This document shows positions 1 through 64,000 of a stretch of DNA of 64,000 bases, one piece after another; positions within the stretch are counted from its first letter, which is position 1; each line of letters begins with the position of its first letter. The DNA is from Candidatus Kerfeldbacteria bacterium. Its GTDB lineage: Bacteria; Patescibacteriota; Patescibacteriia; UBA9570; XYC2-FULL-38-9. The DNA lies in assembly GCA_016182555.1 (NCBI GenBank), contig JACPGJ010000008.1, positions 220,272-284,271 on the forward strand. Direction: 5' to 3'. Position numbers and translations under genes: made by a program. Under the pieces are notes generated by a model, which worked only from the letters and a program-made list of their open reading frames with translations, was not told the origin of the DNA and made no database searches.

Positions 1-1526
1 AGGCTAGCTTCTTTTTCATTATCGTATAGAATAGGCGCCGTTTGATCTAAGCCCAATTTTTCTAGCACTCTCATCCAAGGATAAGCATGACCTAAATTCA
101 TTTCATACGAACGAGACACTTCATCTTTTACAGTATCTCTATAAGCCGGACGTGCGTGAAAAAGCAATGCATTATTATATGGAGGTCGAAGATTGCTGAT
201 ACTTTTCACCCGTCTATCAATATCATACCATGAATGATTTGACCAACTACCTACTGGAGCATAGCTCTGCGTTGCTACATAACTTGGATGAACATCAAAT
301 AGTTGTCTCGGTTGCTCGCAGTTACTTTGAATGCCTGTTGCTCCATTTATTTCCATGGCATATACTACTGCCCCAGCATTGACTGCTTGAATATCAGAGG
401 AAAAATTCATACCCTCGGGCATCCAGGAATTTATTACAACATCTACTTTTGATGCTCTTTGCTTTAAGACATCATCAATTTCTTGATTAACTTTGTCAAT
501 GAATTGTTGATGCTGCTGTTTAAATATTTCTTGTATAGGAGATGCTTCAATGAATCCAGCAGCTTTATACGTTTTTTCCATTGCTTTTTTCTTTGCGATA
601 GTAAACAAATCAGTAAATTCCCGTAAATTATCTACTACTTCATCTGAAAGTTGAATATGAAAATTCTCTTCTATTATTCTTCTGCATTGTTGTACAAATT
701 CCTGAGGATTTTCTCCAATCACCTCAGACTGAGTGAGCGACCATTGGACAGCTTTACTGAGATGGCCCAAATCTTTCCATTGCGCTTTACCTATAGATAA
801 TAATGTAGCACGCTTTTCTAGCAACGGCAGCATCTCCGTATCCTCTGCATACTGCTGTTGCAAAAAGTCTAAGGTTGTTGCGCATGTGTAAGACAAAGCT
901 GCTTCATCTTTATATATTCTATTAAAACTATCTAACTGTTTCTTATCTGGATCAACAATATGATAATTCACATTGAACCCATTTTCTCGTGCCATATCAA
1001 CAATGAGTTTACCTAGTGCTCCTGATGCACCACCTACATCAATAATTTCAATTGGGTCAGTAGATTTTTTCTCACCCACCCGAATACGTTCTTGATGAAT
1101 ACCAGTTGCTATTGCCAAAATACGTGCGATATCCTCATTGGTAGGCACCCAAAAAATAACCCTGTTTTCAAAAATTTGATATGGGTCTCCACTTTCCAGC
1201 CAATTTTTTGGATCATTTTCGAATTCAGCATAGGAAAGAATCTCATGAGTTGGATCAATCCCGCTCAGAAAAATATTTCTCAATGCCCGTTCAACATCAA
1301 AGCGTAATGTTTCATAATAACGATCAAAAGTATCATCTGTGTGTTCTAACTGTTCTAAGGCAATAATTTTATCATATAGCTGCTCTATACTTGGTAGCAG
1401 ATGTCTGAATCTGGTTTCATTAGTTGTTAGTACATCCAGAGCACTCCGACCAGTTGTTTCAAGCTCCGTAAGCAGAAGTTTTTTGAACTCGGGTGTTCTT
1501 GATTTTGATAATTTAAATTCCGACAT
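1..1526 (-). CDS. class I SAM-dependent methyltransferase domain protein; 3' end runs off the window
   Basis: My translation of the minus strand from the ATG at 1524-1526 stays open to position 1 (>500 aa). It contains a motif I SAM-binding loop IDVGGASGALG followed by an acidic residue; no DPPY/NPPY seen, so substrate unknown. Confidence 0.5.
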   Translation of the reverse strand, partial: MSEFKLSKSRTPEFKKLLLTELETTGRSALDVLTTNETRFRHLLPSIEQLYDKIIALEQLEHTDDTFDRYYETLRFDVERALRNIFLSGIDPTHEILSYAEFENDPKNWLESGDPYQIFENRVIFWVPTNEDIARILAIATGIHQERIRVGEKKSTDPIEIIDVGGASGALGKLIVDMARENGFNVNYHIVDPDKKQLDSFNRIYKDEAALSYTCATTLDFLQQQYAEDTEMLPLLEKRATLLSIGKAQWKDLGHLSKAVQWSLTQSEVIGENPQEFVQQCRRIIEENFHIQLSDEVVDNLREFTDLFTIAKKKAMEKTYKAAGFIEASPIQEIFKQQHQQFIDKVNQEIDDVLKQRASKVDVVINSWMPEGMNFSSDIQAVNAGAVVYAMEINGATGIQSNCEQPRQLFDVHPSYVATQSYAPVGSWSNHSWYDIDRRVKSISNLRPPYNNALLFHARPAYRDTVKDEVSRSYEMNLGHAYPWMRVLEKLGLDQTAPILYDNEKEAS

Positions 1527-1900
1527 TTTGATAGGCTGTTTTGCGAATACTATTAGTGAGAAGATGAATAAATTAATCTAGAATTTTTTTTATTCTACCA
1601 TAAAATCTCATAACTACAAAAGCATATAAACAGAAGGATACAGTAAATAACTAGCCTTGGAGGTCACGATTTTTCTGTTTGTACTACTTGGCAGGCATGG
1701 CAGGACGGCTTTCGAACTTTTGATTGGAAGAAAGCTGTGCCACTGCCTGAATTGGTTATAAAGAATGTAACAGAACTTTGTGCGTTTGTTTAGTAAACTA
1801 AACTAGTTGTTAAAAAATGAGGAGGAAAGGGCTGAGGTGAGGCGCAAACAGGAAGACCGAAGTCGTCTGCTGCACCTCACCCCCTTGCTGATGCTGATGA

Positions 1901-2158
1901 TCAGTTCTCCGTCGCAGCCTTGACCCGCAACGGGAAGATACCAACAGCCAGATAGACCAGCGTCGAACTGACGATTCCGATATCAAGGATGTAGGCCAGA
2001 ATCTGGGTCATGGTTGGTGAAATAACCCACCCCATCTTGAGAATAATCCTCTCGATCATGGTGGCCACGAGCTCGAACATTGGGAAAGTTATAATAACCC
2101 CCACGATAATGGCCACCACGAGACCAACGATAATCAGTACACGAGACTTGCTTGGCAT
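1901..2158 (-). CDS. small hydrophobic membrane protein (2 predicted TM helices)
   Basis: Track ORF 1901..2236 trimmed to the internal ATG (MPSKSRVLIIVGLVVAIIVGVIITF...). Hydrophobic profile only, no homology recognised. Confidence 0.3.
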   Translation of the reverse strand: MPSKSRVLIIVGLVVAIIVGVIITFPMFELVATMIERIILKMGWVISPTMTQILAYILDIGIVSSTLVYLAVGIFPLRVKAATEN

Positions 2159-2367
2159 CAGAACCTCCAGTGAGAAATGTCGCACTCGAGAATCGAGTCG
2201 ACCAAATAGTAAATCATAACCAAGCAGAAAAATCAAGGTTCACCTCAAATAATGGTTCTTCAGGAAAAGTTATGGGTAAAGGTTTAATTTTCCGCAGTGG
2301 AATAAGATTGCGATTCGGTAATTTTGGAAATTCATATCTAAATGTCTGAAAAATTTGGAGTCACTTT

Positions 2368-3537
2368 TTATCGATTTCCTTTTGCTCGATTGTGTGTTTT
2401 GCAGAGCATCTGGCAATTCTTGACCGAAGTAGCACCACCTTTACTCCAAGCTGCTACATGATCAGCGTCCATATCGCCTAAACTCCAAATCTTTTCCTTG
2501 TTGGCATCGTGTCTAAGAGCACAAAGGGGGCAGTTCGATTCTTTTTTCTTTTCGGCTTTTGTTGTTTGTATTTTGTATACTGATTTTTTTGTTGCTTCAT
2601 CAAAAACTCTAACATTCAGCAATTTCGTATCAGCAGAACCTCCTAAGATAAATTCAAAAATACCTTTGCGATTTTTAACATATGGATCGCCATACAGTTT
2701 TTGAACTTCTTCCGAAACCTTTTTTGGATTGTACGATTTTTTATGGTAAGCCTCATACAGTCGCCCCCACTCAAGTCCGCACATCTCGCTTTCTACGTCG
2801 GTAAATACGCTAGAAACCCAATCAATCACACTGTTGAAATATTTTTTCAATTCGGCAATATTTTTATCAAAACGATGACTACTCATGTAGTCTCCGATAT
2901 TACCTTTACTTACCCAATCGAGCGCACATTCCAGAAAATCCTGTCGATTTGCGCTACCTGATACATATGCACTCCATTTCTGAATGTTGGCGTTTTGGCT
3001 ATTGCTAAATTCTTCTTTTCCGAGTGTTACAAATGGCCCAGAATAGACGGCATTTAGTAACTCCTGATTATTGAGCGGGACACCGGCAATATTGATCGTT
3101 TTAAACCACTCTTTTATCTGGCTTTCTGTTCCTTCACATTCATAAATAAGTAATTTTGTTTCCAAAATCTTGGCTTTTTTATCCTTTGCCATCCCACTAA
3201 AATATTGTTCCATACCGTTTTCGTCTTTGATAGCAAATTTGTCAGTCACAAACCGCCCCACACTGGTGATACGCTGTTGCCCATCCAAAACTTCCAGCTT
3301 GTTTTCAGAAACCACATTAAAATAAATCAAACCTATTGGGTAACCTTTTAGTATCGATTCTATAACAGCAATTTCTCTTTTTCCACCATCGGAGGCATAG
3401 ATGTAGTTACGCTGATACTCCGGCTGAATAGTGAGCGAGCCCGCCAAACCGAACAACCCTTTACCTTCCAGTTCATTATAGACAAATCCTTCGCAAATAT
3501 CTTTGACGGTGATATCGGTTTTTAAAGTTGTTTTCAT
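2368..3537 (-). CDS. DUF262 (ParB-like NTPase/nuclease, DGQQR motif) fused to a C-terminal HNH nuclease; GmrSD-like type IV restriction architecture
   Basis: N-terminal [12 protein letters not shown] (ParB/Srx DGQQR). C-terminal [10 protein letters not shown]...[15 protein letters not shown] (HNH His-Me finger). Track start at 3558 is TTG; the ATG at 3535-3537 (MKTTLK...) is used here. Confidence 0.7.
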
Positions 3538-3567
3538 CTTATTATTTTTTAAAATCAAAATTAATGA

Positions 3568-4626
3568 CTAATTTTTATCTTTTATTTTTTTCTCTACCTT
3601 TTTTTCTAATTGCGCAAAACGATCGAAATCACTTTCAAATAATTGATCTTGCACAATACGATACCTCTCGAATTCTGTCTCAGCAAACTCCTTGGCAAGT
3701 TCGTGTGCAACTTTGCCCGCATCAGAAAGAATCTCTCGATCTGTCATCCGAATAAATCGATCAAGCCGCTCAGCCCAATCTGCCATCGTCATTGGAATGT
3801 GGCGCGTTGCCATATCTTCCGCAATATCCAGATATGCAGAAACCATACGTTCAAGAGAAAAAAGTTCTTTTTCTGTCAAATAGTTTTTTGCCACAAAAAC
3901 ATCAAATTTTTGAATCTTTCCGTGCGGGGAATCTTTCCAGCTCGTCAATCCCATGTGATCTTTTTCAGCGCTTGCTCGCGACATAATCACTTCAGCTGCT
4001 GTTTGCCCATGAATCGCCCAGTGTAGTTTATTTTGCACGGTTGCAAAAAATTTTTTGGTCGTTTCTGCAGTTTTGTCGTAATCAATGGCCGTTGCATAAA
4101 TATCCGTGATCTTTTGATAGAATTTTCTCTCTGATAATCGAATTTCTCGTATACGAGAGAGTAACTCTTCGAAAAATTGCTTGGTAAGAATGGTTCCGCC
4201 ATTTTTCAAACGTTCATCGTCCATGACAAAACCCTTGATCGTAAACTCTTTGACAATATCGCGCGCCCATTTCCGAAACTGCACGGCTCGCTCGTTCTCT
4301 ATTTTAAAACCAACTGATATAACGACTTGCAAACTGTAGTGGTCTACATTGTATTTTTTACCATCCGTAGCAGTTATTAAGTATTTCTTAATAACTGAAC
4401 TGTCGACTTCGCCATCTTCCATAAGCTTTTTAAGATGCTGATTTACTGCCGATACGGACACACCATAGAGCTCTGCAATTAATTTCTGTGTAAGCCATAA
4501 GTTTTCATCTTCATAACGCAGTTCAACCGCTGTTTCTTGTTTACCGATTGCGGAAACATAAGTCAAATACTCCGCAGCCGATGAACGAATCGTAATGCCT
4601 CTCGTCTTTTTCTTTATTTTTATCAT
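3568..4626 (-). CDS. RhuM family (virulence-protein RhuM / Fic-associated DNA-binding domain) protein
   Basis: N-terminal ENLWLTQKLIAELYGVSVSAVNQHLKKL and the overall RhuM pattern; paralogous to the N-terminal half of 11588..12595. ATG at 4624-4626 checked. Confidence 0.6.
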   Translation of the reverse strand: MIKIKKKTRGITIRSSAAEYLTYVSAIGKQETAVELRYEDENLWLTQKLIAELYGVSVSAVNQHLKKLMEDGEVDSSVIKKYLITATDGKKYNVDHYSLQVVISVGFKIENERAVQFRKWARDIVKEFTIKGFVMDDERLKNGGTILTKQFFEELLSRIREIRLSERKFYQKITDIYATAIDYDKTAETTKKFFATVQNKLHWAIHGQTAAEVIMSRASAEKDHMGLTSWKDSPHGKIQKFDVFVAKNYLTEKELFSLERMVSAYLDIAEDMATRHIPMTMADWAERLDRFIRMTDREILSDAGKVAHELAKEFAETEFERYRIVQDQLFESDFDRFAQLEKKVEKKIKDKN

Positions 4627-4776
4627 ATTATTCTATAGTTGATTAATCACAAGCCATGCCGTCTCACCCTCAATACGCACCTAAATCCGCGGTGCCCCGT
4701 CCGAGCCTTCATAGATAATCATCCCGCCGGAATTATTATTTGTCATAGTATTTTGATCTTGTTTACTCATAATTTT

Positions 4777-5937
4777 TTACTTGTCGCAAATATATTTGAC
4801 AGTAATGTTGGTGTTTAAACATGATTTTAAATAATTCATCAAACAATGTCTTACAATATTTTCAAACCAATACGTGTAAGGTAATTTTTGAGAAGGAGGA
4901 AATTTACGATTATCAATCATCATTCCTAAAGACGGATCGGTATCCCACTTACCAGCGCCATGCATAAACTGACTAAGATACATAGGCTCACCAGAATGCA
5001 AATAACCTGATCGGCTATTATAAATTGTAGCCAAAACATCTGGTAAATTTTTCCTTGTAATCTTTACATGTTTAGCTTTCCAATTTCCACCCCTCAAACA
5101 ACCCTTTGAAAAATCGGTAATAAATCTGATAAATTTCTGCTTTGATTTTTCAATCAGAATTTTATCTTGTTTGTTCACCTTCAATATCTCTTTCAATTGT
5201 TTTTCCTGCTTCTTTGACAGCTTTTTTGATGTTCCAAATAAATTTGAAAACTTTTCGCCATCAAGCGGATTATCCTGCTTGTTCAGTTTATAACCTTGCG
5301 ACAAGGTTTCAATTGCTGAAACTAAACGAATAAATACCATTTCGCTATCCATGCCAACCTCTTTAAGCGATCGTGCATAGTGATAGCAAGCTAGGATAAA
5401 GCTTTGATGTTTTTGGTTATTTAACTCCCGTATCGTATTCAAAAAATCAGATAATCCTTTTGCAAAATTTCTTCCGCCTTCACTAAAAATCCTGGGGTGT
5501 ACACCTTTTACTGTCTTTTTATACAAAAACTCCTGTTCCATTTTTATTTTCAAACCATGATTCGTCAATTCGCCATGATATGTTGCAACGATGTAAAATC
5601 TGCATTGAAAATAAAGAGAAAATATGGCGAGTAATTCGCCAATTATGCCATCTTTAAAATAGTAGCCCCTCTTATCTGCTTTATCATTGTAGCCGCCTTC
5701 ATACTTAGGATATTGAACACGTAACAGGTAGTGATAGAGGCCATTCTTGTCTTGCTCTAAGGAAAAACCACCGCAAATTAATTTTTTATTTTCATAATCA
5801 AGTACGCCAGGTATATAACACTCACTCGCGAACTCATATTCATAATAATACGTTTCATCACTGGATTCAGGTAATTTTTCCACATTTCTAATCCACGCCA
5901 TTCGATTGTCATTATGTTTATTTAATTCATTTGCCAT
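4777..5937 (-). CDS. hypothetical protein; candidate restriction endonuclease partner of the adjacent MTase
   Basis: 386 aa, no recognisable motif. Ends 22 nt upstream of the start of... i.e. immediately downstream (same strand) of the EcoRI-family MTase, the classic R-M gene arrangement. ATG verified at 5935-5937. Confidence 0.35.
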   Translation of the reverse strand: MANELNKHNDNRMAWIRNVEKLPESSDETYYYEYEFASECYIPGVLDYENKKLICGGFSLEQDKNGLYHYLLRVQYPKYEGGYNDKADKRGYYFKDGIIGELLAIFSLYFQCRFYIVATYHGELTNHGLKIKMEQEFLYKKTVKGVHPRIFSEGGRNFAKGLSDFLNTIRELNNQKHQSFILACYHYARSLKEVGMDSEMVFIRLVSAIETLSQGYKLNKQDNPLDGEKFSNLFGTSKKLSKKQEKQLKEILKVNKQDKILIEKSKQKFIRFITDFSKGCLRGGNWKAKHVKITRKNLPDVLATIYNSRSGYLHSGEPMYLSQFMHGAGKWDTDPSLGMMIDNRKFPPSQKLPYTYWFENIVRHCLMNYLKSCLNTNITVKYICDK

Positions 5938-5958
5938 AAAATTTTTATCTCCAAAAAG

Positions 5959-7083
5959 TTATTTTTTCTTGTGTTTGATAAAAATTCGTTTGTACTGCTT
6001 TTTACCGTTTACATATGGCTCATTATGTTTTTTGAAATGTGGTAATTTGTATTTTTCATCAACTGCACCATTATCACTTGCTCCAAGAACTTCAAACTGA
6101 TCAGGGTTATATTTATCTAAAAAAGTAATCGGCACACCCATTACACCTTTGTAATCACTTGGTATTGAATCAGTAAAAGGCACTTCTATGGCATCATAAT
6201 TGTCATAATGATCGTACGACTCTTTGCCCTTTATTTCTTTGTGTTTGCTATATTTCAAATTCTCCCCCATGGTCATAAGTGGCAATGGTTGATGACGACG
6301 TCCGTGGTCAAGATTAGTAAGCCATAAACAACTATTAGTGGCAACAATTCTATCGCCATTTTCATCTATTCTAGCTTCTGTTCCATACAAATCGTAGGAT
6401 TTAGGTACAATAAATCCAGAAATCCATCTTCCCATTCCATTACCAAGCCATATTTCATTATTTTTAATTTTTTGAAATACTTCTTTATAAGTTATGCAAT
6501 TAATATTTCCAATAATTAAAAACTTTTTGTTGTAATCAAAAAGTTGCTTCACATACTCACGAAACAGACTGAACGGTGGGTTTGTTACAACAACGTCGGA
6601 TTGTTTAAGTAGATCTACACATTCATCGCTACGAAAATCGCCGTCACCCTCTAGGGGCGTCCACTCGTTATGTTTGTTTGCCTTTAACTGCTTGGCAACA
6701 TCCTTCAAGTTGAACTCACCATCGCCATCGATGTCGCCCACTTCGTTGATAATAAATTTGTTGGCATTTATCTTCGGACGCCCTTTTGATTTTATGAGAG
6801 TTTTATCATCACCAAACAACCCTAGTTGCGTGTTGGCTACGGGCGAGGGTTTGTAGCTGGTGGTGATAAGCTGTTTTAATCCAAGCTTGTTGAAATTGAG
6901 CACGAAATAGCGAAAAAAATTGCTCTCAAACGGATCGTCGCAGTTGCAATACACTACCTTGCCACGGAATACATCGGCGTTGTATTCCAAATACGCTTCA
7001 ATCTCTTTTTGAATATCAATATATTGAGTATAAAACTCATCATTCTTTGCTCGTTTTGCATTTGTAAGGTTATTGTTTGCCAT
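5959..7083 (-). CDS. N6-adenine DNA methyltransferase, EcoRI-methylase family
   Basis: N-terminal KNDEFYTQYIDI (DEFYT signature of the EcoRI_methylase family) and VVTNPPF (motif IV NPPF). ATG at 7081-7083. Confidence 0.75.
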   Translation of the reverse strand: MANNNLTNAKRAKNDEFYTQYIDIQKEIEAYLEYNADVFRGKVVYCNCDDPFESNFFRYFVLNFNKLGLKQLITTSYKPSPVANTQLGLFGDDKTLIKSKGRPKINANKFIINEVGDIDGDGEFNLKDVAKQLKANKHNEWTPLEGDGDFRSDECVDLLKQSDVVVTNPPFSLFREYVKQLFDYNKKFLIIGNINCITYKEVFQKIKNNEIWLGNGMGRWISGFIVPKSYDLYGTEARIDENGDRIVATNSCLWLTNLDHGRRHQPLPLMTMGENLKYSKHKEIKGKESYDHYDNYDAIEVPFTDSIPSDYKGVMGVPITFLDKYNPDQFEVLGASDNGAVDEKYKLPHFKKHNEPYVNGKKQYKRIFIKHKKK

Positions 7084-7087
7084 TTTT

Positions 7088-7234
7088 TTATTTCACTAAT
7101 TCATCAACAGAAACACTCAATGCTTTAGCAATCTTTTCTATAGTTGTTAGCGTTGGATTTTTCTTTGCACTCTCAATATTGCTAATATAAACTCGATCAA
7201 GGCCTATATCTCTGCAGATATCACTTTGGAACAT
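7088..7234 (-). pseudogene. 5'-truncated XRE-family HTH (R-M controller/C-protein-like) remnant
   Basis: Only helices 2-3 and the C-terminal part of an XRE HTH remain (ICRDIGLDRVYISNIESAKKNPTLTTIEKIAKALSVSVDELVK). The upstream in-frame sequence is the tRNA-Trp gene, so the N-terminus cannot be coding. Confidence 0.45.
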
Positions 7235-7245
7235 GTACTGAAATG

Positions 7246-7316
7246 CAGGGGTGGTCGGAATCGAACCGACAGTATTCGCTCTGGAGGCGAGTGGTTTGCC
7301 ACTAACCGACACCCCT
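7246..7316 (-). tRNA. trnW: tRNA-Trp (anticodon CCA)
   Basis: Cloverleaf folded by hand from the minus strand: acceptor AGGGGTG/CACCCCT, D arm GGTT/AACC, anticodon loop CUCCAGA, T arm GTCGG-TTCGATT-CCGAC. No encoded CCA. Confidence 0.8.
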
Positions 7317-7360
7317 ATACGACTAAAGTAAAAATAGTATAGCGCCGTTTCCTCTATCGT

Positions 7361-7804
7361 TCAAGCCTGGGGAAGTTGCATCAAGCTCTGTAAATCTTTC
7401 ACGGTTTTTTGTACTGCTGCATCGTCTAGTGTCACCAACTGCTGAGCCACACTTTGGGCAACGCCTGCGGTTTTCATATCACCCGGGCGGCGCGGCAAAA
7501 TATGAATTTCTAAGTGATCTTTTTGTGCTTGCTCTGGTGTGCCATCATTCATCAACATGGTAAAACCGAAGGCTTGGGTTAACCGCATGGCCCAAAAAGT
7601 CACCTTCTTCAATAAATACCCGAACTCTTCAATATCATCTGGCGTGAAACTATAAAAATGCGGATCGTGCCGCTTTGGAATGACAATCACATGCCCGTCA
7701 CCAAATGTTTCGCGTGCAACAATGACTCGAAACAATTTTGTTTCATAAAATTGCTCTGGTGGCGGTGGAGCATCGAAACAGTAGCGACAAGCATTCTGAT
7801 TCAT
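7361..7804 (-). CDS. HIT family hydrolase (histidine triad)
   Basis: DHLEIHILPRR histidine-triad motif near the C-terminus of a 147-aa protein. Confidence 0.75.
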   Translation of the reverse strand: MNQNACRYCFDAPPPPEQFYETKLFRVIVARETFGDGHVIVIPKRHDPHFYSFTPDDIEEFGYLLKKVTFWAMRLTQAFGFTMLMNDGTPEQAQKDHLEIHILPRRPGDMKTAGVAQSVAQQLVTLDDAAVQKTVKDLQSLMQLPQA

Positions 7805-7813
7805 TGCTGTATA

Positions 7814-7963
7814 TTATTTTGTTTCTTTGTGGAGCGTATGTTTCTTGCAATACTTGCAGTACTTGTTTTTCTCTAAACGGGGAAGCCGTTTCTTTTTGAA
7901 ATCGTAGTACGTGCGTTGCTTACACACCGTGCATTCCAGTTTAATCAAATTTTCTTGTGACAT
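7814..7963 (-). CDS. rpmG: 50S ribosomal protein L33
   Basis: 49 aa, not in the ORF track (<60 aa): [49 protein letters not shown], with two CxxC zinc-ribbon pairs, a typical L33. Confidence 0.85.
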
Positions 7964-7991
7964 ATCTCTTATTAGTTAATACTCTCTTGTG

Positions 7992-8063
7992 AGCCGAAGA
8001 GAGGACTCGAACCCCCAACCAACGGTTTACAAAACCGCTGCTCTACCATTGAGCTACTTCGGC
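7992..8063 (-). tRNA. tRNA-Thr (anticodon UGU)
   Basis: Acceptor GCCGAAG/CTTCGGC, D arm GCTC-AATGGTA-GAGC, anticodon stem GCGGT/ACCGT with loop UUUGUAA, T loop TTCGAGT. Confidence 0.8.
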
Positions 8064-8096
8064 AGGCGCGGTATGCACCTTGGACAAAAAGTCCGG

Positions 8097-8180
8097 TGGG
8101 CCGGGAGGGATTTGAACCCCCGAAGGCGCAAGTCCATCTGGTCTACAGCCAGATCCATTTGACCACTTTGGTACCGACCC
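8097..8180 (-). tRNA. tRNA-Tyr (anticodon GUA), long-variable-arm type
   Basis: Acceptor GGGTCGG/CCGGCCC, anticodon stem TCTGG/CCAGA with loop CUGUAGA, 15-nt variable arm, T loop TTCAAAT, discriminator A then CC. Confidence 0.8.
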
Positions 8181-8272
8181 AAATAGCACACTAACGGCGC
8201 ATGCATAAACACAGCGGGTGTTGTTCACACCTTTTTGTGCATGACTTACTATAGAATATTTACGGAAAATGG

Positions 8273-8821
8273 TCAATAGCGCAATAATCGCTTAAATTGC
8301 TCCAACGTATTGGCCTGTTTCATACGAAATATTTCTAGAGCCAAGGAGCGACCAGCAAACTGCGCGCTTGTTGCAATATCAATAAATTCATCAAAGGAAA
8401 CTGCGCGTGTACTTATTTTCTCGCCGGGGTCTAATTGCGGTTCACCGGTTTGCTGGCAACCACTGGCAATATAGATAGAAATTTTCCAATCAATTTTATC
8501 GTTTGGTTCAAATACTTTCCAAAGATCCCACTGTTGTGCGGTGATGCCTGCTTCTTCTGCGAGTTCGCGTTGCCCGGTTTGCAAATCTGTCTCCCCTATT
8601 TCTTGTCGGCCGCCGAACAACGTATAGCAGGGTGCTTGCATTGGCTGCTCTTGCTGCGCAATCAAAATTTTTCCGTTCCTTACCGGAATCACTTCGACCG
8701 TATTCATCCGTTTAGCCGCTTCAAAGGTCGCTGTTGTCCCATCAAACAATTCTTGTTCCCACTGATATATATCAAAAATAATTCCGGAAAATACTTTTTT
8801 GGCGTGCGGCGGAATGTGCAT
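8273..8821 (-). CDS. NUDIX hydrolase
   Basis: Nudix box GGRQEIGETDLQTGQRELAEEAGI (GX5EX7REUXEEXGU). Confidence 0.8.
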   Translation of the reverse strand: MHIPPHAKKVFSGIIFDIYQWEQELFDGTTATFEAAKRMNTVEVIPVRNGKILIAQQEQPMQAPCYTLFGGRQEIGETDLQTGQRELAEEAGITAQQWDLWKVFEPNDKIDWKISIYIASGCQQTGEPQLDPGEKISTRAVSFDEFIDIATSAQFAGRSLALEIFRMKQANTLEQFKRLLRY

Positions 8822-8969
8822 AGGTATAATATTACTTGCGAACTTTTACGCGATACACCAGTTTCAACCATGACCATACATCAGCTGTGAATAGCCTGCC
8901 ATATAGAGAAGTATAGCATACATGTAGTATACTATGCAGAGCTATCCAACAGGATTTTCTTAATAGTAT

Positions 8970-9320
8970 ATGATTTTTACAAAAAATTCACGAAAACAAT
9001 TTTTGAAACAGAAAGAAACGGCGCGAGCGCTCGTCCATGAACGCTTACAGTATTTTAATTCCTTATATCAATTCACGTTTCACCGCGTAAGTATTCGAAA
9101 CCAACGGAGCCGCTGGGGCAGCTGTTCGCAAGCAGGCAATTTAAATTTCAATTATCGTATTATTTTTTTACCCGGCGATTTAGTGGACTATATTATTGTG
9201 CATGAACTGTGCCACTTAAAAGAGATGAATCATTCTGCCCGGTTTTGGCACCTGGTTGCACAAACCATTCCCGATTACGCCGCACGACGACGATATTTAA
9301 AAAAAATTCGTATACGGTGA
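8970..9320 (+). CDS. YgjP-like / M48-family metal-dependent hydrolase (DUF45), short form
   Basis: HELCHLKEMNHSARFW (HExxH plus the downstream NHS..FW) typical of the YgjP/DUF45 family; may be N-terminally truncated relative to 230-aa homologues. Confidence 0.55.
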   Translation: MIFTKNSRKQFLKQKETARALVHERLQYFNSLYQFTFHRVSIRNQRSRWGSCSQAGNLNFNYRIIFLPGDLVDYIIVHELCHLKEMNHSARFWHLVAQTIPDYAARRRYLKKIRIR

Positions 9321-9665
9321 TTAACGATCACGACGTGCGAGAATACCAAATTCAAGAAAATATTTCTGCAATTCTTCAAATGAAATATGATGAATATTCT
9401 CTCCATAAAAAAGATCGCACAAAATTTCACGTGTACGACAAATTTCTTTTAGTGTTCCCGTGTTGCGCCAACGAGGATCACCGATACTCAAATCAATCAA
9501 TTCTAGCGCACGGTCAAATGCATTCTGCCACTGTTGTGTTTTTCCACGCTTGTGCCAGGATATTGTTCGTTCTACTTCGCTACCGATATTTCCCAATTGT
9601 TCAGCAACCGTGAACGTATACCACCGATCGGCAGCCAATGTTGAATGTAATGCCGGAATATTCAT
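9321..9665 (-). CDS. hypothetical protein (possible HEPN-like: Rx4H motif ERTISWH)
   Basis: 114 aa; start overlaps the stop of the upstream gene by 4 nt (ATGA). Single Rx4H motif only, weak. Confidence 0.3.
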   Translation of the reverse strand: MNIPALHSTLAADRWYTFTVAEQLGNIGSEVERTISWHKRGKTQQWQNAFDRALELIDLSIGDPRWRNTGTLKEICRTREILCDLFYGENIHHISFEELQKYFLEFGILARRDR

Positions 9666-10012
9666 ATAATTAAACGATTCACAATGGTAACAATTTTTTC
9701 TTGAATCGTTTTGTCTTCTACACTACGAGAGCGGTTGTCTTGTCGAGGTCGAATATTAATCATCGAATCAAATTCAATCCATTCTGAACGCGGCAAATCA
9801 GGATAGATATTGATTCCCCAAAGGTTCTCTTGCATTGATCCTTGATCAATCAGAACTTTTTCTTCGTCTGCATGCAAATCCCCACCCAGCGCCATAATTT
9901 CTTGTTCAATATCAACAACAGCCTTCACCATATCACCAAAACGCTGCAGTGCTAATTCTTGTACCACTGAAGTATTTATTGGTTCACGGACAATTAAAAT
10001 ATCACTCATCAT
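9662..10012 (-). CDS. hypothetical protein, translationally coupled to 9321..9665
   Basis: 116-aa ORF, no motif recognised; 4-nt overlap with the downstream gene indicates a two-gene operon. Confidence 0.3.
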   Translation of the reverse strand: MMSDILIVREPINTSVVQELALQRFGDMVKAVVDIEQEIMALGGDLHADEEKVLIDQGSMQENLWGINIYPDLPRSEWIEFDSMINIRPRQDNRSRSVEDKTIQEKIVTIVNRLII

Positions 10013-10108
10013 ATATCGGTATACTATAGGAGGAAATGATCTGTGTCAAAAATTTTATATGCTGCCGTCGAATAGTTTATTGTGAGAAAAATATTTAATA
10101 TTTTTAGT

Positions 10109-10723
10109 TTAATTAAAGCTATATTCTTTCATTTTTTGTTGAAATTGGTTGAAATTTGAATAAAATTCTGCATGAATACCAAATTCACGGGCAACATCAA
10201 CATTTTGTTGTGTATCATCCCATAGGAGTAGCTCTTCTTTAGTACACGGCTGTAACTGCTGCAGTACGCGGGCAAAAAATTCGGGAGATCCTTTTGTATA
10301 CCCAATATCCGAACTAGAAAATACCCCATCAAACAACTGGTTAAATTGGAGCATCTCTCGCAAGTAGGTTGTTCGATGCTGTTCTTGATTAGTCGCCACA
10401 AAACAGCGGACCCCTTGGCTACGAAGCTGTGCGACAACATCAATCACACGACTGTCGATTGCATTCTCTGACCGAAACCAATAATCACAAAATTCATCCA
10501 CACTTCCCTGCCACTTCCATTGCACAAGATATGGCTGCAGCTCTTTTTTCAAGTCCGCTTTTCCCACGATACAATCGAGCAAGTGTTCAGTAAAAAATGG
10601 TGCGGTCTCTTCTTCAGTTAAATGAAAATCCTGATGCAAGTAATACGAAAATCGTTTGCCAGTAATGACAACGCCATCGCAATCAAATAGCACAACACGA
10701 ACGGTATGGTGATCATTCATCAT
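10109..10723 (-). CDS. HAD-superfamily hydrolase
   Basis: Motif I VVLFDCDGVV (DxDGT/V) at the N-terminus, 204 aa. Confidence 0.7.
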   Translation of the reverse strand: MMNDHHTVRVVLFDCDGVVITGKRFSYYLHQDFHLTEEETAPFFTEHLLDCIVGKADLKKELQPYLVQWKWQGSVDEFCDYWFRSENAIDSRVIDVVAQLRSQGVRCFVATNQEQHRTTYLREMLQFNQLFDGVFSSSDIGYTKGSPEFFARVLQQLQPCTKEELLLWDDTQQNVDVAREFGIHAEFYSNFNQFQQKMKEYSFN

Positions 10724-11020
10724 ATATATTTCAGCCTATACCATTTCCAAGAAAAATGCTACCGTATGGTCATATTAAAAAAATCCCGTATGACCTACGA
10801 TTATTTTATTGCTTCGCGGTACAGAAACAAAGAAACAGTCTTGGAACTGGCACACAAAATTCGTGGTGAATGTATTTTGATCGGAGAACAGCAAGAAACT
10901 GAAAGCCTATATCTCATTTTTGATGAATCATACTCGACCATTGATGAGTTTATTCACCGCATAAAATAAAATTATATTTTGCGCTGCAAATATTTTTTCG
11001 TTTTGCGTATAGCAAATTTT

Positions 11021-11542
11021 CTAATAGAGCATAACATTCGCCACCGAAAATAGATCGCTATATGTGGTCATCAGAAAAACAATTCCTGCAACACCAGCAA
11101 TAAATAATAACTGGTCAACTACTCCATTCACTGGCGTGGTCAACCACTTCGGCAGTAAACGAATCCGTTTCCGCCAGGGAAAGAAATATTCGACGCCAGG
11201 TTTATTGAAACCATCGATGATTGGATGGCTCGCATAACCAAGAATCATCACCATCGGCAGAGCTGGATGATACGAACTCAAAAATAACTGAGTAAGAATA
11301 GCGATGATACTGATAGCGAGGAATGAATGAAAAAATCCGCGATGATGAAAAACCCCACGAAAAACTCCGAGTGCTCCACTGCCCATATAATGAATTTTTG
11401 CTGATGTTGCATCGATGTCTGGAAGTAAGGCTGCCAATGCACCAATAGCGAGCAACACGGGCACTTCATTGCCCAGTGGATACACTAATGCTGCCACCCA
11501 TACGGCATTCGCTCCAACAACGGCATGTGTTTTCCCACTCAT
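11021..11542 (-). CDS. membrane-bound metal-dependent hydrolase, YdjM/DUF457 family
   Basis: MSGKTHAVVG...LPDIDATSAKIHYMG...SHPIIDGF pattern and multiple TM segments. Confidence 0.55.
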   Translation of the reverse strand: MSGKTHAVVGANAVWVAALVYPLGNEVPVLLAIGALAALLPDIDATSAKIHYMGSGALGVFRGVFHHRGFFHSFLAISIIAILTQLFLSSYHPALPMVMILGYASHPIIDGFNKPGVEYFFPWRKRIRLLPKWLTTPVNGVVDQLLFIAGVAGIVFLMTTYSDLFSVANVMLY

Positions 11543-11587
11543 AGGTAAAATATTATAGTGAAAAAAGGATCAAAATAGAATATATCA

Positions 11588-12595
11588 TTACCGAGCAATG
11601 AAATTCATAATAAGTGCGACCATGGTTTCTTTTTGTTGGGGTTTGCTTTGCGCGATCAACAATGCGAGTGCAACGAGTGCATTGTTGTTAAATTTTCGTT
11701 CACCAATTTTGTTGAATAATAATTTATTCCGTTCAAGAAAAAGAATAAATAGAAACGAACCAATGCGTTTATTGCCGTCAGTGAATGGATGGTCTTTAAT
11801 AATAAAATACAACAGGTGCGCCGCTTTTGCCTCAATGCTTGAATATAACTCTTTACCGCCAAATGTTTGATAGATGTTTCCCAAAATGGCATGTAACATT
11901 TCATTCCGTTCACGACCAAAAATTTCTGTGGCTTCTTTTTTGCGCATTAAACTTAATTTCAGCTCGTGTATTGCTACTTGAGCAATGTCGGAGGTCAATC
12001 GATAGGCTAACTTGTGTTTTTTCACCGGTGCAGGAATGTTTTCATCATCATACTGCTGCAACCATATCCACGTATCAGCGTACTGGGTAATAATTTCCAG
12101 CAAACCTTCAGATTCAGAACGGCTCAACTGTTGTGCATGCATGGTTTGTTTTATCAACGTTAGCGCATTTTCTAAATCGCGAAGAGGTGCTTGGGGTAGG
12201 CGGTGCTTATTGACCGTGAAACCTTTCACTAAATGGTCACGCAAAACACGCGTCGCCCAAATACGAAATTGTGTACCTTCTTTGGAATTTACTCTATAGC
12301 CTATAGAAAGAATCATATCGAGATTATAGAACTCAATTTCACGTTCTATTTCACGATTCCCCTCTTTTTGAACTGTTGCAAAATTTGCAACAGTTGAAGC
12401 TTTATCTAACTCAAGAGATGCATAGATGTTTCGTATATGTCTCGAAATACCAGACTTATCCACAGCAAAGAGTTGTGACAATTGGTTTAATGTTAACCAT
12501 ACTGTCTCATTGAGAATCTTAACTTCAACTGAGAGTTTCCCAGTCTTAGACTGGTAAATCATAATTTCGCCCGTGTTTTTTGGCATACGTTTCAT
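11588..12595 (-). CDS. RhuM-like N-terminal domain fused to a Fic/Doc domain (HPFTDGNKRIGSF)
   Basis: N-terminus IMIYQSKTGKLSVEVKILNETVWLTLNQLSQLF (RhuM). C-terminal HPFTDGNKRIG, the Doc-type variant of the Fic motif HxFx(D/E)GNxR. Track start at 12631 is TTG; the ATG at 12593-12595 is used. Confidence 0.65.
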   Translation of the reverse strand: MKRMPKNTGEIMIYQSKTGKLSVEVKILNETVWLTLNQLSQLFAVDKSGISRHIRNIYASLELDKASTVANFATVQKEGNREIEREIEFYNLDMILSIGYRVNSKEGTQFRIWATRVLRDHLVKGFTVNKHRLPQAPLRDLENALTLIKQTMHAQQLSRSESEGLLEIITQYADTWIWLQQYDDENIPAPVKKHKLAYRLTSDIAQVAIHELKLSLMRKKEATEIFGRERNEMLHAILGNIYQTFGGKELYSSIEAKAAHLLYFIIKDHPFTDGNKRIGSFLFILFLERNKLLFNKIGERKFNNNALVALALLIAQSKPQQKETMVALIMNFIAR

Positions 12596-12639
12596 GTGAG
12601 TTATATTATACACAACTGAATATTCAGGCAAATAGAAAA

Positions 12640-12660
12640 CGCCCGGTTTGGGGACGTCTT
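12640..12660 (-). terminator. weak rho-independent terminator after the zinc-ribbon gene
   Basis: On the minus strand: CGTCC-CCAAACC-GGGCG followed by TTTTCTATTT. Confidence 0.3.
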
Positions 12661-12697
12661 CTAGAAGTATAGCACAATTCGTGGTAGAGGCAACGGT

Positions 12698-13024
12698 TTA
12701 TGCCGCGTCTTTCCAGCGTTTCAGTTCGTGCATGTTTTTAGTGAACTTACGAGCCAGGAAACCTGGAATATGCATCTCCTTCATTTTCCCTTCCACTTTC
12801 GTTTTCATCTCTTCAAAAGTGATAGTCGGCTCAGTAAATTGACCGTTTTGATAACAACGGCTGCAATATTCGCTACTTTTCGTACCGTCGGCATTGGTAC
12901 CACCGCCTTGTTCATCTTTGGAAAGCGGCATGCCACAACTTTGGCAAAACGGCCCTTTTGGTTGAAACATAGGATAACAATAATGATTATAGCTGTAGCC
13001 TAGCAAACCTGTGCTGAAACGCAA
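12698..13024 (-). CDS. putative zinc-ribbon domain protein (paralog of 25659..25928)
   Basis: CQSCGMPL...CSRCYQNGQFTEPTITFEEM...KRWK aligns with CQSCAMPM...CTHCYQKGAFTQPNISMEQM...KRWK in the other copy. Start is probably at the internal MFQPKG (about 12970). Confidence 0.45.
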   Translation of the reverse strand: MRFSTGLLGYSYNHYCYPMFQPKGPFCQSCGMPLSKDEQGGGTNADGTKSSEYCSRCYQNGQFTEPTITFEEMKTKVEGKMKEMHIPGFLARKFTKNMHELKRWKDAA

Positions 13025-13052
13025 CTATCGAACGCGCGCTGTCCTGCAATTT

Positions 13053-15425
13053 CTATTTCTTTACCTTCACACTCAGCGCATCTGATTGTGCAGAAACGTA
13101 TTCGTTTGTATCATCATTTTTTGGTGACCATTTTGCGACAAACTTCACTTTCTTTTGTGCTGGCTTTATTTTTACGGTAATCGTTGCTACTCCTTTCGCA
13201 TTGGTCTTACCATGCCCCACACCTGTTAATGTATCTCCAATCTTACGAAACAAATTCACGCGTTGCTGCGACAATTTTTTATTCGTCACCGCATCTTTCA
13301 ATGTGGTTTTTACTTGCACTGTTGTTTTCTTTGCTGATTGTGCTCCTCGATGTTGTGTTCCAACGCGAGCGGCTTTATTTACTTTTTTCAACGTGAGCGA
13401 GGCTTTCGATTTCAAATCAAACAAACCACGTGATGTTCCGGCAATCGTGCCATCAAAGAACAATGTATAGAATGTTTCATCCTGCAAACCAGTATACAAT
13501 GTGCCCCATGTTTCTCCGCCATCACTCGATTTCAATAATACTCCTTGGCTGTAATAATTCGTGGCACCCAGATACAACGTATTTGGTTCAGTCGAAGCCT
13601 GAACAGTGAGACTGTGGTATTCTCGCAAACGATCCAAACCTTCAGTAATTTTTGTCCAAGTCTCGCCTGCATCCGTTGATTTATAGAAACCGAAATTCGT
13701 TGTGTCATTATTCCCATATTCAATACTGGCAATGGCATAGACGGTAGAATCATCATCTGGATCAACAGCCACCTTCACCACTTCTTCCTCTGGTGAATTA
13801 TCTACATGCGTCCATTCACTATCGCTGTATTTATAGATACCTGTTTTATACGATGTTCCCCCTTCAGCGCCGACACCAACATAGATATCTCCATTAGATG
13901 CTTGTGCAATGGTTTGTGCGGCTGGGCCGTCTAATAGCTCCATATCTTCCCATGTCGCACCCAGATCTGTTGATTTGAATACATATCCTGTTTTTGGCAC
14001 ATTCGGATCATTGCTCATCACTGCCGCATACAAGGTATTTTCATCACTCACATCTTGAATAATTTCATTGACCACATAGTCGGTAGTGATCAAGTCAGAA
14101 ATGAGATTTTCAGACCACGTATCGCCACCATCTGTGGTACGGACAATCGCGCCAATTTCACCAGCCACCACAATATTCCCATCATCGGGTTTCACCCAAA
14201 TGGCTCCTCCTGGTTCTTGAATCACAAATGACCAGGTTGGGTTTTCGGAAGTGAAATTTTCGGTTTTCACAATACCGTTATACGCCGCACCCCACATAAT
14301 ATTTTTGTCTGTGGCTTGGCTGATATCCGTAATGGTTACCCCCAAAATACCTTGGTTCATATCCGCCCACGTTTCTCCACGGTCAATACTCTTACTTAAG
14401 CCCGGTATACCATCCACATACAACACATCCACATCTGTCGGGTCAATGGTAATATTGTGTCCACCCAGCGCGGTATTCGATTCATCTTGGCCAAGAGCTT
14501 CCCACGTTGCGCCACCATCGTTGGAATATTGTTCACTAAAATATAAGCGGCCTTCTTGATCAAACACACAGGTTTGCGACATGACTGCTGTTTCTACCCA
14601 GGTATCGCCACCATCAGCGCTGTAATACCCGTTCGCATTATACCCACCGCTAAGAGCAATATTATTCGCATCTGTCGGATTCACACACACGCGTGGACCA
14701 GCGGAATTATCTTGGATAGTCGGAATAGTCAATTCACTCCATGTTGCCGCGCTATCTGTTGAACGATACACACGGGTAACATAGTCAGAATCAAAACCGA
14801 GTGCATAGAATTCGCCGTCTGTTGGCGAACTCTCCAGCCACCAAATCGTCACTCCATCTGCCACCATGACGGTGTCAAAATTGTCTCCTTCATCGCTGCT
14901 CACTAATACTGCACCGGCAGTGCTATTACTTGATGTGATGAGCACACCTTGTGCATATAACAGAGCGGTTCCAAAATCTTCTGAAATACGAGTGAATGTA
15001 ACGCCATTGTCTTCGCTACGATATAACCCACCATTAAATGCTGTAAATACATTGCCATTATCTTGGTTCACTTCTACGGCAACACCGCCGCCATAATCAA
15101 CACCCTCTATTCCTTCCCAGGTGTCACCACCATCATTCGAGCGATAAAAACCATTCGGTGAATCTTTTGCCACGGTATACACATAGCCACTCGTCGAATC
15201 AATCGCCACATCCCACAAGTCACCGCCGTAGGGACCCAATGGTTGTACATCAGCGGTTTCCGTATTATCCGCTACTGGTACCTCACCGCCATCACCATCA
15301 CCGCCGCTAAAATCACCATTATCACCTTCCTCGGCGCGTACAGTGTAGGCATACGCACAAAGCACAATAGCTACGCTTGCAAAAATAATGCTAAACGCAC
15401 GCTTGTTGAATACGTGTTCCTCCAT
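13053..15425 (-). CDS. secreted BNR/Asp-box repeat protein with Lys-rich C-terminal tail
   Basis: N-terminal signal-like hydrophobic segment; at least 9 SxDxGxTW Asp-box repeats (SNDGGDTW, SADGGDTW, SNDGGATW, TTDGGDTW, STDLGATW, STDAGETW, SSDGGETW...); C-terminal ~130 aa is K-rich. Confidence 0.65.
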   Translation of the reverse strand: MEEHVFNKRAFSIIFASVAIVLCAYAYTVRAEEGDNGDFSGGDGDGGEVPVADNTETADVQPLGPYGGDLWDVAIDSTSGYVYTVAKDSPNGFYRSNDGGDTWEGIEGVDYGGGVAVEVNQDNGNVFTAFNGGLYRSEDNGVTFTRISEDFGTALLYAQGVLITSSNSTAGAVLVSSDEGDNFDTVMVADGVTIWWLESSPTDGEFYALGFDSDYVTRVYRSTDSAATWSELTIPTIQDNSAGPRVCVNPTDANNIALSGGYNANGYYSADGGDTWVETAVMSQTCVFDQEGRLYFSEQYSNDGGATWEALGQDESNTALGGHNITIDPTDVDVLYVDGIPGLSKSIDRGETWADMNQGILGVTITDISQATDKNIMWGAAYNGIVKTENFTSENPTWSFVIQEPGGAIWVKPDDGNIVVAGEIGAIVRTTDGGDTWSENLISDLITTDYVVNEIIQDVSDENTLYAAVMSNDPNVPKTGYVFKSTDLGATWEDMELLDGPAAQTIAQASNGDIYVGVGAEGGTSYKTGIYKYSDSEWTHVDNSPEEEVVKVAVDPDDDSTVYAIASIEYGNNDTTNFGFYKSTDAGETWTKITEGLDRLREYHSLTVQASTEPNTLYLGATNYYSQGVLLKSSDGGETWGTLYTGLQDETFYTLFFDGTIAGTSRGLFDLKSKASLTLKKVNKAARVGTQHRGAQSAKKTTVQVKTTLKDAVTNKKLSQQRVNLFRKIGDTLTGVGHGKTNAKGVATITVKIKPAQKKVKFVAKWSPKNDDTNEYVSAQSDALSVKVKK

Positions 15426-15501
15426 AAAAATGACATAATAATAAACTACAGTAATTATATCACTGCTGTTTTTATTCTGCTAGTATCAACTGTTTCATGC
15501 A

Positions 15502-15675
15502 TCAGGCTACGCGATTTGGGCAACCGGTTTTGTGACAAACCACTTCGTGCAACGGTGTTGGTTCAAATGTGTTCACTTCATGACACGCTTTACACTTTAC
15601 TTCAATTTGTCCTTCGATAAGCATGCCTTTAAACAACAATTTACCATCATTTTTACAACGATATTCTTTAATCAT
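15502..15675 (-). CDS. Com-like zinc-finger protein (phage Mu Com translational-regulator family), 57 aa
   Basis: Not in the ORF track: MIKEYRCKNDGKLLFKGMLIEGQIEVKCKACHEVNTFEPTPLHEVVCHKTGCPNRVA. It matches the Com pattern RCxNCxKLLFK...IEIxCxRC apart from one missing Cys. Confidence 0.4.
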   Translation of the reverse strand: MIKEYRCKNDGKLLFKGMLIEGQIEVKCKACHEVNTFEPTPLHEVVCHKTGCPNRVA

Positions 15676-15819
15676 GGATCTATTGTAGCATACTCAAATA
15701 CCAGATTCGACAACTATCAATCCACACATTAGTAAATCATTATTAAGGGATTTGAAATACTGTTTGTTCGTTTTGTTCAAATATGCACCAGATGAATTTC
15801 AATAATATTTGTTTGAATG

Positions 15820-16392
15820 TTATTTGAGTATGGAGTATTTTTTTACCAAGCCTGTCTGTTCCCAATATTTACCCAAGCCAAGGTAGTCACCTACCGGAAT
15901 ACGGGTGAAAATGAGAAAGAGAAAAAGATAAATAATATGCTCATCCAAGAACGGATTTGTTTCTGTTGGTAGAAGCGCTGACCACATCAGCAACATCAGC
16001 AAAGCACCGCTATATCCCGCAATTTTCACTCCAATACCAAGAATGAGTGCAAGGCCAATACCCAGCAACCCAAGCATGAATAACCAAGCAACAATGTCAC
16101 TATTGGCCATAGAATGATACATACTCGCAAATGGACCGGTAGCCGCTTTGCCGAGGAAACCAGCAGTTGGCGAAACGCCATCTAACCATGATTTGTCCGA
16201 TTTGGTGGAAAACCCAAGACCAAAAACTTTATCAATAAACGCCCAGAAAAAGAGAAAACCCATGAGAATGCGTAAGATACCGAAAAGCCATTGCCCGCGA
16301 TACCCCTTACTTTGTGATGTACTCTGATTCATACGTGTATACATAAATAAATAATTAAAAATCCGTTTGCGACGAGCTTCTGAGAGCTTCAT
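15820..16392 (-). CDS. DoxX-like integral membrane protein
   Basis: WLFGILRILMGFLFFWAFIDKVFG and several TM helices; assignment by pattern only. Confidence 0.4.
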   Translation of the reverse strand: MKLSEARRKRIFNYLFMYTRMNQSTSQSKGYRGQWLFGILRILMGFLFFWAFIDKVFGLGFSTKSDKSWLDGVSPTAGFLGKAATGPFASMYHSMANSDIVAWLFMLGLLGIGLALILGIGVKIAGYSGALLMLLMWSALLPTETNPFLDEHIIYLFLFLIFTRIPVGDYLGLGKYWEQTGLVKKYSILK

Positions 16393-16593
16393 TACTTCAT
16401 ACTATACACCAAGGGGCATGTTGAGGCAATATTATTAATCATGTTATTCATCATGTCCCTGAATGCAGTGCTGATCGAAACATTGGACTTTTCTCTGAAG
16501 ATGTGACACACTAATCTGGTAAAATAGTATGGATTGAAGTATCGTCGAACTTCAGAAAATTCTAGATTGCATCTTTATAAGTAACGTTATTGT

Positions 16594-16842
16594 ATGACAG
16601 ATTCAGCAAAAGTTCTGACCGGAAAAATCAAAACGCTCGCTGACCGAGGTTTCGGTTTCATTAGCGTAGAAGGTCAAGAAAAAGAAGTGTTCTTTCACTC
16701 TTCTTCGCTCGTTGGCGTGAAATTTGAAGAGCTTTCTCAAGGTGATTTCGTTTCATTCGAAATCGAACAGTCAGATAAAGGTCCTCGTGCGATCAACGTA
16801 CAAAGAGTTGAGCAAGAAGAAGGAATGGTAGCAGCGGCATAG
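16594..16842 (+). CDS. cspA: cold-shock protein (CspA family) with acidic C-terminal extension
   Basis: GKIKTLADRGFGFISVEGQEKEVFFH (RNP1-like GFGFI). Confidence 0.85.
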   Translation: MTDSAKVLTGKIKTLADRGFGFISVEGQEKEVFFHSSSLVGVKFEELSQGDFVSFEIEQSDKGPRAINVQRVEQEEGMVAAA

Positions 16843-16869
16843 CTCGCAAAAATGCTGTGCTCTAAAAAA

Positions 16870-16893
16870 CTCCGTAGAACTACGGGGTTTTTT
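16870..16893 (+). terminator. rho-independent terminator of cspA (A-run upstream, so possibly bidirectional)
   Basis: CTCCGTAG-AA-CTACGGGG hairpin followed by TTTTTTG. Confidence 0.6.
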
Positions 16894-16952
16894 GTTTACC
16901 TGTGTGGCATGCCTCCTCGTAAAAAATAACTGAAAATGCTACTATAGGCCCT

Positions 16953-17450
16953 ATGCGATTACCAAATAGAAAACCAGGAAAATACACCTTTGCGAAATTT
17001 GATCCCGTAATGACGGCAGAAAAATTTGCGGCACTCCAAAAAAAACTGGAAAGAATACAAGCACAACTTCCGCAAGCGATTAAAGAAACACAGAAGTATG
17101 CCGAGAACGGTGATTTTTCAGAAAATGCTGAATACCAAATCGCGAAAAGCCGTTTGCGTGGGCTGAACCGCGCCATAGACGAACTGCAAAAACAAATACA
17201 TCATGCACAAATTATTGAACCTGCTGCGAGTACAGCGACTGTGCAAATCGGACATACCGTGACTATTACAGCAGATGGGCGCAAACACACGTTTCAAATA
17301 CTCGGTTCCACAGAAACGAATCCAAAAGCCGGCGTTATTTCGTATACCTCTCCGTTAGGTTCGGCGCTTATGGGACACGCTGTTGGTGAAATCACACGTG
17401 TGCAGATTGGCGACCGACAAGTGGAGTATACCATTTTGAGTATAACATAA
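16953..17450 (+). CDS. greA: transcription elongation factor GreA
   Basis: GDFSENAEYQIAK (GreA signature GD(L/F)SENAEY) and conserved C-terminal domain; the true start may be the internal MTAEKF. Confidence 0.8.
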   Translation: MRLPNRKPGKYTFAKFDPVMTAEKFAALQKKLERIQAQLPQAIKETQKYAENGDFSENAEYQIAKSRLRGLNRAIDELQKQIHHAQIIEPAASTATVQIGHTVTITADGRKHTFQILGSTETNPKAGVISYTSPLGSALMGHAVGEITRVQIGDRQVEYTILSIT

Positions 17451-17622
17451 TTGGACATAGCTTTATTTTGACTGTATTCTATACTTATAACTACAGTAAA
17501 AAAGTTATGCTAAAAAATATAGAGGAAGAAGCTCTCCATTGGGTAACCGATTCATCGGATAGAAACAGTAGAGCAAAAAATTCATGGCTGCTTGGCTATT
17601 TTAACTTGCTAATAATATCCGT

Positions 17623-17904
17623 ATGAAAATAGAATTAAAAAAATTTGGTGAAATGCTTATTTCAAGACCAGCCGGACGTGAAGCATTTTTAGCTTTGTCT
17701 GCATATCAAACTCGCGGTTTGACCAAAGATGAAGTTATTGAAATTGATTTTGCTGGGGTTAAAGTACTCACTCCTTCTTGGGCAGATGAAGTACTTCCAA
17801 AGTTAGTAGAACAATTTCCTAATATCATACTACTCAACACCTCTAATTCATCTGTTGAAGCAACACTAAAAACCTTGCGTGAATATTCTGCCTTTCCTTT
17901 ATAG
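17623..17904 (+). CDS. STAS-like domain protein (DUF4325)
   Basis: EIDFAGVKVLTPSWADEVL resembles the DUF4325/SiaB-like STAS pattern. Confidence 0.45.
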   Translation: MKIELKKFGEMLISRPAGREAFLALSAYQTRGLTKDEVIEIDFAGVKVLTPSWADEVLPKLVEQFPNIILLNTSNSSVEATLKTLREYSAFPL

Positions 17905-17937
17905 TACTTCAGTATTAAAGGTTTATCTCTCGCAAAC

Positions 17938-18336
17938 TTACTTTGCGTTTGGGTCGGTTTGGTGAAGACCAAAGGTGTTGCCTTCGGTGTCCAGGAAATA
18001 ACCTTGCCACGCCATTCCGGGCAGCGCAAATTTCGGCATGGCAACTTTGCCACCAGCGGCTTCAATTTTTTTAGCGATTTCATCAAAATTTTCTACTTGC
18101 ACAGTACACACAAATGCGTTTGTGCCACATTCCATCGGCGGGGTGTTTGCTGGGCGCTTCAATAACCCACCATTAATACCTGGTTCCGTACTGTCTTTCT
18201 CTGCGGTCATCACCATCCAATATTCCATTGTTGGCGAATCCCATTTTTCAATGTTCCAGCCAAACGCGGCGCGGTAAAATTTTGCTGCGCGCTCTACATC
18301 GTCTGCTTGAATTTCGAAGTGAGTGATTCTGTTCAT
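17938..18336 (-). CDS. VOC/glyoxalase-family protein
   Basis: MNRITHFEIQADDVERAAKFYRAAFGW... typical glyoxalase/bleomycin-resistance fold N-terminus. Confidence 0.6.
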   Translation of the reverse strand: MNRITHFEIQADDVERAAKFYRAAFGWNIEKWDSPTMEYWMVMTAEKDSTEPGINGGLLKRPANTPPMECGTNAFVCTVQVENFDEIAKKIEAAGGKVAMPKFALPGMAWQGYFLDTEGNTFGLHQTDPNAK

Positions 18337-18433
18337 AAGTGTTTTCGTTAATTATTTTTGATAGACAAATTCATGTTATACTTATAGAGATTAAATGTAA
18401 AGAAACTTCAATTGTATTGTGCAGAGTTATATT

Positions 18434-18658
18434 TCACTGTTTAATGCATAATATACCAACAGCTGCGGTCGTTTTTTTCCATTCATTCCAGAACTCTTCT
18501 CCAAAGCGCGCCATTCCCTCTTCTGCAATTTTGAGATCATATTTCCACTCTATTGTGGTAAAACCGGCTTCTCTGAGCGCTTGAGTATATGTCTCTTCAT
18601 CCCAATGTTTCACTATTATGCTGAGAACGCAAATGAACTGGTTATATGGTTTAAACCA
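18434..18658 (-). pseudogene. start-less C-terminal remnant of a class I SAM methyltransferase
   Basis: Stop-to-stop frame encoding ...WDEETYTQALREAGFTTIEWKYDLKIAEEGMARFGEEFW... with no start codon; it overlaps the 3' end of the kinase gene in another frame. Confidence 0.3.
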
Positions 18659-19179
18659 CTACGATGGATAATATTCCTTACAGATTCTTCGAGTGACCAC
18701 TCTTCGGGAATAATGCTCTCTTGTGTACAGTGAAGCAAGTCATTTTTTTTATACCATTGCCGCATCTCTTGCTCACCAAAACTATCTTTATTTGGTTTTG
18801 TCGCATGCCGTTTGAGTGTTGCTTCCAACGATATATCAAAATAAAAAAAGAAATTATTGTGTGGATGGATGGCTAATAATTCTTGAAACATCGGTTCATA
18901 TCGACCGCAATCAAAAATACCTTCCATAATAACATGGTAAGAATGGTTCAAACAATACAGAACAACGTCTTTTATCAATGCAATATTTTTTCCATTCGGA
19001 ATATCTTTTTCTTTCAACACCGTTCTGCGAAAATAATCTTGTTCAATGACTGCCATGGGCACAGCGGGTGTTTCTGCATCGCGAATGGCGTGAGCAACAG
19101 ATGTTTTTCCAGAACCCGATGGTCCGCGAAGAACAATCAGTTTTGTTGTTTCGACAATATTGTTAAATGTATGTTCCAT
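18616..19179 (-). CDS. P-loop NTPase/small kinase (AAA_33 / zeta-toxin-like fold)
   Basis: Walker A LIVLRGPSGSGKTSVAHAI near the N-terminus. Track start at 19185 is TTG; ATG at 19177-19179 used. Confidence 0.5.
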   Translation of the reverse strand: MEHTFNNIVETTKLIVLRGPSGSGKTSVAHAIRDAETPAVPMAVIEQDYFRRTVLKEKDIPNGKNIALIKDVVLYCLNHSYHVIMEGIFDCGRYEPMFQELLAIHPHNNFFFYFDISLEATLKRHATKPNKDSFGEQEMRQWYKKNDLLHCTQESIIPEEWSLEESVRNIIHRSGLNHITSSFAFSA

Positions 19180-19224
19180 TTCCAACTATGAATTCTTCTA
19201 TGTTCGTGCAATCATTATACACCA

Positions 19225-20250
19225 CTACTCTTTTAAACGATAAAACGTCGACCGCCCTTGACCATGTCGCTCAATAAGACCGCTTGCAACTAAATACCGC
19301 CAATCGAGAGAACGAGTTGACTTGGCTCGGTTCATTAACTCTGCATAGATTTTATCATTCATAGAACCATATTCACGTAAATAATCAAGAATAACACGAT
19401 GATGTTTTTTTAATCCAGATGCTGGTGCTTGAACAGATTTTTCTAATTCGTTTTTTACACGCAATAATTCATCAATAATGCCATCGGTAAAATATTCCAA
19501 CCACGGTGTAAAATCTACTTGCAAATCATAATAATTTCCACGCTCGCCAACAGTGGAAAAATATTTCGTTACATTGGCATTGTAATATTGTTCAAAACTA
19601 AACAGATGAAAAGTGTCTAACCCTAAACCGGCTAACAACAACTTTGTTGCTAAGCGAACCGTACGACCATTGCCATCCATGAACGGGTGAATTAACACAA
19701 ATTGTTTGTGAAAAATTCCCGCAAGTAATAACGCATCTATGCTGCCCTGTTGTTTTTGAATAAATTCTAACAAGTCGGACAATAAAGCTGGAACATCTTC
19801 GTGATCTGGTGGCCAAAAAATAGTTTGTCGTAATTTAGGGTCATTGACAAACACCGGAGCCAACCGCAATGACCCTATGGTTTTTTTTGATAACAGCCCA
19901 GTAGTCACCAACTTATGAATCGCCAAAATAGTTTTCATGTTGAGTGTGTTGTTGCCAGCATCAATGCGTTTTTTTAAATCCAACAATGCGGCATTATAAT
20001 TCAACACTTCACGTTCTGAATCGCGAATATGTGCCGGAGACTGTTTCAACAAACGCTTCACGTCAGTTAATGGTAGCGGATTACCTTCAATACTGGTCGA
20101 CGCATGAGATGAAACTTCGCGCGCAACACGCTCCATTTCAAATAGCACTACTTGCGGGAAACGGCGTTCATTGAGACTAGTCACAATTTGACCAATGTAC
20201 TTCACATTAGCTAATATTTTATTGGTGATTGTGTATTTTGGTTCAAACAT
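19225..20250 (-). CDS. Fic family protein (AMPylation-type Fic motif) with C-terminal winged-helix region
   Basis: HPFMDGNGRTVRLATKLLL matches HPFx(D/E)GNGR. Confidence 0.8.
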   Translation of the reverse strand: MFEPKYTITNKILANVKYIGQIVTSLNERRFPQVVLFEMERVAREVSSHASTSIEGNPLPLTDVKRLLKQSPAHIRDSEREVLNYNAALLDLKKRIDAGNNTLNMKTILAIHKLVTTGLLSKKTIGSLRLAPVFVNDPKLRQTIFWPPDHEDVPALLSDLLEFIQKQQGSIDALLLAGIFHKQFVLIHPFMDGNGRTVRLATKLLLAGLGLDTFHLFSFEQYYNANVTKYFSTVGERGNYYDLQVDFTPWLEYFTDGIIDELLRVKNELEKSVQAPASGLKKHHRVILDYLREYGSMNDKIYAELMNRAKSTRSLDWRYLVASGLIERHGQGRSTFYRLKE

Positions 20251-20263
20251 ACATATATAGAAT

Positions 20264-20296
20264 ATAGACGTATTTTAGACGATAATTAGACGATTG
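20264..20296 (-). promoter_or_regulatory. three direct repeats TAGACG(A/T) phased at 11 bp upstream of the Fic gene 19225..20250
   Basis: ataTAGACGtatt ttTAGACGataa ttTAGACGattg at 20265, 20276 and 20287, i.e. one helical turn apart. Confidence 0.4.
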
Positions 20297-20331
20297 TCAA
20301 GCACCCTAGCGGTCTTGGCGATCTTAAAATT

Positions 20332-20847
20332 TCATTTATTAAGCAATAGATCACTATACGAGTGTGTTATGAGCTGGTCATCTTGAATCTCGAATAATTT
20401 CATATACATTTCACATTGCTCGCGCAGTTTTTCTTCACTCATCTCCTCTGTGTCATCGATCGCTTCTATTTCAATAAAATATCCCAGCTCTTTCACGTTG
20501 TCGATATGAAATTTTACATTATTGATAAAATAAATTTCACGTTGTTTATCGACTACAACCAATGTCTCGAGCGCTGCGAGCAAAATAGTTTTTAGCGACG
20601 ATTCCGGTTTCGTATCATACAACATAATTTCTGCTTTTTTTGGACCAGCACTATTCTCCCGTTCATAAAAAATAAGATGATTTTCAATAGTTCCCTCTCG
20701 TAATTTTAACCGTCCATGCGGAACCACGAAATAGGTATCGATTTGATGATCCACACCGCGAAAATCTGCCTGCTGCGAACGAAGAATTTCGCGAATGCGC
20801 TGCTGATCATTGCACCGCGCTTTCATTTCAATATTCAAACAATGCAT
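20332..20847 (-). CDS. CYTH-domain protein / class IV adenylate cyclase (CyaB-like)
   Basis: N-terminal NIEMKARC (ExExK) and C-terminal REIYFINNVKFHIDNVKELGYFIEIEA align with the CyaB/YpAC-IV pattern [27 protein letters not shown]. Confidence 0.65.
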   Translation of the reverse strand: MHCLNIEMKARCNDQQRIREILRSQQADFRGVDHQIDTYFVVPHGRLKLREGTIENHLIFYERENSAGPKKAEIMLYDTKPESSLKTILLAALETLVVVDKQREIYFINNVKFHIDNVKELGYFIEIEAIDDTEEMSEEKLREQCEMYMKLFEIQDDQLITHSYSDLLLNK

Positions 20848-20894
20848 ACCTATTCCATAATTTTTTTATGCATACAATCATTATTACAAAGTAA

Positions 20895-21782
20895 TTATTT
20901 TTTCTTATCCATCACACCAATCTTCCAGACGCCTTTTTCCAAAAATGCTTCAATGGTTTGACGGTTGGCTTTATTGATGACATTTGAATGTGACAACTGA
21001 TTTTGTTTTGCATATTCCCGCAGTGTGATTATTTTTGCTCCTTCCAAATAGGCTAATCTTTTGTAATAACTATTCGTCAGTGCTTTACCGACGATGCCTT
21101 CCATGATGGTCGTTGTGCCGTTGCGGTCAAATTCTCGAAACGCTTCGTAATACATCTGCCGGTTAATAAAAGTAATATTGATCGGAACAAACCCTTCGCG
21201 TATCAGCAAATAATTATTCATCACTCTGCCAATACGACCATTGCCGTCAATAAATGGATGCGTATATTCAAACATCAGATGCAATTTGGCAATACGCGTA
21301 ATAATATGGTCATGACTACTCGCATAGTATTCTGCAAACATCGTTTCTAACCGCTCAATAATTTCTTGCGGCGCTGGAGCAATGTGGCTACCAACACGAA
21401 CATATTCATTCTCGCGTCGAAACCTGCCAGCAATATCATCACGAATGTTGGCAATCAACATCTTGTGCAATGACAAAATTATTTCCAGGTTCAACTCCTG
21501 TTGTTTTGCTTTGGTATTAATGTAGTTCACCACTCGCGCCAGATTCTTTGCTTCAAAAATTTCTCGCTCACTGACAAAACGATCCAAATCAATTTGGAGC
21601 AATATTTTTTCGGTTTCTTCAAGGCTCAACGTACTATTTTCAATAGCGTTGGAATTATACACTTGTTCAGCGACTTCCGCTTCATTGATCAGCTGAATAA
21701 GCGCATCTTTACCTACTGCAGCTTTATAGTAGCGTTTGCGTAGAGACGGTAATGCTTGAAAAACATAAATTTGGCGCGGCAT
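20895..21782 (-). CDS. Fic family protein
   Basis: HPFIDGNGRIGRVMNNYLL Fic motif. Confidence 0.8.
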   Translation of the reverse strand: MPRQIYVFQALPSLRKRYYKAAVGKDALIQLINEAEVAEQVYNSNAIENSTLSLEETEKILLQIDLDRFVSEREIFEAKNLARVVNYINTKAKQQELNLEIILSLHKMLIANIRDDIAGRFRRENEYVRVGSHIAPAPQEIIERLETMFAEYYASSHDHIITRIAKLHLMFEYTHPFIDGNGRIGRVMNNYLLIREGFVPINITFINRQMYYEAFREFDRNGTTTIMEGIVGKALTNSYYKRLAYLEGAKIITLREYAKQNQLSHSNVINKANRQTIEAFLEKGVWKIGVMDKKK

Positions 21783-21790
21783 ATACTTGA

Positions 21791-21833
21791 ATTATACACT
21801 TTTTCACGATTATGTCAACTATAATCGTGAAAA
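21791..21833 (-). promoter_or_regulatory. consensus sigma70 promoter (TTGACA-16-TATAAT) embedded in a perfect 13-bp inverted repeat, 8 nt upstream of the Fic ATG; third half-site at 21852..21864
   Basis: Minus-strand reading: TTTTCACGATTAT-agTTGACa-ATAATCGTGAAAA-agtg-TATAAT-tcaagtat-ATG. The -35 box lies in the spacer and right arm of the palindrome. Implies a leaderless or near-leaderless transcript. Confidence 0.55.
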
Positions 21834-21968
21834 TGGCATTAAAAATTCAATTTTTCACGATTATTTTCCCTCAGCTGCCTTCTGTAAAGCCGCAACATCA
21901 ATCTTTTTCACCACCACTTGTGCGAAAAAAATCTTCCTACTTTAGACAATATTCCAGATAAACTATTT

Positions 21969-23021
21969 CTACTCTACTTGTGACATGACATCCTGCACTA
22001 CCTGAATGACTAATTCAGGTTGATCCAAATGAATATCATGATTACTCTTTTCAGCAATCACTTGTTTGCTATTCGTTGAAAGTTTGAGCAGATCCTTTTG
22101 TGTCTTGGCTAAATACTCATCAACTTCTTTAGCTGTTGGCCCAGCAGTCTCTGCAAATGTGGCTTGTGCTGAGAGTACTACAATAGGGATATTCCCTAAA
22201 TTGGTAATAGAATTGAGCTCTTGCCAGACTTCATCATCTTTTGTGGATAATTCATCCCCTTCTGCTTTCATGACATTAAAGTAAGCTGGCCGAGCAATAC
22301 TGGCTAAATAGGGTTCATGGTATTCTTCAGGAAGTTTCTGTACAAAATCTGGAATCACTTTATCTCCACCGATCTTTCCTAGAATCGGTAGAATATTAAA
22401 AGTCGCTAATGTCTTCATGACATAATATTGTTGCCACTGTGCATTCTCTAAATCTTCAAGTGGTTTGAATGTATCAGCAGATACTGCAGCAGAATCAACT
22501 AACACTAATCCCGCCACATCCTGTGGGTAATATTTTGCAAAGATACGTGCATACATACCTCCCCCCGAATGCCCAACTAAGATATAGGGTCCTGTAATAC
22601 CCGCCACTTCTAGCATTTGCTTCTCTTCATCAACAATATTTTTACCTGTTCTGGGAGTTGTAGCAGGTTCACTCCAACCATAGCCTGAGCGATCAAAACT
22701 ACACACTCGTGTTGTTTTTGATAATTCAGGCTGCACTAACGACCAATCTAATGAGCTTCTACCGTTACCAGCATCTAAAATGATCGTTGGAGCGTCTGGT
22801 TGTACTACACCAGTACAGTATATGTGCATTTTGTGTCCGTCCACATTCACTAATTGCCCAGGTGCGGGAAAGTTGGTTGCAAAATTCTTGCTTGTTTGTA
22901 CTTGAATAATATAGCCAAGTACTAATAACACTACGATTAGAACAATAATTCCTAATAGCATAAATAATCCCATTTTTAACCACTTGCGTGGTGATTTATT
23001 ATGAGTATCTTTTGTATTCAT
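21969..23021 (-). CDS. alpha/beta-fold hydrolase with N-terminal membrane anchor
   Basis: Nucleophile elbow LVGHSGGGMYARIF (GxSxG); start moved to the internal MNTKDT to avoid a 37-nt overlap with padR. Confidence 0.65.
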   Translation of the reverse strand: MNTKDTHNKSPRKWLKMGLFMLLGIIVLIVVLLVLGYIIQVQTSKNFATNFPAPGQLVNVDGHKMHIYCTGVVQPDAPTIILDAGNGRSSLDWSLVQPELSKTTRVCSFDRSGYGWSEPATTPRTGKNIVDEEKQMLEVAGITGPYILVGHSGGGMYARIFAKYYPQDVAGLVLVDSAAVSADTFKPLEDLENAQWQQYYVMKTLATFNILPILGKIGGDKVIPDFVQKLPEEYHEPYLASIARPAYFNVMKAEGDELSTKDDEVWQELNSITNLGNIPIVVLSAQATFAETAGPTAKEVDEYLAKTQKDLLKLSTNSKQVIAEKSNHDIHLDQPELVIQVVQDVMSQVE

Positions 23022-23032
23022 AAAATATTGGG

Positions 23033-23572
23033 TTAAATAGATTGTAGTTTTTTTAAAGCTTGCTTGCACCAGGTCATTTCAGCTCCAGTAGCAAGTATTC
23101 CAAATTGTACGGTGAGTAAATTATATGGTTTTTTTGGATTATATTGTGGGTGTTGTAGAATTATTTTTTCAATTTGTTTTAATATACCATGCAACTGTTG
23201 CGTTTGCTCCATATACGCTGCAATATGTTTGATACTTACTTCCGTAGGAATACTGCTCGCAAAGAAAACTTTTAGTAATAATTCATTGCGTATCTTTGGT
23301 AAAGTAATTGGTGTTTGTAACCATTGTTTTAAAATTTTTCGCCCTTTTGCAGTAATAGAATATATTTGCCGTTGTCGGCCAGATTTTTGCACTGTTTTAC
23401 TAACTAATCCAACTTTTTCTAACTGTGCGAGTGTAGGATAGATTTGGCCATAACTTTCTGACCAAAAGTAACCAACGGTCTTCTGAATATTATTTTTCAA
23501 ATCATAGCCTGACTGCGGGTGAATATTTAATAGCCCTAATAAGACATACTGGGTTTTATTCTCTTTTTTCAT
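23033..23572 (-). CDS. PadR-family transcriptional regulator
   Basis: YVLLGLLNIHPQSGYDLKNNI...GQIYPTLAQLEKVGLV. Confidence 0.7.
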   Translation of the reverse strand: MKKENKTQYVLLGLLNIHPQSGYDLKNNIQKTVGYFWSESYGQIYPTLAQLEKVGLVSKTVQKSGRQRQIYSITAKGRKILKQWLQTPITLPKIRNELLLKVFFASSIPTEVSIKHIAAYMEQTQQLHGILKQIEKIILQHPQYNPKKPYNLLTVQFGILATGAEMTWCKQALKKLQSI

Positions 23573-23612
23573 ATATCTAGAAGATATATCATATTAGAGA
23601 ATTTGTCAAGAT

Positions 23613-24593
23613 CTAAATTTTTGAAAGAAATGTAATTGCTCTTTTCTCTTTGTCTGCAAGCTCTTGTAAGATGTCTCCAGCCTGATTTAGATACTGTTGC
23701 TCAGTAGTTTCTCCTGCTTTCTTGATAAGTTTTGCTACTCCTGTCCATTGCGGAGCAATTTCACAAAACAATTCAAAGCCTTTTTGTAAATTTTCACTCT
23801 TGATAAGAGAGCTTGATTCATCCAAAAAATCACGGTATAAATTTCTAAATAGCGCTCCACCTGTACCGCCACGTTCCATCAGTAATGCTGTCAATGCAAA
23901 ATCTGCTTCTATATTCTTGCTGCGCTTAAACCATTGTAGTATTTCTTTACTGAACTTCTGGATACCTTTATACCCGATATTTGTAATCGGAGGATTCAAA
24001 TAATCTTTGGCATTTGCTTTAATCGATTTGACAATTACCTTATCTAAGGCTGGTAATGCACCTGTTTGTTCAATGGTATACGATAAATTTTTTGATGCCA
24101 TTGGACCTTTTTCTTTACGTGCCAAAGCAAGATGTTCAAGGGTTGTTTTCACTGTACTTCCTTGCTGTATGGTGTCTACTAAATACGCATAGGTGTCATC
24201 ATAACCGTACATGGCTACATAATGACCAGCAAAATGCACTTTGCTCGTAAAATAATCTAAATGATAACAATCAAGTTTTAAGCCAACGGGTTTTCCTTCA
24301 TCCAGAATCTTTTGTATATTTTCCCATGCTTTCTTCGGAGAAGATGTCTCTTGCACATGAAATTTTAAGCCAAGATTTTTTGTTAGGTTTTGTGTTAATG
24401 CATCGGGTTTCACCCGACCTCCAATAAACGGAAAATCCATAATCTTCATATCCCAATAGATAAACCCCAAACCCTCACCTAACCCAAATAACATTGGTTC
24501 AGACAACTCAACCCCAATAAATTTGAGTAAGCTCCCTGTTGCTGTTGTTTCACAATGCTGTCCCTTAAATGGTTTGAATTGCTTAATAACCAT
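23613..24593 (-). CDS. BtrH-N-like (papain-like) domain protein with DUF4872-like C-terminus
   Basis: FKGQHCETTATGSLLKFIGVELSEPMLFGLGEGLGFIYW fits the BtrH_N pattern. Confidence 0.5.
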   Translation of the reverse strand: MVIKQFKPFKGQHCETTATGSLLKFIGVELSEPMLFGLGEGLGFIYWDMKIMDFPFIGGRVKPDALTQNLTKNLGLKFHVQETSSPKKAWENIQKILDEGKPVGLKLDCYHLDYFTSKVHFAGHYVAMYGYDDTYAYLVDTIQQGSTVKTTLEHLALARKEKGPMASKNLSYTIEQTGALPALDKVIVKSIKANAKDYLNPPITNIGYKGIQKFSKEILQWFKRSKNIEADFALTALLMERGGTGGALFRNLYRDFLDESSSLIKSENLQKGFELFCEIAPQWTGVAKLIKKAGETTEQQYLNQAGDILQELADKEKRAITFLSKI

Positions 24594-24614
24594 ATATATT
24601 TAAAATTTCTAAAT

Positions 24615-25241
24615 CTATTCAATCGATTTGTAAAATTCTCTTACTGCTCTTTTGACAACACCCTTCGTGCTGCGCTCATACTTCTGTACAAGTTTCTGAA
24701 GGCGCTCTGTTAAAGATTGGTCTTGCCGAATTGCATAAATAAACCCCTGAATTACTTTGGCTGCTTGTTTCTCTTTCCATTCATCCAGAATAACCTGGAG
24801 TGCATCTACTGCTTCTCTTGCAGCTTTTTTTCCTGTGTTTGCATAATTGGCAATCGTCCACGTAGCATAGTCTCGTACAATAGTACTATCATCAAGTATG
24901 GCAATACCTTTTAATTTTGGGAAAATTCCACGAATGATAGTCGGTACTTCCTCAACAATAAATGATAACGTATGGATTATTTCCCAGCGTACTTTTGTTT
25001 TTTTATGATCGAGTAATGGTAACAGCTGTTTTATGTAGGGTTTAACCAACTTGGGATTTTGTTCAGCAACAAACGTTAATACTTCAGCACAATCAGCAAT
25101 AAGGTTATCATTATCTTCTTTCAGTCCTTGAATAATATCTTTTAATAAAATTGGTTTTTGAAGACACTTGCTTGCAACCGCACGATTTGCATCTTCTGTT
25201 CGCTCTCCACGTTGTGATGATAATTCTGTAATAATTGACAT
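24615..25241 (-). CDS. HEAT-like repeat protein (possibly DNA-alkylation-repair-like)
   Basis: All-alpha repeat architecture; weak resemblance only. Confidence 0.3.
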   Translation of the reverse strand: MSIITELSSQRGERTEDANRAVASKCLQKPILLKDIIQGLKEDNDNLIADCAEVLTFVAEQNPKLVKPYIKQLLPLLDHKKTKVRWEIIHTLSFIVEEVPTIIRGIFPKLKGIAILDDSTIVRDYATWTIANYANTGKKAAREAVDALQVILDEWKEKQAAKVIQGFIYAIRQDQSLTERLQKLVQKYERSTKGVVKRAVREFYKSIE

Positions 25242-25250
25242 ACTCTGATG

Positions 25251-25643
25251 CTATTTTTGATTCTGTTGAGAATTCTCAAGTGCCATACCAAAACCAATGC
25301 TAAATATGGGGATCATGAGATACCGTAAACCAATTTGAGCAATATAATCTCCAAATGACATGTGTGACATAGGTATCAGCAGTAACACATCTAAAACAAG
25401 ATTCATGCCTAACCACAATACACCAATACGCATGCCTTCCTTCAAGTAATTTTTATGCACATTCTTAAAATAGCGCACTAGTAAAAATGACCCCACCAAT
25501 GATGCAACAACAATCATGATAGATTTGAACAGATGCAGATCAATACGAATCTCACCTTGTGGTGTATAAAAGGCAAAAGCCAGTATAAATGGAATTAACC
25601 ATGTTAATACTCCAAAACCAAGTACTTTTTTTATTGATGTCAT
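25251..25643 (-). CDS. integral membrane protein, function unknown
   Basis: 130 aa, four hydrophobic segments. Confidence 0.4.
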   Translation of the reverse strand: MTSIKKVLGFGVLTWLIPFILAFAFYTPQGEIRIDLHLFKSIMIVVASLVGSFLLVRYFKNVHKNYLKEGMRIGVLWLGMNLVLDVLLLIPMSHMSFGDYIAQIGLRYLMIPIFSIGFGMALENSQQNQK

Positions 25644-25658
25644 AATAGTAATGATATA

Positions 25659-25928
25659 TTATTTTTTCCAACGTTTTAATGTTGGTATTACAGGTTCTAT
25701 TTGTGCTTTGGCTTCTTCTTCGCTCATTCCATATTGAACCATAATGCCAATACACCCGTTGATCATTTGTTCCATTGATATATTCGGTTGAGTAAATGCT
25801 CCTTTTTGATAACAATGCGTGCAGAATTCATAATTTTGCGATTCATCTTGATTCGTGCCATAATCAGCAAATTTTTCCATTGGCATGGCACAACTTTGGC
25901 AAATATCTTTGTATTTTTGTTCGTCCAT
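25659..25928 (-). CDS. putative zinc-ribbon domain protein (paralog of 12698..13024)
   Basis: CQSCAMPM...CTHCYQKGAFTQPNISMEQM...LKRWKK; 11 nt downstream of the AbrB/MazE-like gene. Confidence 0.5.
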   Translation of the reverse strand: MDEQKYKDICQSCAMPMEKFADYGTNQDESQNYEFCTHCYQKGAFTQPNISMEQMINGCIGIMVQYGMSEEEAKAQIEPVIPTLKRWKK

Positions 25929-25939
25929 AATAGTATTAT

Positions 25940-26158
25940 TTAATTACTAAATTTGTTAAATGTTTGATCCAGGGCTTTCTTCTGAATAAGGTTAATGCCA
26001 TCTTCACCTCTACGCAGTACAATAAGTAACCGATCGCCTGTTTTGATATGTAATTTCTTACGAATACCTGCTGGAATAGATACCTGCCCTTTGCTGGATA
26101 CGGTAATCCACTCCATAAATTGATTGTGCTTTTCTGGTTGTTTTTTCTTCTGTGTCAT
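25940..26158 (-). CDS. AbrB/MazE/SpoVT-type DNA-binding (swapped-hairpin) protein
   Basis: VSSKGQVSIPAGIRKKLHIKTGDRLLIV. Confidence 0.6.
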   Translation of the reverse strand: MTQKKKQPEKHNQFMEWITVSSKGQVSIPAGIRKKLHIKTGDRLLIVLRRGEDGINLIQKKALDQTFNKFSN

Positions 26159-26370
26159 AAGCGTAAATGGAATTAACTATTCTGTAAAATTGGTAAGATT
26201 TTCCTTACTCAAGGATAACAAATAAAGTGGTTTTTGGCCACTCTATTACGATATTCATGAGCTTAAAAATTCATCTTTCTAGTTCCACCATTGTACCTCT
26301 TCTAATTTGTGTTTTTTATGGAAAATAAAATAGACTATAATTCTGAATTATCTTATTTATAGAATTAATT

Positions 26371-27036
26371 CTACTTACGATTACTTTTTCTCAAGCGATC
26401 CATCATTCTGTTAGTTCTTTCGTTTGCCGCAGTTCCTTGTTGTCTTCGATATTCTTGTTCTGCTTCATATCTTGCACCACCTGGAGACCAAGCTTCAAAT
26501 TCTTCTTGGTCCTTTCGTAAGTATTCTTTCCGATCGTCTATCGTTCTTTTCAAAACCTCGCGTAATGGAAGTAGTTCTGAATCTTCTGTTGGGATGGTTT
26601 CGGCTTCTAAACCAGGCTTTAATTGTTGCTCAATATCTTGTAACAAGACAATGATATATTGTAACCCTTTAGTCTGTTCTTTTGCTTGTTGTTCTGCAAA
26701 GTTTTGCCCTGTAATTTCTTTGCTTCCTATGACTTCTGCTAGTCTAAGCGCGGAGTTTTGCTCAATTAATGGTTGAATTTTATCAAATAAGAGTCCTATT
26801 TTCTCGTAAAATTCTTGTGGATAAGTACCAGCTGTTTGATACGTTTCCTGCTCAATAACAAGTGTATGTAGCTCCTGATAAAAACCATTAAGTCTAGTTA
26901 ACAGACTAGCTTCGTGATAACTTAATGACGCAGTATCTATTTCGTATTGTTTCGGTTCAATAGTCATAGCAATATAATTACATTCATTAAAAATGTATAT
27001 CAAAACTGAACAATTGTAAATATCAATATATACCAC
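26371..27036 (-). CDS. hypothetical protein
   Basis: ORF only; the start is probably the internal MTIEPKQ (about 26967). Confidence 0.35.
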   Translation of the reverse strand: MVYIDIYNCSVLIYIFNECNYIAMTIEPKQYEIDTASLSYHEASLLTRLNGFYQELHTLVIEQETYQTAGTYPQEFYEKIGLLFDKIQPLIEQNSALRLAEVIGSKEITGQNFAEQQAKEQTKGLQYIIVLLQDIEQQLKPGLEAETIPTEDSELLPLREVLKRTIDDRKEYLRKDQEEFEAWSPGGARYEAEQEYRRQQGTAANERTNRMMDRLRKSNRK

Positions 27037-27071
27037 GAAGCGTCAAAGAAGATAGTCGTTACTTTTTAAAT

Positions 27072-27341
27072 TCAGTCCTTCCAGTTCCACCATTTCAGTT
27101 TTTCTGGGTCATGTTTTTTATGTGAAGCAAAATATACTGCACATCGAAACACATAAAGCATACACCGATCAATATGTTGACCTTGCTGATTGCATAACTG
27201 CTCATACAATCCTTCAGGGTTTTTACCTTTTAATTCAGTGACTGATCGAAAACCTAAATTCCACAAATCTTCGGCAATGCTCTTTCCTACTCCTGGGATG
27301 GTTTGAAATTGCTTTAAGATTGCTTGTTTATTAGATGGCAT
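27072..27341 (-). CDS. helix-hairpin-helix 'pathogenicity locus' (Cdd1-like) domain protein
   Basis: FQTIPGVGKSIAEDLWNLGFRSVTELKGKNPEGLYEQLC...CMLYVFRCAVYFA. Confidence 0.55.
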   Translation of the reverse strand: MPSNKQAILKQFQTIPGVGKSIAEDLWNLGFRSVTELKGKNPEGLYEQLCNQQGQHIDRCMLYVFRCAVYFASHKKHDPEKLKWWNWKD

Positions 27342-27343
27342 AG

Positions 27344-27730
27344 TTAATCCTGAGCAAAATAAAGCACATAACCGTTAACATCTTTGATAGAAAATTCTCG
27401 TGCGCCATAGAAGGTTTTGTGTAATTCTTGAATGATAGTGATTTTCTCTTGCTGAATTTTCTTGTAAAGAGTATCAATATCATCTACATGAATATACAGG
27501 GAGAATGATCCACCAATTGGCTGTTGAGCAAAATTTGGAACTTCTTCCACAAAACTCGCTCTTTGCTGCAACATAATAGTGACCCCGTCATTTTGTAGCA
27601 TTGCCCACACAGGGTGTTTCTCATCTGGAACGGTCATAGTAACAGTAAAATCTAAAATGCTTGTATAAAATTCAATGGTTTTGTGCATGTCTTCTACCAT
27701 CAAATTTGGTGAAAGCGAAGCTGTTTTCAT
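27344..27730 (-). CDS. VOC/glyoxalase/bleomycin-resistance family protein
   Basis: 128 aa, typical paired beta-alpha-beta-beta-beta module pattern. Confidence 0.55.
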   Translation of the reverse strand: MKTASLSPNLMVEDMHKTIEFYTSILDFTVTMTVPDEKHPVWAMLQNDGVTIMLQQRASFVEEVPNFAQQPIGGSFSLYIHVDDIDTLYKKIQQEKITIIQELHKTFYGAREFSIKDVNGYVLYFAQD

Positions 27731-27811
27731 AGATAACTAAATTGGTTAGTTATTTAGTAGCCTTATTCTAACTGCTTACAACACGAACGTATTGTAAATA
27801 TCGGACATACA

Positions 27812-28633
27812 TCAGATACCGATAAAATCAGCGAACTCTTGAGGAGTCTTGTTGCAAATCACTTTTAAATCATTGATTAAATGCGGTTGGTCATAATATC
27901 CATAACGTAAGGCTTGGCGTATAGATGATCCTTTTTTAGTGTTCAATACATCTTGCAATAAGTATTGAAATCGAATGGTGCGTGCAAATGTTTTTGGACT
28001 AATACCAATAGAGATTTCAAATAACCGACGGAGCTGACGATCCGTTACGTGATGTTTCTGTGCAAAGTCGGTAACACTTATTCTACCTTGTTGAGATATA
28101 ATATCTTCAATAATAGAATCAATTTGCACATTTGAATCAGCTGAAAACATTATAAAATTATTGAGGCATCCTTCTACAATCTGTATCCTTTGAGCAAATG
28201 ATTGCGTTGCAGCTAATTGTTGATTCCATGTTTTTGCTTCAGGGAAAATACGATATACATCAATGTCTTGTTGAGCGAAAATTTTCATGGGAGTACAAAA
28301 CAGAGGGTATAATTTTCCAGGCCAAAATCGTACACCAAAAAAATGTGATGTTTTAGTGAGTTTAACTGTTGATACGACCGACATTGTTCCACTGATCCAA
28401 GATGTAACAGGCCTCTCATTCTGTAAACTAAATACAATATCCGCACAACCATCAGGTAAAATAGGTAATGAAGTTGATTTAGTAATTTTTTTATTCACTG
28501 ATAACTCCCAAAAACATTCTACAAACTCTGAGAGTATGCCTGCTGGTTTATATTTATGGTATACAACATTTGGCGCAAGTGCATTGCTCAGCACCTGAAT
28601 AGGATTATAGTTATTGAAAACACTATTTTTCAT
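27812..28633 (-). CDS. AraC-family transcriptional regulator
   Basis: C-terminal HTH DRQLRRLFEISIGISPKTFARTIRFQYLLQDVL. Confidence 0.7.
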   Translation of the reverse strand: MKNSVFNNYNPIQVLSNALAPNVVYHKYKPAGILSEFVECFWELSVNKKITKSTSLPILPDGCADIVFSLQNERPVTSWISGTMSVVSTVKLTKTSHFFGVRFWPGKLYPLFCTPMKIFAQQDIDVYRIFPEAKTWNQQLAATQSFAQRIQIVEGCLNNFIMFSADSNVQIDSIIEDIISQQGRISVTDFAQKHHVTDRQLRRLFEISIGISPKTFARTIRFQYLLQDVLNTKKGSSIRQALRYGYYDQPHLINDLKVICNKTPQEFADFIGI

Positions 28634-28677
28634 ACAGCTCAGTTTATCTTACAAATCCCAGGAGGCAAGAAGTTAGG

Positions 28678-29019
28678 CTATAATTTAGAATCATCAATAA
28701 TACCTTTCCCTTTCAGTTTCGCTCTAATTCTATTTTTAGCTCTTCTCATTACTAAAAATCCAGCAATGAATGCAACTGCATAGGAAATCAATAATCCAAA
28801 CAAAAGATGTAAAAACGTTACTGCCTCATGCGGTCTTGCAATTGCATTCACGACAACCTGCAATAGACTAGCCATCACAAAAAATGTCATTCCAGCAAAA
28901 CCTCCAATCATTTTTGGTAACTGTGGAATAATTTCATTTATTCGTTCCAAGACAAGCGATTTATCAAATTTCTGAAAATCTTTTAAATCGTCTATATCAT
29001 CGAGCTTTTCTTTTGGCAT
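28678..29019 (-). CDS. small membrane protein, function unknown
   Basis: 113 aa, two hydrophobic helices. Confidence 0.35.
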   Translation of the reverse strand: MPKEKLDDIDDLKDFQKFDKSLVLERINEIIPQLPKMIGGFAGMTFFVMASLLQVVVNAIARPHEAVTFLHLLFGLLISYAVAFIAGFLVMRRAKNRIRAKLKGKGIIDDSKL

Positions 29020-29036
29020 AATGTTGAAGTTAATTA

Positions 29037-29591
29037 CTATAAAATTAATTTCATTATAGACCGTTCTACATCTTTTTCAATGTTGAGTGAAGGATTGGTA
29101 TGTAATAACTTCATACTCTCTGAAATAATTCCATGAATATGACTAATAATAACATCAAGTGACTGTTTCTCGAATTCCTTTTGTTTCATTCCGTCCTCAA
29201 TAATTTTTCGTAACAGTTGATCATACGCCTCCTGGAAAGCCAATTCTGCAATATCATATTTATATTTGAACTCAAATGCATCATTCCCTTTTTTGATCCA
29301 TCGTTTTGTTTCTTTGAAAATAATGGTAATAAATTGATTGAGTTTTTCCTTGTTTGTTGAAAATTTTTCTAACTGCTTTTCCATTTTTTTACTCAACATT
29401 TGCGCAACACCACTGACAATATAATAAAAGACTTTTTCTTTACTGTTGAAATACTGATAAATGGTTTTCTTACTCATATTGAGCGCCTTTGCCACATCAT
29501 CAACAGATGTTTTTTTATATCCAAAATGCTCAAAATGTTTTTGAAATTGTTTAGCTATGATATCCTGTTTTGTGTCTTTCATAAGAGTCAT
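29037..29591 (-). CDS. TetR/AcrR-family transcriptional regulator
   Basis: N-terminal HTH TSVDDVAKALNMSKKTIYQYFNSKEKVFYYIV. Confidence 0.75.
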   Translation of the reverse strand: MTLMKDTKQDIIAKQFQKHFEHFGYKKTSVDDVAKALNMSKKTIYQYFNSKEKVFYYIVSGVAQMLSKKMEKQLEKFSTNKEKLNQFITIIFKETKRWIKKGNDAFEFKYKYDIAELAFQEAYDQLLRKIIEDGMKQKEFEKQSLDVIISHIHGIISESMKLLHTNPSLNIEKDVERSIMKLIL

Positions 29592-29601
29592 AATGTATCT
29601 A

Positions 29602-30291
29602 TTATTGGGGTAAGCTCTGTTGCCATTGCTTAGTCTGCTTCCAATTCGTCAGCAATTTTATGAAAAGATAGATAATCACTGGTACCAGGATCAAATTTTC
29701 ATAAATCCCTGCGCTGAGTTGTGCTAGAGGTGAAGTGTTCGCCAATAAAAGTAATAATACCAACCAACGATTTGATTTGGGCATTGCTGTTACAAGCAGC
29801 ACGGCACAGAAAATTAGTGTTGGATAAATCGTTAAACCAATGATGGCAGTATTGGGAAATTGTAATCCCCAAGGCAAATAATAAAGCGGATATAATAACG
29901 AGATAACAATAAATACACCAGCTATGATTTTATCTACTAAATGAATAGGCAAGGTAAAAGTAATCCTATTTTTAGTTAATATATCACGTAACAATACACC
30001 CGCCACGAATAATAATATGGCTACCCAAAATCCTTCTACTATCACAGCTGGAATGGCTCCCTCAAGTTTTCCAATTAAACTCATATGATCTCTAATTACC
30101 ACCAGTGTTAGCCACATAATACTTACCCAGCTTAATGCAACAACCATCCAAATTTTAAGTGGTTTAGGTTGTTGCTTCGGCCCATAGGCATAGTATAAAC
30201 AGATCAAAGCACTAATAAAAAATAGAATTCCTACCCACCACCATTGTTGGTTATAGAGGCTGGTCAGAAGATAATAAGCGGTTTTATCCAT
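29602..30291 (-). CDS. polytopic membrane protein, function unknown
   Basis: 229 aa, about 6 TM helices; 10 nt upstream of tetR-like gene, a likely regulated partner. Confidence 0.4.
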   Translation of the reverse strand: MDKTAYYLLTSLYNQQWWWVGILFFISALICLYYAYGPKQQPKPLKIWMVVALSWVSIMWLTLVVIRDHMSLIGKLEGAIPAVIVEGFWVAILLFVAGVLLRDILTKNRITFTLPIHLVDKIIAGVFIVISLLYPLYYLPWGLQFPNTAIIGLTIYPTLIFCAVLLVTAMPKSNRWLVLLLLLANTSPLAQLSAGIYENLILVPVIIYLFIKLLTNWKQTKQWQQSLPQ

Positions 30292-30427
30292 AACTATTAT
30301 TGGTTAATTACTAATGGAAACTAAATACTAAAATAGTTTACCATAACCTCAGCAATAGTCAAGTACATTATACACATGTCTTTATGAAGCCCAAACGTAA
30401 TAAGCAAATCTGACTTATGTAGATTAT

Positions 30428-31021
30428 TTACTCAAGTAGTAAATCAGTTTTTTTGTATCTTCTATCCTCTGGTAAAGACCGTTTGATTTTCCAATACTTA
30501 ATTGCATCCTTAAGTGCCTTATCTGGATTATCCTGCAAAAAATCACGAATATACCGATTATACTCAAACTGTGGAGCGATCTCTTTTTTCTCTGCCGTAT
30601 CTTTCTTCAACTCATGCAAACGTTTCCATTCGAGTATCGCATCTTGCAACGTTTTACCCACATTCACTTTCATCCAATTCATAAATTGAACATTAAACGC
30701 AAAGTGTTTGCCAATTTGCTTTGTAAAGAAAGTTCGTACATTTTCTGTATTCTTGTAGCTGTCCGTAATTTCTGTTGCTAAATTCAATGTTTCTTTATTC
30801 CAATCAAATTTTGAAACTGTCTTTTTTGATACCTTTTTTATTGAAGTAACCTTGCCAGTGCGTAAAAATGCTTCTATCCTATCTGCAATCTCACGTTTCC
30901 CTCCTTGTGTATTGATTCCATGCTCTTTGCAAAATTGCACCAATTCCTCTTTTAGCCAATAAAAAGATTGAAAATCCTCTAGTGAAATATGTTTAGTTAA
31001 TAGTGGCCGTGATGTATTCAT
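30428..31021 (-). CDS. SAP-domain-containing hypothetical protein
   Basis: LEDFQSFYWLKEELVQFCKEHGINTQGGKREIADRIEAFL resembles a SAP motif. Confidence 0.35.
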   Translation of the reverse strand: MNTSRPLLTKHISLEDFQSFYWLKEELVQFCKEHGINTQGGKREIADRIEAFLRTGKVTSIKKVSKKTVSKFDWNKETLNLATEITDSYKNTENVRTFFTKQIGKHFAFNVQFMNWMKVNVGKTLQDAILEWKRLHELKKDTAEKKEIAPQFEYNRYIRDFLQDNPDKALKDAIKYWKIKRSLPEDRRYKKTDLLLE

Positions 31022-31030
31022 GTCCTGATA

Positions 31031-31768
31031 CTACACCTTTGTTACTAACGTATTCCAGAATTGATACAGCGGTGCTAATAGCTGAAAATGTTTCGCTAAC
31101 TCTGTAACTAACTGCTTTGAGAATAGCGTTTGATCGATTGTTGTATTGCGTACCAAATAGATGTTTTTGCGTTGATACCATGATTGAATTTCCGCAGGGA
31201 GATTTGGATTCAATACCTTTTTATATTGCTCGCCTTCGAGAGTAAATATGTTCTGCTTTGGATAAAATTGTATCGCTTTGATAAATTCTTTTGTCTTCTT
31301 TTCCATCAATTCACGCAACCGTGCCATTGTGTCTGGAGAAGCGCTGTAAAAACCCATACCATACCGATATGATTCAGGCGACAATTCAAAAAAATATGCA
31401 GGAGCATCTTTCCATTCCTTAGTGGGACGTTTGAATGTAATCCACATCGCAGTTTTGTAGGGTGATTTATCTTTTGAAAATCGAGTGTCACGATGAATGC
31501 GAGAAATTGTTCGATTCACTGCTGGCGTTACTTCAAAATACGAGTCAATCATGAGCATATCATTGCTCAAATCCTGTACCAACGCTTGTAGTGGTTCTAA
31601 AACAAACTGCTGATAATCCTCTCGATGTGCTTCAAACCATGTTTTATTGTTATGGGATTGGAGATCACCTAAAAATTGAATTGTCTGTTCTGAAAATCTC
31701 TGAAATGTTTTTTGTTGATTGTTTTGCATACAGGTATTATAACGGATACGCTGAGTATTGATCTGCAA
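31031..31768 (-). CDS. DUF2461 (TIGR02453) family protein
   Basis: FSEQTIQFLGDLQSHNNKTWFEAHREDY matches the family's N-terminal signature. Confidence 0.6.
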   Translation of the reverse strand: MQINTQRIRYNTCMQNNQQKTFQRFSEQTIQFLGDLQSHNNKTWFEAHREDYQQFVLEPLQALVQDLSNDMLMIDSYFEVTPAVNRTISRIHRDTRFSKDKSPYKTAMWITFKRPTKEWKDAPAYFFELSPESYRYGMGFYSASPDTMARLRELMEKKTKEFIKAIQFYPKQNIFTLEGEQYKKVLNPNLPAEIQSWYQRKNIYLVRNTTIDQTLFSKQLVTELAKHFQLLAPLYQFWNTLVTKV

Positions 31769-32147
31769 CTATCCACCATTTACCATCCTCTTTTACTACA
31801 GCAAACATATCTCGTCCTTGCATCGTAATAGTGCGTCCGTGCATCTCAAATGACATATCAAAATAGTATGTAACTACTGCAAACTGGTTATTTCCATATA
31901 CTTCAATTTTGGGATCAAGTTCTTTGAAATAATGAATTTTTGCAGATCGTGTAAATCCAGTCCAGGCAGCAACACAGGCTGCTCTCCCTTCATGTCGTTC
32001 TCTATCGGTTGCACTGATAGCAACCATCCGCTCATGAAAATAATTATTCAACTGTTCAGGGGTATTATCTATTGTCCATGCCTTATTCATGGCTTGAATA
32101 GTCTGCCAAATTTCTTGTTGGATTGGATTCATAAAAATGTTGCTCAA
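31737..32147 (-). CDS. NTF2-like/SnoaL-like (DUF4440-type) protein
   Basis: Size and pattern only. Confidence 0.4.
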   Translation of the reverse strand: MSNIFMNPIQQEIWQTIQAMNKAWTIDNTPEQLNNYFHERMVAISATDRERHEGRAACVAAWTGFTRSAKIHYFKELDPKIEVYGNNQFAVVTYYFDMSFEMHGRTITMQGRDMFAVVKEDGKWWIVADQYSAYPL

Positions 32148-32230
32148 TAACTTTTATCTAAACTATATGATTCTTCTATTCTTTTGATTTACCTTGCTCT
32201 AACTTTTTTGTGAGTTAATCAAAATCCGAC

Positions 32231-32440
32231 TCATAATCCTTCAAATGATTCTATCAATCTAAATAAATTTCCATTAGTAAATTCTCGATACACCGGCACA
32301 ACCACAGCTAACTTCATTTCTGGCAATGGTGGTTCTTCAACATATGTTTCTCTTTTTCTTTCACGTCGTTCATCAAGATATCTTTTTTCGGAATCTCTCA
32401 AATCTCTTCTCTTGTCTCTTCTTTTAATTAATTCTACCAT
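32231..32440 (-). CDS. small highly basic/acidic charged protein, unknown
   Basis: 69 aa, RDKRRDLRDSEKRYLDERRERKRE. Confidence 0.25.
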   Translation of the reverse strand: MVELIKRRDKRRDLRDSEKRYLDERRERKRETYVEEPPLPEMKLAVVVPVYREFTNGNLFRLIESFEGL

Positions 32441-32688
32441 AATAACATCTTATAAAATAATTATGAATTTTATAGCATATAATTATCAAAAAAACAATCC
32501 TCTTTTCGTACTCCGTATACTATAGCTATAATTAACCAATTATCTTACTAAACCAAATGAGAATCACTGTCTAAAAATGGGGTACTTGCCACCCTTAAAA
32601 GCAATCTGATATTCACAGAATTGCTCGTAAAGATTTTGGATGTGCATATATGTTCGCGTTACTGCGAAAGTGATATGCTCAAGTTTGT

Positions 32689-32959
32689 TGGAGCCGTTGT
32701 GCGGGATCGAACCGCAGACCTCATCCTTCGTTTACACCTCACTTTATTGAAACACGTATGTGAGGACTAGACTGTATCTTTCCGCCAGAGGCGGACTCCT
32801 TGTCAGTCGTTCGGGCGAATACATTTCTGTATCGCCACGGTCTTGACCATGTGTCTGGTTATTAACCGTAATTCGGAGTTCATCTTGCATGTTGCCATAC
32901 AAGCGGGCAGACTTTTACAAGCCACCATGGATGTGCTCTACCAACTGAGCTACAACGGC
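32689..32959 (-). tRNA. tRNA-Thr (anticodon GGU) interrupted by a 195-nt intron after U36; CCA encoded
   Basis: Exon 1 GCCGTTGTAGCTCAGTTGGTAGAGCACATCCATGGT (32959..32924); exon 2 AAGGATGAGGTCTGCGGTTCGATCCCGCACAACGGCTCCA (32728..32689). Acceptor GCCGTTG/CAACGGC, D arm GCTC/GAGC, anticodon stem CATCC/GGATG. Spliced loop AUGGUAA. Confidence 0.7.
32729..32923 (-). ncRNA. putative group I intron (self-splicing, no ORF) in the tRNA-Thr anticodon loop
   Basis: Hand-folded elements in canonical order: P1 GGU|GG with CUGCC, with a U.G pair at the splice site. P2 CUUGUAUG-GCAA-CAUGCAAG. P3 ACUCC/GGAGU. P4 ACGGU/ACCGU. P5 ACCA-GACACA-UGGU. P6 GGCGAUACA-GAAA-UGUAUUCGCC. P7 GACUG/CAGUC. P8 CCGCC-UCUG-GGCGG. 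S-element-like AAGAUACAGUC. P9 CCUCAC...GUGAGG. The intron ends in G. Confidence 0.55.
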
Positions 32960-33032
32960 AAATGTGCGCAGAGAAAATTGACACAAAAGAACAGATGCAC
33001 AATATACTGGCGTAAAAATACGCCAGCGTATT

Positions 33033-33824
33033 CTACATCTCTTTCACCAATTTTTCAAATTCGGTAATTTTTTGGTTTTCGGGGTTGGCTTCTTTCAATT
33101 GACGCAACGTCGTACGCGCCAATATGCGATCTTTCATTTCAATAGCAAGCGCCAACAATGAATCTAAATTACGCGGGTTATTCGGCGCCAGCTTCACGCA
33201 CACCTTAAAATACGCCAACGCTTTTTTTTGTAATCCTTGCGACTGATACACTGTTCCTAAATCATAGTAAATACGATCTTCTTTTGGGCGCAACTTACGC
33301 GCAAACTCTAACGTTTCAATAGCGTGGTCATATTCTTTTTTCTGCGAATATAATTCCCCTAAATATTCGTACGCTTCCACTTCTTTTGGGTTCAGGCGAA
33401 TAATATCTAAAAACAGGTGCTCGGCCTCCGCCAACTTTCCTTCTTTATATAATGCGACAGCCGATTCCATAATGCTGGCAATTTTTTGGCGTGTCTTTTC
33501 TTTCTCTTCTTGCGTGGCTGGCGTGGGCATCGCGTGTCGGTATTTCCGCTCCAATTCCACAATTTTTTCATACCAACGAGAAAAATGTTTCACCACCGCA
33601 TCTTTTGCCGGGGAAATTCCTTTTGCGGCAGCATTTCGAGCGTCTTTCGCTTTTCGTTGTAAGCGTTCTTCAATTAACTGATATTTTTTTGAACGCTGCT
33701 TTGCTTTTGGCATGGCATCTAAATCAAGCAAACGCAATTTGTTCCAATACTTCACCACCAAACCAACCATACAGAACAACGCCGCAACGCCGATACCGAT
33801 AATAACCCAATCAATCCATGTCAT
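33033..33824 (-). CDS. membrane-anchored tetratricopeptide-repeat protein
   Basis: N-terminal TM helix and TPR-like repeats (AYEYLGELYSQKKEYDHAIETLEFARKLRPKED...). Confidence 0.6.
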   Translation of the reverse strand: MTWIDWVIIGIGVAALFCMVGLVVKYWNKLRLLDLDAMPKAKQRSKKYQLIEERLQRKAKDARNAAAKGISPAKDAVVKHFSRWYEKIVELERKYRHAMPTPATQEEKEKTRQKIASIMESAVALYKEGKLAEAEHLFLDIIRLNPKEVEAYEYLGELYSQKKEYDHAIETLEFARKLRPKEDRIYYDLGTVYQSQGLQKKALAYFKVCVKLAPNNPRNLDSLLALAIEMKDRILARTTLRQLKEANPENQKITEFEKLVKEM

Positions 33825-33833
33825 AAGAAAAAA

Positions 33834-34676
33834 TTATGATTTTTTTGAACAACACCCTTTATCTGCTGAACAGCCATTACAACCAACTTTATCGCAACCA
33901 AGCGGCACGTCTTCACGGGTACCATCAGCTTTTTTCAGTGTCACCACATGGGTCAAAATATTTCGCGAAATCACTTCGCACGTACCATGAGTTTTCGTAT
34001 TCATAAATGTCCCAACTTCCGGCATGCGTGCGCCACACATGCGATACCCTTCGGATTCATAAGCCAAGCAACATTTTAACCGGCCACACAACCCAGACAA
34101 CCGATCACTGCCGCGGTGTTCCAACTGCTGCAAGGGAACCAGGTCAGCGCTCACATTTCCTAAATCTTTTAACCAAGTCGAACAGCAGGTTTCACGACCA
34201 CACGGACCAATGCCACCCATCTCCGCAACCACATCACGCGAACCGATTTGTTGTAAACGAATTTGTTTTTGAAACTGCGCAGACAACAACCGTACTAATT
34301 CACGAAAATCGACGCGCGTACTAGAAGTAAACGCAAAAACTAAACGAGAATCATCAAACGAAAACGACACATCAATAACTTTCATTGGTAAATCTAATTG
34401 CCGTGCATGTTGGCGTGCGTGTTGCAACACATCTGCTTTACTCTCAGCTTGGCGCTTCATTTTTTCAAAATCCGCCATACTCGGCAAGCGTTTTACCGGT
34501 TGCAGCGCCGTGTCCAACTCATGCGGGGCCACTTCACCAAACCCAATCACCTTTCCCACATCTTGGCCAAGGCTGGTATCCACAATCACCCGGTCACCCA
34601 ACTTCAAATCAAACCCAGCCGGATCAAAAAAATATGATCGATCCCAGGTATGAAATTGAACTTCAGCAACTCTCAT
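33834..34676 (-). CDS. ricT: PSP1-domain protein RicT/YaaT homologue with extra C-terminal Cys cluster
   Basis: YFFDPAGFDLKLGDRVIVDT aligns with the YaaT N-terminus; CGRETCC...CGRLKCCLAYESEGY signature; track ORF (to 34754) overlaps tsf, so start moved to MRVAEV (approximate). Confidence 0.65.
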   Translation of the reverse strand: MRVAEVQFHTWDRSYFFDPAGFDLKLGDRVIVDTSLGQDVGKVIGFGEVAPHELDTALQPVKRLPSMADFEKMKRQAESKADVLQHARQHARQLDLPMKVIDVSFSFDDSRLVFAFTSSTRVDFRELVRLLSAQFQKQIRLQQIGSRDVVAEMGGIGPCGRETCCSTWLKDLGNVSADLVPLQQLEHRGSDRLSGLCGRLKCCLAYESEGYRMCGARMPEVGTFMNTKTHGTCEVISRNILTHVVTLKKADGTREDVPLGCDKVGCNGCSADKGCCSKKS

Positions 34677-35268
34677 TTGATTCATGGTCATCCAGGCTAA
34701 ATCGCGCGAAGCGTCGAATTTGGATATTTTCTCCCATTTTCCCGATCGCTTCATTTAACAAATCCTGAATCGTTTGGTCTTCGTTCTTGAAAAATCGTTG
34801 ATTCAACAAGCACTGTTCTTCAAAAAATTTATTCAATTTGCCTTCAATAATTTTTTCTTTCACGTTTTCTGGCTTGTTCCCCTCAATTTGTGCAGCATAA
34901 ATTTCACGTTCCTTTGCTTGTACTTCAGGAGTCACCTCTTCCGGTTTCAAATAGCGTGGGTTCATGGAAGCCACTTGCATGGCTAAATCTTTTGCGAGTG
35001 TTTGAAAATCTTCGGTGCGTGCCACAAAATCGGTTTCACAATTCAATTCCAATAACACACCAATTTTATTCATGTGAATATACGACGTGACCACGCCTTC
35101 AGACGCTTCACGGCCTGCTTTTTTCAATGCGACTGCTTCTCCACGTTTGCGCAAAATTTCAAGAGCTTTATCATAATCACCGCTGGTTTCATCTAATGCT
35201 TTTTTGACATCCAAGATGCCAGCGCCGCTTTGTGAACGTAATTTTTGTATGAGTTCTGTCGTAATCAT
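34663..35268 (-). CDS. tsf: translation elongation factor Ts
   Basis: LRSQSGAGILDVKKALDETSGDYDKALEILRKRG. Confidence 0.85.
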   Translation of the reverse strand: MITTELIQKLRSQSGAGILDVKKALDETSGDYDKALEILRKRGEAVALKKAGREASEGVVTSYIHMNKIGVLLELNCETDFVARTEDFQTLAKDLAMQVASMNPRYLKPEEVTPEVQAKEREIYAAQIEGNKPENVKEKIIEGKLNKFFEEQCLLNQRFFKNEDQTIQDLLNEAIGKMGENIQIRRFARFSLDDHESNESC

Positions 35269-35281
35269 AATAAATGGTTAT

Positions 35282-36016
35282 TTATACTGATGGAGTAACT
35301 GCTGGGGCTGCAGGAACAGTTGCAACAACCGGGTTCTGTTTTCCATCCAATACCGCACCAGCAAGAGCTTTCACGAGCAGTTCAATGGATTTCACTGCAT
35401 CGTCATTGCCAGGGATAGGATAATCGACCTGTTTTGGATCCACATTTGAATCGCAAATCGCAATAATAGGCAAGTTCAACTGTTTCGCTTCACGCAATGC
35501 TGTTTTTTCTTCTTGCAAATCAACAATAAAGACCACGTCTGGCAGTTTCATTAAATTCTCAACACCACCAACGATGCTATCTAACCGTTCAATTTCGCGG
35601 TCAAATTCCAATTGTTCTTTCTTCGTATATTTTTTCAAGTCGCCGCTTTCACGGTCGGCTTTTAATTTCGTCAGTTTACGTGCAACAGTGGAAACGTGTT
35701 TAAAGTTTGTAAGCATTCCACCCAACCATCGGTTCGTGATATATGGCATGCCGCATTCTTTCGCGTATTTTTCAATAACCGCTGAAGCTTGATTTTTTGT
35801 ACCGACAAAAAGGATCGTTTTCCCGTTTGCGGCCAAATCTTGCACCACTTGCAGTGTTTCTTTCAACTTCTGTTCCGTGGCTTCCAAGTTAATAATGTGG
35901 ACGTTCTTTTTCGTAGTGAAAATGTATGGCCCCATGTTTGGGTGCCATTTGCTGCTACGGTGCCCAAAATGAACGCCAGCTTTGAGCATCTCCAGCATTG
36001 TTGGAGTTTTTGACAT
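35282..36016 (-). CDS. rpsB: 30S ribosomal protein S2
   Basis: MLEMLKAGVHFGHRSSKWHPNMGPYIF... Confidence 0.9.
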   Translation of the reverse strand: MSKTPTMLEMLKAGVHFGHRSSKWHPNMGPYIFTTKKNVHIINLEATEQKLKETLQVVQDLAANGKTILFVGTKNQASAVIEKYAKECGMPYITNRWLGGMLTNFKHVSTVARKLTKLKADRESGDLKKYTKKEQLEFDREIERLDSIVGGVENLMKLPDVVFIVDLQEEKTALREAKQLNLPIIAICDSNVDPKQVDYPIPGNDDAVKSIELLVKALAGAVLDGKQNPVVATVPAAPAVTPSV

Positions 36017-36200
36017 AAATTCCTTTTAGATTACGACACATGCCACAGTACACGACCTGCAAATGCAGGCAGGAATGCATTGTTCTCGCATGTATCTACT
36101 TAATTAAATACGTAACGTAGAGTATACCAACTATCAAAAAAAATGCAAGTTTAACTCATCCATCTCAGGCTCATTCCTTGATTGGACAATACTGTTTATC

Positions 36201-36228
36201 TAAAACCACCAGCTCTATGGCTGGTGGT
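36201..36228 (-). terminator. rho-independent terminator downstream of the acidic-repeat protein gene
   Basis: CCACCAGC-CATAGA-GCTGGTGG then TTTTA on the minus strand. Confidence 0.6.
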
Positions 36229-36257
36229 CGATAATTTGTATCGTTGTACTTGTCGAA

Positions 36258-37796
36258 TTAAAATGGTTGATCGTTGTCAGTTGGTTTTGATGAATCAGCT
36301 TGCGAACATTCTTCAAACGCACGACAAGTAGTACGGTAAAAACTCCAAGAAATATCCGTAGCGATGCTTGTATAACCATTCAAACCGGCCTCATCATACG
36401 AAGAATCACTAAACGAGTTTACCATGGTCGAATGACTCGTATCAGTATAATAGGCACAGTAAGTTGAATCACCAGCATAATTATCTGATTCTGACTGTGT
36501 GCACCCTTCTTCACTTCCACCACCAATATAGCCACCTTCAACAAACACTGCAGAAGCTTCATTCCCGTTAGAAACTGTGACAGATGTATTGCAATAATCT
36601 GGATCGTCGTCATTGACACAGCCACTTATACCAATGGTGTATTCTCCGGTAGATGCATCAAAAGTACCACCAGAAACCATATATGTACCATCCAAAACAA
36701 CCGGCATACTTTCTTCCGATGTCCCAGTTATTTTATAGGACTGACTGTCGTCTCTGGAGTTAGTATAGTTTTCTTCGTATCTTGATTTAGCATGGCCCCA
36801 TGTTTGAATGAAACCACCCACCTCACCATTTAAAATCACCTCATCCAAACGAGCCTCTACTAAGGAACTGGTGGTGGTATCTGTAACAGTATCATTCAAT
36901 CCACCATCATACACATAACCTCTACGATAATTCATAAACCCATACCACACACGAGCTTCAACATTTGTTGCATTATCCGCGTCTTCTGAATCGTCAGTAC
37001 CGTCATTATCGTAATCGTATGGTTGAGGATCATCACTATCGGGCGAACCATCGCCATCATCGTCTATATCGGTATTATCGTTTTCCCCATCGTTATCATG
37101 ATCATACTCTTGTCCCGGATCAAATGCATCTGCATATCCATCATTGTCATCATCGGTATCACCCATGTTATCGCCACTTCCACAATCAGCGTATGTATCA
37201 TTATCATGGTTATAGATATGTTTAAATTTCTCTTCTTTCATATCCGAAATACCGTCATCATCATCGTCATCATCTAGATTATCTGCTGTTCCATCATTAT
37301 CATGATCTTTCAGCATGGTATCGCTATCATCGGCAAGACAGTCTTTATCATCGTCGGTATCATCTTCATTTTTTTCATCGTCATTGTCATGATTTTTTTT
37401 GTATTTTTTCTGTTCAACAACATCTAAAATATTATCGCTATCAGCATCTTTTTCATCGCCTAAGACACGGTTTTCAACGGCATCTTCCGTACCATCGTTA
37501 TCCGTATCAAACAAATATTTTTTCTTTTCATCATCATCAAGCAAATCATCATTATCGTCATCATCATCTTTTTTATCTTTAATTTCATCATTGTCATGGT
37601 CGAAAGTAAAAATATCTTTTTCCACTTTATCTGGATACCCATCATTATCATCATCGATATCCTTTTTATCAGCAATACCATCTTGGTCATGATCATTCGT
37701 TGATTTAGCCTGTGTAATTTGTAAAGAGTTTACTAAGAAAAACACCCCAGTTAATAGAGTGATAGCTAAAAAGCTAGCTGATATTTTTTTGACCAT
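36258..37796 (-). CDS. secreted poly-acidic protein with thrombospondin-type-3-like Ca-binding repeats (DxDxDG) and a Cys-containing C-terminal domain
   Basis: Signal-like MVKKISASFLAITLLTGVFFLVNS; many DHDNDG/DTDNDG/DDDNDG repeats; very D-rich. Start moved to the internal ATG. Confidence 0.55.
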   Translation of the reverse strand: MVKKISASFLAITLLTGVFFLVNSLQITQAKSTNDHDQDGIADKKDIDDDNDGYPDKVEKDIFTFDHDNDEIKDKKDDDDDNDDLLDDDEKKKYLFDTDNDGTEDAVENRVLGDEKDADSDNILDVVEQKKYKKNHDNDDEKNEDDTDDDKDCLADDSDTMLKDHDNDGTADNLDDDDDDDGISDMKEEKFKHIYNHDNDTYADCGSGDNMGDTDDDNDGYADAFDPGQEYDHDNDGENDNTDIDDDGDGSPDSDDPQPYDYDNDGTDDSEDADNATNVEARVWYGFMNYRRGYVYDGGLNDTVTDTTTSSLVEARLDEVILNGEVGGFIQTWGHAKSRYEENYTNSRDDSQSYKITGTSEESMPVVLDGTYMVSGGTFDASTGEYTIGISGCVNDDDPDYCNTSVTVSNGNEASAVFVEGGYIGGGSEEGCTQSESDNYAGDSTYCAYYTDTSHSTMVNSFSDSSYDEAGLNGYTSIATDISWSFYRTTCRAFEECSQADSSKPTDNDQPF

Positions 37797-37895
37797 ACGT
37801 AGATTATAGGTAATAATTATTGAATAACTCAGATGAACCAATGGCTGACAATAATAACAATATAGACTATTTTCCAAAATTTGTCAAGATTCAAG

Positions 37896-37955
37896 TCGAA
37901 AGTGTTAGGGAAAGTGTTAGGGAAAGTTGACACCCCTACAAGCCCATGCTATAGT
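37896..37955 (+). promoter_or_regulatory. rpmE promoter (TTGACA-17-TATAGT) preceded by 2.5 tandem copies of GTGTTAGGGAAA
   Basis: gaaaGTGTTAGGGAAAGTGTTAGGGAAAGTTGACAcccctacaagcccatgcTATAGT; the L31 ATG is at 37984. Confidence 0.5.
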
Positions 37956-37983
37956 AGCAGTCGCTTATTTAAATTATGTTGTT

Positions 37984-38325
37984 ATGAAACAGAATATCCA
38001 CCCGACCAATTACACCGCAACCGTTACTTGCGCCTGCGGAAACACGTTTGCCACCGTCTCGACAAAAGAGGCTATTACTACGGAAATTTGTTCGAATTGT
38101 CATCCATTTTTTACTGGAAAACAAAAATTGGTGGATACGGCTCACCGTGTAGAAAAATACGAAGAAAAAAAGAAAAAACAAGTCGAAATGAGTGCTGGCC
38201 GCAAACATACATCGAAAAAAGCGAAACAAGAAGCACGCAAAAGCAAAAAAGGCGAATTAACGAAAACCGTGAAAGCCGATGCCAAGGCTGCATTGAAAGC
38301 CGCAAAATCTGCCCTGTCTTCTTAA
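37984..38325 (+). CDS. rpmE: 50S ribosomal protein L31 with ~45-aa Lys/Ala-rich C-terminal extension
   Basis: [48 protein letters not shown]...; the track ORF starts upstream inside the promoter. Confidence 0.85.
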
Positions 38326-38380
38326 CGGCGCAAAAGAACAGAATCGGGTCTCCTACCCGATTTTTTCTTAGATAAAAACT

Positions 38381-39448
38381 ATGGACACATCCCTATTTCA
38401 AAAAATCAAAGAACGGTACGCCGAATTAGAACAATTGCTGCAGTTACCAGAGGTGGTTGCGGATGCTTCGCGTTTAAAAAAAATATCGATTGAGTATACG
38501 GAATACAAAGAGAAAGCAGATGCGATTACACAGTATGAATCCATTCTCAAAGCCATAGATGAAGCACGAACGACCGTAGAAACAGATACCGATGAAGAGA
38601 TGCTCATGCTAGCGCGCGAAGAATTGGTGCGGCTGGAAACAGAACGAGATGCCGCGTGGCGCGGGTTACAACGATTATTTATTCCCAAAGACCCAAACGA
38701 TGGGAAGAATATGATTATTGAAATGCGCGCCGGAGCAGGTGGTGATGAATCTGCATTGTTTGCGTCTGAATTATTTCGAGCGTATGCACGATATGCAGAA
38801 ACGAAAGGGTGGCATATTGATGTCGTTTCAGAAAGTCAAAATGAAATTGGGGGCTATAAGGAAATTATTTTTGAAGTGATGGGTGCGGGTGCCTATGCTG
38901 CATTTAAATATGAAATGGGCGTGCACCGTGTACAACGTGTGCCGGAAACCGAAAAAGCTGGACGTGTGCATACATCGACGGTGACTGTTGCGGTGATGCC
39001 AGAAGCAGAAGAGGTTGATTTAGAAATTGCACCAAACGATTTGCGTATTGATGTGTTTCGTTCGGGTGGCCATGGTGGCCAGAGTGTGAACACTACGGAT
39101 TCGGCCGTGCGCATTACTCACTTACCCACCGGAATGATTGTGACGTGCCAAGATGAAAAATCGCAACATAAAAATAAAGCGAAAGCGATGAAAGTGCTGC
39201 GTTCACGACTGCTCGCACAGATGCGAGAAGAAGAGATGAAAAAACAAAGTGACGCGCGAAAATCACAAATTGGTACCGGTGATCGTTCAGAAAAAATTCG
39301 CACCTATAATTTTCCACAAGACCGCATTACCGACCATCGCATTAAGCAAAGCTGGGGCAATATTGCGGGAAAGATGGAAGGAGATTTCGGAGAAATTATT
39401 GCAGCGTTACGGGAGGCGGATGAGGTGCGCCAGTTAGAACAATTGTAA
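38381..39448 (+). CDS. prfA: peptide chain release factor 1
   Basis: GGQ motif [24 protein letters not shown]; RF1-type tripeptide-anticodon region [16 protein letters not shown] (PxT). Confidence 0.9.
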
Positions 39449-40290
39449 TGAATATAAAACAACACATCGCCATTGCAAGTCAAAAATTGAACGCAAGCTC
39501 CACCACTCCTTTACTAGATACAGAAATGTTGATGGGGCATGTGCTAGAAAAAACAAAAGCCTATCTGTTGGCGCATGGAGATATAGAAGTTTCAACAGAT
39601 GAGACTGAACGTTTTTTCGCGTTAGTAGAAGAACGCGCGACAGGAAAACCGATGGCCTATATTATTGGCCACAAAGAATTTTATGGGCGTGAATTTTTTG
39701 TGGATTCCCGCGTATTGATTCCGCGGCCAGAAACGGAAATGATTATTGATGAAGTGTTGGAACGATATGACGCAACAGCGGCACTACGCATTCTGGATCT
39801 TGGTACCGGTTCTGGATGTATTGGCATTACACTCAAAAAAGAGATACCTAGCTCAGCGGTAGTTGCAACAGATGTTTCTGCTGATGCATTAACAGTCGCA
39901 CGCAAAAATGCTAAACACTGGAATGCGGATATCGATTTTCGATTGGGTGACTTATTTGAAGCACTCCATAATACGGATGGTTTCGAAATGATTATTTCAA
40001 ACCCGCCGTATGTAGATACCAAAACTCAACCGAGTATTCTACAAACACAATCATTATCATTTGAACCATCAATCGCACTGAGTCCAACAAACAATGATTC
40101 ATTTTTCATTATTCATCACATACTTCTCGAAGCACGAAAGTGGTTACAACCAACCGGTTTGCTACTACTGGAAATTGGGTATAACCACGGCATGCGAGCA
40201 CAAGAAACCGCACGACATTATTTTCCAAACAAAAAAATAACTGTAAAAAAAGACCTCGCTGGGCACGACCGTTTATTGATTGTTGAATAG
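39448..40290 (+). CDS. prmC: release-factor glutamine N5-methyltransferase PrmC/HemK
   Basis: ILDLGTGSGCIGI (motif I) and IISNPPYV (NPPY); start overlaps the prfA stop (TAATG). Confidence 0.85.
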   Translation: MNIKQHIAIASQKLNASSTTPLLDTEMLMGHVLEKTKAYLLAHGDIEVSTDETERFFALVEERATGKPMAYIIGHKEFYGREFFVDSRVLIPRPETEMIIDEVLERYDATAALRILDLGTGSGCIGITLKKEIPSSAVVATDVSADALTVARKNAKHWNADIDFRLGDLFEALHNTDGFEMIISNPPYVDTKTQPSILQTQSLSFEPSIALSPTNNDSFFIIHHILLEARKWLQPTGLLLLEIGYNHGMRAQETARHYFPNKKITVKKDLAGHDRLLIVE

Positions 40291-40378
40291 ATCGTCTATA
40301 AAAACTTGCAAATAATAAAAATACCGCTACAATAGCTCAACTGTTGTGGGGGATTTTTCTTCAGAAAGGATCCAAAAA

Positions 40379-40717
40379 ATGGAAAATATGGATGGATTGT
40401 GGCTGCTGGCACTGGCGCTTGGAGCGCTTTGCCTGCGAAGGTTAGTACAAGAAATTGCGGCCTATCCGCGGCCGCCATTCCTGCTTTGGCTTGTTGGGCT
40501 GCTGACAGCGGTCAGCATACCTCTCACGTTCATTGGGCTTCCGGGTTCGGCTGGAGGCCTCTGGGCGGTGTGGCTTCTGCGGACCGCCGCTTGCCTCTAT
40601 TTTCTTCGCCACCTTCTCTACCCGCTAGAGGTAGCGCGAGAGTGGTTGCAGCAGGAAGAGGCGTCAACGCCGCCGGAAACCGAAAATTCCGGAGGCGACA
40701 AGCCACCGCCGCCATAA
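40379..40717 (+). CDS. small 3-TM membrane protein encoded in a ~60% GC islet
   Basis: MENMDGLWLLALALGALCL...PPFLLWLVGLLTAVSIPLTFIGL...LWAVWLLRTAACLYFL. Several overlapping ORFs in other frames are by-products of the high GC. Confidence 0.35.
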   Translation: MENMDGLWLLALALGALCLRRLVQEIAAYPRPPFLLWLVGLLTAVSIPLTFIGLPGSAGGLWAVWLLRTAACLYFLRHLLYPLEVAREWLQQEEASTPPETENSGGDKPPPP

Positions 40718-40733
40718 TTTCCAAAGCAATATA

Positions 40734-40778
40734 GGCCATGACCGCGAGACGAGGTGCGGGACATGGCCTGATTTTTTT
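40734..40778 (+). terminator. hairpin plus T-run terminator closing the prfA-prmC-ORF unit
   Basis: GGCCATG-(21 nt)-CATGGCC then TGATTTTTTT. Confidence 0.5.
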
Positions 40779-40811
40779 CTGAATCTTTTATTCTACAGGC
40801 CTACTGCACAA

Positions 40812-43439
40812 TTATTTTTTCGTATTCAACACAATCTTTCCCTTCTTCACATCTACAACCACGCGTGAACCTTCTCGGCTCTTTCCAGAAACAATTTGTA
40901 ACGCCAGTGGATCAAGAATATCCGTTTGAATCACCCGTTTGAGCGGCCGGGCACCATAGACCAAATCATATCCCTTCTCCGCAACATATTCTTTCGCCGC
41001 ATCAGAAAATTCCAACTGAATCTTTTTTTCCAACAATCGCTTCACCACTCGATCAAGCTGAATATTCACAATCTGTTCAATATTTTTCTTACTCAGCGCA
41101 TGGAAAATAATAATCTCATCTACGCGGTTCAGAAACTCTGGTTTGAAACTGTCTTGTAATAACCGCATCACATCTGTTCGCATATCTTCTTCCATCGCCT
41201 CCGCTTTTTTTTCAGATTCCGCTCGGAACCCCATACTTCCATGACGCTGGGCATATTCCTGAATCCGTTGACTGCCAATATTCGACGTCATGATAATAAT
41301 GGTATTCTTGAAATTAATTTTACGGCCTTTGGCATCGGTAATGCGCCCATCATCTAACACTTGCAACAAAATGTTAAACACATCAGGGTGCGCTTTTTCA
41401 ATTTCATCAAAGAGCACGACACTATATGGTCTTCGACGAATAGCTTCCGTGAGTTGACCCGATTCTTCATATCCCACATACCCAGGCGGCGAACCAATAA
41501 TTTTAGAAATCGAATGCGGTTCCATATATTCCGACATATCCACGCGCACAATCGCCTCGGAGTCGTTGAACATAAAATCGGCCAACGCCTTTGCCAGCTC
41601 TGTTTTCCCAACTCCCGTCGGACCCATAAAAATAAAAGAACCGATCGGTCGTTTTTCTTCCCCAACACCCGCACGAGAGCGACGAATCGCATTCGCAATC
41701 GCACGAATAGCCTCAGCTTGACCAACAACACGTTTGTCTAATTCCTCTTCCATTTTTTCCAACTTCTGCCCTTCTGATTCCAACATTTTATTCACCGGAA
41801 TACCAGTCCAACGCGAAACAACACCAGCAATATCTTCATCTGTCACTTCTTCTTTCAAAATGCGCTGCTTCTTTTGCATCTGCTGCAACTTGCGTTGTAA
41901 ATCATCCACGGTTTTTTCGCATTCTGGAATTTTGCCATAGCGAATTTCGGCCACGGTTCGCAAATCACCTTCACGCTCTTTAATATCAGCTTCCCCACGT
42001 AAACGATCAATCTCCTCTTTTTTAATATGAATTTCAGAAAGAATATCGCGTTCATTTTTCCACTGCAATTCTAACTGTTGCGAAGAATCACGAATTTCGG
42101 ATAACTCTTTCTCAATCTTACTAATCTCTTCTTTATTTTCATCCGCATCTTTGCGCAAAGCTTCCCGTTCCACTTCTAACTGCATAATGCGGCGCTTCAT
42201 TTTATCCAATTCTTCTGGCATTGAATCAATTTGCATGCGCAGAGCGGAAGCCGCTTCGTCAATCAAGTCAATCGCTTTATCTGGCAAAAACCGATCCGCG
42301 ATATACCGGTGCGACAATTCAGCCGCGGTAATAATCGCTTGGTCGGTGATGCGCACGCCATGGTGCACTTCATATTTTTCTTTAATGCCACGCAAAATCG
42401 CAATCGTACTTTCTACCGATGGTTCACCCACAAAAATGGGCTGGAACCTGCGCTCCAGGGCTGCATCTTTTTCAATATATTTTTGATATTCTTTCAACGT
42501 GGTTGCGCCAATCGCGTGGAGTTTTCCACGAGCCAACGCCGGTTTTAATAAATTCGCCGCATCCACTGTGCCTTCCGCGCCACCCGCACCCACAATCGTA
42601 TGCAATTCGTCAATAAATAAAATAACGCGACCAGCCTGCTCATCAATTTCTTTCAGTACCGCTTTCATTCGTTCTTCAAATTCACCACGAAACTTAGTTC
42701 CCGCAAGCAACAAACCAATATCCAGCGAAACGACTTCTTTATTTTTAAGCGAATCAGGCACATCGCCAGCGACAATCCGTTGTGCTAACCCTTCAACAAT
42801 AGCCGTTTTCCCCGTGCCCGGCTCGCCAATCAGCACAGGGTTATTTTTGGTTCGACGCGAAAGCACTTGCATCGCACGGCGAATTTCGTCATCCCGACCA
42901 ATCACTGGGTCGAGTTTTTCTTCTCGAGCCAGTTTCGTCAAATTCATGGTATATTTTTCCAGCGCCTGATATTTTGTTTCCGGTTCTGGTGAGGTCACCC
43001 GGTGAGTACCACGCAATTCTTTCACCACCGCCAGTACACCTTTATAATCGAGTCCAAATTTTTTCAGTAAATGCTGCGCATCAGATTTCACCTGCAGCAG
43101 CGCCAGCAAAAAATGTTCTGTCGACATATACTCATCTTCCAACTTTTGTGATTCTTTCGATGCCTGCATCAACACTCCATTCATCTCTTGACTCACAAAA
43201 ATTTGACCCGGCTCGCCAATGGTTGGAATAGTACTCAAACGACGTAACAACTCTTCCGTCAGTTCCGGAATGGGAACATTTAATCGATTCAGTACGGGCA
43301 CGACAATCGTATTTTCTTGTTCAATCAATGCTTGCAATACATGTAATGGCACAATTTGTTGCTGGCCAAGGTTAAGGGCAATACTATGCGCATGTTGCAA
43401 CGCTTCCTGCGCTTTTCTGGTGAGTTTATTTAAATCCAT
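40812..43439 (-). CDS. clpB: ATP-dependent chaperone ClpB
   Basis: 875 aa with two AAA+ modules ([16 protein letters not shown]) and a long coiled-coil middle domain. Confidence 0.9.
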
Positions 43440-43522
43440 AATATAAAAATTAGTATTCTATTGTACTCTTACACTATCGAAAAACCGAGCAAAAATCAAG
43501 CGACGACTCCTGAATAGTATTT

Positions 43523-44476
43523 TTAGAACTTTCGCACTGGGCAGGGTTCAGTATAATTTTTTTCGTATCTATCGCAGAATTGTTCAATCGTGAAATGGTG
43601 TTCTTGGCTGCCGTAGTGTTCAATCGCATACGCCGCAGCCACAGAACCGAAGCGACCCATCTGTTCAAGTGTCGCACCAATCGCAATACCTTTTAATACT
43701 CCGGCACGATAGGCATCACCGGCGCTGGTGGTGTCTACAATCGCGTCACTTGATACCCGCGGAATATGAATAGTTTGGTCTCGGGTTTGAATACGCGAAC
43801 CATCTCCCCCGAGCGTAGTGATAAGCGTTTCTGTCCACTGTAAAATTTCCAATTCACTTATACGGAATCGCCTCTTTACGGTTTCTAACTCATATTCGTT
43901 AATCGTAAGCATTGTTGCGCCTTCAACAAGCCGACGAAAATCGGATTTTGCATAGCGCGCAATCGTTTGGCCAGGATCAAAAATATATCGAATGCGTTCT
44001 CGCATGCATTGGTGGGCGTATGCAATCGTTTCATTGTTGTTGTCACGCGGTGACAAAATCATGATCGTTTGCGCAGGGTTGAAATCAGCGGTACTAAATG
44101 GGACATTGCGATGAAGCGCACCCGGATAAAAAAATGCTACTTGGTAATGTTCGTCGTCGTTGACCACCGTGAATGTCGATGTTTGTGCATCTGGATAGAC
44201 TTCAATATATTCTGTTGAAATACCAAGTCGCTGGAGATGCTGAAGATATTGTTGCCCATCGCCACCAATCGCGGATAAAATAATCGGTTGTTCACCAAGC
44301 ATTTTTAACGTATACGCAATGGCTCCCCCGCCGCCGCCAAACCGAATCTTTGTATCATCGATGAGAAGTGAGAGATTTAATTTGTGCAACTGATCAACCA
44401 AAAATGCATCTTGAAAGCGCCCAGGATAGTGCATAATCCGATCAAAATCGAGTGTACCGTGAACAAGAATATTCAT
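43523..44476 (-). CDS. PfkB-family carbohydrate kinase (ribokinase-like)
   Basis: N-terminal GG motif, C-terminal DTTSAGDAYRAG (PfkB signature 2); track start is GTG at 44518, ATG at 44474-44476 used; overlaps the upstream gene stop by 4 nt. Confidence 0.7.
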   Translation of the reverse strand: MNILVHGTLDFDRIMHYPGRFQDAFLVDQLHKLNLSLLIDDTKIRFGGGGGAIAYTLKMLGEQPIILSAIGGDGQQYLQHLQRLGISTEYIEVYPDAQTSTFTVVNDDEHYQVAFFYPGALHRNVPFSTADFNPAQTIMILSPRDNNNETIAYAHQCMRERIRYIFDPGQTIARYAKSDFRRLVEGATMLTINEYELETVKRRFRISELEILQWTETLITTLGGDGSRIQTRDQTIHIPRVSSDAIVDTTSAGDAYRAGVLKGIAIGATLEQMGRFGSVAAAYAIEHYGSQEHHFTIEQFCDRYEKNYTEPCPVRKF

Positions 44477-45177
44477 ATCGCAACGATTTTCAGCAATTCT
44501 TGCACTTGTGTTTCCCACTGTGGCGCAGGATCAAAAAGATTTGTAAGCTGTTGCACTAATTCAAGTAATTTTTTAGTTTGCGATTGTAAATCGTGTCTGA
44601 TTACCGTTTCGTTTTTTGTTTTTTGGAGTTCTTTTCTGAGATTGCTACATTTATGCAATTGAGTCTGAACCTGTTTTTTTATCGCTATATTCTGTTGTTG
44701 GTTTACATCTTGTTGCATGTTCTGCAAAATCATTTCCAAGAAAAATATCTGGTCACTCACTTCGTTTTTCCAGTCGTCATCTTTGGTGATAACCTCTATT
44801 TTTTCCTCTGGTTCTTTTTTTGAAGAGATTAAGAGTGCTGTATAGGGCTGTATACTGCTACGCAACTCACCCGCGACGAGAGAAGCTGCGTCTGAAGAAG
44901 AGGCTTGAAGTATTTGTTCTATTTTTTGAAGCAGCGGTAAAAGCTCTTCTCTTCTTTGTTCAGAATATGTTCTATAATCGTTTGATACAGATTGAATGGG
45001 GATGACCACTTCATCTTGAAATTGATCGTAAGTGTACCCATAATTGTCTGGGGAACTGCGTGCATTTCTCATAATCCATACGCGTATATGAAACAACAGC
45101 ATACCTATCTCATACAGGCGCGTATCGTGCTCCCGGTCATGATGAACAATTTTTCTTTCTAATCGAATTTCAGACAT
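44473..45177 (-). CDS. hypothetical coiled-coil protein
   Basis: 234 aa, Q/E/K-rich C-terminal half; coupled to pfkB. Confidence 0.35.
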   Translation of the reverse strand: MSEIRLERKIVHHDREHDTRLYEIGMLLFHIRVWIMRNARSSPDNYGYTYDQFQDEVVIPIQSVSNDYRTYSEQRREELLPLLQKIEQILQASSSDAASLVAGELRSSIQPYTALLISSKKEPEEKIEVITKDDDWKNEVSDQIFFLEMILQNMQQDVNQQQNIAIKKQVQTQLHKCSNLRKELQKTKNETVIRHDLQSQTKKLLELVQQLTNLFDPAPQWETQVQELLKIVAI

Positions 45178-45194
45178 AGGAAGGCATCTTATTT

Positions 45195-46964
45195 TTAAAT
45201 TATTTCAGCATTATAACACTCTTTGCAATAGATTATTTCTTTGCGGTCTGGTGCGTATGCGGTTTGAAATGTTCGTGAACACAGCGTATCAGCGTGATCA
45301 TGTGTTGCCGTATTGGTGTACACTCCATTTTCGGATTGACTGCCTGCACACTGACACGTTTGTTTCCACAGTTTGCGTGGATCACGATGACTTAATCGTT
45401 TTTGAAAACGACAATCTGCACAGCGCCGAGGGATTGGAATAGTGTGCTTCTGATAAAATGCAAATTCCGGCTGAGTGATTTTGAAATTCTTCTGGCAATC
45501 GATACAGGCAAAAACGTGCTTTGTTACATCTGCGGAAACATCACTAATAGTATCTGGCATATCACTCCACTGAATTGTTTCTTTTCTATATGTTCCCGGC
45601 AAATCTTTTTTCCAACGCAATCCTTCCGCCTCCACTTCTGTTTTTGTTTTTGGATACCATTGTTGAACCGTTGATTCATTATATGCATACGGCGATAAAT
45701 GCATAGGGAAAAATTCTCCCCACTCACCTGTTTGTTTCATGTGGGCAATCAATTTTTCTTTCAGCATCGCGAATTCTTCGGGAGTATATTCTTTATTCAA
45801 AATCGCATACTTTTTTTTCCGCAAACCCGCACATCCAAACAAATTTTCTGTACTATGACAACTATCCACATATTGTGAATCACGTAAGTCACGACAAGCA
45901 TGTGCAAAAGCAATATTATATAATCGAGCGCCATTTTGTATCTCGTAGAGTAATTCACAATTCATACCGACTTGATCACAATCCATAGAATCTACTATTC
46001 CACCAGAATCAGATATATATGCGCAATTATTTGCATCAATCGTGTCAAAACTTTTTCGTACATTATTACAATGCTGTAAATAATTTCCTGAAATATTTTC
46101 ACTCGTACGAATAGATATTTCGTGTCGAGGAATTTGTTCTGTATATTCCCAAAATTCTTTTTGTAGTTTTTCTATCGTTTGTGTATCACTAAAATTGAAT
46201 AACTGGAGTTTTTGAAAATACTCTTCTTTTGTGTACTGCACATTCCGTATACAATATTCAGCATTTTTCAAATTTACACACTGAAAACAATTTGAAGAAT
46301 TATGACAATTATAGAGGAATAAAGAATCGGTAATATGCGTGCTGTTATAAATAAATCGCGAGTTATAACAATGTGTAATATCTTGAGAATCGTAACATAA
46401 TTGTGAATTCAATGTAAAAGAACAATCAATACAATCATTTGAGGCGCTTGTCCAATACGTATAATATAACCGTTGGCTCGAGAAACTAAAAATAGCGAGA
46501 TAAGAATCGACGATATTCTCCACTTCATTACAAAACTCACTATTTTCTGATTTCAAATTTACTAAAGAAATACGTGGAACAGCGAGCAATAATTCTTGGA
46601 ACTGCTCAAAAAATGGACGACTGAAATCAATAGCGCGTGCGAATGTGGCTGCATCCCATTTGTCGCTCCACCAACACGTTGGACAGTAAATGGTGTAGGG
46701 TGAATCTGCGGAGTAGGTGGAAATAATTTGTTTGTTACACAAATCGCAGGTTCGTGAATATAATACGCGTTCATTGCGCCACGCAAATCGACGCCTATTT
46801 CGGCAATCCGCGCACCACGTCGGCGCGGGCACTTGAATCTTTTCATAAAACACAAAATCTTCGGGTTCAACCGTAAATTCCTGTGCACAATTTTGGCACT
46901 GCCGTTGTTCGGCTTGTTGATTCGACATACCTGAACAGTATATCAGCCTCTCGCTTGAAAGCAA
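45195..46964 (-). CDS. Cys-rich hypothetical protein with duplicated zinc-ribbon-like terminal modules
   Basis: N-terminal CQNCAQEFTVEPEDFVFYEKIQVPAPTWCADCRNRRRFAWR and C-terminal CIDCQKNFKITQPEFAFYQKHTIPIPRRCADCRFQKRLSHR are clear internal repeats; the central region has Cys pairs every 20-30 aa. Confidence 0.4.
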   Translation of the reverse strand: MLSSERLIYCSGMSNQQAEQRQCQNCAQEFTVEPEDFVFYEKIQVPAPTWCADCRNRRRFAWRNERVLYSRTCDLCNKQIISTYSADSPYTIYCPTCWWSDKWDAATFARAIDFSRPFFEQFQELLLAVPRISLVNLKSENSEFCNEVENIVDSYLAIFSFSSQRLYYTYWTSASNDCIDCSFTLNSQLCYDSQDITHCYNSRFIYNSTHITDSLFLYNCHNSSNCFQCVNLKNAEYCIRNVQYTKEEYFQKLQLFNFSDTQTIEKLQKEFWEYTEQIPRHEISIRTSENISGNYLQHCNNVRKSFDTIDANNCAYISDSGGIVDSMDCDQVGMNCELLYEIQNGARLYNIAFAHACRDLRDSQYVDSCHSTENLFGCAGLRKKKYAILNKEYTPEEFAMLKEKLIAHMKQTGEWGEFFPMHLSPYAYNESTVQQWYPKTKTEVEAEGLRWKKDLPGTYRKETIQWSDMPDTISDVSADVTKHVFACIDCQKNFKITQPEFAFYQKHTIPIPRRCADCRFQKRLSHRDPRKLWKQTCQCAGSQSENGVYTNTATHDHADTLCSRTFQTAYAPDRKEIIYCKECYNAEII

Positions 46965-46966
46965 AT

Positions 46967-47311
46967 CTACAAATAATGAAATTCTACGTTTTCTTCTGAA
47001 AGAATAACCACGACTTTTTTCTGTAATCTTTTAAGAAGAACCAGAGTATTCAAAAGTAGCAACAAATATTTCAGCGTATTTTTAGGTCGTTGATTATAAA
47101 AACGTAAAAGAATTATAGACGATTGTATTTGCTGTAAAAAATCTTTATCGTGAGTGATAATGATGAAATTTTTTCGCCCAGCGTATACAACTAATTCTTT
47201 ATCTGTTTTTCCATACCACCCTTCTTCTTTAACATCAATAATTTCATGTCCAGCTTCACGCAAACCGAGTACAACTGAACGAGCAACATTTTCATCTGTG
47301 AGAAAATGCAT
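46967..47311 (-). CDS. DUF5615 (PIN-like) toxin-type protein
   Basis: MHFLTDENVARSVV...FIIITHDKDF. Confidence 0.6.
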   Translation of the reverse strand: MHFLTDENVARSVVLGLREAGHEIIDVKEEGWYGKTDKELVVYAGRKNFIIITHDKDFLQQIQSSIILLRFYNQRPKNTLKYLLLLLNTLVLLKRLQKKVVVILSEENVEFHYL

Positions 47312-47313
47312 AT

Positions 47314-47613
47314 TTATCGCGCATGAACCACGCTCAACTTCAGTGGTATAATTTCTTCACGCGAAACAGCATGCTTTGCAAATGCAAGAGCAGCTTCTAG
47401 ATCAGCTTTTTTGATGTGATCGTATTCTGCAATAATTTCATTAAACGACATTCCGGAACGCATCAATTCCAAAATAAACTCCACTGAAATACGAGTCCCT
47501 TTAATCAGTGGTTTTCCTCCTAATACATCAGGGTTGCTGACAATACGTTTTGAAAATGTATTCATATTTTTCCTTTCTATATACAATATACGATAAAGTA
47601 CCGCCTCTGTCAA
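47314..47613 (-). CDS. DUF433 antitoxin-type protein
   Basis: GGKPLIKGTRISVEFILELM; 2-nt gap to the DUF5615 gene, the known DUF433/DUF5615 pairing. Start likely at the internal MNTFSK. Confidence 0.6.
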   Translation of the reverse strand: MTEAVLYRILYIERKNMNTFSKRIVSNPDVLGGKPLIKGTRISVEFILELMRSGMSFNEIIAEYDHIKKADLEAALAFAKHAVSREEIIPLKLSVVHAR

Positions 47614-47638
47614 CTTTTATCCACAAATTCTACAAATT

Positions 47639-49891
47639 CTAGACCAACGGCGCTTCAAATGTCTGATCTGCGGTATCATCCGCTACTGGAGGCGGAACGA
47701 CGGAAGCAGTAGGGACGGATTCGGCTGGAACCGCGGATTTCACCACGGGTTGTGCCGCTGACTTCGTAGCAGGCTTTGGGGCGGGACCGGCGATCTCCGC
47801 TTCCACGTCACCTAGCGGCGTGGCATATTTTCGGCGACTTGCGGCAATACACTGCTCCGCAATACCACTCTTGAAATCTGGGTCAGCGACATCTGCACTC
47901 ATGGCACTAAACGCTGGTGTCACCACACCATCAATCGAAATCTTCAAATACATTTCGCGAACACCCAAATTCATAATATCATAGGCTGAAAAACGTGGCG
48001 CAAATTCGTTGGCCACATATTGCGCGTCTTCGGCACCTAAACGAAAGGTAATCATGGAACCGACATTACCAAACACCGTTTCACGCGTTGCCGGCAACAA
48101 TTGTCCCAAATACTGATGCGACACCGTTAAATTCAAGCGATATTTACGCGCTTCAGACAAAATATTATCAAACGTCTTCGTAGCGAAATTTTGAAACTCA
48201 TCGACGTACAAGTAAAAATCTTTACGCTCGTCTGCGGAAACCAATGCCCGCGCCATAATATGCTGTTCAATTTTCGTAATAATTAACGAACCAAGCAATG
48301 CCGAATTTTCTTCTCCCAACTTCCCCTTAGATAATTCCACCAACAAAATACGTTGGTTATTCATAATGTCATCAAAATCCACTTTGTTCATTTGCTGGGC
48401 CACAATATTGCGCACCATTTCGTTCGACAAAAATTGACCCAGCTTGTTCACTAACGGAACAATCGCTTCATTATCAAATTTTTCTGACCAACTGGAAAAT
48501 TCATTTGCCCAGAATTTTTTCACCACATGATCTTGAATTTCCGCAATCACTGCTTGGCGGTAAGATCGATCAGTCAACATTTGCTGCATGCCCATGATCG
48601 TCGCTTTATGATAATCGAGCAACGCGAGAATGGTAAAACGAAATACATGTTCGATTTTCGGTGACCAATCTGCACCAAAAAATTTCTTAAAAATTTCAAT
48701 CATTCCCTGCGCCACTTGCTGTTTTAAATCGCGCGAAACATTCGCAATCGGGTTAAAGGCAATCGGAAATTCTAAATCTGATGGGCTGAAATAGACCACA
48801 TCTTCGGTGCGCTCTTTCGGCACATGGTACAACAGCGCTTGAATCAAGTCGCCATGAGGATCAATCACACACACCCCTTTGCCAGCCACGATATCATTGA
48901 TAATTAACTTTTCCAACAATTTACTTTTGCCAACACCACTCTTCCCAACAATATATAAATGGCGACGACGGTCGACACGCTTAATACCAAATTCCACAGC
49001 CGTACCACGAAAATTGGTAACACCAAAACGCGACAGCTCCGCAGGCGAAGTATTTTTTAACGTCGGTAAATTCATCGGCGGTTCAGCTTTGCGCGAATAG
49101 ACCCAATTGACGCCACGAATTTTTGAAACCGGGTCCGGTGCGTGAAATAGCAACGCTAACTCTTCGGTATTGACCATTCCACTCGAACGCTGCGCATGGG
49201 AAAAGTAATCATTCACCAACGTTTGGGTATCAGGAAATACATTCACCCGTAAATATTTTTGTTCCGTAGCGAGTGGGCTAAACACATGCTGCAACGTGGA
49301 TGTCGTGATTTCCGGATCTTCAGATCCATCCGTAAAATACAACATTCTCACCGTCGCTTGGAAATGTGGCTTTTCATCTTCCCGTACTTCTTTCTCCACA
49401 ATACTGTACATACTTCCCTCTTCTGCGACCATCGATTCATCAATCGGGCTCAAAATGAGTTGATAAAAAATAGCATCGTGCGAAGAAACCTGCGCAAAGG
49501 TGTTGAACAACACGTTCAGCGGATCTTCAGAAAATGTTTCGGCAGAACGCAAATGCACCGCTTCACTACCAACCAAACGCACCTTTAAACCTACAGCTTG
49601 CGGTGGCACATTCGCGATATCAATATACTGATCCACTTCCTGAATGTGGGTATCTGGAAAAAGTGCAAATAAAAATGCCATCACGGCATTCACTAATGGT
49701 CGTGGGCAAATGATATAAAAATTGATCGCTCCATGAATTTGCACAATTTCCACCGAAATACTAGCAGTGTTAGCGACCAATAAATGAAAAATATTATAAA
49801 ACAACAATTCGAATTGTTTGATACGAGCGAGTGGCGGCTTTCCGGAATCTTCGAACGGAAACCGCAAATGCAACATGGTGGCATTATTCAT
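47639..49891 (-). CDS. TrwB/TraD/VirD4-like (type IV coupling protein family) P-loop ATPase with ~300-aa N-terminal domain and Pro-rich C-terminal tail
   Basis: GKSGVGKSKLLEKLIINDIVAGKGVCVIDPHGD (Walker A, then (R/K)G..V(I/V)DPxGD as in TrwB); Walker B YLYVDEFQNF; no N-terminal TM segments. Confidence 0.55.
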   Translation of the reverse strand: MNNATMLHLRFPFEDSGKPPLARIKQFELLFYNIFHLLVANTASISVEIVQIHGAINFYIICPRPLVNAVMAFLFALFPDTHIQEVDQYIDIANVPPQAVGLKVRLVGSEAVHLRSAETFSEDPLNVLFNTFAQVSSHDAIFYQLILSPIDESMVAEEGSMYSIVEKEVREDEKPHFQATVRMLYFTDGSEDPEITTSTLQHVFSPLATEQKYLRVNVFPDTQTLVNDYFSHAQRSSGMVNTEELALLFHAPDPVSKIRGVNWVYSRKAEPPMNLPTLKNTSPAELSRFGVTNFRGTAVEFGIKRVDRRRHLYIVGKSGVGKSKLLEKLIINDIVAGKGVCVIDPHGDLIQALLYHVPKERTEDVVYFSPSDLEFPIAFNPIANVSRDLKQQVAQGMIEIFKKFFGADWSPKIEHVFRFTILALLDYHKATIMGMQQMLTDRSYRQAVIAEIQDHVVKKFWANEFSSWSEKFDNEAIVPLVNKLGQFLSNEMVRNIVAQQMNKVDFDDIMNNQRILLVELSKGKLGEENSALLGSLIITKIEQHIMARALVSADERKDFYLYVDEFQNFATKTFDNILSEARKYRLNLTVSHQYLGQLLPATRETVFGNVGSMITFRLGAEDAQYVANEFAPRFSAYDIMNLGVREMYLKISIDGVVTPAFSAMSADVADPDFKSGIAEQCIAASRRKYATPLGDVEAEIAGPAPKPATKSAAQPVVKSAVPAESVPTASVVPPPVADDTADQTFEAPLV

Positions 49892-49893
49892 AA

Positions 49894-52074
49894 CTATAGG
49901 TCTAATGGTGCTGCTGTTGATTGAGAAGAATGTTGCAAAGACGATGAGCTGCCTCCAGCACCAGCTGGTTGTTGGCCGCCACCTCCACCACCACTTTTCT
50001 TACGACGCCTTCGACGACGCTTCGCACTCGCACTCGTTTGTCCTGAAGCCGGCGATTGGCTTTGACCTGAACGTTGTGTTTGCGGCTGGGGTTGACGTTG
50101 GGGCGGACGAGAGAGTGGCGGTTGATCTTGACCTTGAGGAATATGGGCTGCTTGTGGCCGAACTTGCGTTGGCTTTGCTGGAGATTGTGGTGCAGATTGT
50201 TGTGGAAGCATCTGCGGCAAGACAACACGTTGCGGTTGGTTCCCGCTGGGTGTCGCCGATTGTGGTGACTGAGATGCGGAACGTACTGGCTGAGGTTGAA
50301 TTTGAACCTGTCGTGGCGCTTGTGGCTGTGGTCGCGGTGAAGGTTGCGGTTGGACTTGCGCACGATGTTGTACTGGTTGAGGCTGACGTTGGGCTGGTCG
50401 CGGCGACTGCGATTGAGGTTGACGCGATTGTTGTGGTTTGCGATCCAATTTCTGGGGCATGGATTTCTGTGGTGAAGGTGTAGGAGCGAGAACTACTGCT
50501 GGTGATGACGAAGGAAACCCGGATAAAAAATTAATTTCTCTATCTCGAAGTTCATCAATGTCATTTTGTGGCCGTGCTATCGTTGCTGCTTTCGGTGCTT
50601 TCGGTGGTGGAGGCGGTGCCGCTAGGCCCTTTTTTTTATTCAATTGTTCTGTTTCCGCTGCTCCTTCATTCTTTTCTTGCTGTTTTTCATCTTCTGTTTT
50701 TGTGTTCGTCATGGGCTCATCCACAGTATCGGCTTCATCAATGTCAACGTTAATATCAGACCACTTCATAATATTTTCTTCTACCGCGGCACGATTTTTT
50801 GCATATCGCTCACGCGACAACTGAATGACTTTTTCTTTATTTCCCGTTTCTCCCGTCAGCGGCGGTAAGGTGCTCGCAGAAAATGGGCTGGAAGAAACAC
50901 CATCAATCATCAAACGCAAATAAATATGATGTGCGGGTAGTGTTACTAAATCTTCTTGCATAAATGTTGGCTGGAATTCCTTTTCTAATTCCTCCGCATC
51001 CGCTGCACCCACACGAAACGCAATTAACGTACCCACATTACCAAATACGGCTGGAGCCACTACCTCGTTGAGCTGTTCAATATATTGGTGAGCCAAAATT
51101 AAATCCAGCCGATATTTTCGCGCCTCAGATAAAATGCCCGCAAAGGATTCGGTTGCAAAATTTTGAAACTCATCGACGTACAAATAAAAATCGCGCCGTT
51201 CTTTTTCCGGAATATTCACACGGCTCATAGCAGCCAGTTGCATTTTGGTAATCATCATCGCCCCAAGCAGCGCCGAATTTTCTTCACCAATGCGACCTTT
51301 GGCTAAATTCATCAGTAAAATTTTCCCAGAATCCATCAATTCACGCATATCAATTGTACTGCGGGTTTGACCGACAATATTGCGAATCAACTGCGAAGAC
51401 AAAAATTGTCCCACTTTATTCTGAATCGGCGCAATCGCTTCATTGCGAAATTTTTCCGAATAGTTATTGTATTCGTTCACCCAAAATGAACGCACGACCG
51501 GGTCGGTAATTTTTTTCAATATTTTTTTTCGATACCGTGTATCCACCAACATGCGTGTCACCCCCAGCAAGGTGGACCCGGGGTTTTCTAACAACGCCAA
51601 AATCGTGTTAATCAAAATATATTCCAAGCGGGGGCCCCACGAATCGGCCCAAATCTTTTTAAATACACCCACTAACCCATTCGATACCAGATTTTTATAT
51701 TCCGGGCTAACACTTTCCAAAATATTAAACGCAATGGGATAATCCAAATCTGCTGGGTTAAAATAGACCACATCATTAATACGGTTGTTCGGAACAAAGT
51801 TCACCACTTTTTCTACTAAGTCTCCGTGCGGGTCAACGACTGCCAAACCACGACCTTCGCGAATGTCTTGAATAATCATATTTTCCAACAACGTCGATTT
51901 GCCCATACCGGTTTTCCCAATCATGTACATGTGGCGCCGACGATCATCTTCCTTAATACCAAAACTACGGAACTCATTCCGAAAATTTGTTTGCGCAAAT
52001 ACCACTGGCTTATCCTGGTGTGGTGGAATCGATGCCGGGGCGGGTTGATCGTTTGGTGGCAATGGTTTATCCAT
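49894..52074 (-). CDS. paralogous TrwB/TraD-like P-loop ATPase with ~280-aa Pro/Gln-rich low-complexity C-terminal tail
   Basis: GKTGMGKSTLLENMIIQDIREGRGLAVVDPHGD, YLYVDEFQNF; 2 nt from the upstream paralog. Tail PQPQ.../RRRRRRKKSGGGGGG. Confidence 0.55.
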   Translation of the reverse strand: MDKPLPPNDQPAPASIPPHQDKPVVFAQTNFRNEFRSFGIKEDDRRRHMYMIGKTGMGKSTLLENMIIQDIREGRGLAVVDPHGDLVEKVVNFVPNNRINDVVYFNPADLDYPIAFNILESVSPEYKNLVSNGLVGVFKKIWADSWGPRLEYILINTILALLENPGSTLLGVTRMLVDTRYRKKILKKITDPVVRSFWVNEYNNYSEKFRNEAIAPIQNKVGQFLSSQLIRNIVGQTRSTIDMRELMDSGKILLMNLAKGRIGEENSALLGAMMITKMQLAAMSRVNIPEKERRDFYLYVDEFQNFATESFAGILSEARKYRLDLILAHQYIEQLNEVVAPAVFGNVGTLIAFRVGAADAEELEKEFQPTFMQEDLVTLPAHHIYLRLMIDGVSSSPFSASTLPPLTGETGNKEKVIQLSRERYAKNRAAVEENIMKWSDINVDIDEADTVDEPMTNTKTEDEKQQEKNEGAAETEQLNKKKGLAAPPPPPKAPKAATIARPQNDIDELRDREINFLSGFPSSSPAVVLAPTPSPQKSMPQKLDRKPQQSRQPQSQSPRPAQRQPQPVQHRAQVQPQPSPRPQPQAPRQVQIQPQPVRSASQSPQSATPSGNQPQRVVLPQMLPQQSAPQSPAKPTQVRPQAAHIPQGQDQPPLSRPPQRQPQPQTQRSGQSQSPASGQTSASAKRRRRRRKKSGGGGGGQQPAGAGGSSSSLQHSSQSTAAPLDL

Positions 52075-52098
52075 AGAAACAATGAGTTGAGCAAGAAA

Positions 52099-53754
52099 TT
52101 AGGCGAAGGGTAAATTGGCAGGTGGTTGTCCTTTCTGGTTTGGATCACTGCTTTGTTGCGTGGGTGTCGGTATATTCGTGGGCCCAGGCACTGGTTGGGT
52201 CGGAGTGGAACCACCACTTGGCGATGGCGACAAACGCTTAATAGGACGGACATTTGGTGGTAGCCCAGCCATAGAACGAGTAAGGTCCACTTGCGGTGTT
52301 GCTGTACCACCAGAAGGAGGCGGGGGTGGCGGTGGCACAATACTGCGTTGTGGCAAACCCGAAGGCGGTACTGGAATTTGCTGCCCAGAACTAGCAGAAT
52401 CTGGGCTAGATGCTGGTTCAACCATTTGCTCAGCAGAGGGCTGCAATACTGTTGACGGTATATCGAATGGTAAACGTGCTGGGGGTTCGGATTTTTTTGA
52501 TACCGTTTTGGTTACCAGCGGTGCCTTCACTGTCATTACTGGGAAATGGAAGATACTCGCAATTTCGACATTCGATAGGACTTGCTGCAATTCCCCTTCC
52601 CAGTTAGATCGTCCTTTATATGAATTAAAAATTCTATTTTTTCTCACGTTCTGTTGCCACGTTGGGAAAATATATGCTGGCAAGTTCGTACGAGTACGAC
52701 GACCGTACACTAACGCATTTAAGTCCGTGGTATTAAATTGTTTGATAGAACCCTGAATGGCCGCAGCAACACGTGGTGGGCTAAAAATTTCTTTGGGTGC
52801 AATATAAATGAAGCGAAATTTACATTGAAACGGGATACGGGCAATCTTTTTCTGAATCTCAACAATAACCTGCTGTTCACCGGTGGTTAAATTCAAATAA
52901 TTTCCTAAACTATCTGGTACAGGTGGTGGTGGTGGCGTAATTCCGGTAGCGGAAAAGAGGGCATTATGGATCCCCTCGAGTAACACCAATGGCGCATCTA
53001 ATATTTTATCCACCGTGTTTCGCGTACTCCCTTTTTTCCTACCAATCAATTTTTCGAATTCTGCCACTCCCTTATCACGCCACGAAAATGCTTGTGGGGT
53101 AATAACAAATTGCAACCATACCTGCTCACCCGGACGCAAGCGGCTCATAATTTCCAAAATAGCCGCCATCGGGTCTGCAAATATTCCTGTTAATGGATGT
53201 TCAAAATACTCGTATGTTTTTATTGGATACACATCAGATTTAGCGAGCACGAATTCTACCCCAAACAGATCAAATTTTGGATCAGGGTACTTCTGTGGCG
53301 CATTCGGTACATAGTCCTCGACCTCCACAATTTCTGCATCTGGATACTGTGCAAAAATCGCTCCCTTCACTAAGTCGACATTATAGGTATCGCAACGAAT
53401 AAAATATTGAATATACCCATCAATACTCACCAATTCCAAAGAAAAAGTATCCAAAAACATTCCTTGCCACCATTTCTGCTTAAACGTAAACGGAATAAAC
53501 ACGCCATGCATATTCGCAATAATCTGCTCTACCGCTTTCATACTCTGTTCATTCAACTTGGGCACATCAATAGCGAGTAACACCTGTTTTTTACTTTTTG
53601 CATACATTCCCCATATCCAAAAAAACCACGTATCTTTCACCATGAAATAAAACACAGGCAAGAAAGCGATCCAGCCGCCGGCACGAAATAATTGGATGAG
53701 TCCTTGAAATGGATTATGTGCATCTCCAAGGAGTTGTTGAACAATGCTCTCCAT
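52099..53754 (-). CDS. membrane protein with Pro-rich C-terminal region, unknown function (linked to the ATPase pair)
   Basis: N-terminal TM helix GGWIAFLPVFYFMVKDTWFFWIWGMYA; PPPPPPPSGG and P/S/T-rich tail. Track start is TTG at 53766; ATG at 53754 used. Confidence 0.4.
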   Translation of the reverse strand: MESIVQQLLGDAHNPFQGLIQLFRAGGWIAFLPVFYFMVKDTWFFWIWGMYAKSKKQVLLAIDVPKLNEQSMKAVEQIIANMHGVFIPFTFKQKWWQGMFLDTFSLELVSIDGYIQYFIRCDTYNVDLVKGAIFAQYPDAEIVEVEDYVPNAPQKYPDPKFDLFGVEFVLAKSDVYPIKTYEYFEHPLTGIFADPMAAILEIMSRLRPGEQVWLQFVITPQAFSWRDKGVAEFEKLIGRKKGSTRNTVDKILDAPLVLLEGIHNALFSATGITPPPPPVPDSLGNYLNLTTGEQQVIVEIQKKIARIPFQCKFRFIYIAPKEIFSPPRVAAAIQGSIKQFNTTDLNALVYGRRTRTNLPAYIFPTWQQNVRKNRIFNSYKGRSNWEGELQQVLSNVEIASIFHFPVMTVKAPLVTKTVSKKSEPPARLPFDIPSTVLQPSAEQMVEPASSPDSASSGQQIPVPPSGLPQRSIVPPPPPPPSGGTATPQVDLTRSMAGLPPNVRPIKRLSPSPSGGSTPTQPVPGPTNIPTPTQQSSDPNQKGQPPANLPFA

Positions 53755-53784
53755 GAACGATTTCAATTTTTATTTGTATCTCTA

Positions 53785-54918
53785 TTATGCACCAGAAATG
53801 GCAGTTGGAACAGGGGGTTCTGCCAATGTATATTTCCCGTCATTGGTCTTCCGAAATATATGTTTATCTGTTAACGCTAAATGAATCGTATTTTTCTTCA
53901 CAATACGTTGTTGTAATACGCGCTCAACAATTTCGCTGCGCTGCAACGGCGTACCGGCTTTTTTCAATATTGCCACAATGACGTTCGATACCACCCCATC
54001 AGTAAAGCCCCATTCACGTAATGCGTAAATGCCACGCCCCACAAGCACATATTCAGGGTTGAGGATGAGTTCGTTATGCACCGTGGGCGGATACGCTTGT
54101 TTTTTAAAAATTTTAGTAATGCGACGAGCAATTTCTTCAAAATGCATTGGTTTCCCCTCTTTCTTCAGCACCAAATACACGCGGTCATTCATACGCTTTG
54201 GTAAAATGAGCCCCCATTCGGTTAAACCATATTCATCAAACGGATTTTTTGAAATTTTTGCAGAAATATCGATATAGGCAAGTACCGCGTCTTCTGTCAG
54301 CTTCTGCTGATTCGCGATATAAAATGGCTTTTGCACAAATGCTTCAAACAACTCATCAAATATCTTCGGCGTGCCAATTTCACGAATCACCGCTTCTAAC
54401 GCAGCAATACTCTGATCGACAAATTCCATCGATGCTAAAACCAACTTCCATCCTGGCAAATATTTTTTCGATTTTGGAATTGGTGTGAGCTTATCATTCA
54501 ACAATTCGTTCAAAATAAAAGCAATACTCTGCCGATTCTGTGACGTATCATCATTGGCAGCCAGCAGGACATCAAACATCATTTCACGAGTCATGACACC
54601 CCCGTGTTGGTTTAATAACGAAATGACTAAATGTTCCACAGGCTTAATCACTTCAGCAAATGCCGGAGACGCTTTCATTTTGGCAATGGACTGGCTTTCA
54701 ATCTGCCGTATGCGTTCCCGAGTAACATGATACAAGGAACCAATTGTTTCTAATGTCTCCTTACCTTGTTCTGTTAAACCATAACGACGCCGCAGAACAT
54801 CTGCTTCTTTAGATGACAACGTTTTTAAGAGAGTAGTAAGTATTTCTAATGGATGAAATAACTGTTTTTCCTGGTCTTCTTTACTGGAGAGTACGCGATC
54901 AAGTATTGAATCTGCCAT
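53785..54918 (-). CDS. protein with N-terminal sigma-70 region-4-like HTH and a ~280-aa uncharacterised C-terminal domain
   Basis: LSSKEADVLRRRYGLTEQGKETLETIGSLYHVTRERIRQIESQSIAKMK matches sigma70 region 4.2; no region 2 present. Confidence 0.5.
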   Translation of the reverse strand: MADSILDRVLSSKEDQEKQLFHPLEILTTLLKTLSSKEADVLRRRYGLTEQGKETLETIGSLYHVTRERIRQIESQSIAKMKASPAFAEVIKPVEHLVISLLNQHGGVMTREMMFDVLLAANDDTSQNRQSIAFILNELLNDKLTPIPKSKKYLPGWKLVLASMEFVDQSIAALEAVIREIGTPKIFDELFEAFVQKPFYIANQQKLTEDAVLAYIDISAKISKNPFDEYGLTEWGLILPKRMNDRVYLVLKKEGKPMHFEEIARRITKIFKKQAYPPTVHNELILNPEYVLVGRGIYALREWGFTDGVVSNVIVAILKKAGTPLQRSEIVERVLQQRIVKKNTIHLALTDKHIFRKTNDGKYTLAEPPVPTAISGA

Positions 54919-55015
54919 AGACTTCTAAATGTTTAGTATAGTGAATATACCATATCCTTGCTCTGGAGTCAAATTTGTCGTTTAGTCAAAATGAGAGTAT
55001 ACTAAAATAAATTGA

Positions 55016-55480
55016 ATGACTATTCTCGCTTATATGGCAACAGATCCACTCGATCTTCCACTAGAAAACGATCAATATTCTTCAACATCCAACGGAAATA
55101 TGGAAAAAATGGATGAAGGGAATGCAGATCAAAATACAGAAGGGATTGATTTTGAAAAAACCACGCATCAAGTACAGCTCGCTATTCAATATGTGAACGA
55201 AACACGGGCAGATTTTGAGCAAGCTGGGCCGCAACCATGGGTTAATCAACTGATAGATATACTCAACACCGCACTCAAGAGTATCCATGAATTAGAAATG
55301 GTGCATGTGGATGACCTGGTCGACTGGACTGATGAATTTGGTGATACCCATCAAATCATGGTGCGTTTGGTTGACGAAGAAGGCTTTGACCGCGTGATGA
55401 ATACGTATACGTCTGCAGAGAAACAATTTGAAGAGTATTTCAACAAACACTTGAAAATGATTGGCGAGGAGACAGCCTAA
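55016..55480 (+). CDS. acidic hypothetical protein
   Basis: 154-aa ORF divergent from the sigma-r4-like gene. Confidence 0.3.
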   Translation: MTILAYMATDPLDLPLENDQYSSTSNGNMEKMDEGNADQNTEGIDFEKTTHQVQLAIQYVNETRADFEQAGPQPWVNQLIDILNTALKSIHELEMVHVDDLVDWTDEFGDTHQIMVRLVDEEGFDRVMNTYTSAEKQFEEYFNKHLKMIGEETA

Positions 55481-55497
55481 CGCCACCGATGAAACAA

Positions 55498-56391
55498 TTA
55501 TTTTTTGAGTATTTTTTGGCCAACGAGCAATAACGGACTGGCAATAAATATAGAAGAATAGGTACCGAAAATAATACCAATCAAGAGGGTGAAGACAAAA
55601 TGGTGAATGGATTCGCCACCAAACAAATACAGAACCAGTAATACCAAGAGGGTTGCCAGCGAAGTATTCAGGGAACGCGCTAAGGTGGTATTAATACTGC
55701 TGTTTATAATTTCACGAAATGTTTTTGTGGCGCGGTCTTTCAACCCTTCACGAATACGGTCATAGACGACAATTGTATCATGCACAGAAAAGCCAAGAAT
55801 GGTCAGAAGTGCAGTGACGAAGAGTGAATCTATTTGGACATCAAAAAAGTGACCCAACAGAGAAAAAACTCCTAGAACAAGCAAAATATCATGTGCTAGC
55901 GCGATAATGGCGGATAGCCCAAATACCCAAGAGGGAACGGGCCCTTGCGACACTTTTCGGAATGCATAAGAGATATAGGCGACAATGGCCAAAAGCACAA
56001 GCAATAGGGCGGTGACAGCCTTATGTTTGAGTTCAGCGCCAAGGGTAGGGCCAATCGTGGAAAAACTCTGCTCCGTTACTCCTTTATCCGTAAACAATTG
56101 CAATATCTGTTCGCGTTGGTCGTTATTAATATATGGCAATTTAATCAGTAAATCGGTATCGCCAGCTGTTTGTATGCGTTCATCAGTAATATTGACTGTA
56201 GATAATGCCGCGCTCATCTCATCTATACTTGGGCGGGAGGCGGTGTCAGGAAAATGCAGCTGAATGGAACTACCTCCGGTAAAATCGATACCTAATTTCA
56301 ACCCCCATACTGCCAAAAAAACAACACTCACGAGTGCAGAGACAAAGGAGATCGTCGCCCAATATTTTGAGGTATCAATAATTCTATACAT
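55498..56391 (-). CDS. secF: protein translocase subunit SecF
   Basis: Six-TM SecF pattern (GLDFTGGSSIQLHF..., ...IVVYDRIRE...). Confidence 0.85.
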   Translation of the reverse strand: MYRIIDTSKYWATISFVSALVSVVFLAVWGLKLGIDFTGGSSIQLHFPDTASRPSIDEMSAALSTVNITDERIQTAGDTDLLIKLPYINNDQREQILQLFTDKGVTEQSFSTIGPTLGAELKHKAVTALLLVLLAIVAYISYAFRKVSQGPVPSWVFGLSAIIALAHDILLVLGVFSLLGHFFDVQIDSLFVTALLTILGFSVHDTIVVYDRIREGLKDRATKTFREIINSSINTTLARSLNTSLATLLVLLVLYLFGGESIHHFVFTLLIGIIFGTYSSIFIASPLLLVGQKILKK

Positions 56392-56395
56392 AAAT

Positions 56396-58102
56396 TTATT
56401 TATCGTGTTGTTTCATCTTGCGTACGCCAAACCAAGCCACATTGTTAATACGGAACAGACCAAGCAGATTGCGAGTGATGGTGATGGCAGAGAACATACT
56501 GACCACAATACCAATCGCCAGTGTAATAGCAAAACCGCGAATGAGTGAAGACCCAAACCAGTACAAAATGAGACAAGTAATCAACGATGACGCATTTGAA
56601 TCGCGAATAGATGTCCACGCACGCTTGAATCCATCATGAATACTTTGGCTTACCGGTTTGCCACTGCGCAATTCTTCTTTCATGCGTTCAAAAATGAGTA
56701 CGTTCGCATCCACCGCCATACCGATAGAGAGAATAAAACCCGCAATACCCGCAAGCGTAAGGGTTACTGGCCAGAGTTTAAAAATAGCGAGCACGAGTAA
56801 TGAATAGATACAGAGGGCAATAACCGCCATAAACCCGGGCAAGCGATAATACACGGTCATGAAAATAGACAAGAGGAATAGCCCAAGGACGCCCGCGAAT
56901 AAACTGCGTTCAATAGATTCTTGACCAAGGGTAGGACCAATATTTTGCTGGCTAATTAAGGTAATGGGTACCGGCAGTGCGCCAGCATTCAGGCGTTGCG
57001 CTAACTGCTTAGCTTCTTCTAAGGTGAAGCTACCAGAAATAACCGCTTCTCCCGTATTAATCTCTTGCTGCACAACTGGTGCACTAATAATTTTATTATC
57101 TAAATAGATCGCCACTGTTTTCCCCACATTGTCACGGGTAATTTGAGCAAACAAATCTTTTCCCTCGTCATTAAACTTTAAGCTGACTGTTGGTAAGCCC
57201 GTGTTGGGTTCAAAGGTGACATCAGCACGATCAAGTTGTTCACCAGTGAGAGCAGTGTCAACATAATTTGGGCCGTTTTGCGCGGGTGTTTCTGGAATTT
57301 TACGCAATAGAATATGGTGTGCCGTCGCTTTTGCATTCACCGCTTCTTGCGCTGGCTGGTCCCCTTCTGCGGGTTTGGCTGGTACCGCATCTGTGCGGCT
57401 ATCGACACGAATAATATGATAACCAAAATCCGTTTCCACAATTTCTGGGTAAATTTTACCAACCTCTGCCTTAGTAAATACCACATCATCAAATGGCGGA
57501 ACTGTATCGCCCTGCTCAAATTCATCTAACACACCGCCTTTATCTTTTGAACCGGGGTCTTGCGAATTTTCGCGAGCGATTGCTTCAAAATCGGCACCTT
57601 CCGCTTGGGCCTGTACTAACAAACTTTCTGCTGTTTGCTTGGTCTCTTCATTTTTCTTGCGAATTTGTTCTTTTTGTTCGTCGGTATATTCTGGCGGTGG
57701 ACCTTCCGTTTTAAATGCCAAAGTCGGTGTTTCGCCAATGCGGGCAATCGCTTGAGAAATATCGGTTACGCCAGGCAATTCTACCAGCACACGCCAAGAT
57801 TCATTAGAACGAGTGGTTTGAATAGTCGGCTCACTCACACCAAAAGCATTGATTCGGTTTTCAATCACATCACGAACACCATCAAGTGCACCTTGCTGGT
57901 CAGCGACATCAATGTTCGAAACATCAGCGTCATATAATAAAGAAACACCACCTTGCAAATCAAGACCGAGTTGCACTTTGAGTTCACGCTGAATGTTACC
58001 AATATGTAGATTTGGACCTTTTGGATAATCCACAACGCCTGCCAAAACAGTTAACGCCAAAATACCCAATAACCCTAACCGAATTTTTGTCCGCATTTTC
58101 AT
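56396..58102 (-). CDS. secD: protein translocase subunit SecD with a parvulin-type PPIase domain inserted in the periplasmic P1 head
   Basis: SecD core (LGLDLQGGVSLLY, VIENRINAFGVSEPTIQ, IYLDNKIISAPVVQQEI, C-terminal TM bundle). An insert AESLLVQAQAEGADFEAIARENSQDPGSKDKGGVLDEFEQGDTVPPFDDVVFTKAEVGKIYPEIVETDFGYHIIRV aligns almost residue by residue with E. coli PpiC. Confidence 0.8.
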   Translation of the reverse strand: MKMRTKIRLGLLGILALTVLAGVVDYPKGPNLHIGNIQRELKVQLGLDLQGGVSLLYDADVSNIDVADQQGALDGVRDVIENRINAFGVSEPTIQTTRSNESWRVLVELPGVTDISQAIARIGETPTLAFKTEGPPPEYTDEQKEQIRKKNEETKQTAESLLVQAQAEGADFEAIARENSQDPGSKDKGGVLDEFEQGDTVPPFDDVVFTKAEVGKIYPEIVETDFGYHIIRVDSRTDAVPAKPAEGDQPAQEAVNAKATAHHILLRKIPETPAQNGPNYVDTALTGEQLDRADVTFEPNTGLPTVSLKFNDEGKDLFAQITRDNVGKTVAIYLDNKIISAPVVQQEINTGEAVISGSFTLEEAKQLAQRLNAGALPVPITLISQQNIGPTLGQESIERSLFAGVLGLFLLSIFMTVYYRLPGFMAVIALCIYSLLVLAIFKLWPVTLTLAGIAGFILSIGMAVDANVLIFERMKEELRSGKPVSQSIHDGFKRAWTSIRDSNASSLITCLILYWFGSSLIRGFAITLAIGIVVSMFSAITITRNLLGLFRINNVAWFGVRKMKQHDK

Positions 58103-58294
58103 ACCGGATCAGTATAAACAAAAGGTCATTCTTTGACAAGGGACACCGTCGAAAAAAACTGAATCTCTCCGCGTTGTTCACTGGATGGTGAATGAATCGT
58201 CTATTTTGGCTAGTTTCAGCTGTATTATGAGACTGTGGGAAAATACGGTTAAAGACCCTTGAAAAAATAGTCAAAATATGATAGTTATACTGTA

Positions 58295-61200
58295 ATGCAA
58301 ATCTCTATTTTCTCCCTCATTATGTATCATTCCTGGTTAAGAAAAATCATTCTTGGCCTCAGCTTCATGGGCATGCTTTTTCTTTGTTCCGCTTCTTCAA
58401 CATTTGCCGCTACTTGGACAGTGAATTCTCCTGAAGATTCCAGTGACGGCAGCTGCACAATGCCCTATACCAACGTCAGCAACGATTGTACATTACGTGA
58501 AGCTGTGGCTGCAGCGAACGCCACGAGTGATGCTGATACGATTACCTTCAGTATCGATAGTTCATTTACATCGAATGCTTCATATTATGCGGATGGACAA
58601 TATACCATTACCCTTGCTTCTGCTGTCACAACTATTTCTGGTCCGACGACCATATCTGCCGCAAGCAGTTGGGATAGTACACACGATCGACCAGGAATTC
58701 GTTTATATAGCAGCAGTACGTCATTTAACGCCCTCACGTTTGGGAGTGGCGCAACGAACAGCCGTGTCTCGGCTCTTGAGTTGGCAGGATTCAATACCGC
58801 GATCACCGCAAGCGGAACAGGAATGACTATTGGAACGAATTGCGATGGAGTGGATGATTCCGCTGAACGAAATATTTTACATAGTGGCATTGTTGGCATT
58901 GCAGCCAACAGTGCGCAATTTCATATTACCGGAAATATCATTGGATTAGATGACGATGGCGACACCTATCGCGGATATAGCAAACAAAGTATCAATATCA
59001 CCGGTGCGGCAACCGATAACGGTATCATTGGTTTTCATGAAGGCAGTACCGGTAGTTGTTCAGCAGCGACACAACGCAACATCATTGCCGGGAGTACAGG
59101 TTCATTCGCAACAATTGCTGTCACTGGAACGGGAACCGCGAAACTTGCTGGCGATACCGCCCTTGGACCAGACCATATCAGTATTGCGGGAAATTATATT
59201 GGAGTCGATGTGACCGGAACCAAAAATCGCAGCGGAAAACAAAATAGCGGAACAGGAAGTGGCAGTGGGGTGGTTGTTTCAAACAACGCCACACTGAATT
59301 GGATCGGCACAGACGGAGATGGGCTTGATGATGAGCAAGAGCAAAATGTGATCGTATCCGCCAGTGTTGGTGTGAGTTTAAACAACGGCAATAATCGTGC
59401 AGCAGGAAATTATATCGGCGTGAATGCAATCGGAAACACAACCATGGGAAATACCATGTTGGTCGGCATTATTTTACGTGGCGTGAGTAGTATTGCTGGT
59501 TGGTGTGACACGAGTATTCATGCGGCACTCTGTTTTGATGGTGGATCCGAGACAAACCAACGAAATGTGGTGGGTGGGGCAACTTTAGAAGGCATACGAT
59601 TTGGTGTCGATGCCGATTCTTCTCTTATCTATGGAAATTATATTGGCGTAGGCGCCGATGGCACGAGCGATATTGGCAATACTACCGTTGGTGCTTTTGT
59701 GCATCGTGCATCCAAAAATAATCGTATTGGTGGTACGGGCTCACGCGCAAATGTGATAAAATTTAACGGCATCGGCATACAACTCAATGGCAGTTACACC
59801 GGCACGCCAACAACACGAGCGTCGCAGACACCGATGACGAACATTACCATTGCGGAAAATACCGTGACTAATAATGATACGATTGGCATTCAAGCCTATT
59901 GGACAGAAAATTATGACACGACGGTGGGCGTTGACAGTATTACGATCAATAATAACACCGTAGAAGATAATGGGACGATTGGTATTGATGTATGGGGATC
60001 TTCACCGACCATTGATGGGAATACGATTCGCGATAATGGCAGCTACGGCATGTCTATTCACCCTGCCTTCATTGCGTACAATACTTATACTGAAGCGGTG
60101 GAAAGTTATTCACCGGCAGACGCGGCTACGAATCTTGGTGCGTTTCCGATCGTTACGAATAATACGCTTGCCAGAAATGGCGCGGAGGCCATCTATCAAC
60201 TCGATGCATCAGCAGAAAATAGCAACACGTTGTATAGAGATAACACCTTTGGGGATACCAATGGTTTTTCCGCGATTGCACAAACATGGTATGGCGCATT
60301 GGAAATTCTTGATCGCGATGGAAACCCGATTCCAACGGCGACATGGACAAGTACCACAGGTATACTGACTCCCGAAGATACCGCTTTGCTCGATACAGCG
60401 CGGGAAACGAGCGCGGCAAATGATGTGAATGGAAGTGACATGGTTTTTGGTCCAAGCGGAATAAGCTACACAGATGTACGCACCTGGTTGGTGATGACTG
60501 CCTATACAGTCAGCGGTGACGGAACACAAACTGATTTTAATACTTATACTGTTCGCAGTGACGGAACGTATGCTGCCGGTGCAGCACATGCAACGACATA
60601 TACATTTGACGGACTCGATAATGAAACCGCGTATGCTGATGTGCTTCCCAATGGCATACAAACCGATGGAGTCTATCGATTTCAAATTGCCAAAGTGCGC
60701 GCGTCCACAATTCCTGAAACACCAATGAATAACACACCCAACGATGGGTCTATTGACCTGCCGCCAGCCAGCGTCACACTCCAAACTTCCATATTTAACG
60801 ATGCGGAAGAAACACATCAATCTTCAATTTGGCAAATTTTTTCTACGGTGGAAGCGTGTGATACAAATGGAACTGCAGATATATTCGATATCACTTCTTC
60901 TAGTGCGTTAACGAATCTCACGCTATCTGCTGATGTGCTCACGGAAGAAACAACGTATTTCTGGCATGTCGCATATATCAATTCCTACGACAACGTCAGC
61001 AATTTTTCTCCCTGTACATCGTTGACGACACTTCGTACAACACCAGCATTATCTTCCGCTATCCCTGATCAACAATGGAATGAGGACGAACAGTTGAATA
61101 ATGCGGTTGATTTAGATGATTATTTTACGGATGCTGAAGGAGAAACACTAACCTATACTGCAGTGGTGACCGACATGGAACACATGAATGTACGCATTGA

Positions 61201-62938
61201 TACGGAAACACATATCGTTTCCTTTACTGCCACGGAACATTGGTTTGGTACTGGTAGTGTTATCTTTACAGCGTGCGATACCGACGGTCAATGCGAATCA
61301 TCTAACAACATACAGCTTACAGTCAATACCGTGAATGATATTCCTGGAGCACCGATGGGTGGCTTTTTGCCAACCAACGAAACAACGGTGACCACATTCA
61401 CTCCAACACTTTCTTGGAATGATGGATCGGATATTGAAGATACTGGAGCGAACTTACAATATGAAATTCACATCAGTACACAACCGAATCCACAGACAGA
61501 TACATCCAGTAGCGTGTTGTTTAGCGCACTCGGTGCATCGACAATCACGTTGAGTGAAAAATTGTTAAACAACACAACGTATTATTATGCTGTACGAACG
61601 ATTGATTCCAATGGTGCGGTTTCGGATTGGTCGTTGATCGGTTCATTTGTGACTAACGTGGTGACTGTACCGACAATCACCCTTTCAAAAACCATTGAAG
61701 TGATTGATAGTGATAGCGGAGAAATGTATACGATTGCCAGAATCTATGACCTCACACCACCGTGTCGATTGATCACTGCGACAATGACTACCAATGACGT
61801 ACATCCGGGTGATACTTTGCGTTTTACGCTACAATTTAATAATATCGGAAATATACTCGCAACCTCCGCAGTCATCACAGACAATATACCTGCCGATACA
61901 GATTTTGTTATAGGGTCAAGCACACGCACAGAAAATGGAATATCCACTGCGTTTAATGATGCTACAACTGTGGATGGCACAAGTCTTTCTTTTGCTGTCG
62001 GTGCTGTTGCCGCAGGAACTAGCCAAAGTATTTCATACGATGTTGCGTTGAGGAATCCACTGGCGAATACGAGCATCGATTCTGCAGCCGCCCTATTCAC
62101 CGCAACAGAGATTGATGATGGATCTCAGGTGGTTTCCAATACAACGAGTGTACCCGTAACGTCCGGTACTGTCCGTCTACAAGTAAAAACCAGCGCTGGA
62201 GTGGGTATGCAAAATACCACACTGCGGTTATATATCGATAACGTGAATGTAGACAATGAAATTCTCACGACAGCTACTGATGCCGATGGAGTCGCCATCG
62301 TGAATGGATTACGTGCCGGTACTTACTGGGTGGAAGCGCTAGTAGATAAAACACGCTATACCATTCCAGAGCCGCAGTTGATTATATTGACGTATAACGC
62401 CACAACAACGAGCACATTGACGATTGCTGATGAACAAAAAAAAAGCGAATCTGATGACGTCGTTGAAGATACAAAACCCGATAACACAGATGACTCTACG
62501 TCAAATGCTGATGAACAGGAAGAAAATGATACGCCCAAAGATACCTCTGATGAAAATGAAACCACAGAACCAGATGATGGAGAAGCATCGGTAGATGAAG
62601 CTGATGATACGACCAATGACCAAGCCGTTGAACAAGCGGTGATACCTGAACAAATAAATAGTGCAACCACACATAATTATTATATCACGGACAAAGCGTA
62701 TCTTGGGGCAAACAACACTGAAACAACAACGGAAACCACCGTCTCTGCGCCAACCAGTGGACAAATCATTGACGAAACGAATGCAACAACCAAACAATCA
62801 CCGATCACCAATGAAGAAGTGACTGGTTCAAATAGTCAACCAAAAAAACGACGAGTGGCAATCGTGCTCATTATCATGACCAGTGCGTTACTCCTATTGC
62901 TCAATCGCAAAAAATTATTCAAACATGGGGATCGTTGA
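58295..62938 (+). CDS. giant (1547 aa) secreted surface protein: signal peptide, parallel beta-helix repeats, Ig/FN3-like and DUF11-like domains, acidic stalk, C-terminal TM anchor
   Basis: Repeated NNT(V/I)xxNxxxGI beta-helix motifs (ITINNNTVEDNGTIGIDVWGSSPTIDGNTIRDNGSYGMSI). D/E/T-rich segment near the end. C-terminal VAIVLIIMTSALLLLLNRKK. Confidence 0.6.
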   Translation: MQISIFSLIMYHSWLRKIILGLSFMGMLFLCSASSTFAATWTVNSPEDSSDGSCTMPYTNVSNDCTLREAVAAANATSDADTITFSIDSSFTSNASYYADGQYTITLASAVTTISGPTTISAASSWDSTHDRPGIRLYSSSTSFNALTFGSGATNSRVSALELAGFNTAITASGTGMTIGTNCDGVDDSAERNILHSGIVGIAANSAQFHITGNIIGLDDDGDTYRGYSKQSINITGAATDNGIIGFHEGSTGSCSAATQRNIIAGSTGSFATIAVTGTGTAKLAGDTALGPDHISIAGNYIGVDVTGTKNRSGKQNSGTGSGSGVVVSNNATLNWIGTDGDGLDDEQEQNVIVSASVGVSLNNGNNRAAGNYIGVNAIGNTTMGNTMLVGIILRGVSSIAGWCDTSIHAALCFDGGSETNQRNVVGGATLEGIRFGVDADSSLIYGNYIGVGADGTSDIGNTTVGAFVHRASKNNRIGGTGSRANVIKFNGIGIQLNGSYTGTPTTRASQTPMTNITIAENTVTNNDTIGIQAYWTENYDTTVGVDSITINNNTVEDNGTIGIDVWGSSPTIDGNTIRDNGSYGMSIHPAFIAYNTYTEAVESYSPADAATNLGAFPIVTNNTLARNGAEAIYQLDASAENSNTLYRDNTFGDTNGFSAIAQTWYGALEILDRDGNPIPTATWTSTTGILTPEDTALLDTARETSAANDVNGSDMVFGPSGISYTDVRTWLVMTAYTVSGDGTQTDFNTYTVRSDGTYAAGAAHATTYTFDGLDNETAYADVLPNGIQTDGVYRFQIAKVRASTIPETPMNNTPNDGSIDLPPASVTLQTSIFNDAEETHQSSIWQIFSTVEACDTNGTADIFDITSSSALTNLTLSADVLTEETTYFWHVAYINSYDNVSNFSPCTSLTTLRTTPALSSAIPDQQWNEDEQLNNAVDLDDYFTDAEGETLTYTAVVTDMEHMNVRIDTETHIVSFTATEHWFGTGSVIFTACDTDGQCESSNNIQLTVNTVNDIPGAPMGGFLPTNETTVTTFTPTLSWNDGSDIEDTGANLQYEIHISTQPNPQTDTSSSVLFSALGASTITLSEKLLNNTTYYYAVRTIDSNGAVSDWSLIGSFVTNVVTVPTITLSKTIEVIDSDSGEMYTIARIYDLTPPCRLITATMTTNDVHPGDTLRFTLQFNNIGNILATSAVITDNIPADTDFVIGSSTRTENGISTAFNDATTVDGTSLSFAVGAVAAGTSQSISYDVALRNPLANTSIDSAAALFTATEIDDGSQVVSNTTSVPVTSGTVRLQVKTSAGVGMQNTTLRLYIDNVNVDNEILTTATDADGVAIVNGLRAGTYWVEALVDKTRYTIPEPQLIILTYNATTTSTLTIADEQKKSESDDVVEDTKPDNTDDSTSNADEQEENDTPKDTSDENETTEPDDGEASVDEADDTTNDQAVEQAVIPEQINSATTHNYYITDKAYLGANNTETTTETTVSAPTSGQIIDETNATTKQSPITNEEVTGSNSQPKKRRVAIVLIIMTSALLLLLNRKKLFKHGDR

Positions 62939-62949
62939 GTTCATTTCGC

Positions 62950-63957
62950 TCAACGAAAAAATTTATCAGCTTTATCTTGTATTTCTCTCTTTAATCTCCC
63001 CGCAGCTTGATCTTTAGCATCCACTTGATCTGGTGTGAGTGGACGTCTTCCTTGTACATTTTTTCCTGTTTCTTCGCGCACTCTATTCAGTGTTGCCAAA
63101 AATTCTTGTCTCTCTTCTGAAGAATCGTGGTTCATATAATAACTGACATGCTCTAAAAAATCTATTTGAGCTGGCGTCAATTTCGTATCAAGAAATTTAC
63201 GCATGTCCAGTTGGAGGGCTGGGTCTGATACTGCTTGAGTAGGATCTAAAATAGGCGCGTCTTCCTTGTATATATTGTCCATTTGAGACCGCCCACCCTG
63301 TTTTGTTAACCAAATCGTTACGTGCGCATATAATCGTTTCATGACTTCGGCCAATACTTTATCTGGTACAACGTTATCTGTTGTTTGTTCTGCCTGAAGA
63401 GCAGCAATATCTGACTGAGACATCATACTCGGATAATGTATTGCGTCCGGGGTATATAACCGTTGCCAAAATGATTGTGCGATATCTTCAACATCTTCTG
63501 TGGGAATATAGCCTAATTCATTGAATAATCTTTTTTCAATGTATGTATAAAAATATCCTTGCAATCGCATCACATGCCCGGTTGATTGTTTTAACGTTGT
63601 ACGCTGTTCTTGATTAAATATTGCTCTTTTATGAGATGCAGAGTGTTCCGCACCTTGGTGTTGCACTGTTTCTGAGAGCATAGATTGCAATTGCGTTTCA
63701 GGTGGTATCACACACACTGCTGGGTATATGTGAATAAGATTGAATAAATTAGGTGCGTATTTTTTTAACCACTCATGATTAAAGAGTTCTGTTGTTTGTT
63801 GATCTTGCCAAGTTTGAAAAGCTAAAATGATACCCTCTTGCCATATTTGTTTAATTTCTGCTACATCGCGTTCAGATTCCTGTTGACGAGCCAGCTCCTG
63901 AGCATACTGCTTCATCGCTTCATCTAATAAACCTTGATGTTCTAATTGCTTTATCAA
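62950..63957 (-). CDS. hypothetical protein
   Basis: 335-aa ORF; the track start is TTG, and the true start may be the in-frame ATG (about 63915). Confidence 0.3.
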   Translation of the reverse strand: MIKQLEHQGLLDEAMKQYAQELARQQESERDVAEIKQIWQEGIILAFQTWQDQQTTELFNHEWLKKYAPNLFNLIHIYPAVCVIPPETQLQSMLSETVQHQGAEHSASHKRAIFNQEQRTTLKQSTGHVMRLQGYFYTYIEKRLFNELGYIPTEDVEDIAQSFWQRLYTPDAIHYPSMMSQSDIAALQAEQTTDNVVPDKVLAEVMKRLYAHVTIWLTKQGGRSQMDNIYKEDAPILDPTQAVSDPALQLDMRKFLDTKLTPAQIDFLEHVSYYMNHDSSEERQEFLATLNRVREETGKNVQGRRPLTPDQVDAKDQAAGRLKREIQDKADKFFR

Positions 63958-64000
63958 TAGTGCGTACTTTGGAGTTGTTTGTATCCAGTTGAAAAAAGAT

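Follow-up and report, generated by a model that had tools for sequence, protein, structure and literature searches.

Several described defence systems lie close to the locus that is analysed here. GmrSD, BrxU and SspE combine a DUF262 domain with a DUF1524 domain and resemble the nuclease of this locus (R), which has DUF262 with its DGQQR motif at the N-terminus and a nuclease of the His-Me finger type at the C-terminus; however, R ends in a canonical HNH domain (CxxC) rather than in DUF1524 (EHxxP) and is almost always paired with a methyltransferase. The EcoRI-type systems share with the locus the gamma-class methyltransferase family PF13651 (M) and the two-gene logic of a methyltransferase and a nuclease, but their endonuclease is of the PD-(D/E)XK type, whereas the nuclease found here joins DUF262 (a ParB-like NTPase) to HNH, and the order in this module is M and then R. 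In the classic EcoprrI-PrrC case, the restriction-modification (R-M) system is of type I. A study from 2013 reported R-M operons with HEPN and RhuM/DOC genes inside them and interpreted these as a multilevel defence acting on DNA, RNA and protein (Anantharaman et al., PMC3710099). A predicted HEPN RNase and a RhuM protein are likewise nested between R-M genes in our locus, which is a further example of an arrangement that was already known, although its host module is two-gene and type II-like. ApeA cleaves the anticodon loops of tRNAs and acts by abortive infection, and Ec2ApeA has at least 583 residues in three mostly helical domains (bioRxiv 10.64898/2026.01.26.701840). The 386-aa HEPN-like protein of our locus shares with ApeA an Rx4H motif of the HEPN type in a helical C-terminal domain, but it has a beta-rich N-terminal domain; compared with the HEPN proteins of the PrrC, RloC and ApeA type, it has no ABC-ATPase domain, and its size is far below that of PrrC or ApeA.

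In the window, i.e., the stretch of 64,000 nucleotides from a Candidatus Kerfeldbacteria bacterium that was analysed in this study, all of the genes of interest lie downstream of a tRNA-Trp gene and on the same strand as the tRNA (Table 1). The gene inventory of the original prediction was borne out in full, with every gene being found where it had been placed. We consider it probable that horizontal transfer brought in this defence islet, which is centred on R-M and situated just after tRNA-Trp, that its M-R core has been split by cargo and that its tRNA-proximal end has been lost. The islet is real, but as a defence island it is rather ordinary, and it is not an odd pairing of enzymes.

Table 1. 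Features of the islet downstream of tRNA-Trp, with positions counted from the first nucleotide of the window.
Feature	Position	Strand	Evidence
R: DUF262 (ParB-like NTPase, DGQQR) and HNH nuclease, intact	2368-3537 (ORF to 3558)	minus	PF03235, PF01844
RhuM-family protein, 352 aa (N-terminal wHTH and RhuM core)	3568-4626	minus	PF13310, PADLOC PDC-S05
HEPN-like protein, 386 aa (distantly Apea-like; predicted)	4777-5937	minus	Rx4H motif, names of homologues
R' scar: in-frame relic of DUF262-HNH codons 1-17, forming the last 17 codons of the HEPN-like gene	4780-4830	minus	Direct repeat D2
M: EcoRI-family N6-adenine DNA methyltransferase, 374 aa, intact	5959-7083	minus	PF13651, PADLOC MTase_II
5'-truncated XRE-type HTH gene	7088-7240	minus	Pfam HTH_3, PADLOC Control_protein
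tRNA-Trp (CCA anticodon)	7245-7316	minus	ARAGORN, Rfam

The methyltransferase matched the Pfam EcoRI_methylase family over its full length (E 1e-131), with both the DEFYT and NPPF motifs present, as well as the PADLOC MTase_II model (E 1.6e-117). Its identity was 48.7% with the methylase that adjoins R.EcoRI on plasmids of E. coli and 53-58% with methylases that are paired with DUF262-HNH nucleases. The avoidance of GAATTC was rejected as evidence of specificity, because the depletion (15 sites observed, 27.8 expected) was mild and too weak. NCBIfam offered no names for M, R or the HEPN-like protein, and no useful match came from searching the PDB by sequence with R, M or the HEPN profile.

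The likely true start of the nuclease, as placed by its homologues, is the ATG at 3537, which gives a protein of 389 aa. Its N-terminal domain matched GmrSD_N (PF03235, E 1e-20) and contained the LDGQQRI motif, while its C-terminal domain was a canonical HNH (PF01844) with CxxC zinc ligands, which confirmed the predicted DUF262(DGQQR)-HNH gene itself. Its assignment to a GmrSD-like type IV architecture did not hold, since no match to DUF1524, the domain that defines GmrSD, was found in R with Pfam, and the best PADLOC match was a type II endonuclease model (REase_II, PDLC03418), which was matched over its full length with E 2.9e-80 and 268 bits; no GmrSD, BrxU or SspE model was among the PADLOC matches of R at E<=0.01.

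The gene neighbourhood of R homologues pointed in the same direction. Among 45 plasmid records with an R homologue at E<=1e-40, an EcoRI-family M was situated directly upstream of R and on the same strand in at least 36, and within 3 kb of R in four more. The two genes are tightly packed: the stop codon of M and the start codon of R overlap in Pediococcus, M and R also overlap in Arthrobacter, and the gap is 10 nt in both E. faecium and Moraxella and 2 nt in Leuconostoc. In IMG/VR, M was found upstream of R, on the same strand and within approximately 300 bp, in all 22 loci that had upstream DNA; these distances, which are about 30 bp or less in most loci, were taken from tblastn coordinates. 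Because this M-then-R adjacency is conserved in both plasmids and viral contigs, M and R appear to constitute one two-gene, type II-like R-M module in which R would be the cognate nuclease of M. The pairing of a methylase with a modification-dependent type IV nuclease, which had been considered notable, thus gives way to a conserved pair of operon partners. R is paired with a methyltransferase, and therefore modification dependence is not expected of it. That R could nevertheless be a modification-dependent type IV nuclease, brought by chance beside an orphan or unrelated type II methylase, is suggested by the GmrSD_N match, by the name 'McrA' that JGI gives to some R homologues and by the distance of 2.4 kb between M and R in the window. 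We regard this as very improbable in view of the M-then-R order across four phyla and in every one of the viral-contig loci, the HNH terminus and the REase_II match, and because a nuclease that attacks the product of its partner could not be stably co-inherited with it. A DUF262-HNH gene beside an EcoRI-family methylase is easily annotated as type IV, and this error can be corrected by reading it as an R-M partner.

A classical type II enzyme has no use for a ParB-like NTPase domain, and the one in R is left unexplained by this classification. In type II pairs, nucleases usually diverge faster than methylases. Here, the mean pairwise identity was 0.73 for R and 0.60 for M, with R being uniformly better conserved, which is unusual for such pairs. 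Both observations would suit an Ssp-like pair, in which the DUF262 NTPase would sense the methyl mark as 'self' and license or tune the HNH nuclease instead of the site being simply blocked; a report on SspE, a DUF262-DUF1524 protein, describes it as needing the phosphorothioate mark of the host in order to act (PMC9646914). Such a mode of action is quite unlikely in our opinion, as the variable blocks of M may be loops and not specificity determinants and PADLOC classes the R family among the type II endonucleases. In the literature searched, we found no biochemical characterisation of a pair of M and DUF262-HNH or of this nuclease family.

The 386-aa protein, which had been described as an orphan, belongs instead to a large HEPN-like family with at least 254 homologues. 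The window protein itself had no match in Pfam, PADLOC or NCBIfam. Its Rx4H motif (R309-S-G-Y-L-H314) has an arginine and a histidine that are invariant in 45 aligned homologues of 47-90% identity. In the AlphaFold2 model (pLDDT 88.6), the protein is composed of a beta-rich N-terminal and a helical C-terminal domain with the motif inside helix 298-315, and Foldseek matched the model to no PDB entry at E<1. The Pfam family HEPN_Apea (PF18739) was matched weakly by three of the 45 homologues (best E 0.0017) and not by the window protein, the Cas13-ApeA model of PADLOC was matched marginally by two of them, and some homologues are called 'HEPN' or 'Apea-like HEPN' by their sources. Taken together, the motif in its predicted helix, the weak HEPN_Apea matches and these names suggest a HEPN-like, distantly Apea-like protein and a predicted RNase. 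In the window, the gene begins 21 nt past the stop codon of M, and its closest homologue (L025, 89% identical) also follows an EcoRI-family M, which is 71% identical to that of the window. Of the 53 loci with upstream DNA, 33 have a gene of the same orientation whose end is no more than 60 bp from the HEPN start, and among the upstream genes that were identified are MmeI-type enzymes, an N6_N4 methyltransferase and BsaWI-type endonucleases. The possibility that the 386-aa ORF is the PD-(D/E)XK endonuclease cognate to M was rejected based on the HEPN names, the Rx4H motif and the many unrelated genes upstream.

The spacer between M and R in the window consists of the HEPN-like gene and the RhuM gene. 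The latter was confirmed by a nearly full-length match to PF13310 (positions 1-249 of 252, E 5.7e-108) and also matched a PADLOC phage-defence candidate (PDC-S05, E 4e-143). Neither HEPN nor RhuM was found between M and R in the 22 IMG/VR loci. Since this is so and other carriers hold different cargo at this position, we take the split of M and R in the window to be the derived state. A relic of the start of R at the 3' end of the HEPN-like gene is identical to it in 36 of 51 nt, a value that was reached in none of 500 shuffles (the best had 30), and the C-terminus of the HEPN-like protein overhangs its homologues by about 10 aa. We read this 51-nt relic as a recombination scar. The two cargo genes have probably recombined into the M-R junction, with the relic recording one such event.

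Different genes were found at the junction in other carriers. The order in Phocaeicola is HTH, M, a Bro-N protein, R and an integrase, and in E. dispar it is M, optrA and R; the spacing of M and R of about 2.7 kb is the same in E. hirae, a comparison that concerns the spacing and not the content of the insert. A wider reading, which is unlikely but deserves mention, would see the M-R junction as a place where a highly mobile R-M module repeatedly takes up cargo, with the HEPN RNase wired to the R-M enzymes in the manner of PrrC and EcoprrI and with R being NTP-dependent and methyl-sensing. If it were wired in this way, the HEPN RNase would be held silent by the R-M enzymes and released when a phage disables restriction. 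The cargo at the junction includes the linezolid-resistance gene optrA on an enterococcal plasmid, and may therefore interest those who track resistance and defence genes that travel together.

The DNA of the islet is clearly foreign by its sequence relationships, because M and R resemble plasmid genes of four other phyla (42-58% and 60-70% identity, respectively) and the R proteins of many Patescibacteria lineages share 88-93% identity. The tRNA-Trp gene lacks the 3' CCA and has TGCATTT instead. An alignment with six relatives showed that the trailer CAGTACA 3' of the tRNA is native and common to them, which places the junction with the foreign DNA about 10 nt beyond the end of the tRNA and not at the end itself. 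A chimeric tRNA as an integration scar was rejected, as the tRNA-Trp is identical to the tRNAs of two relatives (L007 and L020). In accordance with the original prediction, there was neither an integrase among the ORFs of positions 1-7245 nor a second copy of the tRNA-Trp 3' end in the whole 64 kb when up to three mismatches were allowed. The proposal of an integrated island was therefore upheld in part: foreign genes begin about 10 nt past the tRNA at a variable site, but no integrase and no distal copy of the tRNA end accompany them. The locus resembles tRNA-targeting integrative islands in the proximity of its defence genes to the tRNA 3' end (within about 10 nt) and in its variable content among relatives, and differs from them in having no integrase, flanking tRNA-end repeat or defined distal boundary beyond position 2368. 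Base composition was rejected as evidence of an island, since the GC content of the islet (36.8%, compared with 40.8% for the rest) was not an outlier, with 34 of 237 sliding windows being equally low.

The six relatives compared at the tRNA cluster are distant, with the nearest sharing 55-64% identity in the flanking HIT protein. A scan of genome contigs with the HIT protein found no relative, an exact look-up of this protein returned nothing and a search for the DNA pattern of the tRNA-Trp recovered one distant genome only. What follows the tRNA cluster differs in each of the six relatives, one of which (L021) has no tRNA-Trp in the compared stretch. In a Kerfeldbacteria relative (L008), two ORFs come after tRNA-Trp, and then RhuM and a decayed R, the remnant of which is 82% and 71% identical to the R of the window compared with at most 63% to the plasmid copies; in the other five, the genes at this site are unrelated. 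In all of the relatives, the genes that surround the tRNA cluster have been rearranged. Together with the missing integrase and att repeat, the unremarkable composition and the R' scar, which shows stepwise recombination inside the module, this rearrangement would also fit a rapidly turning over stretch of a reduced genome, in which no island was ever inserted, genes came piecemeal by illegitimate or homologous recombination and the HTH gene was truncated by an ordinary deletion. We see this as possible but lean against it. The 3' end of a tRNA is the classical site of integration, and the truncated gene begins about 10 nt beyond it; homologous HTH-HEPN or HEPN modules lie beside recombinases and tRNA genes in four other loci (L022, L023, L095 and L003); and in the second Kerfeldbacteria genome, tRNA-Trp is likewise accompanied by RhuM and a member of this R family.

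The HTH gene had been considered a remnant that abuts the tRNA, and it is indeed truncated and adjacent to the tRNA, although the fragment starts about 10 nt past the tRNA and not at its end. It matched positions 12-55 of 55 of Pfam HTH_3 (E 1.2e-11) and positions 23-69 of 77 of the PADLOC Control_protein model, and it lacks about 20 N-terminal codons, which correspond to helix 1. Its reading frame extends back into tRNA-Trp with no usable start upstream, and 4 nt separate its stop codon from the start codon of M. Intact homologues of 67-68 aa were found in L016 and L022, and HTH genes that precede HEPN homologues shared 54-61% identity with the fragment. The closest intact homologues precede HEPN homologues and, in L022, are situated beside a large serine recombinase and a tRNA-Gly. 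A small HTH regulator, the usual head of such HTH-HEPN operons, has thus lost its first 20 or so codons and may have lost its promoter with them. The likeliest cause would be a deletion that also took a tRNA-proximal recombinase, the loss of which would have fixed the island in place. A promoter-like site lies 5' of tRNA-Trp and no terminator-like site was detected between tRNA-Trp and M, in a scan that showed no enrichment relative to shuffled sequences and may be unsuited to Patescibacteria. The tRNA-Trp promoter presumably drives M and the HEPN-like gene by read-through.

Within the islet, M would mark adenines of the host DNA at a site that is possibly related to GAATTC, and R would cut DNA without this mark, as their linkage suggests. 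The HEPN-like predicted RNase would probably serve as a second line of defence by halting translation once the cell is infected, and the RhuM cargo may act as a toxin or a DNA-binding protein. The M-R module was found in many Patescibacteria lineages at a protein identity of about 90%, which suggests that these bacteria with reduced genomes have recently exchanged defence genes intensively.

The window belongs to a metagenome-assembled genome of Candidatus Kerfeldbacteria (Patescibacteria). The islet that follows the tRNA-Trp gene is real and was located correctly by the original prediction, whose gene identifications all hold; all of its genes lie after the tRNA-Trp on the same strand. Arrangements of this kind are already known.

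Genes of the islet and the adjoining tRNA gene (window positions)
Feature	Positions	Strand	Context
tRNA-Trp	7245-7316	-	downstream of tRNA-Tyr, tRNA-Thr, rpmG and a HIT gene
HTH_3 fragment	7088-7240	-	
EcoRI-family methyltransferase (M)	5959-7083	-	
386-aa ORF (HEPN-like)	4777-5937	-	
RhuM	3568-4626	-	
DUF262-HNH (R)	ORF 2368-3558; 389-aa protein 2368-3537	-	

Judging from homology and gene order, M and the DUF262-HNH protein are a restriction-modification (R-M) pair whose nuclease uses a GmrSD-like N-terminal domain. The best PADLOC match of R was a full-length type II restriction endonuclease (REase) model (E 2.9e-80), and M matched the MTase_II model. A tblastn comparison placed an EcoRI-family M directly upstream of the R homologue, on the same strand, in at least 36 of 45 plasmid records and within 3 kb of it in four more, which is a lower bound, as in the remaining five M was not among the matches listed. 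The annotated M-R pairs from Bacillota, Actinomycetota and Pseudomonadota ranged in spacing from a 4-nt overlap to a 10-nt gap. Similarly, M was found upstream of R on the same strand, at no more than about 300 bp, in all 22 IMG/VR loci that had DNA upstream of R, and in most of these the distance did not exceed about 30 bp. The window M was 53-58% identical to the Ms that are paired with DUF262-HNH proteins compared to 48.7% for the M beside R.EcoRI. In R, the DGQQR motif is intact and the HNH motif carries CxxC pairs; although its N-terminal domain is GmrSD-like, DUF1524, the defining domain of GmrSD, is absent. The earlier view of the pairing, in which a type II methylase stands next to a nuclease of type IV, is a misreading because homologues of M and R travel together, R matches a type II REase model and DUF1524 is lacking. 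No biochemical study of an M and DUF262-HNH pair was found in the literature searched.

Over 17 M-R pairs, the mean pairwise identity was 0.73 for R, in which it was uniform, and 0.60 for M, whose variation is found in three blocks (about aa 80-140, 200-260 and 340-360). In type II systems, nucleases usually diverge faster than methylases, and the pattern here is the reverse. The higher conservation of R, together with an NTPase domain for which a classical type II enzyme would have no obvious use, prompts a minority alternative in which the DUF262 domain would have an Ssp-like role and sense the methyl mark. Most likely, M would methylate the host DNA and the DUF262-HNH nuclease would restrict unmethylated invaders, while RhuM and the predicted RNase of HEPN type would contribute further layers of defence that act by abortive infection or as toxins.

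A spacer of 2.4 kb, occupied by the 386-aa gene and RhuM, separates M from R in the window. Because none of the 22 IMG/VR viral-contig loci shows a HEPN/RhuM arrangement between M and R, the split is considered to be derived. The same slot holds other cargo elsewhere. A Phocaeicola replicon has the order HTH, M, Bro-N protein, R and integrase, and its 67-aa HTH gene ends 4 nt before M, which is the same spacing as in the window. On the Enterococcus dispar plasmid pK205-4b-C (L015, 61-4699), optrA, an oxazolidinone/phenicol resistance gene, separates the EcoRI-family M from the DUF262-HNH gene, and on the E. hirae plasmid NZ_CP088184.1 the match coordinates place M and R at the same distance, about 2.7 kb. 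Moreover, the 386-aa ORF retains at its 3' end an in-frame relic of R codons 1-17. This relic makes up its last 17 codons (4780-4830) and has 36 of 51 nt identical to the R 5' end, compared to 30 in the best of 500 shuffles. The tail that the relic encodes extends past the C-termini of the homologues, and the relic is a surviving recombination scar.

The 386-aa gene had been regarded as an orphan, but at least 254 homologues exist, some of which are named HEPN or Apea-like HEPN in the source databases. Among 45 aligned homologues (identity 47-90%), R309 and H314 of the Rx4H motif were invariant. The confident AlphaFold2 model (pLDDT 88.6, pTM 0.89) combines a beta-rich N-terminal domain with a helical C-terminal one, and the motif lies in the helix 298-315. 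The HEPN_Apea profile matched three of the 45 family members, no PADLOC model matched the window protein and a Foldseek search of its model against the PDB found nothing. The protein is predicted to be HEPN-like and not an ApeA proper; canonical ApeA is larger and differs in architecture. Upstream DNA was available for 53 loci, and in 33 of these a gene of the same direction ends no more than 60 bp before the HEPN start. The closest homologue adjoins an EcoRI-family M that is 71% identical to the window M; other upstream genes that were identified encode MmeI-type enzymes, an N6_N4 MTase, BsaWI-type REases, a UvrD-like helicase, DUF4209 proteins, an integrase and an unannotated family of about 512 aa. 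These neighbourhoods match an account from 2013 (PMC3710099), in which HEPN and RhuM/DOC genes located inside R-M operons were described as a multilevel defence. Approximately one fifth of the listed HEPN-family homologues (P0071, P0073, P0079 and others) are 527-543 aa long and fused to a gamma-glutamylcyclotransferase (GGCT)/AIG2-like domain (PF13772, PF06094). The family of about 512 aa, for which the one member scanned had no Pfam match, lies directly upstream of HEPN in nine metagenome loci (L053, L058, L059, L067, L069, L071, L074, L093 and L094), six of which have a long, apparently fused HEPN ORF; the two proteins may form an uncharacterised two-gene system.

As was proposed, the HTH gene beside the tRNA is truncated and lacks about 20 N-terminal codons compared to its intact homologues. 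The tRNA-Trp 3' trailer CAGTACA is common to relatives, and the junction therefore lies about 10 nt past the tRNA. The closest intact homologues (54-61% identity) are located upstream of HEPN homologues, either directly (loci L022 and L032), separated by one gene (L029) or about 1.2 kb upstream of a BsaWI-type REase and HEPN (L034-L036). The HTH-HEPN pair of L022 has as its neighbour a large serine recombinase whose gene overlaps tRNA-Gly, and other HEPN loci are also near integrases or tRNA genes. The present structure could be the product of a deletion that removed the HTH 5' end together with a recombinase close to the tRNA. Given the truncated regulator, the M-HEPN unit would probably be read through from the tRNA promoter; a promoter-like site at 7364-7336 and the lack of a terminator-like site before M are weak indications of this. 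The 3' CCA of tRNA-Trp is not encoded in the window (7244-7250) or in the relative L020 (8655-8665), which read TGCAT, whereas it is encoded (TGCCA) in five other relatives; in L020, tRNA-Trp is followed at about 3 kb by a Terminase_2 gene.

No integrase was found within the 64-kb window, and the tRNA 3' end occurs there only once, in agreement with the original prediction. The order tRNA-Tyr, tRNA-Thr, rpmG, HIT and tRNA-Trp is kept in distant relatives (HIT identity at most 64% even in the nearest). Downstream of the cluster, the genes differ in all six distant relatives compared and include surface proteins, glycosyltransferases and a terminase-containing stretch. In base composition, the islet does not stand out from the rest of the window. 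The reading of the islet as a tRNA island is thus partly supported: foreign origin and placement beside the tRNA are clear, while integrase-mediated insertion is plausible. In the Kerfeldbacteria locus L008 (10463-14481), which represents one of the six, tRNA-Trp is followed by two small ORFs, a RhuM (45% identical) and a pseudogenised R with three deletions; M is absent, which fits R decay following M loss. This remnant is nearest to the window R (82% and 71% identity), whereas its identity to the plasmid copies does not exceed 63%. Kerfeldbacteria RIFOXYA2_FULL_38_24 has an intact R (P0194) that is 92% identical to the window R. Homologues of R number more than 8000. R was 88-93% identical, and of equal length in nearly all cases, across more than 100 clusters from Magasanikbacteria, Kerfeldbacteria, Wolfebacteria, Paceibacterota, Parcubacteria and one Chloroflexi MAG, whereas housekeeping orthologues of the window and other Kerfeldbacteria were only 42-76% identical. 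This points to a wide and very recent horizontal spread of the module among Patescibacteria.

In the three relatives L008, L010 and L019, the RF-1/S2/EF-Ts/PSP1/TPR block is followed by the tRNA-Tyr/Thr cluster within 0-5 kb, compared to about 25 kb in the window (8180-33036); therefore, this side of the tRNA cluster was also rearranged. The stretch includes a YgjP-like peptidase, DUF5674, a RhuM-Fic gene and a BNR protein. The second RhuM-related gene (11588-12631, minus strand) encodes a 347-aa fusion in which the N-terminal part of RhuM (profile positions 1-70 of 252) is joined to a Fic/DOC domain, a type of fusion that was mentioned in the 2013 HEPN survey (PMC3710099).

Follow-up and report, generated by a model that had tools for sequence, protein, structure and literature searches.

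The region spanning positions 18434-21864 of the window, a 64-kb stretch of Candidatus Kerfeldbacteria (CPR/Patescibacteria) chromosome, is probably a variable accessory stretch in which four functionally independent genes, two of them self-contained Fic units, stand side by side. The functional units are likely to be two single-gene Fic modules, FicA and FicB, each with a conserved promoter and operator of its own. A preliminary description had pointed out four co-oriented, closely spaced genes for two Fic proteins, a CYTH protein and a kinase, and this part holds: all four ORFs lie on the minus strand, the intergenic gaps from FicA to the kinase are 47, 81 and 39-45 nt, and Pfam and NCBIfam confirm the identities (Table 1). 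A second, independent assembly of this organism, L001, shows the same arrangement. The stretches between the four genes contain no predicted terminators, so read-through co-transcription is possible in this genome; in particular, the CYTH gene has neither a strong promoter of its own nor an upstream terminator and could thus be reached by read-through from FicA.

Table 1. Features of the region, in the order in which the minus strand is read.
Feature	Position	Strand	Remarks
Distal operator half-site, ATAATCGTGAAAA on - strand	21852..21864	-	exact 13-mer copy; ~-77 from FicA ATG
Central operator half-site, TTTTCACGATTAT on - strand	21821..21833	-	just upstream of -35
-35 TTGACA	21813..21818	-	between central and proximal half-sites
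Proximal operator half-site, ATAATCGTGAAAA	21801..21813	-	fills promoter spacer
-10 TATAAT	21791..21796	-	8 nt before FicA ATG
FicA, class II Fic	20895..21782	-	295 aa; Pfam Fic
CYTH (triphosphate-tunnel) protein, NxExK subfamily	20332..20847	-	171 aa; Pfam CYTH 7.4e-13
FicB promoter and operator	20265..20300	-	TTGACA 20300..20295; three CGTCTA direct repeats 20293..20265, 11-bp spacing; -10 TAAAAT 20277..20272 inside repeats
FicB, class II Fic, SoFic-like	19225..20250	-	341 aa; Pfam Fic
P-loop small-molecule-type kinase, PRK06762/AAA_33	18616..19185	-	189/187 aa; start 19185 or 19179
Start-less class I SAM methyltransferase C-terminal remnant	18434..18613	-	matches ToxA 8rdl, also 5jdy

The FicA promoter, TTGACA-16-TATAAT (21818..21791), matches the consensus at 12 of 12 positions and is the sole perfect consensus promoter in the window (0.09 expected; at least one in 8 of 100 shuffles). 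Exactly three copies of the 13-mer TTTTCACGATTAT occur in the window, at 21801-21813 (+), 21821-21833 (-) and 21852-21864 (+), all within 64 nt, and the central one pairs with each outer half-site as a perfect 13-bp inverted repeat. The layout, with three CGTGAA half-sites around TTGACA-16-TATAAT and an ATG close behind, is conserved in six FicA loci from different CPR lineages: the CGTGAA core of the distal half-site keeps its position, the TTCACG core of the central half-site is invariant, the -35 TTGACA is retained in five of the six (L196 has TGGACA), and the -10 lies 6-8 nt from the ATG. The half-site flanks tend to match among the three copies within one locus, not in all six, and the DNA further upstream is unconserved. 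Judged by this pattern of sequence conservation, the palindrome upstream of FicA is a real operator-like element, and the exact promoter with its -35 in a palindrome, the 13-bp inverted repeat and the third half-site are all as originally described. The short distance from the -10 to the ATG implies an mRNA that would be leaderless or nearly so, with the start of transcription predicted from the sequence; as a layout, this suggestion is borne out in all six loci.

FicB has an element of a different design. Its promoter-like TTGACA-17-TAAAAT (20300..20272) matches 11 of 12 consensus positions and overlaps three repeats phased at 11 bp, a pattern met nowhere else in the window and in none of 100 shuffles. 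The repeats had been read as three copies of TAGACGA; the phasing stands, but the exact 7-mer does not, as the copies at 20265-20293 are TAGACGT, TAGACGA and TAGACGA and share only a 6-mer. The TTGACA and the three CGTCTA repeats at 11 bp are conserved in five FicB loci, in which the sequence upstream of the element is not. Since FicB has this separate conserved promoter and operator, the idea of a cluster under one promoter has to be given up.

Both Fic proteins (Pfam E values 3.9e-22 and 4.2e-16) contain an N-terminal inhibitory helix with a motif of the (S/T)xxxE(G/N) type as well as the Fic motif, the latter including the HPFIDGNGR and HPFMDGNGR strings noticed at the outset: S44-NAI-E48-N49 and H175-PFIDGNGRIGR-186 in FicA, S51-TSI-E55-G56 and H188-PFMDGNGRTVR-199 in FicB. 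Members of the FicA family from different CPR lineages share 76-82% identity, and the closest solved structure to FicA is FICD (E 2.4e-21, residues 8-217), while FicB matches 4rgl, 8uqu and SoFic in the PDB. Among the PADLOC models, FicA matches PDC-S04 (5.8e-31) and, over the Fic core, SoFic (2.9e-27); the FicB match to SoFic (1.6e-40) runs almost end to end, over residues 47-338. The C-terminal domain of FicA (approximately residues 249-291) has a conserved beta-HTH-beta-beta pattern and no sequence match in Pfam or the PDB. Its model shows the same arrangement with a pLDDT of 74.6 (that of full-length FicA is poor, at 48.9), and the top fold matches are mostly winged-helix DNA binders, all weak and not significant (best E 0.4). 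The corresponding region of FicB (approximately residues 285-340) is winged-HTH-like, with a weak ArsR-type HTH match (E 0.0022). From sequence and models, we infer that both C-terminal regions are winged-helix-like, putative DNA-binding domains.

Based on these features, we propose that each module would combine a near-consensus sigma-70 promoter with a class II Fic AMP-transferase and with operator repeats, which in FicA overlap the -35 and spacer and in FicB the spacer and -10. The C-terminal domain would bind its own operator and keep its own transcription very low, FicA on three half-sites separated by about 2 and 3 helical turns and FicB on three direct repeats on one face of the DNA; such self-repression is suggested by the conservation of the elements and by analogy with CccR. 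The inhibitory glutamate would additionally hold the enzyme off. Phage infection or stress might then release the Fic protein, which would AMPylate a host target and cause growth arrest, as in SoFic-type abortive infection. The CYTH gene would lie downstream of FicA by chance, in a juxtaposition created by the rearrangement that the truncated methyltransferase tail marks.

That tail has no Pfam match on its own, but its alignment with the C-terminal ~53 residues of the methyltransferase ToxA 8rdl (189-241 of 244; E 1e-5) makes ORF 18613..18434 the genuine methyltransferase C-terminal remnant that the preliminary description took it for. It is a pseudogene fragment marking a rearrangement or insertion border. 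The adjacent kinase, which likely starts at the ATG at 19179, has the Walker A motif GPSGSGKT, the conserved D, R and W positions and, in the family alignment, intact catalytic positions. It just reaches the cut-off of NF005255 (140.8 bits vs 140) and falls below that of the zeta-toxin Pfam model (20.8 vs 22.3). Its family is rare and of the PRK06762 type, and elsewhere is paired or fused with NUDIX, GNAT or methyltransferase domains.

The CYTH protein had been described as a nucleotide-generating enzyme, which is not established. It scores 44.9 bits on TIGR00318, the CyaB equivalog, against a cut-off of 57.95, and its ExExK signature begins with Asn instead of Glu, a change shared by at least 90% of the aligned family; together these leave cAMP synthesis unsupported. 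Most tunnel residues (E7, K9, R46/K48/R50, E126/E128) are kept. The PDB profile matches are 2dc4 (3e-11), YpAC-IV (2e-10) and SaTTM (5e-6). SaTTM, the characterised archaeal member of the parental cluster, acts as a triphosphatase; strict cyclases are found only in a small separate bacterial cluster (PMC8233210). By sequence, the subfamily appears widespread and stand-alone, and a triphosphatase role is likelier for it than a cyclase role.

The neighbourhoods of these families elsewhere show no conserved co-localisation. A tblastn search within 6 kb of the CYTH gene in 80 genomic loci from as many species (of CPR, DPANN, Bacteroidota and other groups) never placed FicA, FicB or the kinase next to it, a single weak Fic match ~4 kb away (L046) being the nearest approach, and the sole recurrent neighbour was a GHMP-kinase-like gene (10/80). 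Likewise, neither Fic nor CYTH was found near the kinase family in 80 metagenomic loci (554 kb). The Fic sample is small, with ~6 distinct contexts for FicA and ~4 for FicB, and in none of them does CYTH or the kinase accompany the orthologue. FicA orthologues are found with ParE/Phd and DpnI, with RhuM-Fic and GIY-YIG, with AbiEii and a transposase, or with GroES/EL; those of FicB follow SecA, amid other Fic paralogues. L090 has a FicB-like gene (85%) directly beside a FicA-like one (82%), their order reversed, with PIN on one side of the pair and AbiEi/AbiEii on the other. The two are therefore adjacent or nearly so in two related genomes, L090 and the window, which could reflect functional pairing.

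These neighbourhoods already largely refute the four-gene nucleotide-signalling toxin or defence system originally suggested, in which CYTH would make a nucleotide signal, cyclic or linear, the kinase would modify the signal or a target, the Fic pair would be the effectors and the palindromic operator would govern them all. The shared orientation, the close spacing, the lack of predicted terminators, the identical order in L001 and the Fic matches to defence models would fit such a system; the absence of co-occurrence, the private control of FicB, the lack of significant PADLOC matches for CYTH and the kinase and the doubtful cyclase make it very improbable indeed. A smaller set, in which FicA and FicB, perhaps with the RhuM-Fic gene 9 kb away (11588-12631), are interacting paralogues that cluster in CPR (an AMPylase/deAMPylase pair or cross-regulating toxins) and CYTH and the kinase are bystanders, is unlikely, if the least so of the alternatives. 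Besides the adjacency in L090, RhuM-Fic immediately precedes the FicA orthologues of L097 and L196, and in L082 and L089 the FicB orthologues belong to Fic arrays with 2-4 members. Against this, FicA is the only Fic gene in the examined regions of L091-L096 and L197-L199, FicB is alone in L085-L088, gene order and partners vary by locus, the two operators are private and unrelated in sequence, and defence or toxin genes are expected to cluster in islands without functional interaction.

It is also quite improbable that the Fic genes are housekeeping regulators, for example by reversible AMPylation of a conserved target (EF-Tu, GyrB/ParE or a chaperone, say), with operators that serve only homeostatic autoregulation. 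The high identity of the FicA family across CPR, its similarity to the bifunctional FICD, the context directly upstream of GroES/EL, the failure to find close relatives in IMG/VR viral contigs and the AMPylation and deAMPylation of EF-Tu reported for SoFic (bioRxiv 10.64898/2026.07.09.737422) would all suit such a role. However, the genomic position is highly variable, with recurrent TA, Abi, restriction and transposase neighbours that indicate mobility, such strong sequence identity between deep CPR lineages suits horizontal spread better than vertical descent, and both proteins match PADLOC defence models. Two independent Fic modules remain our preferred reading.

Several known systems resemble parts of the region. 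The kinase shares its Walker A and conserved D, R and W with the PRK06762/AAA_33 P-loop kinases (the zeta-toxin/chloramphenicol-phosphotransferase-like fold group), although the family carries no annotation beyond "hypothetical protein" and no epsilon-like antitoxin is present. The CYTH protein shares the fold family and most tunnel residues with the CyaB class IV cyclases and archaeal TTMs (YpAC-IV 3n0y, PH1320 2dc4, SaTTM 7ns8; PMC8233210), from which its NxExK and sub-threshold TIGR00318 score set it apart. The inhibitory TxxxEG-type helix and Fic motif of FICD/HYPE, a bifunctional AMPylase/deAMPylase, align with those of FicA; FICD, however, belongs to the eukaryotic ER membrane, carries TPR and lacks a DNA-binding domain, whereas FicA has neither TPR nor membrane anchor.

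SoFic, a class 2 Fic single-protein anti-phage system that is toxic on expression (PMC12249575), likewise carries a C-terminal domain and works by itself (PADLOC/DefenseFinder; bioRxiv 10.1101/2022.05.11.491447). The NCBIfam SoFic equivalog is far from reached (55 and 40 bits vs a cut-off of 550), the downstream side here has no small antitoxin ORF of the AS1 type (gaps of 39-47 nt; a 44-aa ORF of L085 is not conserved), and the host is a CPR bacterium, in which a defence role is putative. Also a class II Fic protein, CccR of Yersinia pseudotuberculosis has an HTH at its C-terminus and represses its own promoter via palindromes near the -35 and -10 (PMC9755527). It differs in being a T6SS-secreted effector of ~380 aa, a secretion context not seen at FicA or FicB, whereas FicA is shorter and has its small C-terminal domain; FicA also appears to use three half-sites, two of them flanking the -35, together with a leaderless start, and FicB has direct repeats in place of palindromes. 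With its N-terminal inhibitory helix (SxxxEG) and C-terminal HTH, CccR nevertheless shares the domain logic of FicA and FicB, whose repeats overlap their own core promoters.

The four genes under study, FicA, CYTH, FicB and a P-loop kinase in order of transcription, lie co-oriented at 18434-21868, as the preliminary description had them, and Pfam and NCBIfam agree with the Fic, CYTH and kinase identities that it gave. ORF analysis puts the gaps between them at 47, 81 and 39-45 nt. That description had read the cluster as a nucleotide-signalling toxin or defence module; it is better described as two single-gene modules of class II Fic proteins with a putative HTH (SoFic/CccR-like, and self-repressed, as we infer below), beside which a CYTH gene, a kinase gene and a pseudogene fragment, none of them related to the modules, lie in the same variable stretch of a CPR chromosome. 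The FicA, CYTH and FicB proteins are each 100% identical to proteins from a MAG of Candidatus Kerfeldbacteria (CPR/Patescibacteria). At 0.37-0.41, the GC content of the cluster does not set it apart from its flanks, so there is no compositional island signal, and an Rfam scan of 18000-22400 returned nothing relevant. Directly upstream of the cluster, a PadR-family regulator gene, itself preceded by a promoter-like sequence, overlaps the start of an alpha/beta-hydrolase gene by 37 nt, and these two are probably a regulator–enzyme pair.

Features of the Fic cluster and its surroundings; positions relative to the ATG refer to FicA
Feature	Position	Strand	Remarks
FicA	21782..20895	-	295 aa; Pfam Fic, E 3.9e-22
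CYTH	20847..20332	-	171 aa; Pfam PF01928, 49.2 bits vs cut-off 23.2
FicB	20250..19225	-	341 aa; Pfam Fic, E 4.2e-16
P-loop kinase	19185..18616	-	AAA_33/PRK06762-type by Pfam and NCBIfam; separate gene call starts at ATG 19179
Start-less methyltransferase ORF	18613..18434	-	
FicA promoter, TTGACA-16-TATAAT	21818..21791		12/12 consensus positions
FicA distal half-site, CGTGAA	~-77 from ATG		six-locus alignment
FicA inverted half-site, TTCACG	~-48 from ATG		six-locus alignment
FicA -35, TTGACA	~-36 from ATG		six-locus alignment
FicA third half-site, CGTGAA	~-26 from ATG, within spacer		six-locus alignment
FicA -10, TATAAT	6-8 nt before ATG		six-locus alignment
RhuM-Fic fusion gene	11588-12631	-	347 aa; Pfam Virulence_RhuM and Fic
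PadR-family regulator	23572..23033	-	
Alpha/beta-hydrolase	23069..21969	-	
Promoter-like TTGACA-17-TATCTT	23609..23581		before the PadR-family regulator

Co-localisation was probed starting from each of the four components separately, and the only recurrent association among the four families proved to be that of Fic with Fic. For CYTH, we took FicA, FicB, the kinase and the methyltransferase fragment as tblastn queries against 80 loci from 80 species, with 6-kb flanks (CPR, DPANN archaea, Saprospiraceae and other Bacteroidota, Balneolales, Ignavibacteria, Dehalococcoidia and others); none had another component nearby, the lone exception being a weak Fic match about 4 kb away in locus L046. 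The closest CYTH homologue on a long contig (P0002, 67% identity) is flanked by two-component system and DUF305 genes, and when the ORFs around all 80 loci were clustered, the sole neighbour to recur was a GHMP-kinase-like gene, which 10 loci have immediately downstream of CYTH. That gene follows CYTH with a gap of 0-62 nt or an overlap, among others in a Saprospiraceae MAG (L074). For the kinase family, 80 metagenomic loci (554 kb in total) contained no Fic or CYTH match.

The Fic genes gave the same answer from the other side. Orthologues of FicB (74-85% identity) lie downstream of SecA, alone or in arrays of 2-4 Fic paralogues, with no CYTH or kinase gene near any of them. Those of FicA (76-82%) were found in Komeili-, Roizman-, Falkow-, Moran-, Peregrini- and Parcubacteria, and their neighbours, depending on the context, are ParE/Phd and DpnI; a RhuM-Fic fusion gene and GIY-YIG; RhuM-Fic, a transposase and AbiEii; or GroES/EL. 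At locus L090, a FicB-like gene (85%) and a FicA-like gene (82%) are adjacent in reversed order between PIN and AbiEi/AbiEii, and neither CYTH nor a kinase accompanies the pair. In total, about 10 Fic contexts showed no CYTH or kinase gene beside a Fic orthologue. In these samples, then, the CYTH and kinase families are individually scattered and do not co-occur with the other components, an outcome that the preliminary description had itself named as counting against its proposal; the Fic-CYTH-Fic-kinase module is unsupported, and the false lead of a Fic-CYTH-kinase signalling system at this locus is removed.

The CYTH protein belongs to a family of 6,707 proteins at E <= 0.001 (of 6,762 candidates scored), with best matches at 60-69% identity. 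Its domain match and its basic and acidic tunnel residues place it in the CYTH/triphosphate tunnel metalloenzyme superfamily, and the invariant positions include E7, K9, R46, K48, R50, E55, K101, R103, E104, E126 and E128. Most tunnel residues are thus retained, but the N-terminus reads N5-I-E7-M-K9, so that the first Glu of the ExExK metal and substrate motif of class IV cyclases, aligned with E10 of YpAC-IV, is Asn, as it is in at least 90% of 23 aligned family members. The protein scores 44.9 bits against TIGR00318 (cyaB), under the cut-off of 57.95, and the family profile matches 2dc4, a protein from Pyrococcus that is uncharacterised (3e-11), YpAC-IV (2e-10) and SaTTM, which is a triphosphatase (5e-6). 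According to the SaTTM paper, "adenylate cyclase" annotations of archaeal CYTH proteins are unsupported, and true class IV cyclases form a small separate cluster (PMC8233210). On these grounds a nucleotide-generating role is not established, and a triphosphatase-type activity is at least as likely. More generally, an annotation as "class IV adenylate cyclase" in a CPR or DPANN genome should not be taken to indicate cAMP signalling. The NxExK subfamily (about 55-69% identity to the window protein) has a patchy, cross-domain spread at unusually high identity, through CPR, DPANN archaea, Saprospiraceae, Balneolales, Ignavibacteria, Dehalococcoidia and others.

The kinase gene is intact, with its Walker A motif (G19-x-S21-G-x-G24-K25, invariant in the family alignment) and the invariant D, R and W positions present, and its family is a rare one: 1.8 billion proteins yielded 1,060 representatives at E <= 0.001. 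It scores 140.8 bits against NCBIfam NF005255, marginally above the cut-off of 140, and 188.8 bits against NF005252, below the cut-off of 258. Two kinds of neighbour recur among the 80 metagenomic loci, NUDIX hydrolase genes in 8 and a choline/aminoglycoside-kinase-like gene in 6. All but one of the 8 NUDIX-bearing loci (within L099-L178) have the NUDIX gene ~44-74 nt downstream of the kinase, and several homologues form a single protein with NUDIX, GNAT or SAM-methyltransferase domains (P0366, P0367, P0372, P0376, P0381, P0394 and P0396). These fusions and neighbours hint at a small-molecule or nucleotide substrate.

The start-less ORF behind the kinase was correctly recognised at the outset as the C-terminal fragment of a methyltransferase: it aligns to the last ~53 residues of ToxA-type SAM methyltransferases (8rdl, E 1e-5). 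It begins 2 nt past the kinase stop, and ~190 N-terminal residues are missing. The tail marks the border of a deletion or an insertion, which fits the earlier suggestion that the cluster was inserted beside an older gene. We also considered, and rejected, a remnant of a kinase–methyltransferase fusion like P0367 or P0381, to which the fragment shows no similarity, its resemblance being to the ToxA type.

The direct evidence for the Fic modules is the conservation of an operator with each gene, whatever its neighbours: repeats overlap the gene's own -35/-10 region and are conserved with the gene, in six loci for FicA and five for FicB. The FicA promoter is the one perfect consensus promoter in the 64-kb window, where 0.09 would be expected. 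The window has exactly three copies of the 13-mer TTTTCACGATTAT, which alternate in orientation and all fall inside 64 nt; a search of the window for additional copies, which might indicate a regulon, returned only chance-level matches with two mismatches. When ~100 nt upstream of FicA were aligned from six loci (the window, L090, L091, L097, L196 and L197), the distal part was unconserved and the remaining architecture was fixed. The palindrome-embedded consensus promoter of the preliminary description is thus present, and its reading as an operator is now backed by cross-lineage conservation. Centre-to-centre spacings of 20 and 31 bp place the three half-sites on roughly one helix face. The bases around the half-site core vary by locus (ATAATCGTG in the window, ATAACCGTG in L090, AAAAACGTG in L097) and tend to agree among the three copies of one locus, as would be expected for sites read by one locus-specific protein; the agreement is imperfect, L091, L196 and L197 having mixed variants. 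All six loci keep the short distance from the -10 to the ATG, in support of the earlier proposal that the FicA mRNA would be leaderless.

FicB has a near-consensus promoter of its own, TTGACA-17-TAAAAT (11/12 positions), containing three TAGACG repeats at an exact spacing of 11 bp, a pattern unique in the window and absent from 100 shuffles. The repeats had been reported as three copies of TAGACGA; the spacing and the 6-mer hold in all three, but the 7-mer is exact in only two. An alignment of five loci (the window, L082, L085, L089 and L090) gives the consensus TTGACA-(A/T)T-CGTCTAA-N-ATCGTCTAA-(A/T)-ATACGTCTAT, so that the conserved operator consists of three direct repeats at that spacing over the spacer and the -10, with unconserved DNA upstream of the -35. 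Since this promoter is conserved with FicB, it is too simple to place the cluster "under" the palindromic one, as had been supposed.

Both proteins carry the Fic active-site motif HxFx(D/E)GNGRxxR, as H175-PFIDGNGRIGR-186 in FicA, where it is invariant in 25 homologues, and as H188-PFMDGNGRTVR-199 in FicB. N-terminal to the Fic core, each also has an (S/T)xxxE(G/N) inhibitory motif, the criterion for class II (PMC10628234): S44-N-A-I-E48-N49 in FicA, which aligns with the inhibitory helix of FICD, and S51-T-S-I-E55-G56 in FicB. This combination makes FicA and FicB class II, auto-inhibited Fic enzymes. Unlike the separate antitoxin gene of class I toxin–antitoxin pairs (VbhT/VbhA, FicT/FicA type), the inhibitory motif is internal to both, and no small antitoxin ORF fits the 39-81 nt gaps. 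At locus L085 (7126-7260; also L086-L088), a 44-aa hydrophobic ORF, probably a membrane peptide, lies 94 nt behind the FicB orthologue of a single lineage. It recalls the 47-aa AS1 anti-Sofic gene (PMC12249575), and we rejected it as an AS1-like antitoxin because it is not conserved in the window or the other FicB loci.

The best solved-structure match of FicA is FICD (E 2.4e-21), and those of FicB are 4rgl, 8uqu and SoFic. In PADLOC, FicB fits the model of the single-gene defence system SoFic over nearly its whole length at E 1.6e-40 (residues 47-338 on profile positions 60-350 of 361). For FicA, the matches are PDC-S04, a candidate system (5.8e-31), and SoFic (2.9e-27), and CYTH and the kinase have no meaningful match. 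Neither Fic protein comes near the NCBIfam SoFic equivalog, so we regard both as SoFic-like rather than as orthologues. The C-terminus of FicB gives weak winged-helix matches (ArsR, DIP2311 HTH; E 0.002-0.007) and aligns with SoFic-type proteins through to the end. In FicA, the C-terminal ~55 residues hardly vary within the family, and profile and Pfam searches found no Pfam or PDB sequence match for them. Modelled alone, the last 56 residues are predicted to form a strand-helix-turn-helix-strand-strand (pLDDT 74.6), for which Foldseek returned mostly winged-helix DNA binders (such as RepE, TubR, HlyU, SqrR and MarR), the best at a non-significant E of 0.4; the HTH assignment for FicA therefore draws on secondary-structure topology and the nature of these weak matches. 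The full-length FicA model was unusable (pLDDT 48.9) because the alignment is shallow.

FicA homologues from different CPR lineages are 76-82% identical over their full length, which, given their transposase, Abi and toxin–antitoxin neighbours, suggests recent horizontal spread of the whole promoter–operator–gene module. Scans of IMG/VR viral sequences gave nothing related to FicA and, for FicB, distant Fic proteins only, none of them close, and so offer no evidence of a phage-borne origin. The window holds a third Fic gene, the RhuM-Fic fusion, versions of which stand directly upstream of the FicA orthologues in L097 and L196; with FicA, FicB and a FicB paralogue apparently from the same contig (P0125, 79%), the Fic genes of this small CPR genome would number at least four. 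In related Patescibacteria (L082, 4686-9505; L089, 1561-9925), FicB orthologues share a syntenic position, downstream of ribosomal S30AE and SecA, which has the look of a Fic hot-spot, with arrays of 2-4 different Fic genes (Fic_N-Fic of 380-384 aa, Fic of 235 aa, FicB, Fic of 352 aa) and a HicA toxin gene. In L089, the 22-nt sequence ATCCATTAAAATAAYAYTTCAA lies right behind the stops of two consecutive Fic genes (5895-5916 and 7047-7068); similar sequences flank FicB upstream or downstream in L082 and L085, and the 22-mer is absent from the window. It may be a terminator that tandem Fic cassettes share or a scar left by their recombination.

The juxtaposition of the four genes might nevertheless be functional in the Kerfeldbacteria lineage, or, more mildly, FicA, FicB and RhuM-Fic might form an interacting paralogue network that recurrently clusters in CPR genomes. 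In the first case CYTH, and perhaps FicB and the kinase, would be wired into a Fic-controlled unit behind the terminator-less, leaderless, auto-repressed FicA promoter, with turnover of ATP or triphosphate by CYTH and the kinase tuning Fic AMPylation; if true, a nucleotide-linked module for toxicity or defence would have been newly assembled here. The same four-gene arrangement does appear on one Logan contig, from a single run, and the FicA-CYTH gap has no strong promoter and no predicted terminator, so that CYTH may be read through from the FicA promoter in this genome. Because the arrangement is otherwise unconserved, we take the position of CYTH behind FicA to be an accident of placement, and we consider a functional juxtaposition, in either form, very improbable.

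The picture that takes its place is concrete and can be tested: two Fic families, widespread in CPR, each of them a self-contained and putatively self-repressed single-gene module. Each Fic gene would be autonomous: its C-terminal winged-helix domain would bind the repeats over its own core promoter and so repress transcription, the inhibitory glutamate would hold any residual enzyme inactive, and some trigger, be it phage infection, stress or the loss of DNA binding, would release AMPylation of a cellular target. We propose self-binding, repression and toxicity here from sequence and by analogy. FicA, unusually conserved with ~77% identity across CPR and with its three half-sites, consensus promoter and putative leaderless start precisely kept, would be a clean model for how potentially toxic AMPylases are silenced in tiny, host-dependent bacteria; it also supplies a putative operator/repressor pair from an uncultivated phylum. 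Its conservation and operator architecture make for a tidy, testable system rather than a new principle, and parts of the scheme have precedents. SoFic is a class 2 Fic protein that forms a one-protein system against phage and whose expression is toxic (PMC12249575), and in CbFic2 Fic activity is modulated by DNA binding (PMC10628234). The closest characterised precedent for FicA and FicB is CccR, a class II Fic protein (SxxxEG) with a C-terminal HTH that represses its own promoter via palindromes near the -35 and -10 (PMC9755527).

What the first reader, a model, noticed from the sequence alone, without database searches (positions are those of the whole stretch)
32689..32959. tRNA-Thr(GGU) split by a 195-nt group-I-like intron inserted after U36
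The two exon halves reconstruct a perfect 76-nt tRNA (including CCA) with anticodon loop AUGGUAA. The intervening 195 nt folds by hand into the full canonical group I order: P1 with a U.G pair at the 5' splice site, a GNRA-capped P2, P3, P4/P5, a GAAA-capped P6, P7 flanking a P8 hairpin, an S-element-like AAGAUACAGUC, P9, and a terminal G. Bacterial tRNA group I introns are classically known in Leu(UAA), fMet, Ile(CAU) and Arg(CCU), all after a U. A Thr(GGU) host with an intron after U36 fits that rule but is not a host I know of. The element is too small to carry a homing endonuclease. The same window also holds an intact tRNA-Thr(UGU).
Basis: seen in the sequence. Interest (0 to 1): 0.75.

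Follow-up and report, generated by a model that had tools for sequence, protein, structure and literature searches.

The report
Known group I intron in tRNA-Thr(GGU)
The tRNA-Thr(GGU) gene really is split after its anticodon by a 195-nt group I intron, but this intron family, at this exact site, is already described and is common in Patescibacteria (CPR bacteria), so the find is sound but ordinary.

Summary
Observation confirmed. On the minus strand, 32959-32924 and 32728-32689 join into a perfect 76-nt tRNA-Thr(GGU). The 195 nt between them (32923-32729) lie between U36 and A37 (ARAGORN intron mode).

The group I reading is supported. A covariance model built only from 76 homologous introns of other species hits the window once, end to end, at exactly these borders (156.5 bits, E~1e-52). 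The full P1-P9 fold, including the P3/P7 pseudoknot and P9.0, is 94.6% paired across 76 sequences against 75.4% in shuffles, and 36 of 47 pairs show compensatory changes. All 79 genome homologues end in G and follow U36.

Rfam's RF00028 misses the window and 18 tested relatives. That is a published false negative for this family.

The novelty claim fails. Williams 2020 lists a Thr.5Ug type. Nakagawa et al. [quoted passage not shown] I found more than 200 copies, almost all in this tRNA.

Self-splicing of this Thr family is still untested in vitro. Side finds: one copy inside a phage tape-measure gene, and a three-way covariation at the 3' end.

The parts
32924..32959 (-). 5' exon of tRNA-Thr(GGU): tRNA nt 1-36, ending in anticodon GGU. 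Its last three bases (32926-32924) form the exon side of P1.
   Evidence: ARAGORN -i; sequence
32729..32923 (-). 195-nt group I intron. It belongs to the Patescibacteria-type tRNA-Thr(GGU) 36/37 family.
   Evidence: Family covariance model R1, built without the window: 156.5 bits, E 1.6e-52, model positions 1-197, the only hit in the window. Covariation.
32689..32728 (-). 3' exon: tRNA nt 37-76 (A37 A38, 3' strand of the anticodon stem, variable loop, T arm, acceptor 3' strand, discriminator U, CCA).
   Evidence: ARAGORN -i
32906..32908 (-). Internal guide sequence G16 C17 C18. It pairs with exon G34 G35 U36, with U36.G16 as the wobble at the 5' splice site. GCC(C) is invariant or nearly invariant in the family.
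   Evidence: Sequence; invariant columns in A1
32910..32923 (-). P1 extension hairpin (intron 1-5 / 10-14) with loop L1 GUAA. L1 nt 6-7 (GU) are complementary to nt 193-194.
   Evidence: MFE fold; covariation
32884..32903 (-). P2 (21-28 / 33-40) capped by the GNRA loop GCAA.
   Evidence: All 8 pairs show compensatory changes, 91% paired. The L2 N covaries with a P8 pair.
32875..32878 (-). P3 5' strand (46-49, CUCC). It pairs with 125-128 (GGAG, 32796-32799) to form the pseudoknot with P7.
   Evidence: 93.7% paired; C-G to U-A double changes in 5 and 3 sequences
32837..32869 (-). P4 (55-60 / 82-87) enclosing P5 (65-68 / 75-78), with A-rich J4/5 and J5/4.
   Evidence: P4 is invariant and 100% paired; all 4 P5 pairs show compensatory changes
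32814..32836 (-). P6 (88-96 / 101-110, U106 bulged) capped by GAAA.
   Evidence: MFE fold; outer 4 pairs 95.6% paired with compensatory changes
32804..32810 (-). P7 5' strand: A114, bulged C115, G116-G120. G116-C154 is the presumed guanosine-binding pair.
   Evidence: P7 is 100% paired and nearly invariant in 73 sequences. The role in G binding is inferred from the canonical group I architecture.
32781..32795 (-). P8 hairpin (129-134 / 138-143, loop UCU).
   Evidence: 99% paired; the 129-143 pair has the highest mutual information in the alignment
32769..32780 (-). J8/7 (AAGAUA) and the P7 3' strand (CAGUCU): the conserved S-like element AAGAUACAGUC.
   Evidence: Invariant in 76 homologues. 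It matches AAGAUAUAGUCC in bona fide tRNA group I introns.
32766..32767 (-). J7/9 G157 U158: P9.0 partner of A193 C194 (32730-32731), just before omega-G.
   Evidence: GC46/AU22 and CG45/UA22; 95.9% paired
32737..32765 (-). P9 (159-164 / 182-187) with a 17-nt loop.
   Evidence: All 6 pairs show compensatory changes, 92% paired
32729..32729 (-). Omega-G (G195), the last intron base.
   Evidence: G in 80/80 family members
33030..33058 (-). Promoter-like site (TTGAAA, 17 nt spacer, TAGAAT) about 70 nt upstream of the tRNA.
   Evidence: Consensus scan only; weak evidence
32570..32594 (-). Terminator-like hairpin GGGUGGCAAGUACCC followed by a U run, about 95 nt downstream of the tRNA.
   Evidence: Consensus scan only; weak evidence

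Best explanation
This is a functional tRNA-Thr(GGU) gene interrupted between U36 and A37 by a minimal, ORF-less group I intron of 195 nt. The intron belongs to the family already described in tRNA-Thr(GGU) of Patescibacteria.

Inferred mechanism:
1. The precursor folds so that exon G34 G35 U36 pairs with the guide G16 C17 C18 (P1, with a U.G wobble at the splice site).
2. The P4-P6 and P3-P8-P7 domains build the catalytic core.
3. A free guanosine bound at the G116-C154 pair of P7 attacks the bond after U36.
4. The terminal G195 is positioned by P9.0 (G157 U158 with A193 C194) and replaces the free guanosine.
5. The 3'-OH of U36 attacks after G195 and joins the exons. The anticodon stem, rather than a P10 helix, holds the exons together.

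The product is a 76-nt tRNA with anticodon loop AUGGUAA.

Shown here: the exon and intron borders, family membership, the covariation-supported secondary structure with two pseudoknots, the invariant core, and strict conservation of U-1 and omega-G. Inferred: the chemistry, self-sufficiency of splicing, and the role of individual nucleotides.
For: ARAGORN -i gives Thr(ggt) i(37,195) and a perfect spliced cloverleaf.

The MFE fold recovers 8 helices, z = -3.4.

79 homologues from different species in genome contigs all sit at Thr(GGU) 36/37, all end in G, and all 3' exons start with AA.

RNAalifold on 76 homologues without the window gives 41 pairs, 29 of them compensatory.

Covariance model R1, built from those, hits the window only at 32729-32923(-), full length, 156.5 bits, E 1.6e-52.

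The full structure with P3 and P9.0 is 94.6% paired against 75.4% shuffled. The covariation score is 0.507 against 0.158, and at most 0.106 when partners are slid. No shuffle in 500 reaches the observed values.

A core-only pattern with no tRNA bases finds more than 120 further copies in metagenomes, and 116 of 121 are demonstrably in Thr(GGU).

A family member in a phage tape-measure gene, removed by the same GGU|...G| rule, restores a 1516-aa ORF, and a Pfam SLT domain spans the junction.

R1 also cross-hits neighbouring tRNA-Tyr group I introns with a canonical core.

Literature: Williams 2020 lists the Thr.5Ug type. Nakagawa 2026 Table 1 lists Thr(GGU) 36/37 introns that RF00028 does not detect and that ARAGORN miscalls as Arg(GCG) 34/35. 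I saw the same behaviour.
Against: Rfam RF00028 gives no hit even at E <= 10.

No splicing experiment exists for this Thr family. The in vitro assays in PMC13011429 used Asn and Asp 35/36 introns.

P10 is essentially absent, and P1 has only three exon base pairs.

No transcript data are available for this organism.

I could not run Williams' gpI_bact_tRNA.cm or the subgroup models here.
Confidence: 0.92

Rival explanations
1. The element is derived from a group I intron but does not splice on its own. It would need a host protein (a chaperone or maturase-like factor), or it would splice conditionally, so that it controls the supply of tRNA-Thr(GGU).
For: The family is minimal: 164-266 nt, a 3-bp exon P1, and no P10. 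It diverges enough from canonical introns to escape RF00028. No in vitro assay has been reported for the Thr family. The 3'-terminal dinucleotide has two mutually exclusive partners, L1 and J7/9, which would allow a switch. Nakagawa et al. speculate about regulatory roles.
Against: All catalytic-core hallmarks are conserved. Introns of similar size, such as Azoarcus at 205 nt (my own knowledge), self-splice efficiently. The related Patescibacteria Asn and Asp introns self-splice in vitro (PMC13011429). No conserved protein gene accompanies the intron.
Confidence: 0.06
2. This is a dead tRNA gene: a pseudo-tRNA disrupted by an unrelated insertion that is never removed.
For: Standard annotation tools do not call the gene. 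RF00028 gives no hit.
Against: Both exons are perfect, including the 7/7 acceptor pairs, the T loop and CCA. The same insertion at the same bond occurs in more than 190 independent sequences with intact exons. It carries extensive compensatory covariation, which requires selection on the RNA structure. No other Thr(GGU) gene lies in the 64-kb window.
Confidence: 0.01
3. This is a protein-spliced tRNA intron of the archaeal/eukaryal kind, cut by an endonuclease at a bulge-helix-bulge motif.
For: It lies in the anticodon loop, close to the canonical 37/38 site.
Against: The position is 36/37, not 37/38. The intron folds into a covariation-supported P1-P9 group I core with U-1 and omega-G, not into a bulge-helix-bulge motif. 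The host context is bacterial. BHB introns are not reported in bacteria (PMC13011429 introduction).
Confidence: 0.01

Closest known systems
tRNA-Thr(GGU) 36/37 'divergent group I introns' of Patescibacteria/CPR (Castelle et al. 2018 Nat Rev Microbiol, as cited; tFind class in Williams 2020; Nakagawa et al. 2026 mSystems, PMC13011429)
   Same: The host tRNA and anticodon, the bond (U36|A37), the size range, the lack of an ORF, invisibility to RF00028, and the ARAGORN miscall as Arg(GCG)/His(GUG) 34/35 are all the same. The window scores 156.5 bits against a model of 76 such introns. Synteny places the window among Patescibacteria.
   Different: Nothing essential differs. The window copy is at most about 79% identical to any of the roughly 190 copies retrieved. 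It has C-G to U-A at one P3 pair and a one-base insertion there.
Rba53.Thr.5Ug in Williams 2020 (seed of gpI_bact_tRNA.cm)
   Same: The same tRNA isotype and the same insertion point (loop position 5, after ggU), with U-1 and omega-G. The J8/7-P7 element is AAGAUAUAGUCC.
   Different: Its core is IC3-like (AAAUUCGGGGAAA ... CAAUCCCGAGCCAAG). The window's core is CCGAAUUACGGUUAA ... CAAGACCGUGGCG ... CGAACGACUGACAAGG. These appear to be two lineages occupying the same site.
Classical IC3 tRNA introns: Anabaena/cyanobacterial tRNA-Leu(UAA), tRNA-fMet, Azoarcus tRNA-Ile(CAU), Agrobacterium tRNA-Arg(CCU)
   Same: They are small, ORF-less group I introns in the anticodon loop after a U. The anticodon stem holds the exons, P1 is short, and GNRA loops dock on helices (L2 with P8 is suggested here by covariation).
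   Different: The core sequence family differs. RF00028 detects IC3 introns, such as the L044 tRNA-Leu(CAA) intron at 60 bits, but not this family. Nakagawa et al. place the Thr introns in an IA clade on a long branch.
Patescibacteria tRNA-Asn/Asp 35/36 and tRNA-Tyr group I introns (IA; PMC13011429)
   Same: The phylum is the same, and the P3-P4-P6-P7 core segments are related. R1 cross-hits tRNA-Tyr introns at about 30 bits. The Asn and Asp introns were shown to self-splice in vitro.
   Different: The host tRNAs and the insertion bond (35/36) differ. They have the canonical GUAGAGACUAGA P7 strand, and some carry HNH homing endonuclease genes.
Group I introns in phage protein-coding genes (for example T4 td and nrdB, Twort orf142; my own knowledge)
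   Same: One member of this very family interrupts a phage tape-measure / lytic transglycosylase ORF, and its removal restores the reading frame.
   Different: The window copy is in a chromosomal tRNA gene. No cultured phage in INPHARED carries a similar sequence.

Membership tests
Group I intron (general) | U.G wobble pair at the 5' splice site within P1 | tested here: met
   U36 pairs with G16, flanked by G35-C17 and G34-C18. The guide GCC(C) is invariant or nearly invariant in 76 homologues. All 79 homologues have ...GGU| before the intron.
Group I intron (general) | Terminal guanosine (omega-G) at the 3' splice site | tested here: met
   G195 in the window. G in 80/80 genome copies and in the 107 auto-resolved metagenome copies.
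Group I intron (general) | Helices in the order P1-P2-P3-P4-P5-P6-P7-P3'-P8-P7'-P9, with the P3/P7 pseudoknot | tested here: met
   MFE fold, RNAalifold and pair counts including the pseudoknot: 94.6% paired, 36/47 pairs compensatory, 0/500 shuffles as good.
Group I intron (general) | Guanosine-binding site: a conserved G-C pair in P7 next to a bulged nucleotide | tested here: met
   G116-C154 is invariant (73/73), C115 is bulged, and A114-U155 closes the helix (AU70/GC3). G binding itself is inferred, not measured.
Group I intron (general) | Conserved J8/7-P7 (S) element and A-rich J4/5 and J3/4 joiners | tested here: met
   AAGAUACAGUC is invariant in the family and matches AAGAUAUAGUCC of curated tRNA group I introns. 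J3/4 is GAAUU and J4/5 is AAUAA.
Group I intron (general) | P9.0 pairing of the two bases before omega-G with J7/9 | tested here: met
   157-194 is GC46/AU22 and 158-193 is CG45/UA22. 70 of 72 sequences form both pairs.
Group I intron (general) | Significant match to the Rfam Intron_gpI model (RF00028) | tested here: not met
   No hit at E <= 10 in the window, and none at gathering score in 18 relatives. This is a documented false negative for the family (PMC13011429). It is a detection criterion, not a structural one.
Group I intron (general) | GTP-dependent self-splicing | not testable with these tools
   This needs an in vitro transcript or RNA-seq. Indirect support: a family member in an ORF must be removed exactly at the predicted bonds to restore an SLT domain.
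Patescibacteria tRNA-Thr(GGU) 36/37 intron family | Host is tRNA-Thr(GGU), with insertion between U36 and A37 | tested here: met
Patescibacteria tRNA-Thr(GGU) 36/37 intron family | Sequence-and-structure homology to other members | tested here: met
   R1 was built without the window: 156.5 bits, full length. Members score 125-184 bits.
Patescibacteria tRNA-Thr(GGU) 36/37 intron family | Detected by gpI_bact_tRNA.cm (tFind) | not tested
   The model file exists as a supplement, but an external covariance model cannot be run with these tools.
Patescibacteria tRNA-Thr(GGU) 36/37 intron family | Host organism is a Patescibacterium | tested here: inconclusive
   The neighbouring tsf, rpsB and TPR genes best match (34-57%) the same neighbours in Patescibacteria-labelled MAG loci.
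IC3 subgroup (classical bacterial tRNA introns) | IC3 core consensus (AAAUUCGGGGAAA ... CAAUCCCGAGCCAAG ... GUAGAGACUAGA) and detection by RF00028 | tested here: not met
   The window core differs throughout P3-P4-P6-P7, and RF00028 is silent.
IA subgroup (assignment by Nakagawa et al.) | P7.1/P7.2 helices between P7 and P3', or a best hit to IA subgroup covariance models | tested here: inconclusive
   In my fold J7/3 is only 4 nt (ACAA), so there is no P7.1/P7.2. The subgroup models could not be run. The assignment rests on PMC13011429.

The most novel reading that the evidence does not exclude
The family may be a mobile, minimal ribozyme that targets the short motif GGU|A wherever it occurs. 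It sits in tRNA-Thr(GGU) in hundreds of CPR genomes and in a phage tape-measure gene in L242, so phages could be its vector. It may also use a two-state switch not described for group I introns. In that switch the L1 loop and J7/9 carry the same dinucleotide and compete for the two bases before omega-G. L1 would hold the 3' splice site next to P1, in place of the missing P10, and P9.0 would then dock omega-G for exon ligation.
Probability: 0.2. Interest if true: 0.45.

Novelty: already known. Interest (0 to 1): 0.2.

Why it matters
The practical value is for annotation. Default ARAGORN, Rfam and, by published report, tRNAscan-SE miss this gene. The genome would then appear to lack tRNA-Thr(GGU), and tRNA-based completeness scores would be too low. 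This problem is already known for Patescibacteria (PMC13011429; PMC8172020).

Biologically, this is one more instance of a widespread and well-conserved intron family. It does not change what is known.

Open questions remain for the family as a whole. Self-splicing has not been shown for the Thr introns. The dual complementarity of the 3' end is unexplained. It is also unclear how the same intron reached a phage structural gene.

Tried and rejected
1. Rfam at gathering score on the window and at E <= 10 on 32500-33150 gave no Intron_gpI hit. I did not take this as refutation, because 18 clear relatives are also missed and the literature reports the same.

2. I tried to identify the exact source organism. 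The neighbouring TPR protein is on record only on one 2-kb Logan contig. No retrieved intron is more than about 79% identical to the window's. The phylum is therefore inferred from synteny only.

3. My first P3 included A45-U129. Mutual information showed that U129 pairs with A143 in P8, so I dropped that pair.

4. RNAalifold suggested that L1 nt 6-7 pair with the 3' end. I kept this as a side observation only, because J7/9 (canonical P9.0) fits slightly better, at 70/72 against 66/72.

5. blastn of the intron against cultured phages (INPHARED) found no match.

6. I tried to tie locus L048 (CP011209.1, Wolfebacteria) to GCA_001029635.1 of Nakagawa's Table 1 through their supplement. Only class labels were available (two Paceibacteria, one Saccharimonadia), so the link is unproven.

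7. Williams' Table 1, which lists the 21 types, is an image. The Thr.5Ug type was confirmed from the seed alignment instead.

8. Pseudogene and BHB-intron readings were considered and rejected (see the rival explanations).

Full report
**1. What is in the sequence**

The feature lies on the minus strand.
- Bases 32959-32924 are the first 36 nt of a tRNA, ending in U33 G34 G35 U36.
- Bases 32728-32689 supply A37 A38, the 3' strand of the anticodon stem, the variable loop, the T arm, the acceptor 3' strand, discriminator U and CCA.
- ARAGORN run with intron search calls tRNA-Thr(ggt) i(37,195). The joined 76-mer is a flawless cloverleaf.
- The intron is 32923-32729 (195 nt). Its borders cannot be shifted, because the bases flanking each junction differ.
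- Default ARAGORN and Rfam see only tRNA-Trp, tRNA-Thr(UGU) and tRNA-Tyr elsewhere in the window.

**2. Is it a group I intron?**

Rfam's Intron_gpI gives no hit, even at E <= 10 on a 651-nt slice.

*Folding.* MFE folding gives -59.9 kcal/mol (z = -3.4, 0/200 shuffles as good). It recovers a P1-extension hairpin, a GCAA-capped P2, P4, P5, a GAAA-capped P6, P7, P8 and P9. P3 is a pseudoknot and is invisible to that program.

*Homologues.* I scanned one genome per species for a tRNA-Thr(GGU) 5' half followed by a base other than A (GCTCARNNGGTAGAGCNNNNNNNTGGTB).
- ARAGORN -i finds a 176-266-nt intron in about 80 of them. It calls them Thr(ggt) i(37), or Arg(gcg)/His(gtg)/Leu(gag) i(35), or Pro(ggg) i(36).
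- Re-registering all of them to U36|A37 shows one family: 79/79 introns end in G, 79/79 3' exons begin with AA, and the termini are conserved.
- The odd ARAGORN calls arise because the introns end in CG, UG or AG.

*Independent model.* A MAFFT alignment of 76 homologues without the window (A1) has long invariant blocks:
- CCGAAUxACGGUUAA
- AGACCGU
- CGAACGACUGACAAGG
- AAGAUACAGUCUA

RNAalifold on it predicts 41 pairs, 29 with compensatory double changes. A covariance model built from A1 (R1) hits the 64-kb window once, at 32729-32923(-). The hit covers model positions 1-197 and scores 156.5 bits, E 1.6e-52.

*Full structure.* On the model-guided alignment of 77 hits (A2) I counted pairs for the full hand structure. 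Mutual information then corrected it: nt 129 pairs with 143, extending P8, and P3 is 46-49/125-128. The corrected structure contains P1-ext, P2, the P3 pseudoknot, P4, P5, P6, P7, P8, P9.0 and P9.

| Measure | Observed | Control |
|---|---|---|
| Cells paired | 94.6% | 75.4% (shuffled) |
| Covariation score | 0.507 | 0.158 (shuffled); at most 0.106 (partners slid by 1-3 columns) |
| Pairs with compensatory changes | 36 of 47 | 25.8 (shuffled mean) |
| Shuffles reaching the observed value | 0 of 500 | on every measure |

P4 and P7 are invariant.

*Hallmarks.* All group I hallmarks that can be read from sequence are present:
- the U36.G16 wobble in a 3-bp exon/guide helix;
- omega-G;
- the P3/P7 pseudoknot;
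- a G-C pair in P7 (G116-C154) beside a bulged C115;
- J8/7-P7' AAGAUACAGUC, compared with AAGAUAUAGUCC in curated tRNA introns;
- P9.0.

*Links to recognised introns.* R1 also cross-hits, at about 30 bits, introns in neighbouring tRNA-Tyr(GUA) genes of two loci. These have the canonical GUAGAGACUAGA...GAUAUAGUCC core. RF00028 misses all 18 family members I tested, yet it finds an IC3-type tRNA-Leu(CAA) intron in one of the same loci. The Rfam miss is therefore a property of that model, not of the element.

**3. Host specificity and an unexpected member**

Of the 121 cores:
- 107 resolve automatically to ...UGGU|intron...G|A;
- nine more visibly follow CCAUGGU;
- four lie on truncated contigs;
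- one is different.

The exception is the single viral hit, L242 (IMGVR_UViG_3300015613_000310), which scores 97.4 bits with R1. There the intron (5926-6119, 194 nt) follows ...CAGGU inside a tape-measure-like gene.
- Removing it by the family rule fuses two ORFs into one of 1516 aa reading ...ESGGNPRAINLW...KGLLQV|IDPTFRAY....
- Pfam's SLT transglycosylase domain spans the junction.

This checks the predicted splice bonds in a protein-coding host, independently of the tRNA. It also suggests that the 3-bp guide recognises GGU in any context.

**4. Organism and context**

Window GC is 40.5%.
- The tRNA gene is flanked by a TPR protein, RicT/PSP1, a short EF-Ts and S2.
- These genes best match (34-57% identity) the same neighbours of intron-bearing tRNA-Thr genes in MAGs labelled Patescibacteria, Saccharibacteria, Doudnabacteria and Moraniibacteriota.
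- The window also has a T4SS-like VirB4/VirD4 pair and many proteins with no family match.

I infer a Patescibacterium, without a marker phylogeny.

A promoter-like site (33058-33030) and a terminator-like hairpin (32594-32580) bracket the gene. Both are weak, consensus-only evidence.

**5. Comparison with what is known**

- Williams 2020 (bioRxiv 10.1101/2020.01.27.920355) raised the number of tRNA group I intron types from 4 to 21. Its seed alignment contains Rba53.Thr.5Ug (exon ggU | intron), although that seed has an IC3-like core.
- Nakagawa et al. 2026 (PMC13011429) list three complete Patescibacteria genomes with Thr(GGU) 36/37 introns. RF00028 does not detect them, ARAGORN miscalls them as Arg(GCG) 34/35, and tFind finds them. 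The paper calls them 'divergent group I introns', after Castelle et al. 2018, and places them on a long branch in an IA clade.
- Those genomes are two Paceibacteria and one Saccharimonadia, the classes that dominate my loci.

The window's element is a further member of this published family. Its host and site are not new.

The published splicing assays used Asn and Asp 35/36 introns. The Thr family itself has not, to my knowledge, been assayed.

**6. Mechanism**

The best-supported mechanism is standard group I self-splicing. Exogenous G attacks after U36. Omega-G195, docked through P9.0, then takes its place, and the exons are ligated while the anticodon stem holds them together. The architecture and its conservation are shown here. 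The chemistry and its autonomy are inferred. Rivals are rated low: cofactor-dependent or regulated splicing 0.06, pseudogene 0.01, BHB intron 0.01.

**7. Side observation on the 3' end**

The two bases before omega-G are complementary both to J7/9 (70/72 sequences) and to L1 loop nt 6-7 (66/72). This holds across five dinucleotide states (GC/GC/GC 30, GU/GU/AC 13, AC/AC/GU 7, AU/AU/AU 4, UC/UC/GA 1, and others). The two pairings cannot coexist. They may mark two conformations, and L1 may stand in for the missing P10. This is speculation.

Separately, the variable base of the L2 GNRA loop covaries with a P8 pair, which suggests an L2-P8 contact.

**8. Verdict**

The group I interpretation is supported. 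The novelty is not: the kind is already known and abundant. Interest is low (0.2). The residual value is a documented annotation blind spot and two small leads, the phage-borne copy and the dual 3'-end complementarity.

Noticed in passing
L242:5926-6119 (+), IMGVR_UViG_3300015613_000310: A member of the same intron family (R1 97.4 bits) sits in a phage tape-measure-like gene, not in a tRNA. Removing it after ...CAGGU and after its terminal G fuses ORFs 1814-5925 and 6120-6558 into a 1516-aa protein, and a Pfam SLT domain spans the junction. This suggests mobility between phage genes and tRNA-Thr through a GGU|A target.
   Followed up: partly
window 32917-32918 (L1 nt 6-7), 32766-32767 (J7/9 nt 157-158), 32730-32731 (nt 193-194); alignment A2: There is a three-way covariation. 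The dinucleotide before omega-G is complementary both to J7/9 (P9.0, 70/72) and to the L1 loop (66/72), across five sequence states. The two pairings are mutually exclusive, so this may be a conformational switch or a P10 substitute.
   Followed up: partly
window 32894 (C30 of L2 GCAA) and 32793/32783 (P8 pair 131-141): The variable base of the L2 GNRA tetraloop covaries with a P8 base pair (MI 0.89). This suggests a tetraloop-helix tertiary contact between L2 and P8.
   Followed up: no
L017:7675-7866 (-), L071:7209-7410 (-), L044:1907-2126 (+): Several Patescibacteria loci carry a second intron-split tRNA next to tRNA-Thr. These are tRNA-Tyr(GUA) with a 185-192-nt group I intron (missed by RF00028 at gathering score) and tRNA-Leu(CAA) with an IC3-like intron (RF00028 60 bits).
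   Followed up: partly
L051 (NZ_LWBP01000002.1, Niastella populi CCTCC AB 208238 contig10) and window 47639-52074: A genome labelled as a Bacteroidota isolate carries the CPR-type Thr intron (178 bits). Nearby are T4SS-like VirB4/VirD4 proteins 43-47% identical to those of the window. This could be horizontal transfer, or a CPR epibiont contig in the assembly.
   Followed up: no
L063 and L083 (MAG SRP192515_co1_29, labelled Gammaproteobacteria); L067; L088 (labelled Bdellovibrionales): MAGs with non-CPR labels carry the family intron. One MAG has two different copies on two short contigs, and L083 shares the window's TPR-tsf-rpsB synteny. These are probably mis-binned or mislabelled Patescibacteria contigs.
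   Followed up: no
L119:about 6183-6260 (+); L034; L120: Intron-less tRNA-Thr(GGU) genes occur with C or U instead of A at position 37. In L119 ARAGORN reads a four-base anticodon 'ggtc' in a Thr-like tRNA that lies directly upstream of a normal tRNA-Thr(GGU).
   Followed up: no
window 2368-3558 (-), 56396-58102 (-), 58295-62938 (+): Other genes in the window include a GmrSD-N/HNH nuclease, a SecD protein with an inserted PPIC-type peptidyl-prolyl isomerase domain, and a 1547-aa beta-helix/Ig-like/DUF11 surface-type protein.
   Followed up: no
window 32689-32959 (-): This is an annotation blind spot. Default ARAGORN and the Rfam tRNA and intron models all miss this gene, so the genome would be scored as lacking tRNA-Thr(GGU).
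   Followed up: yes
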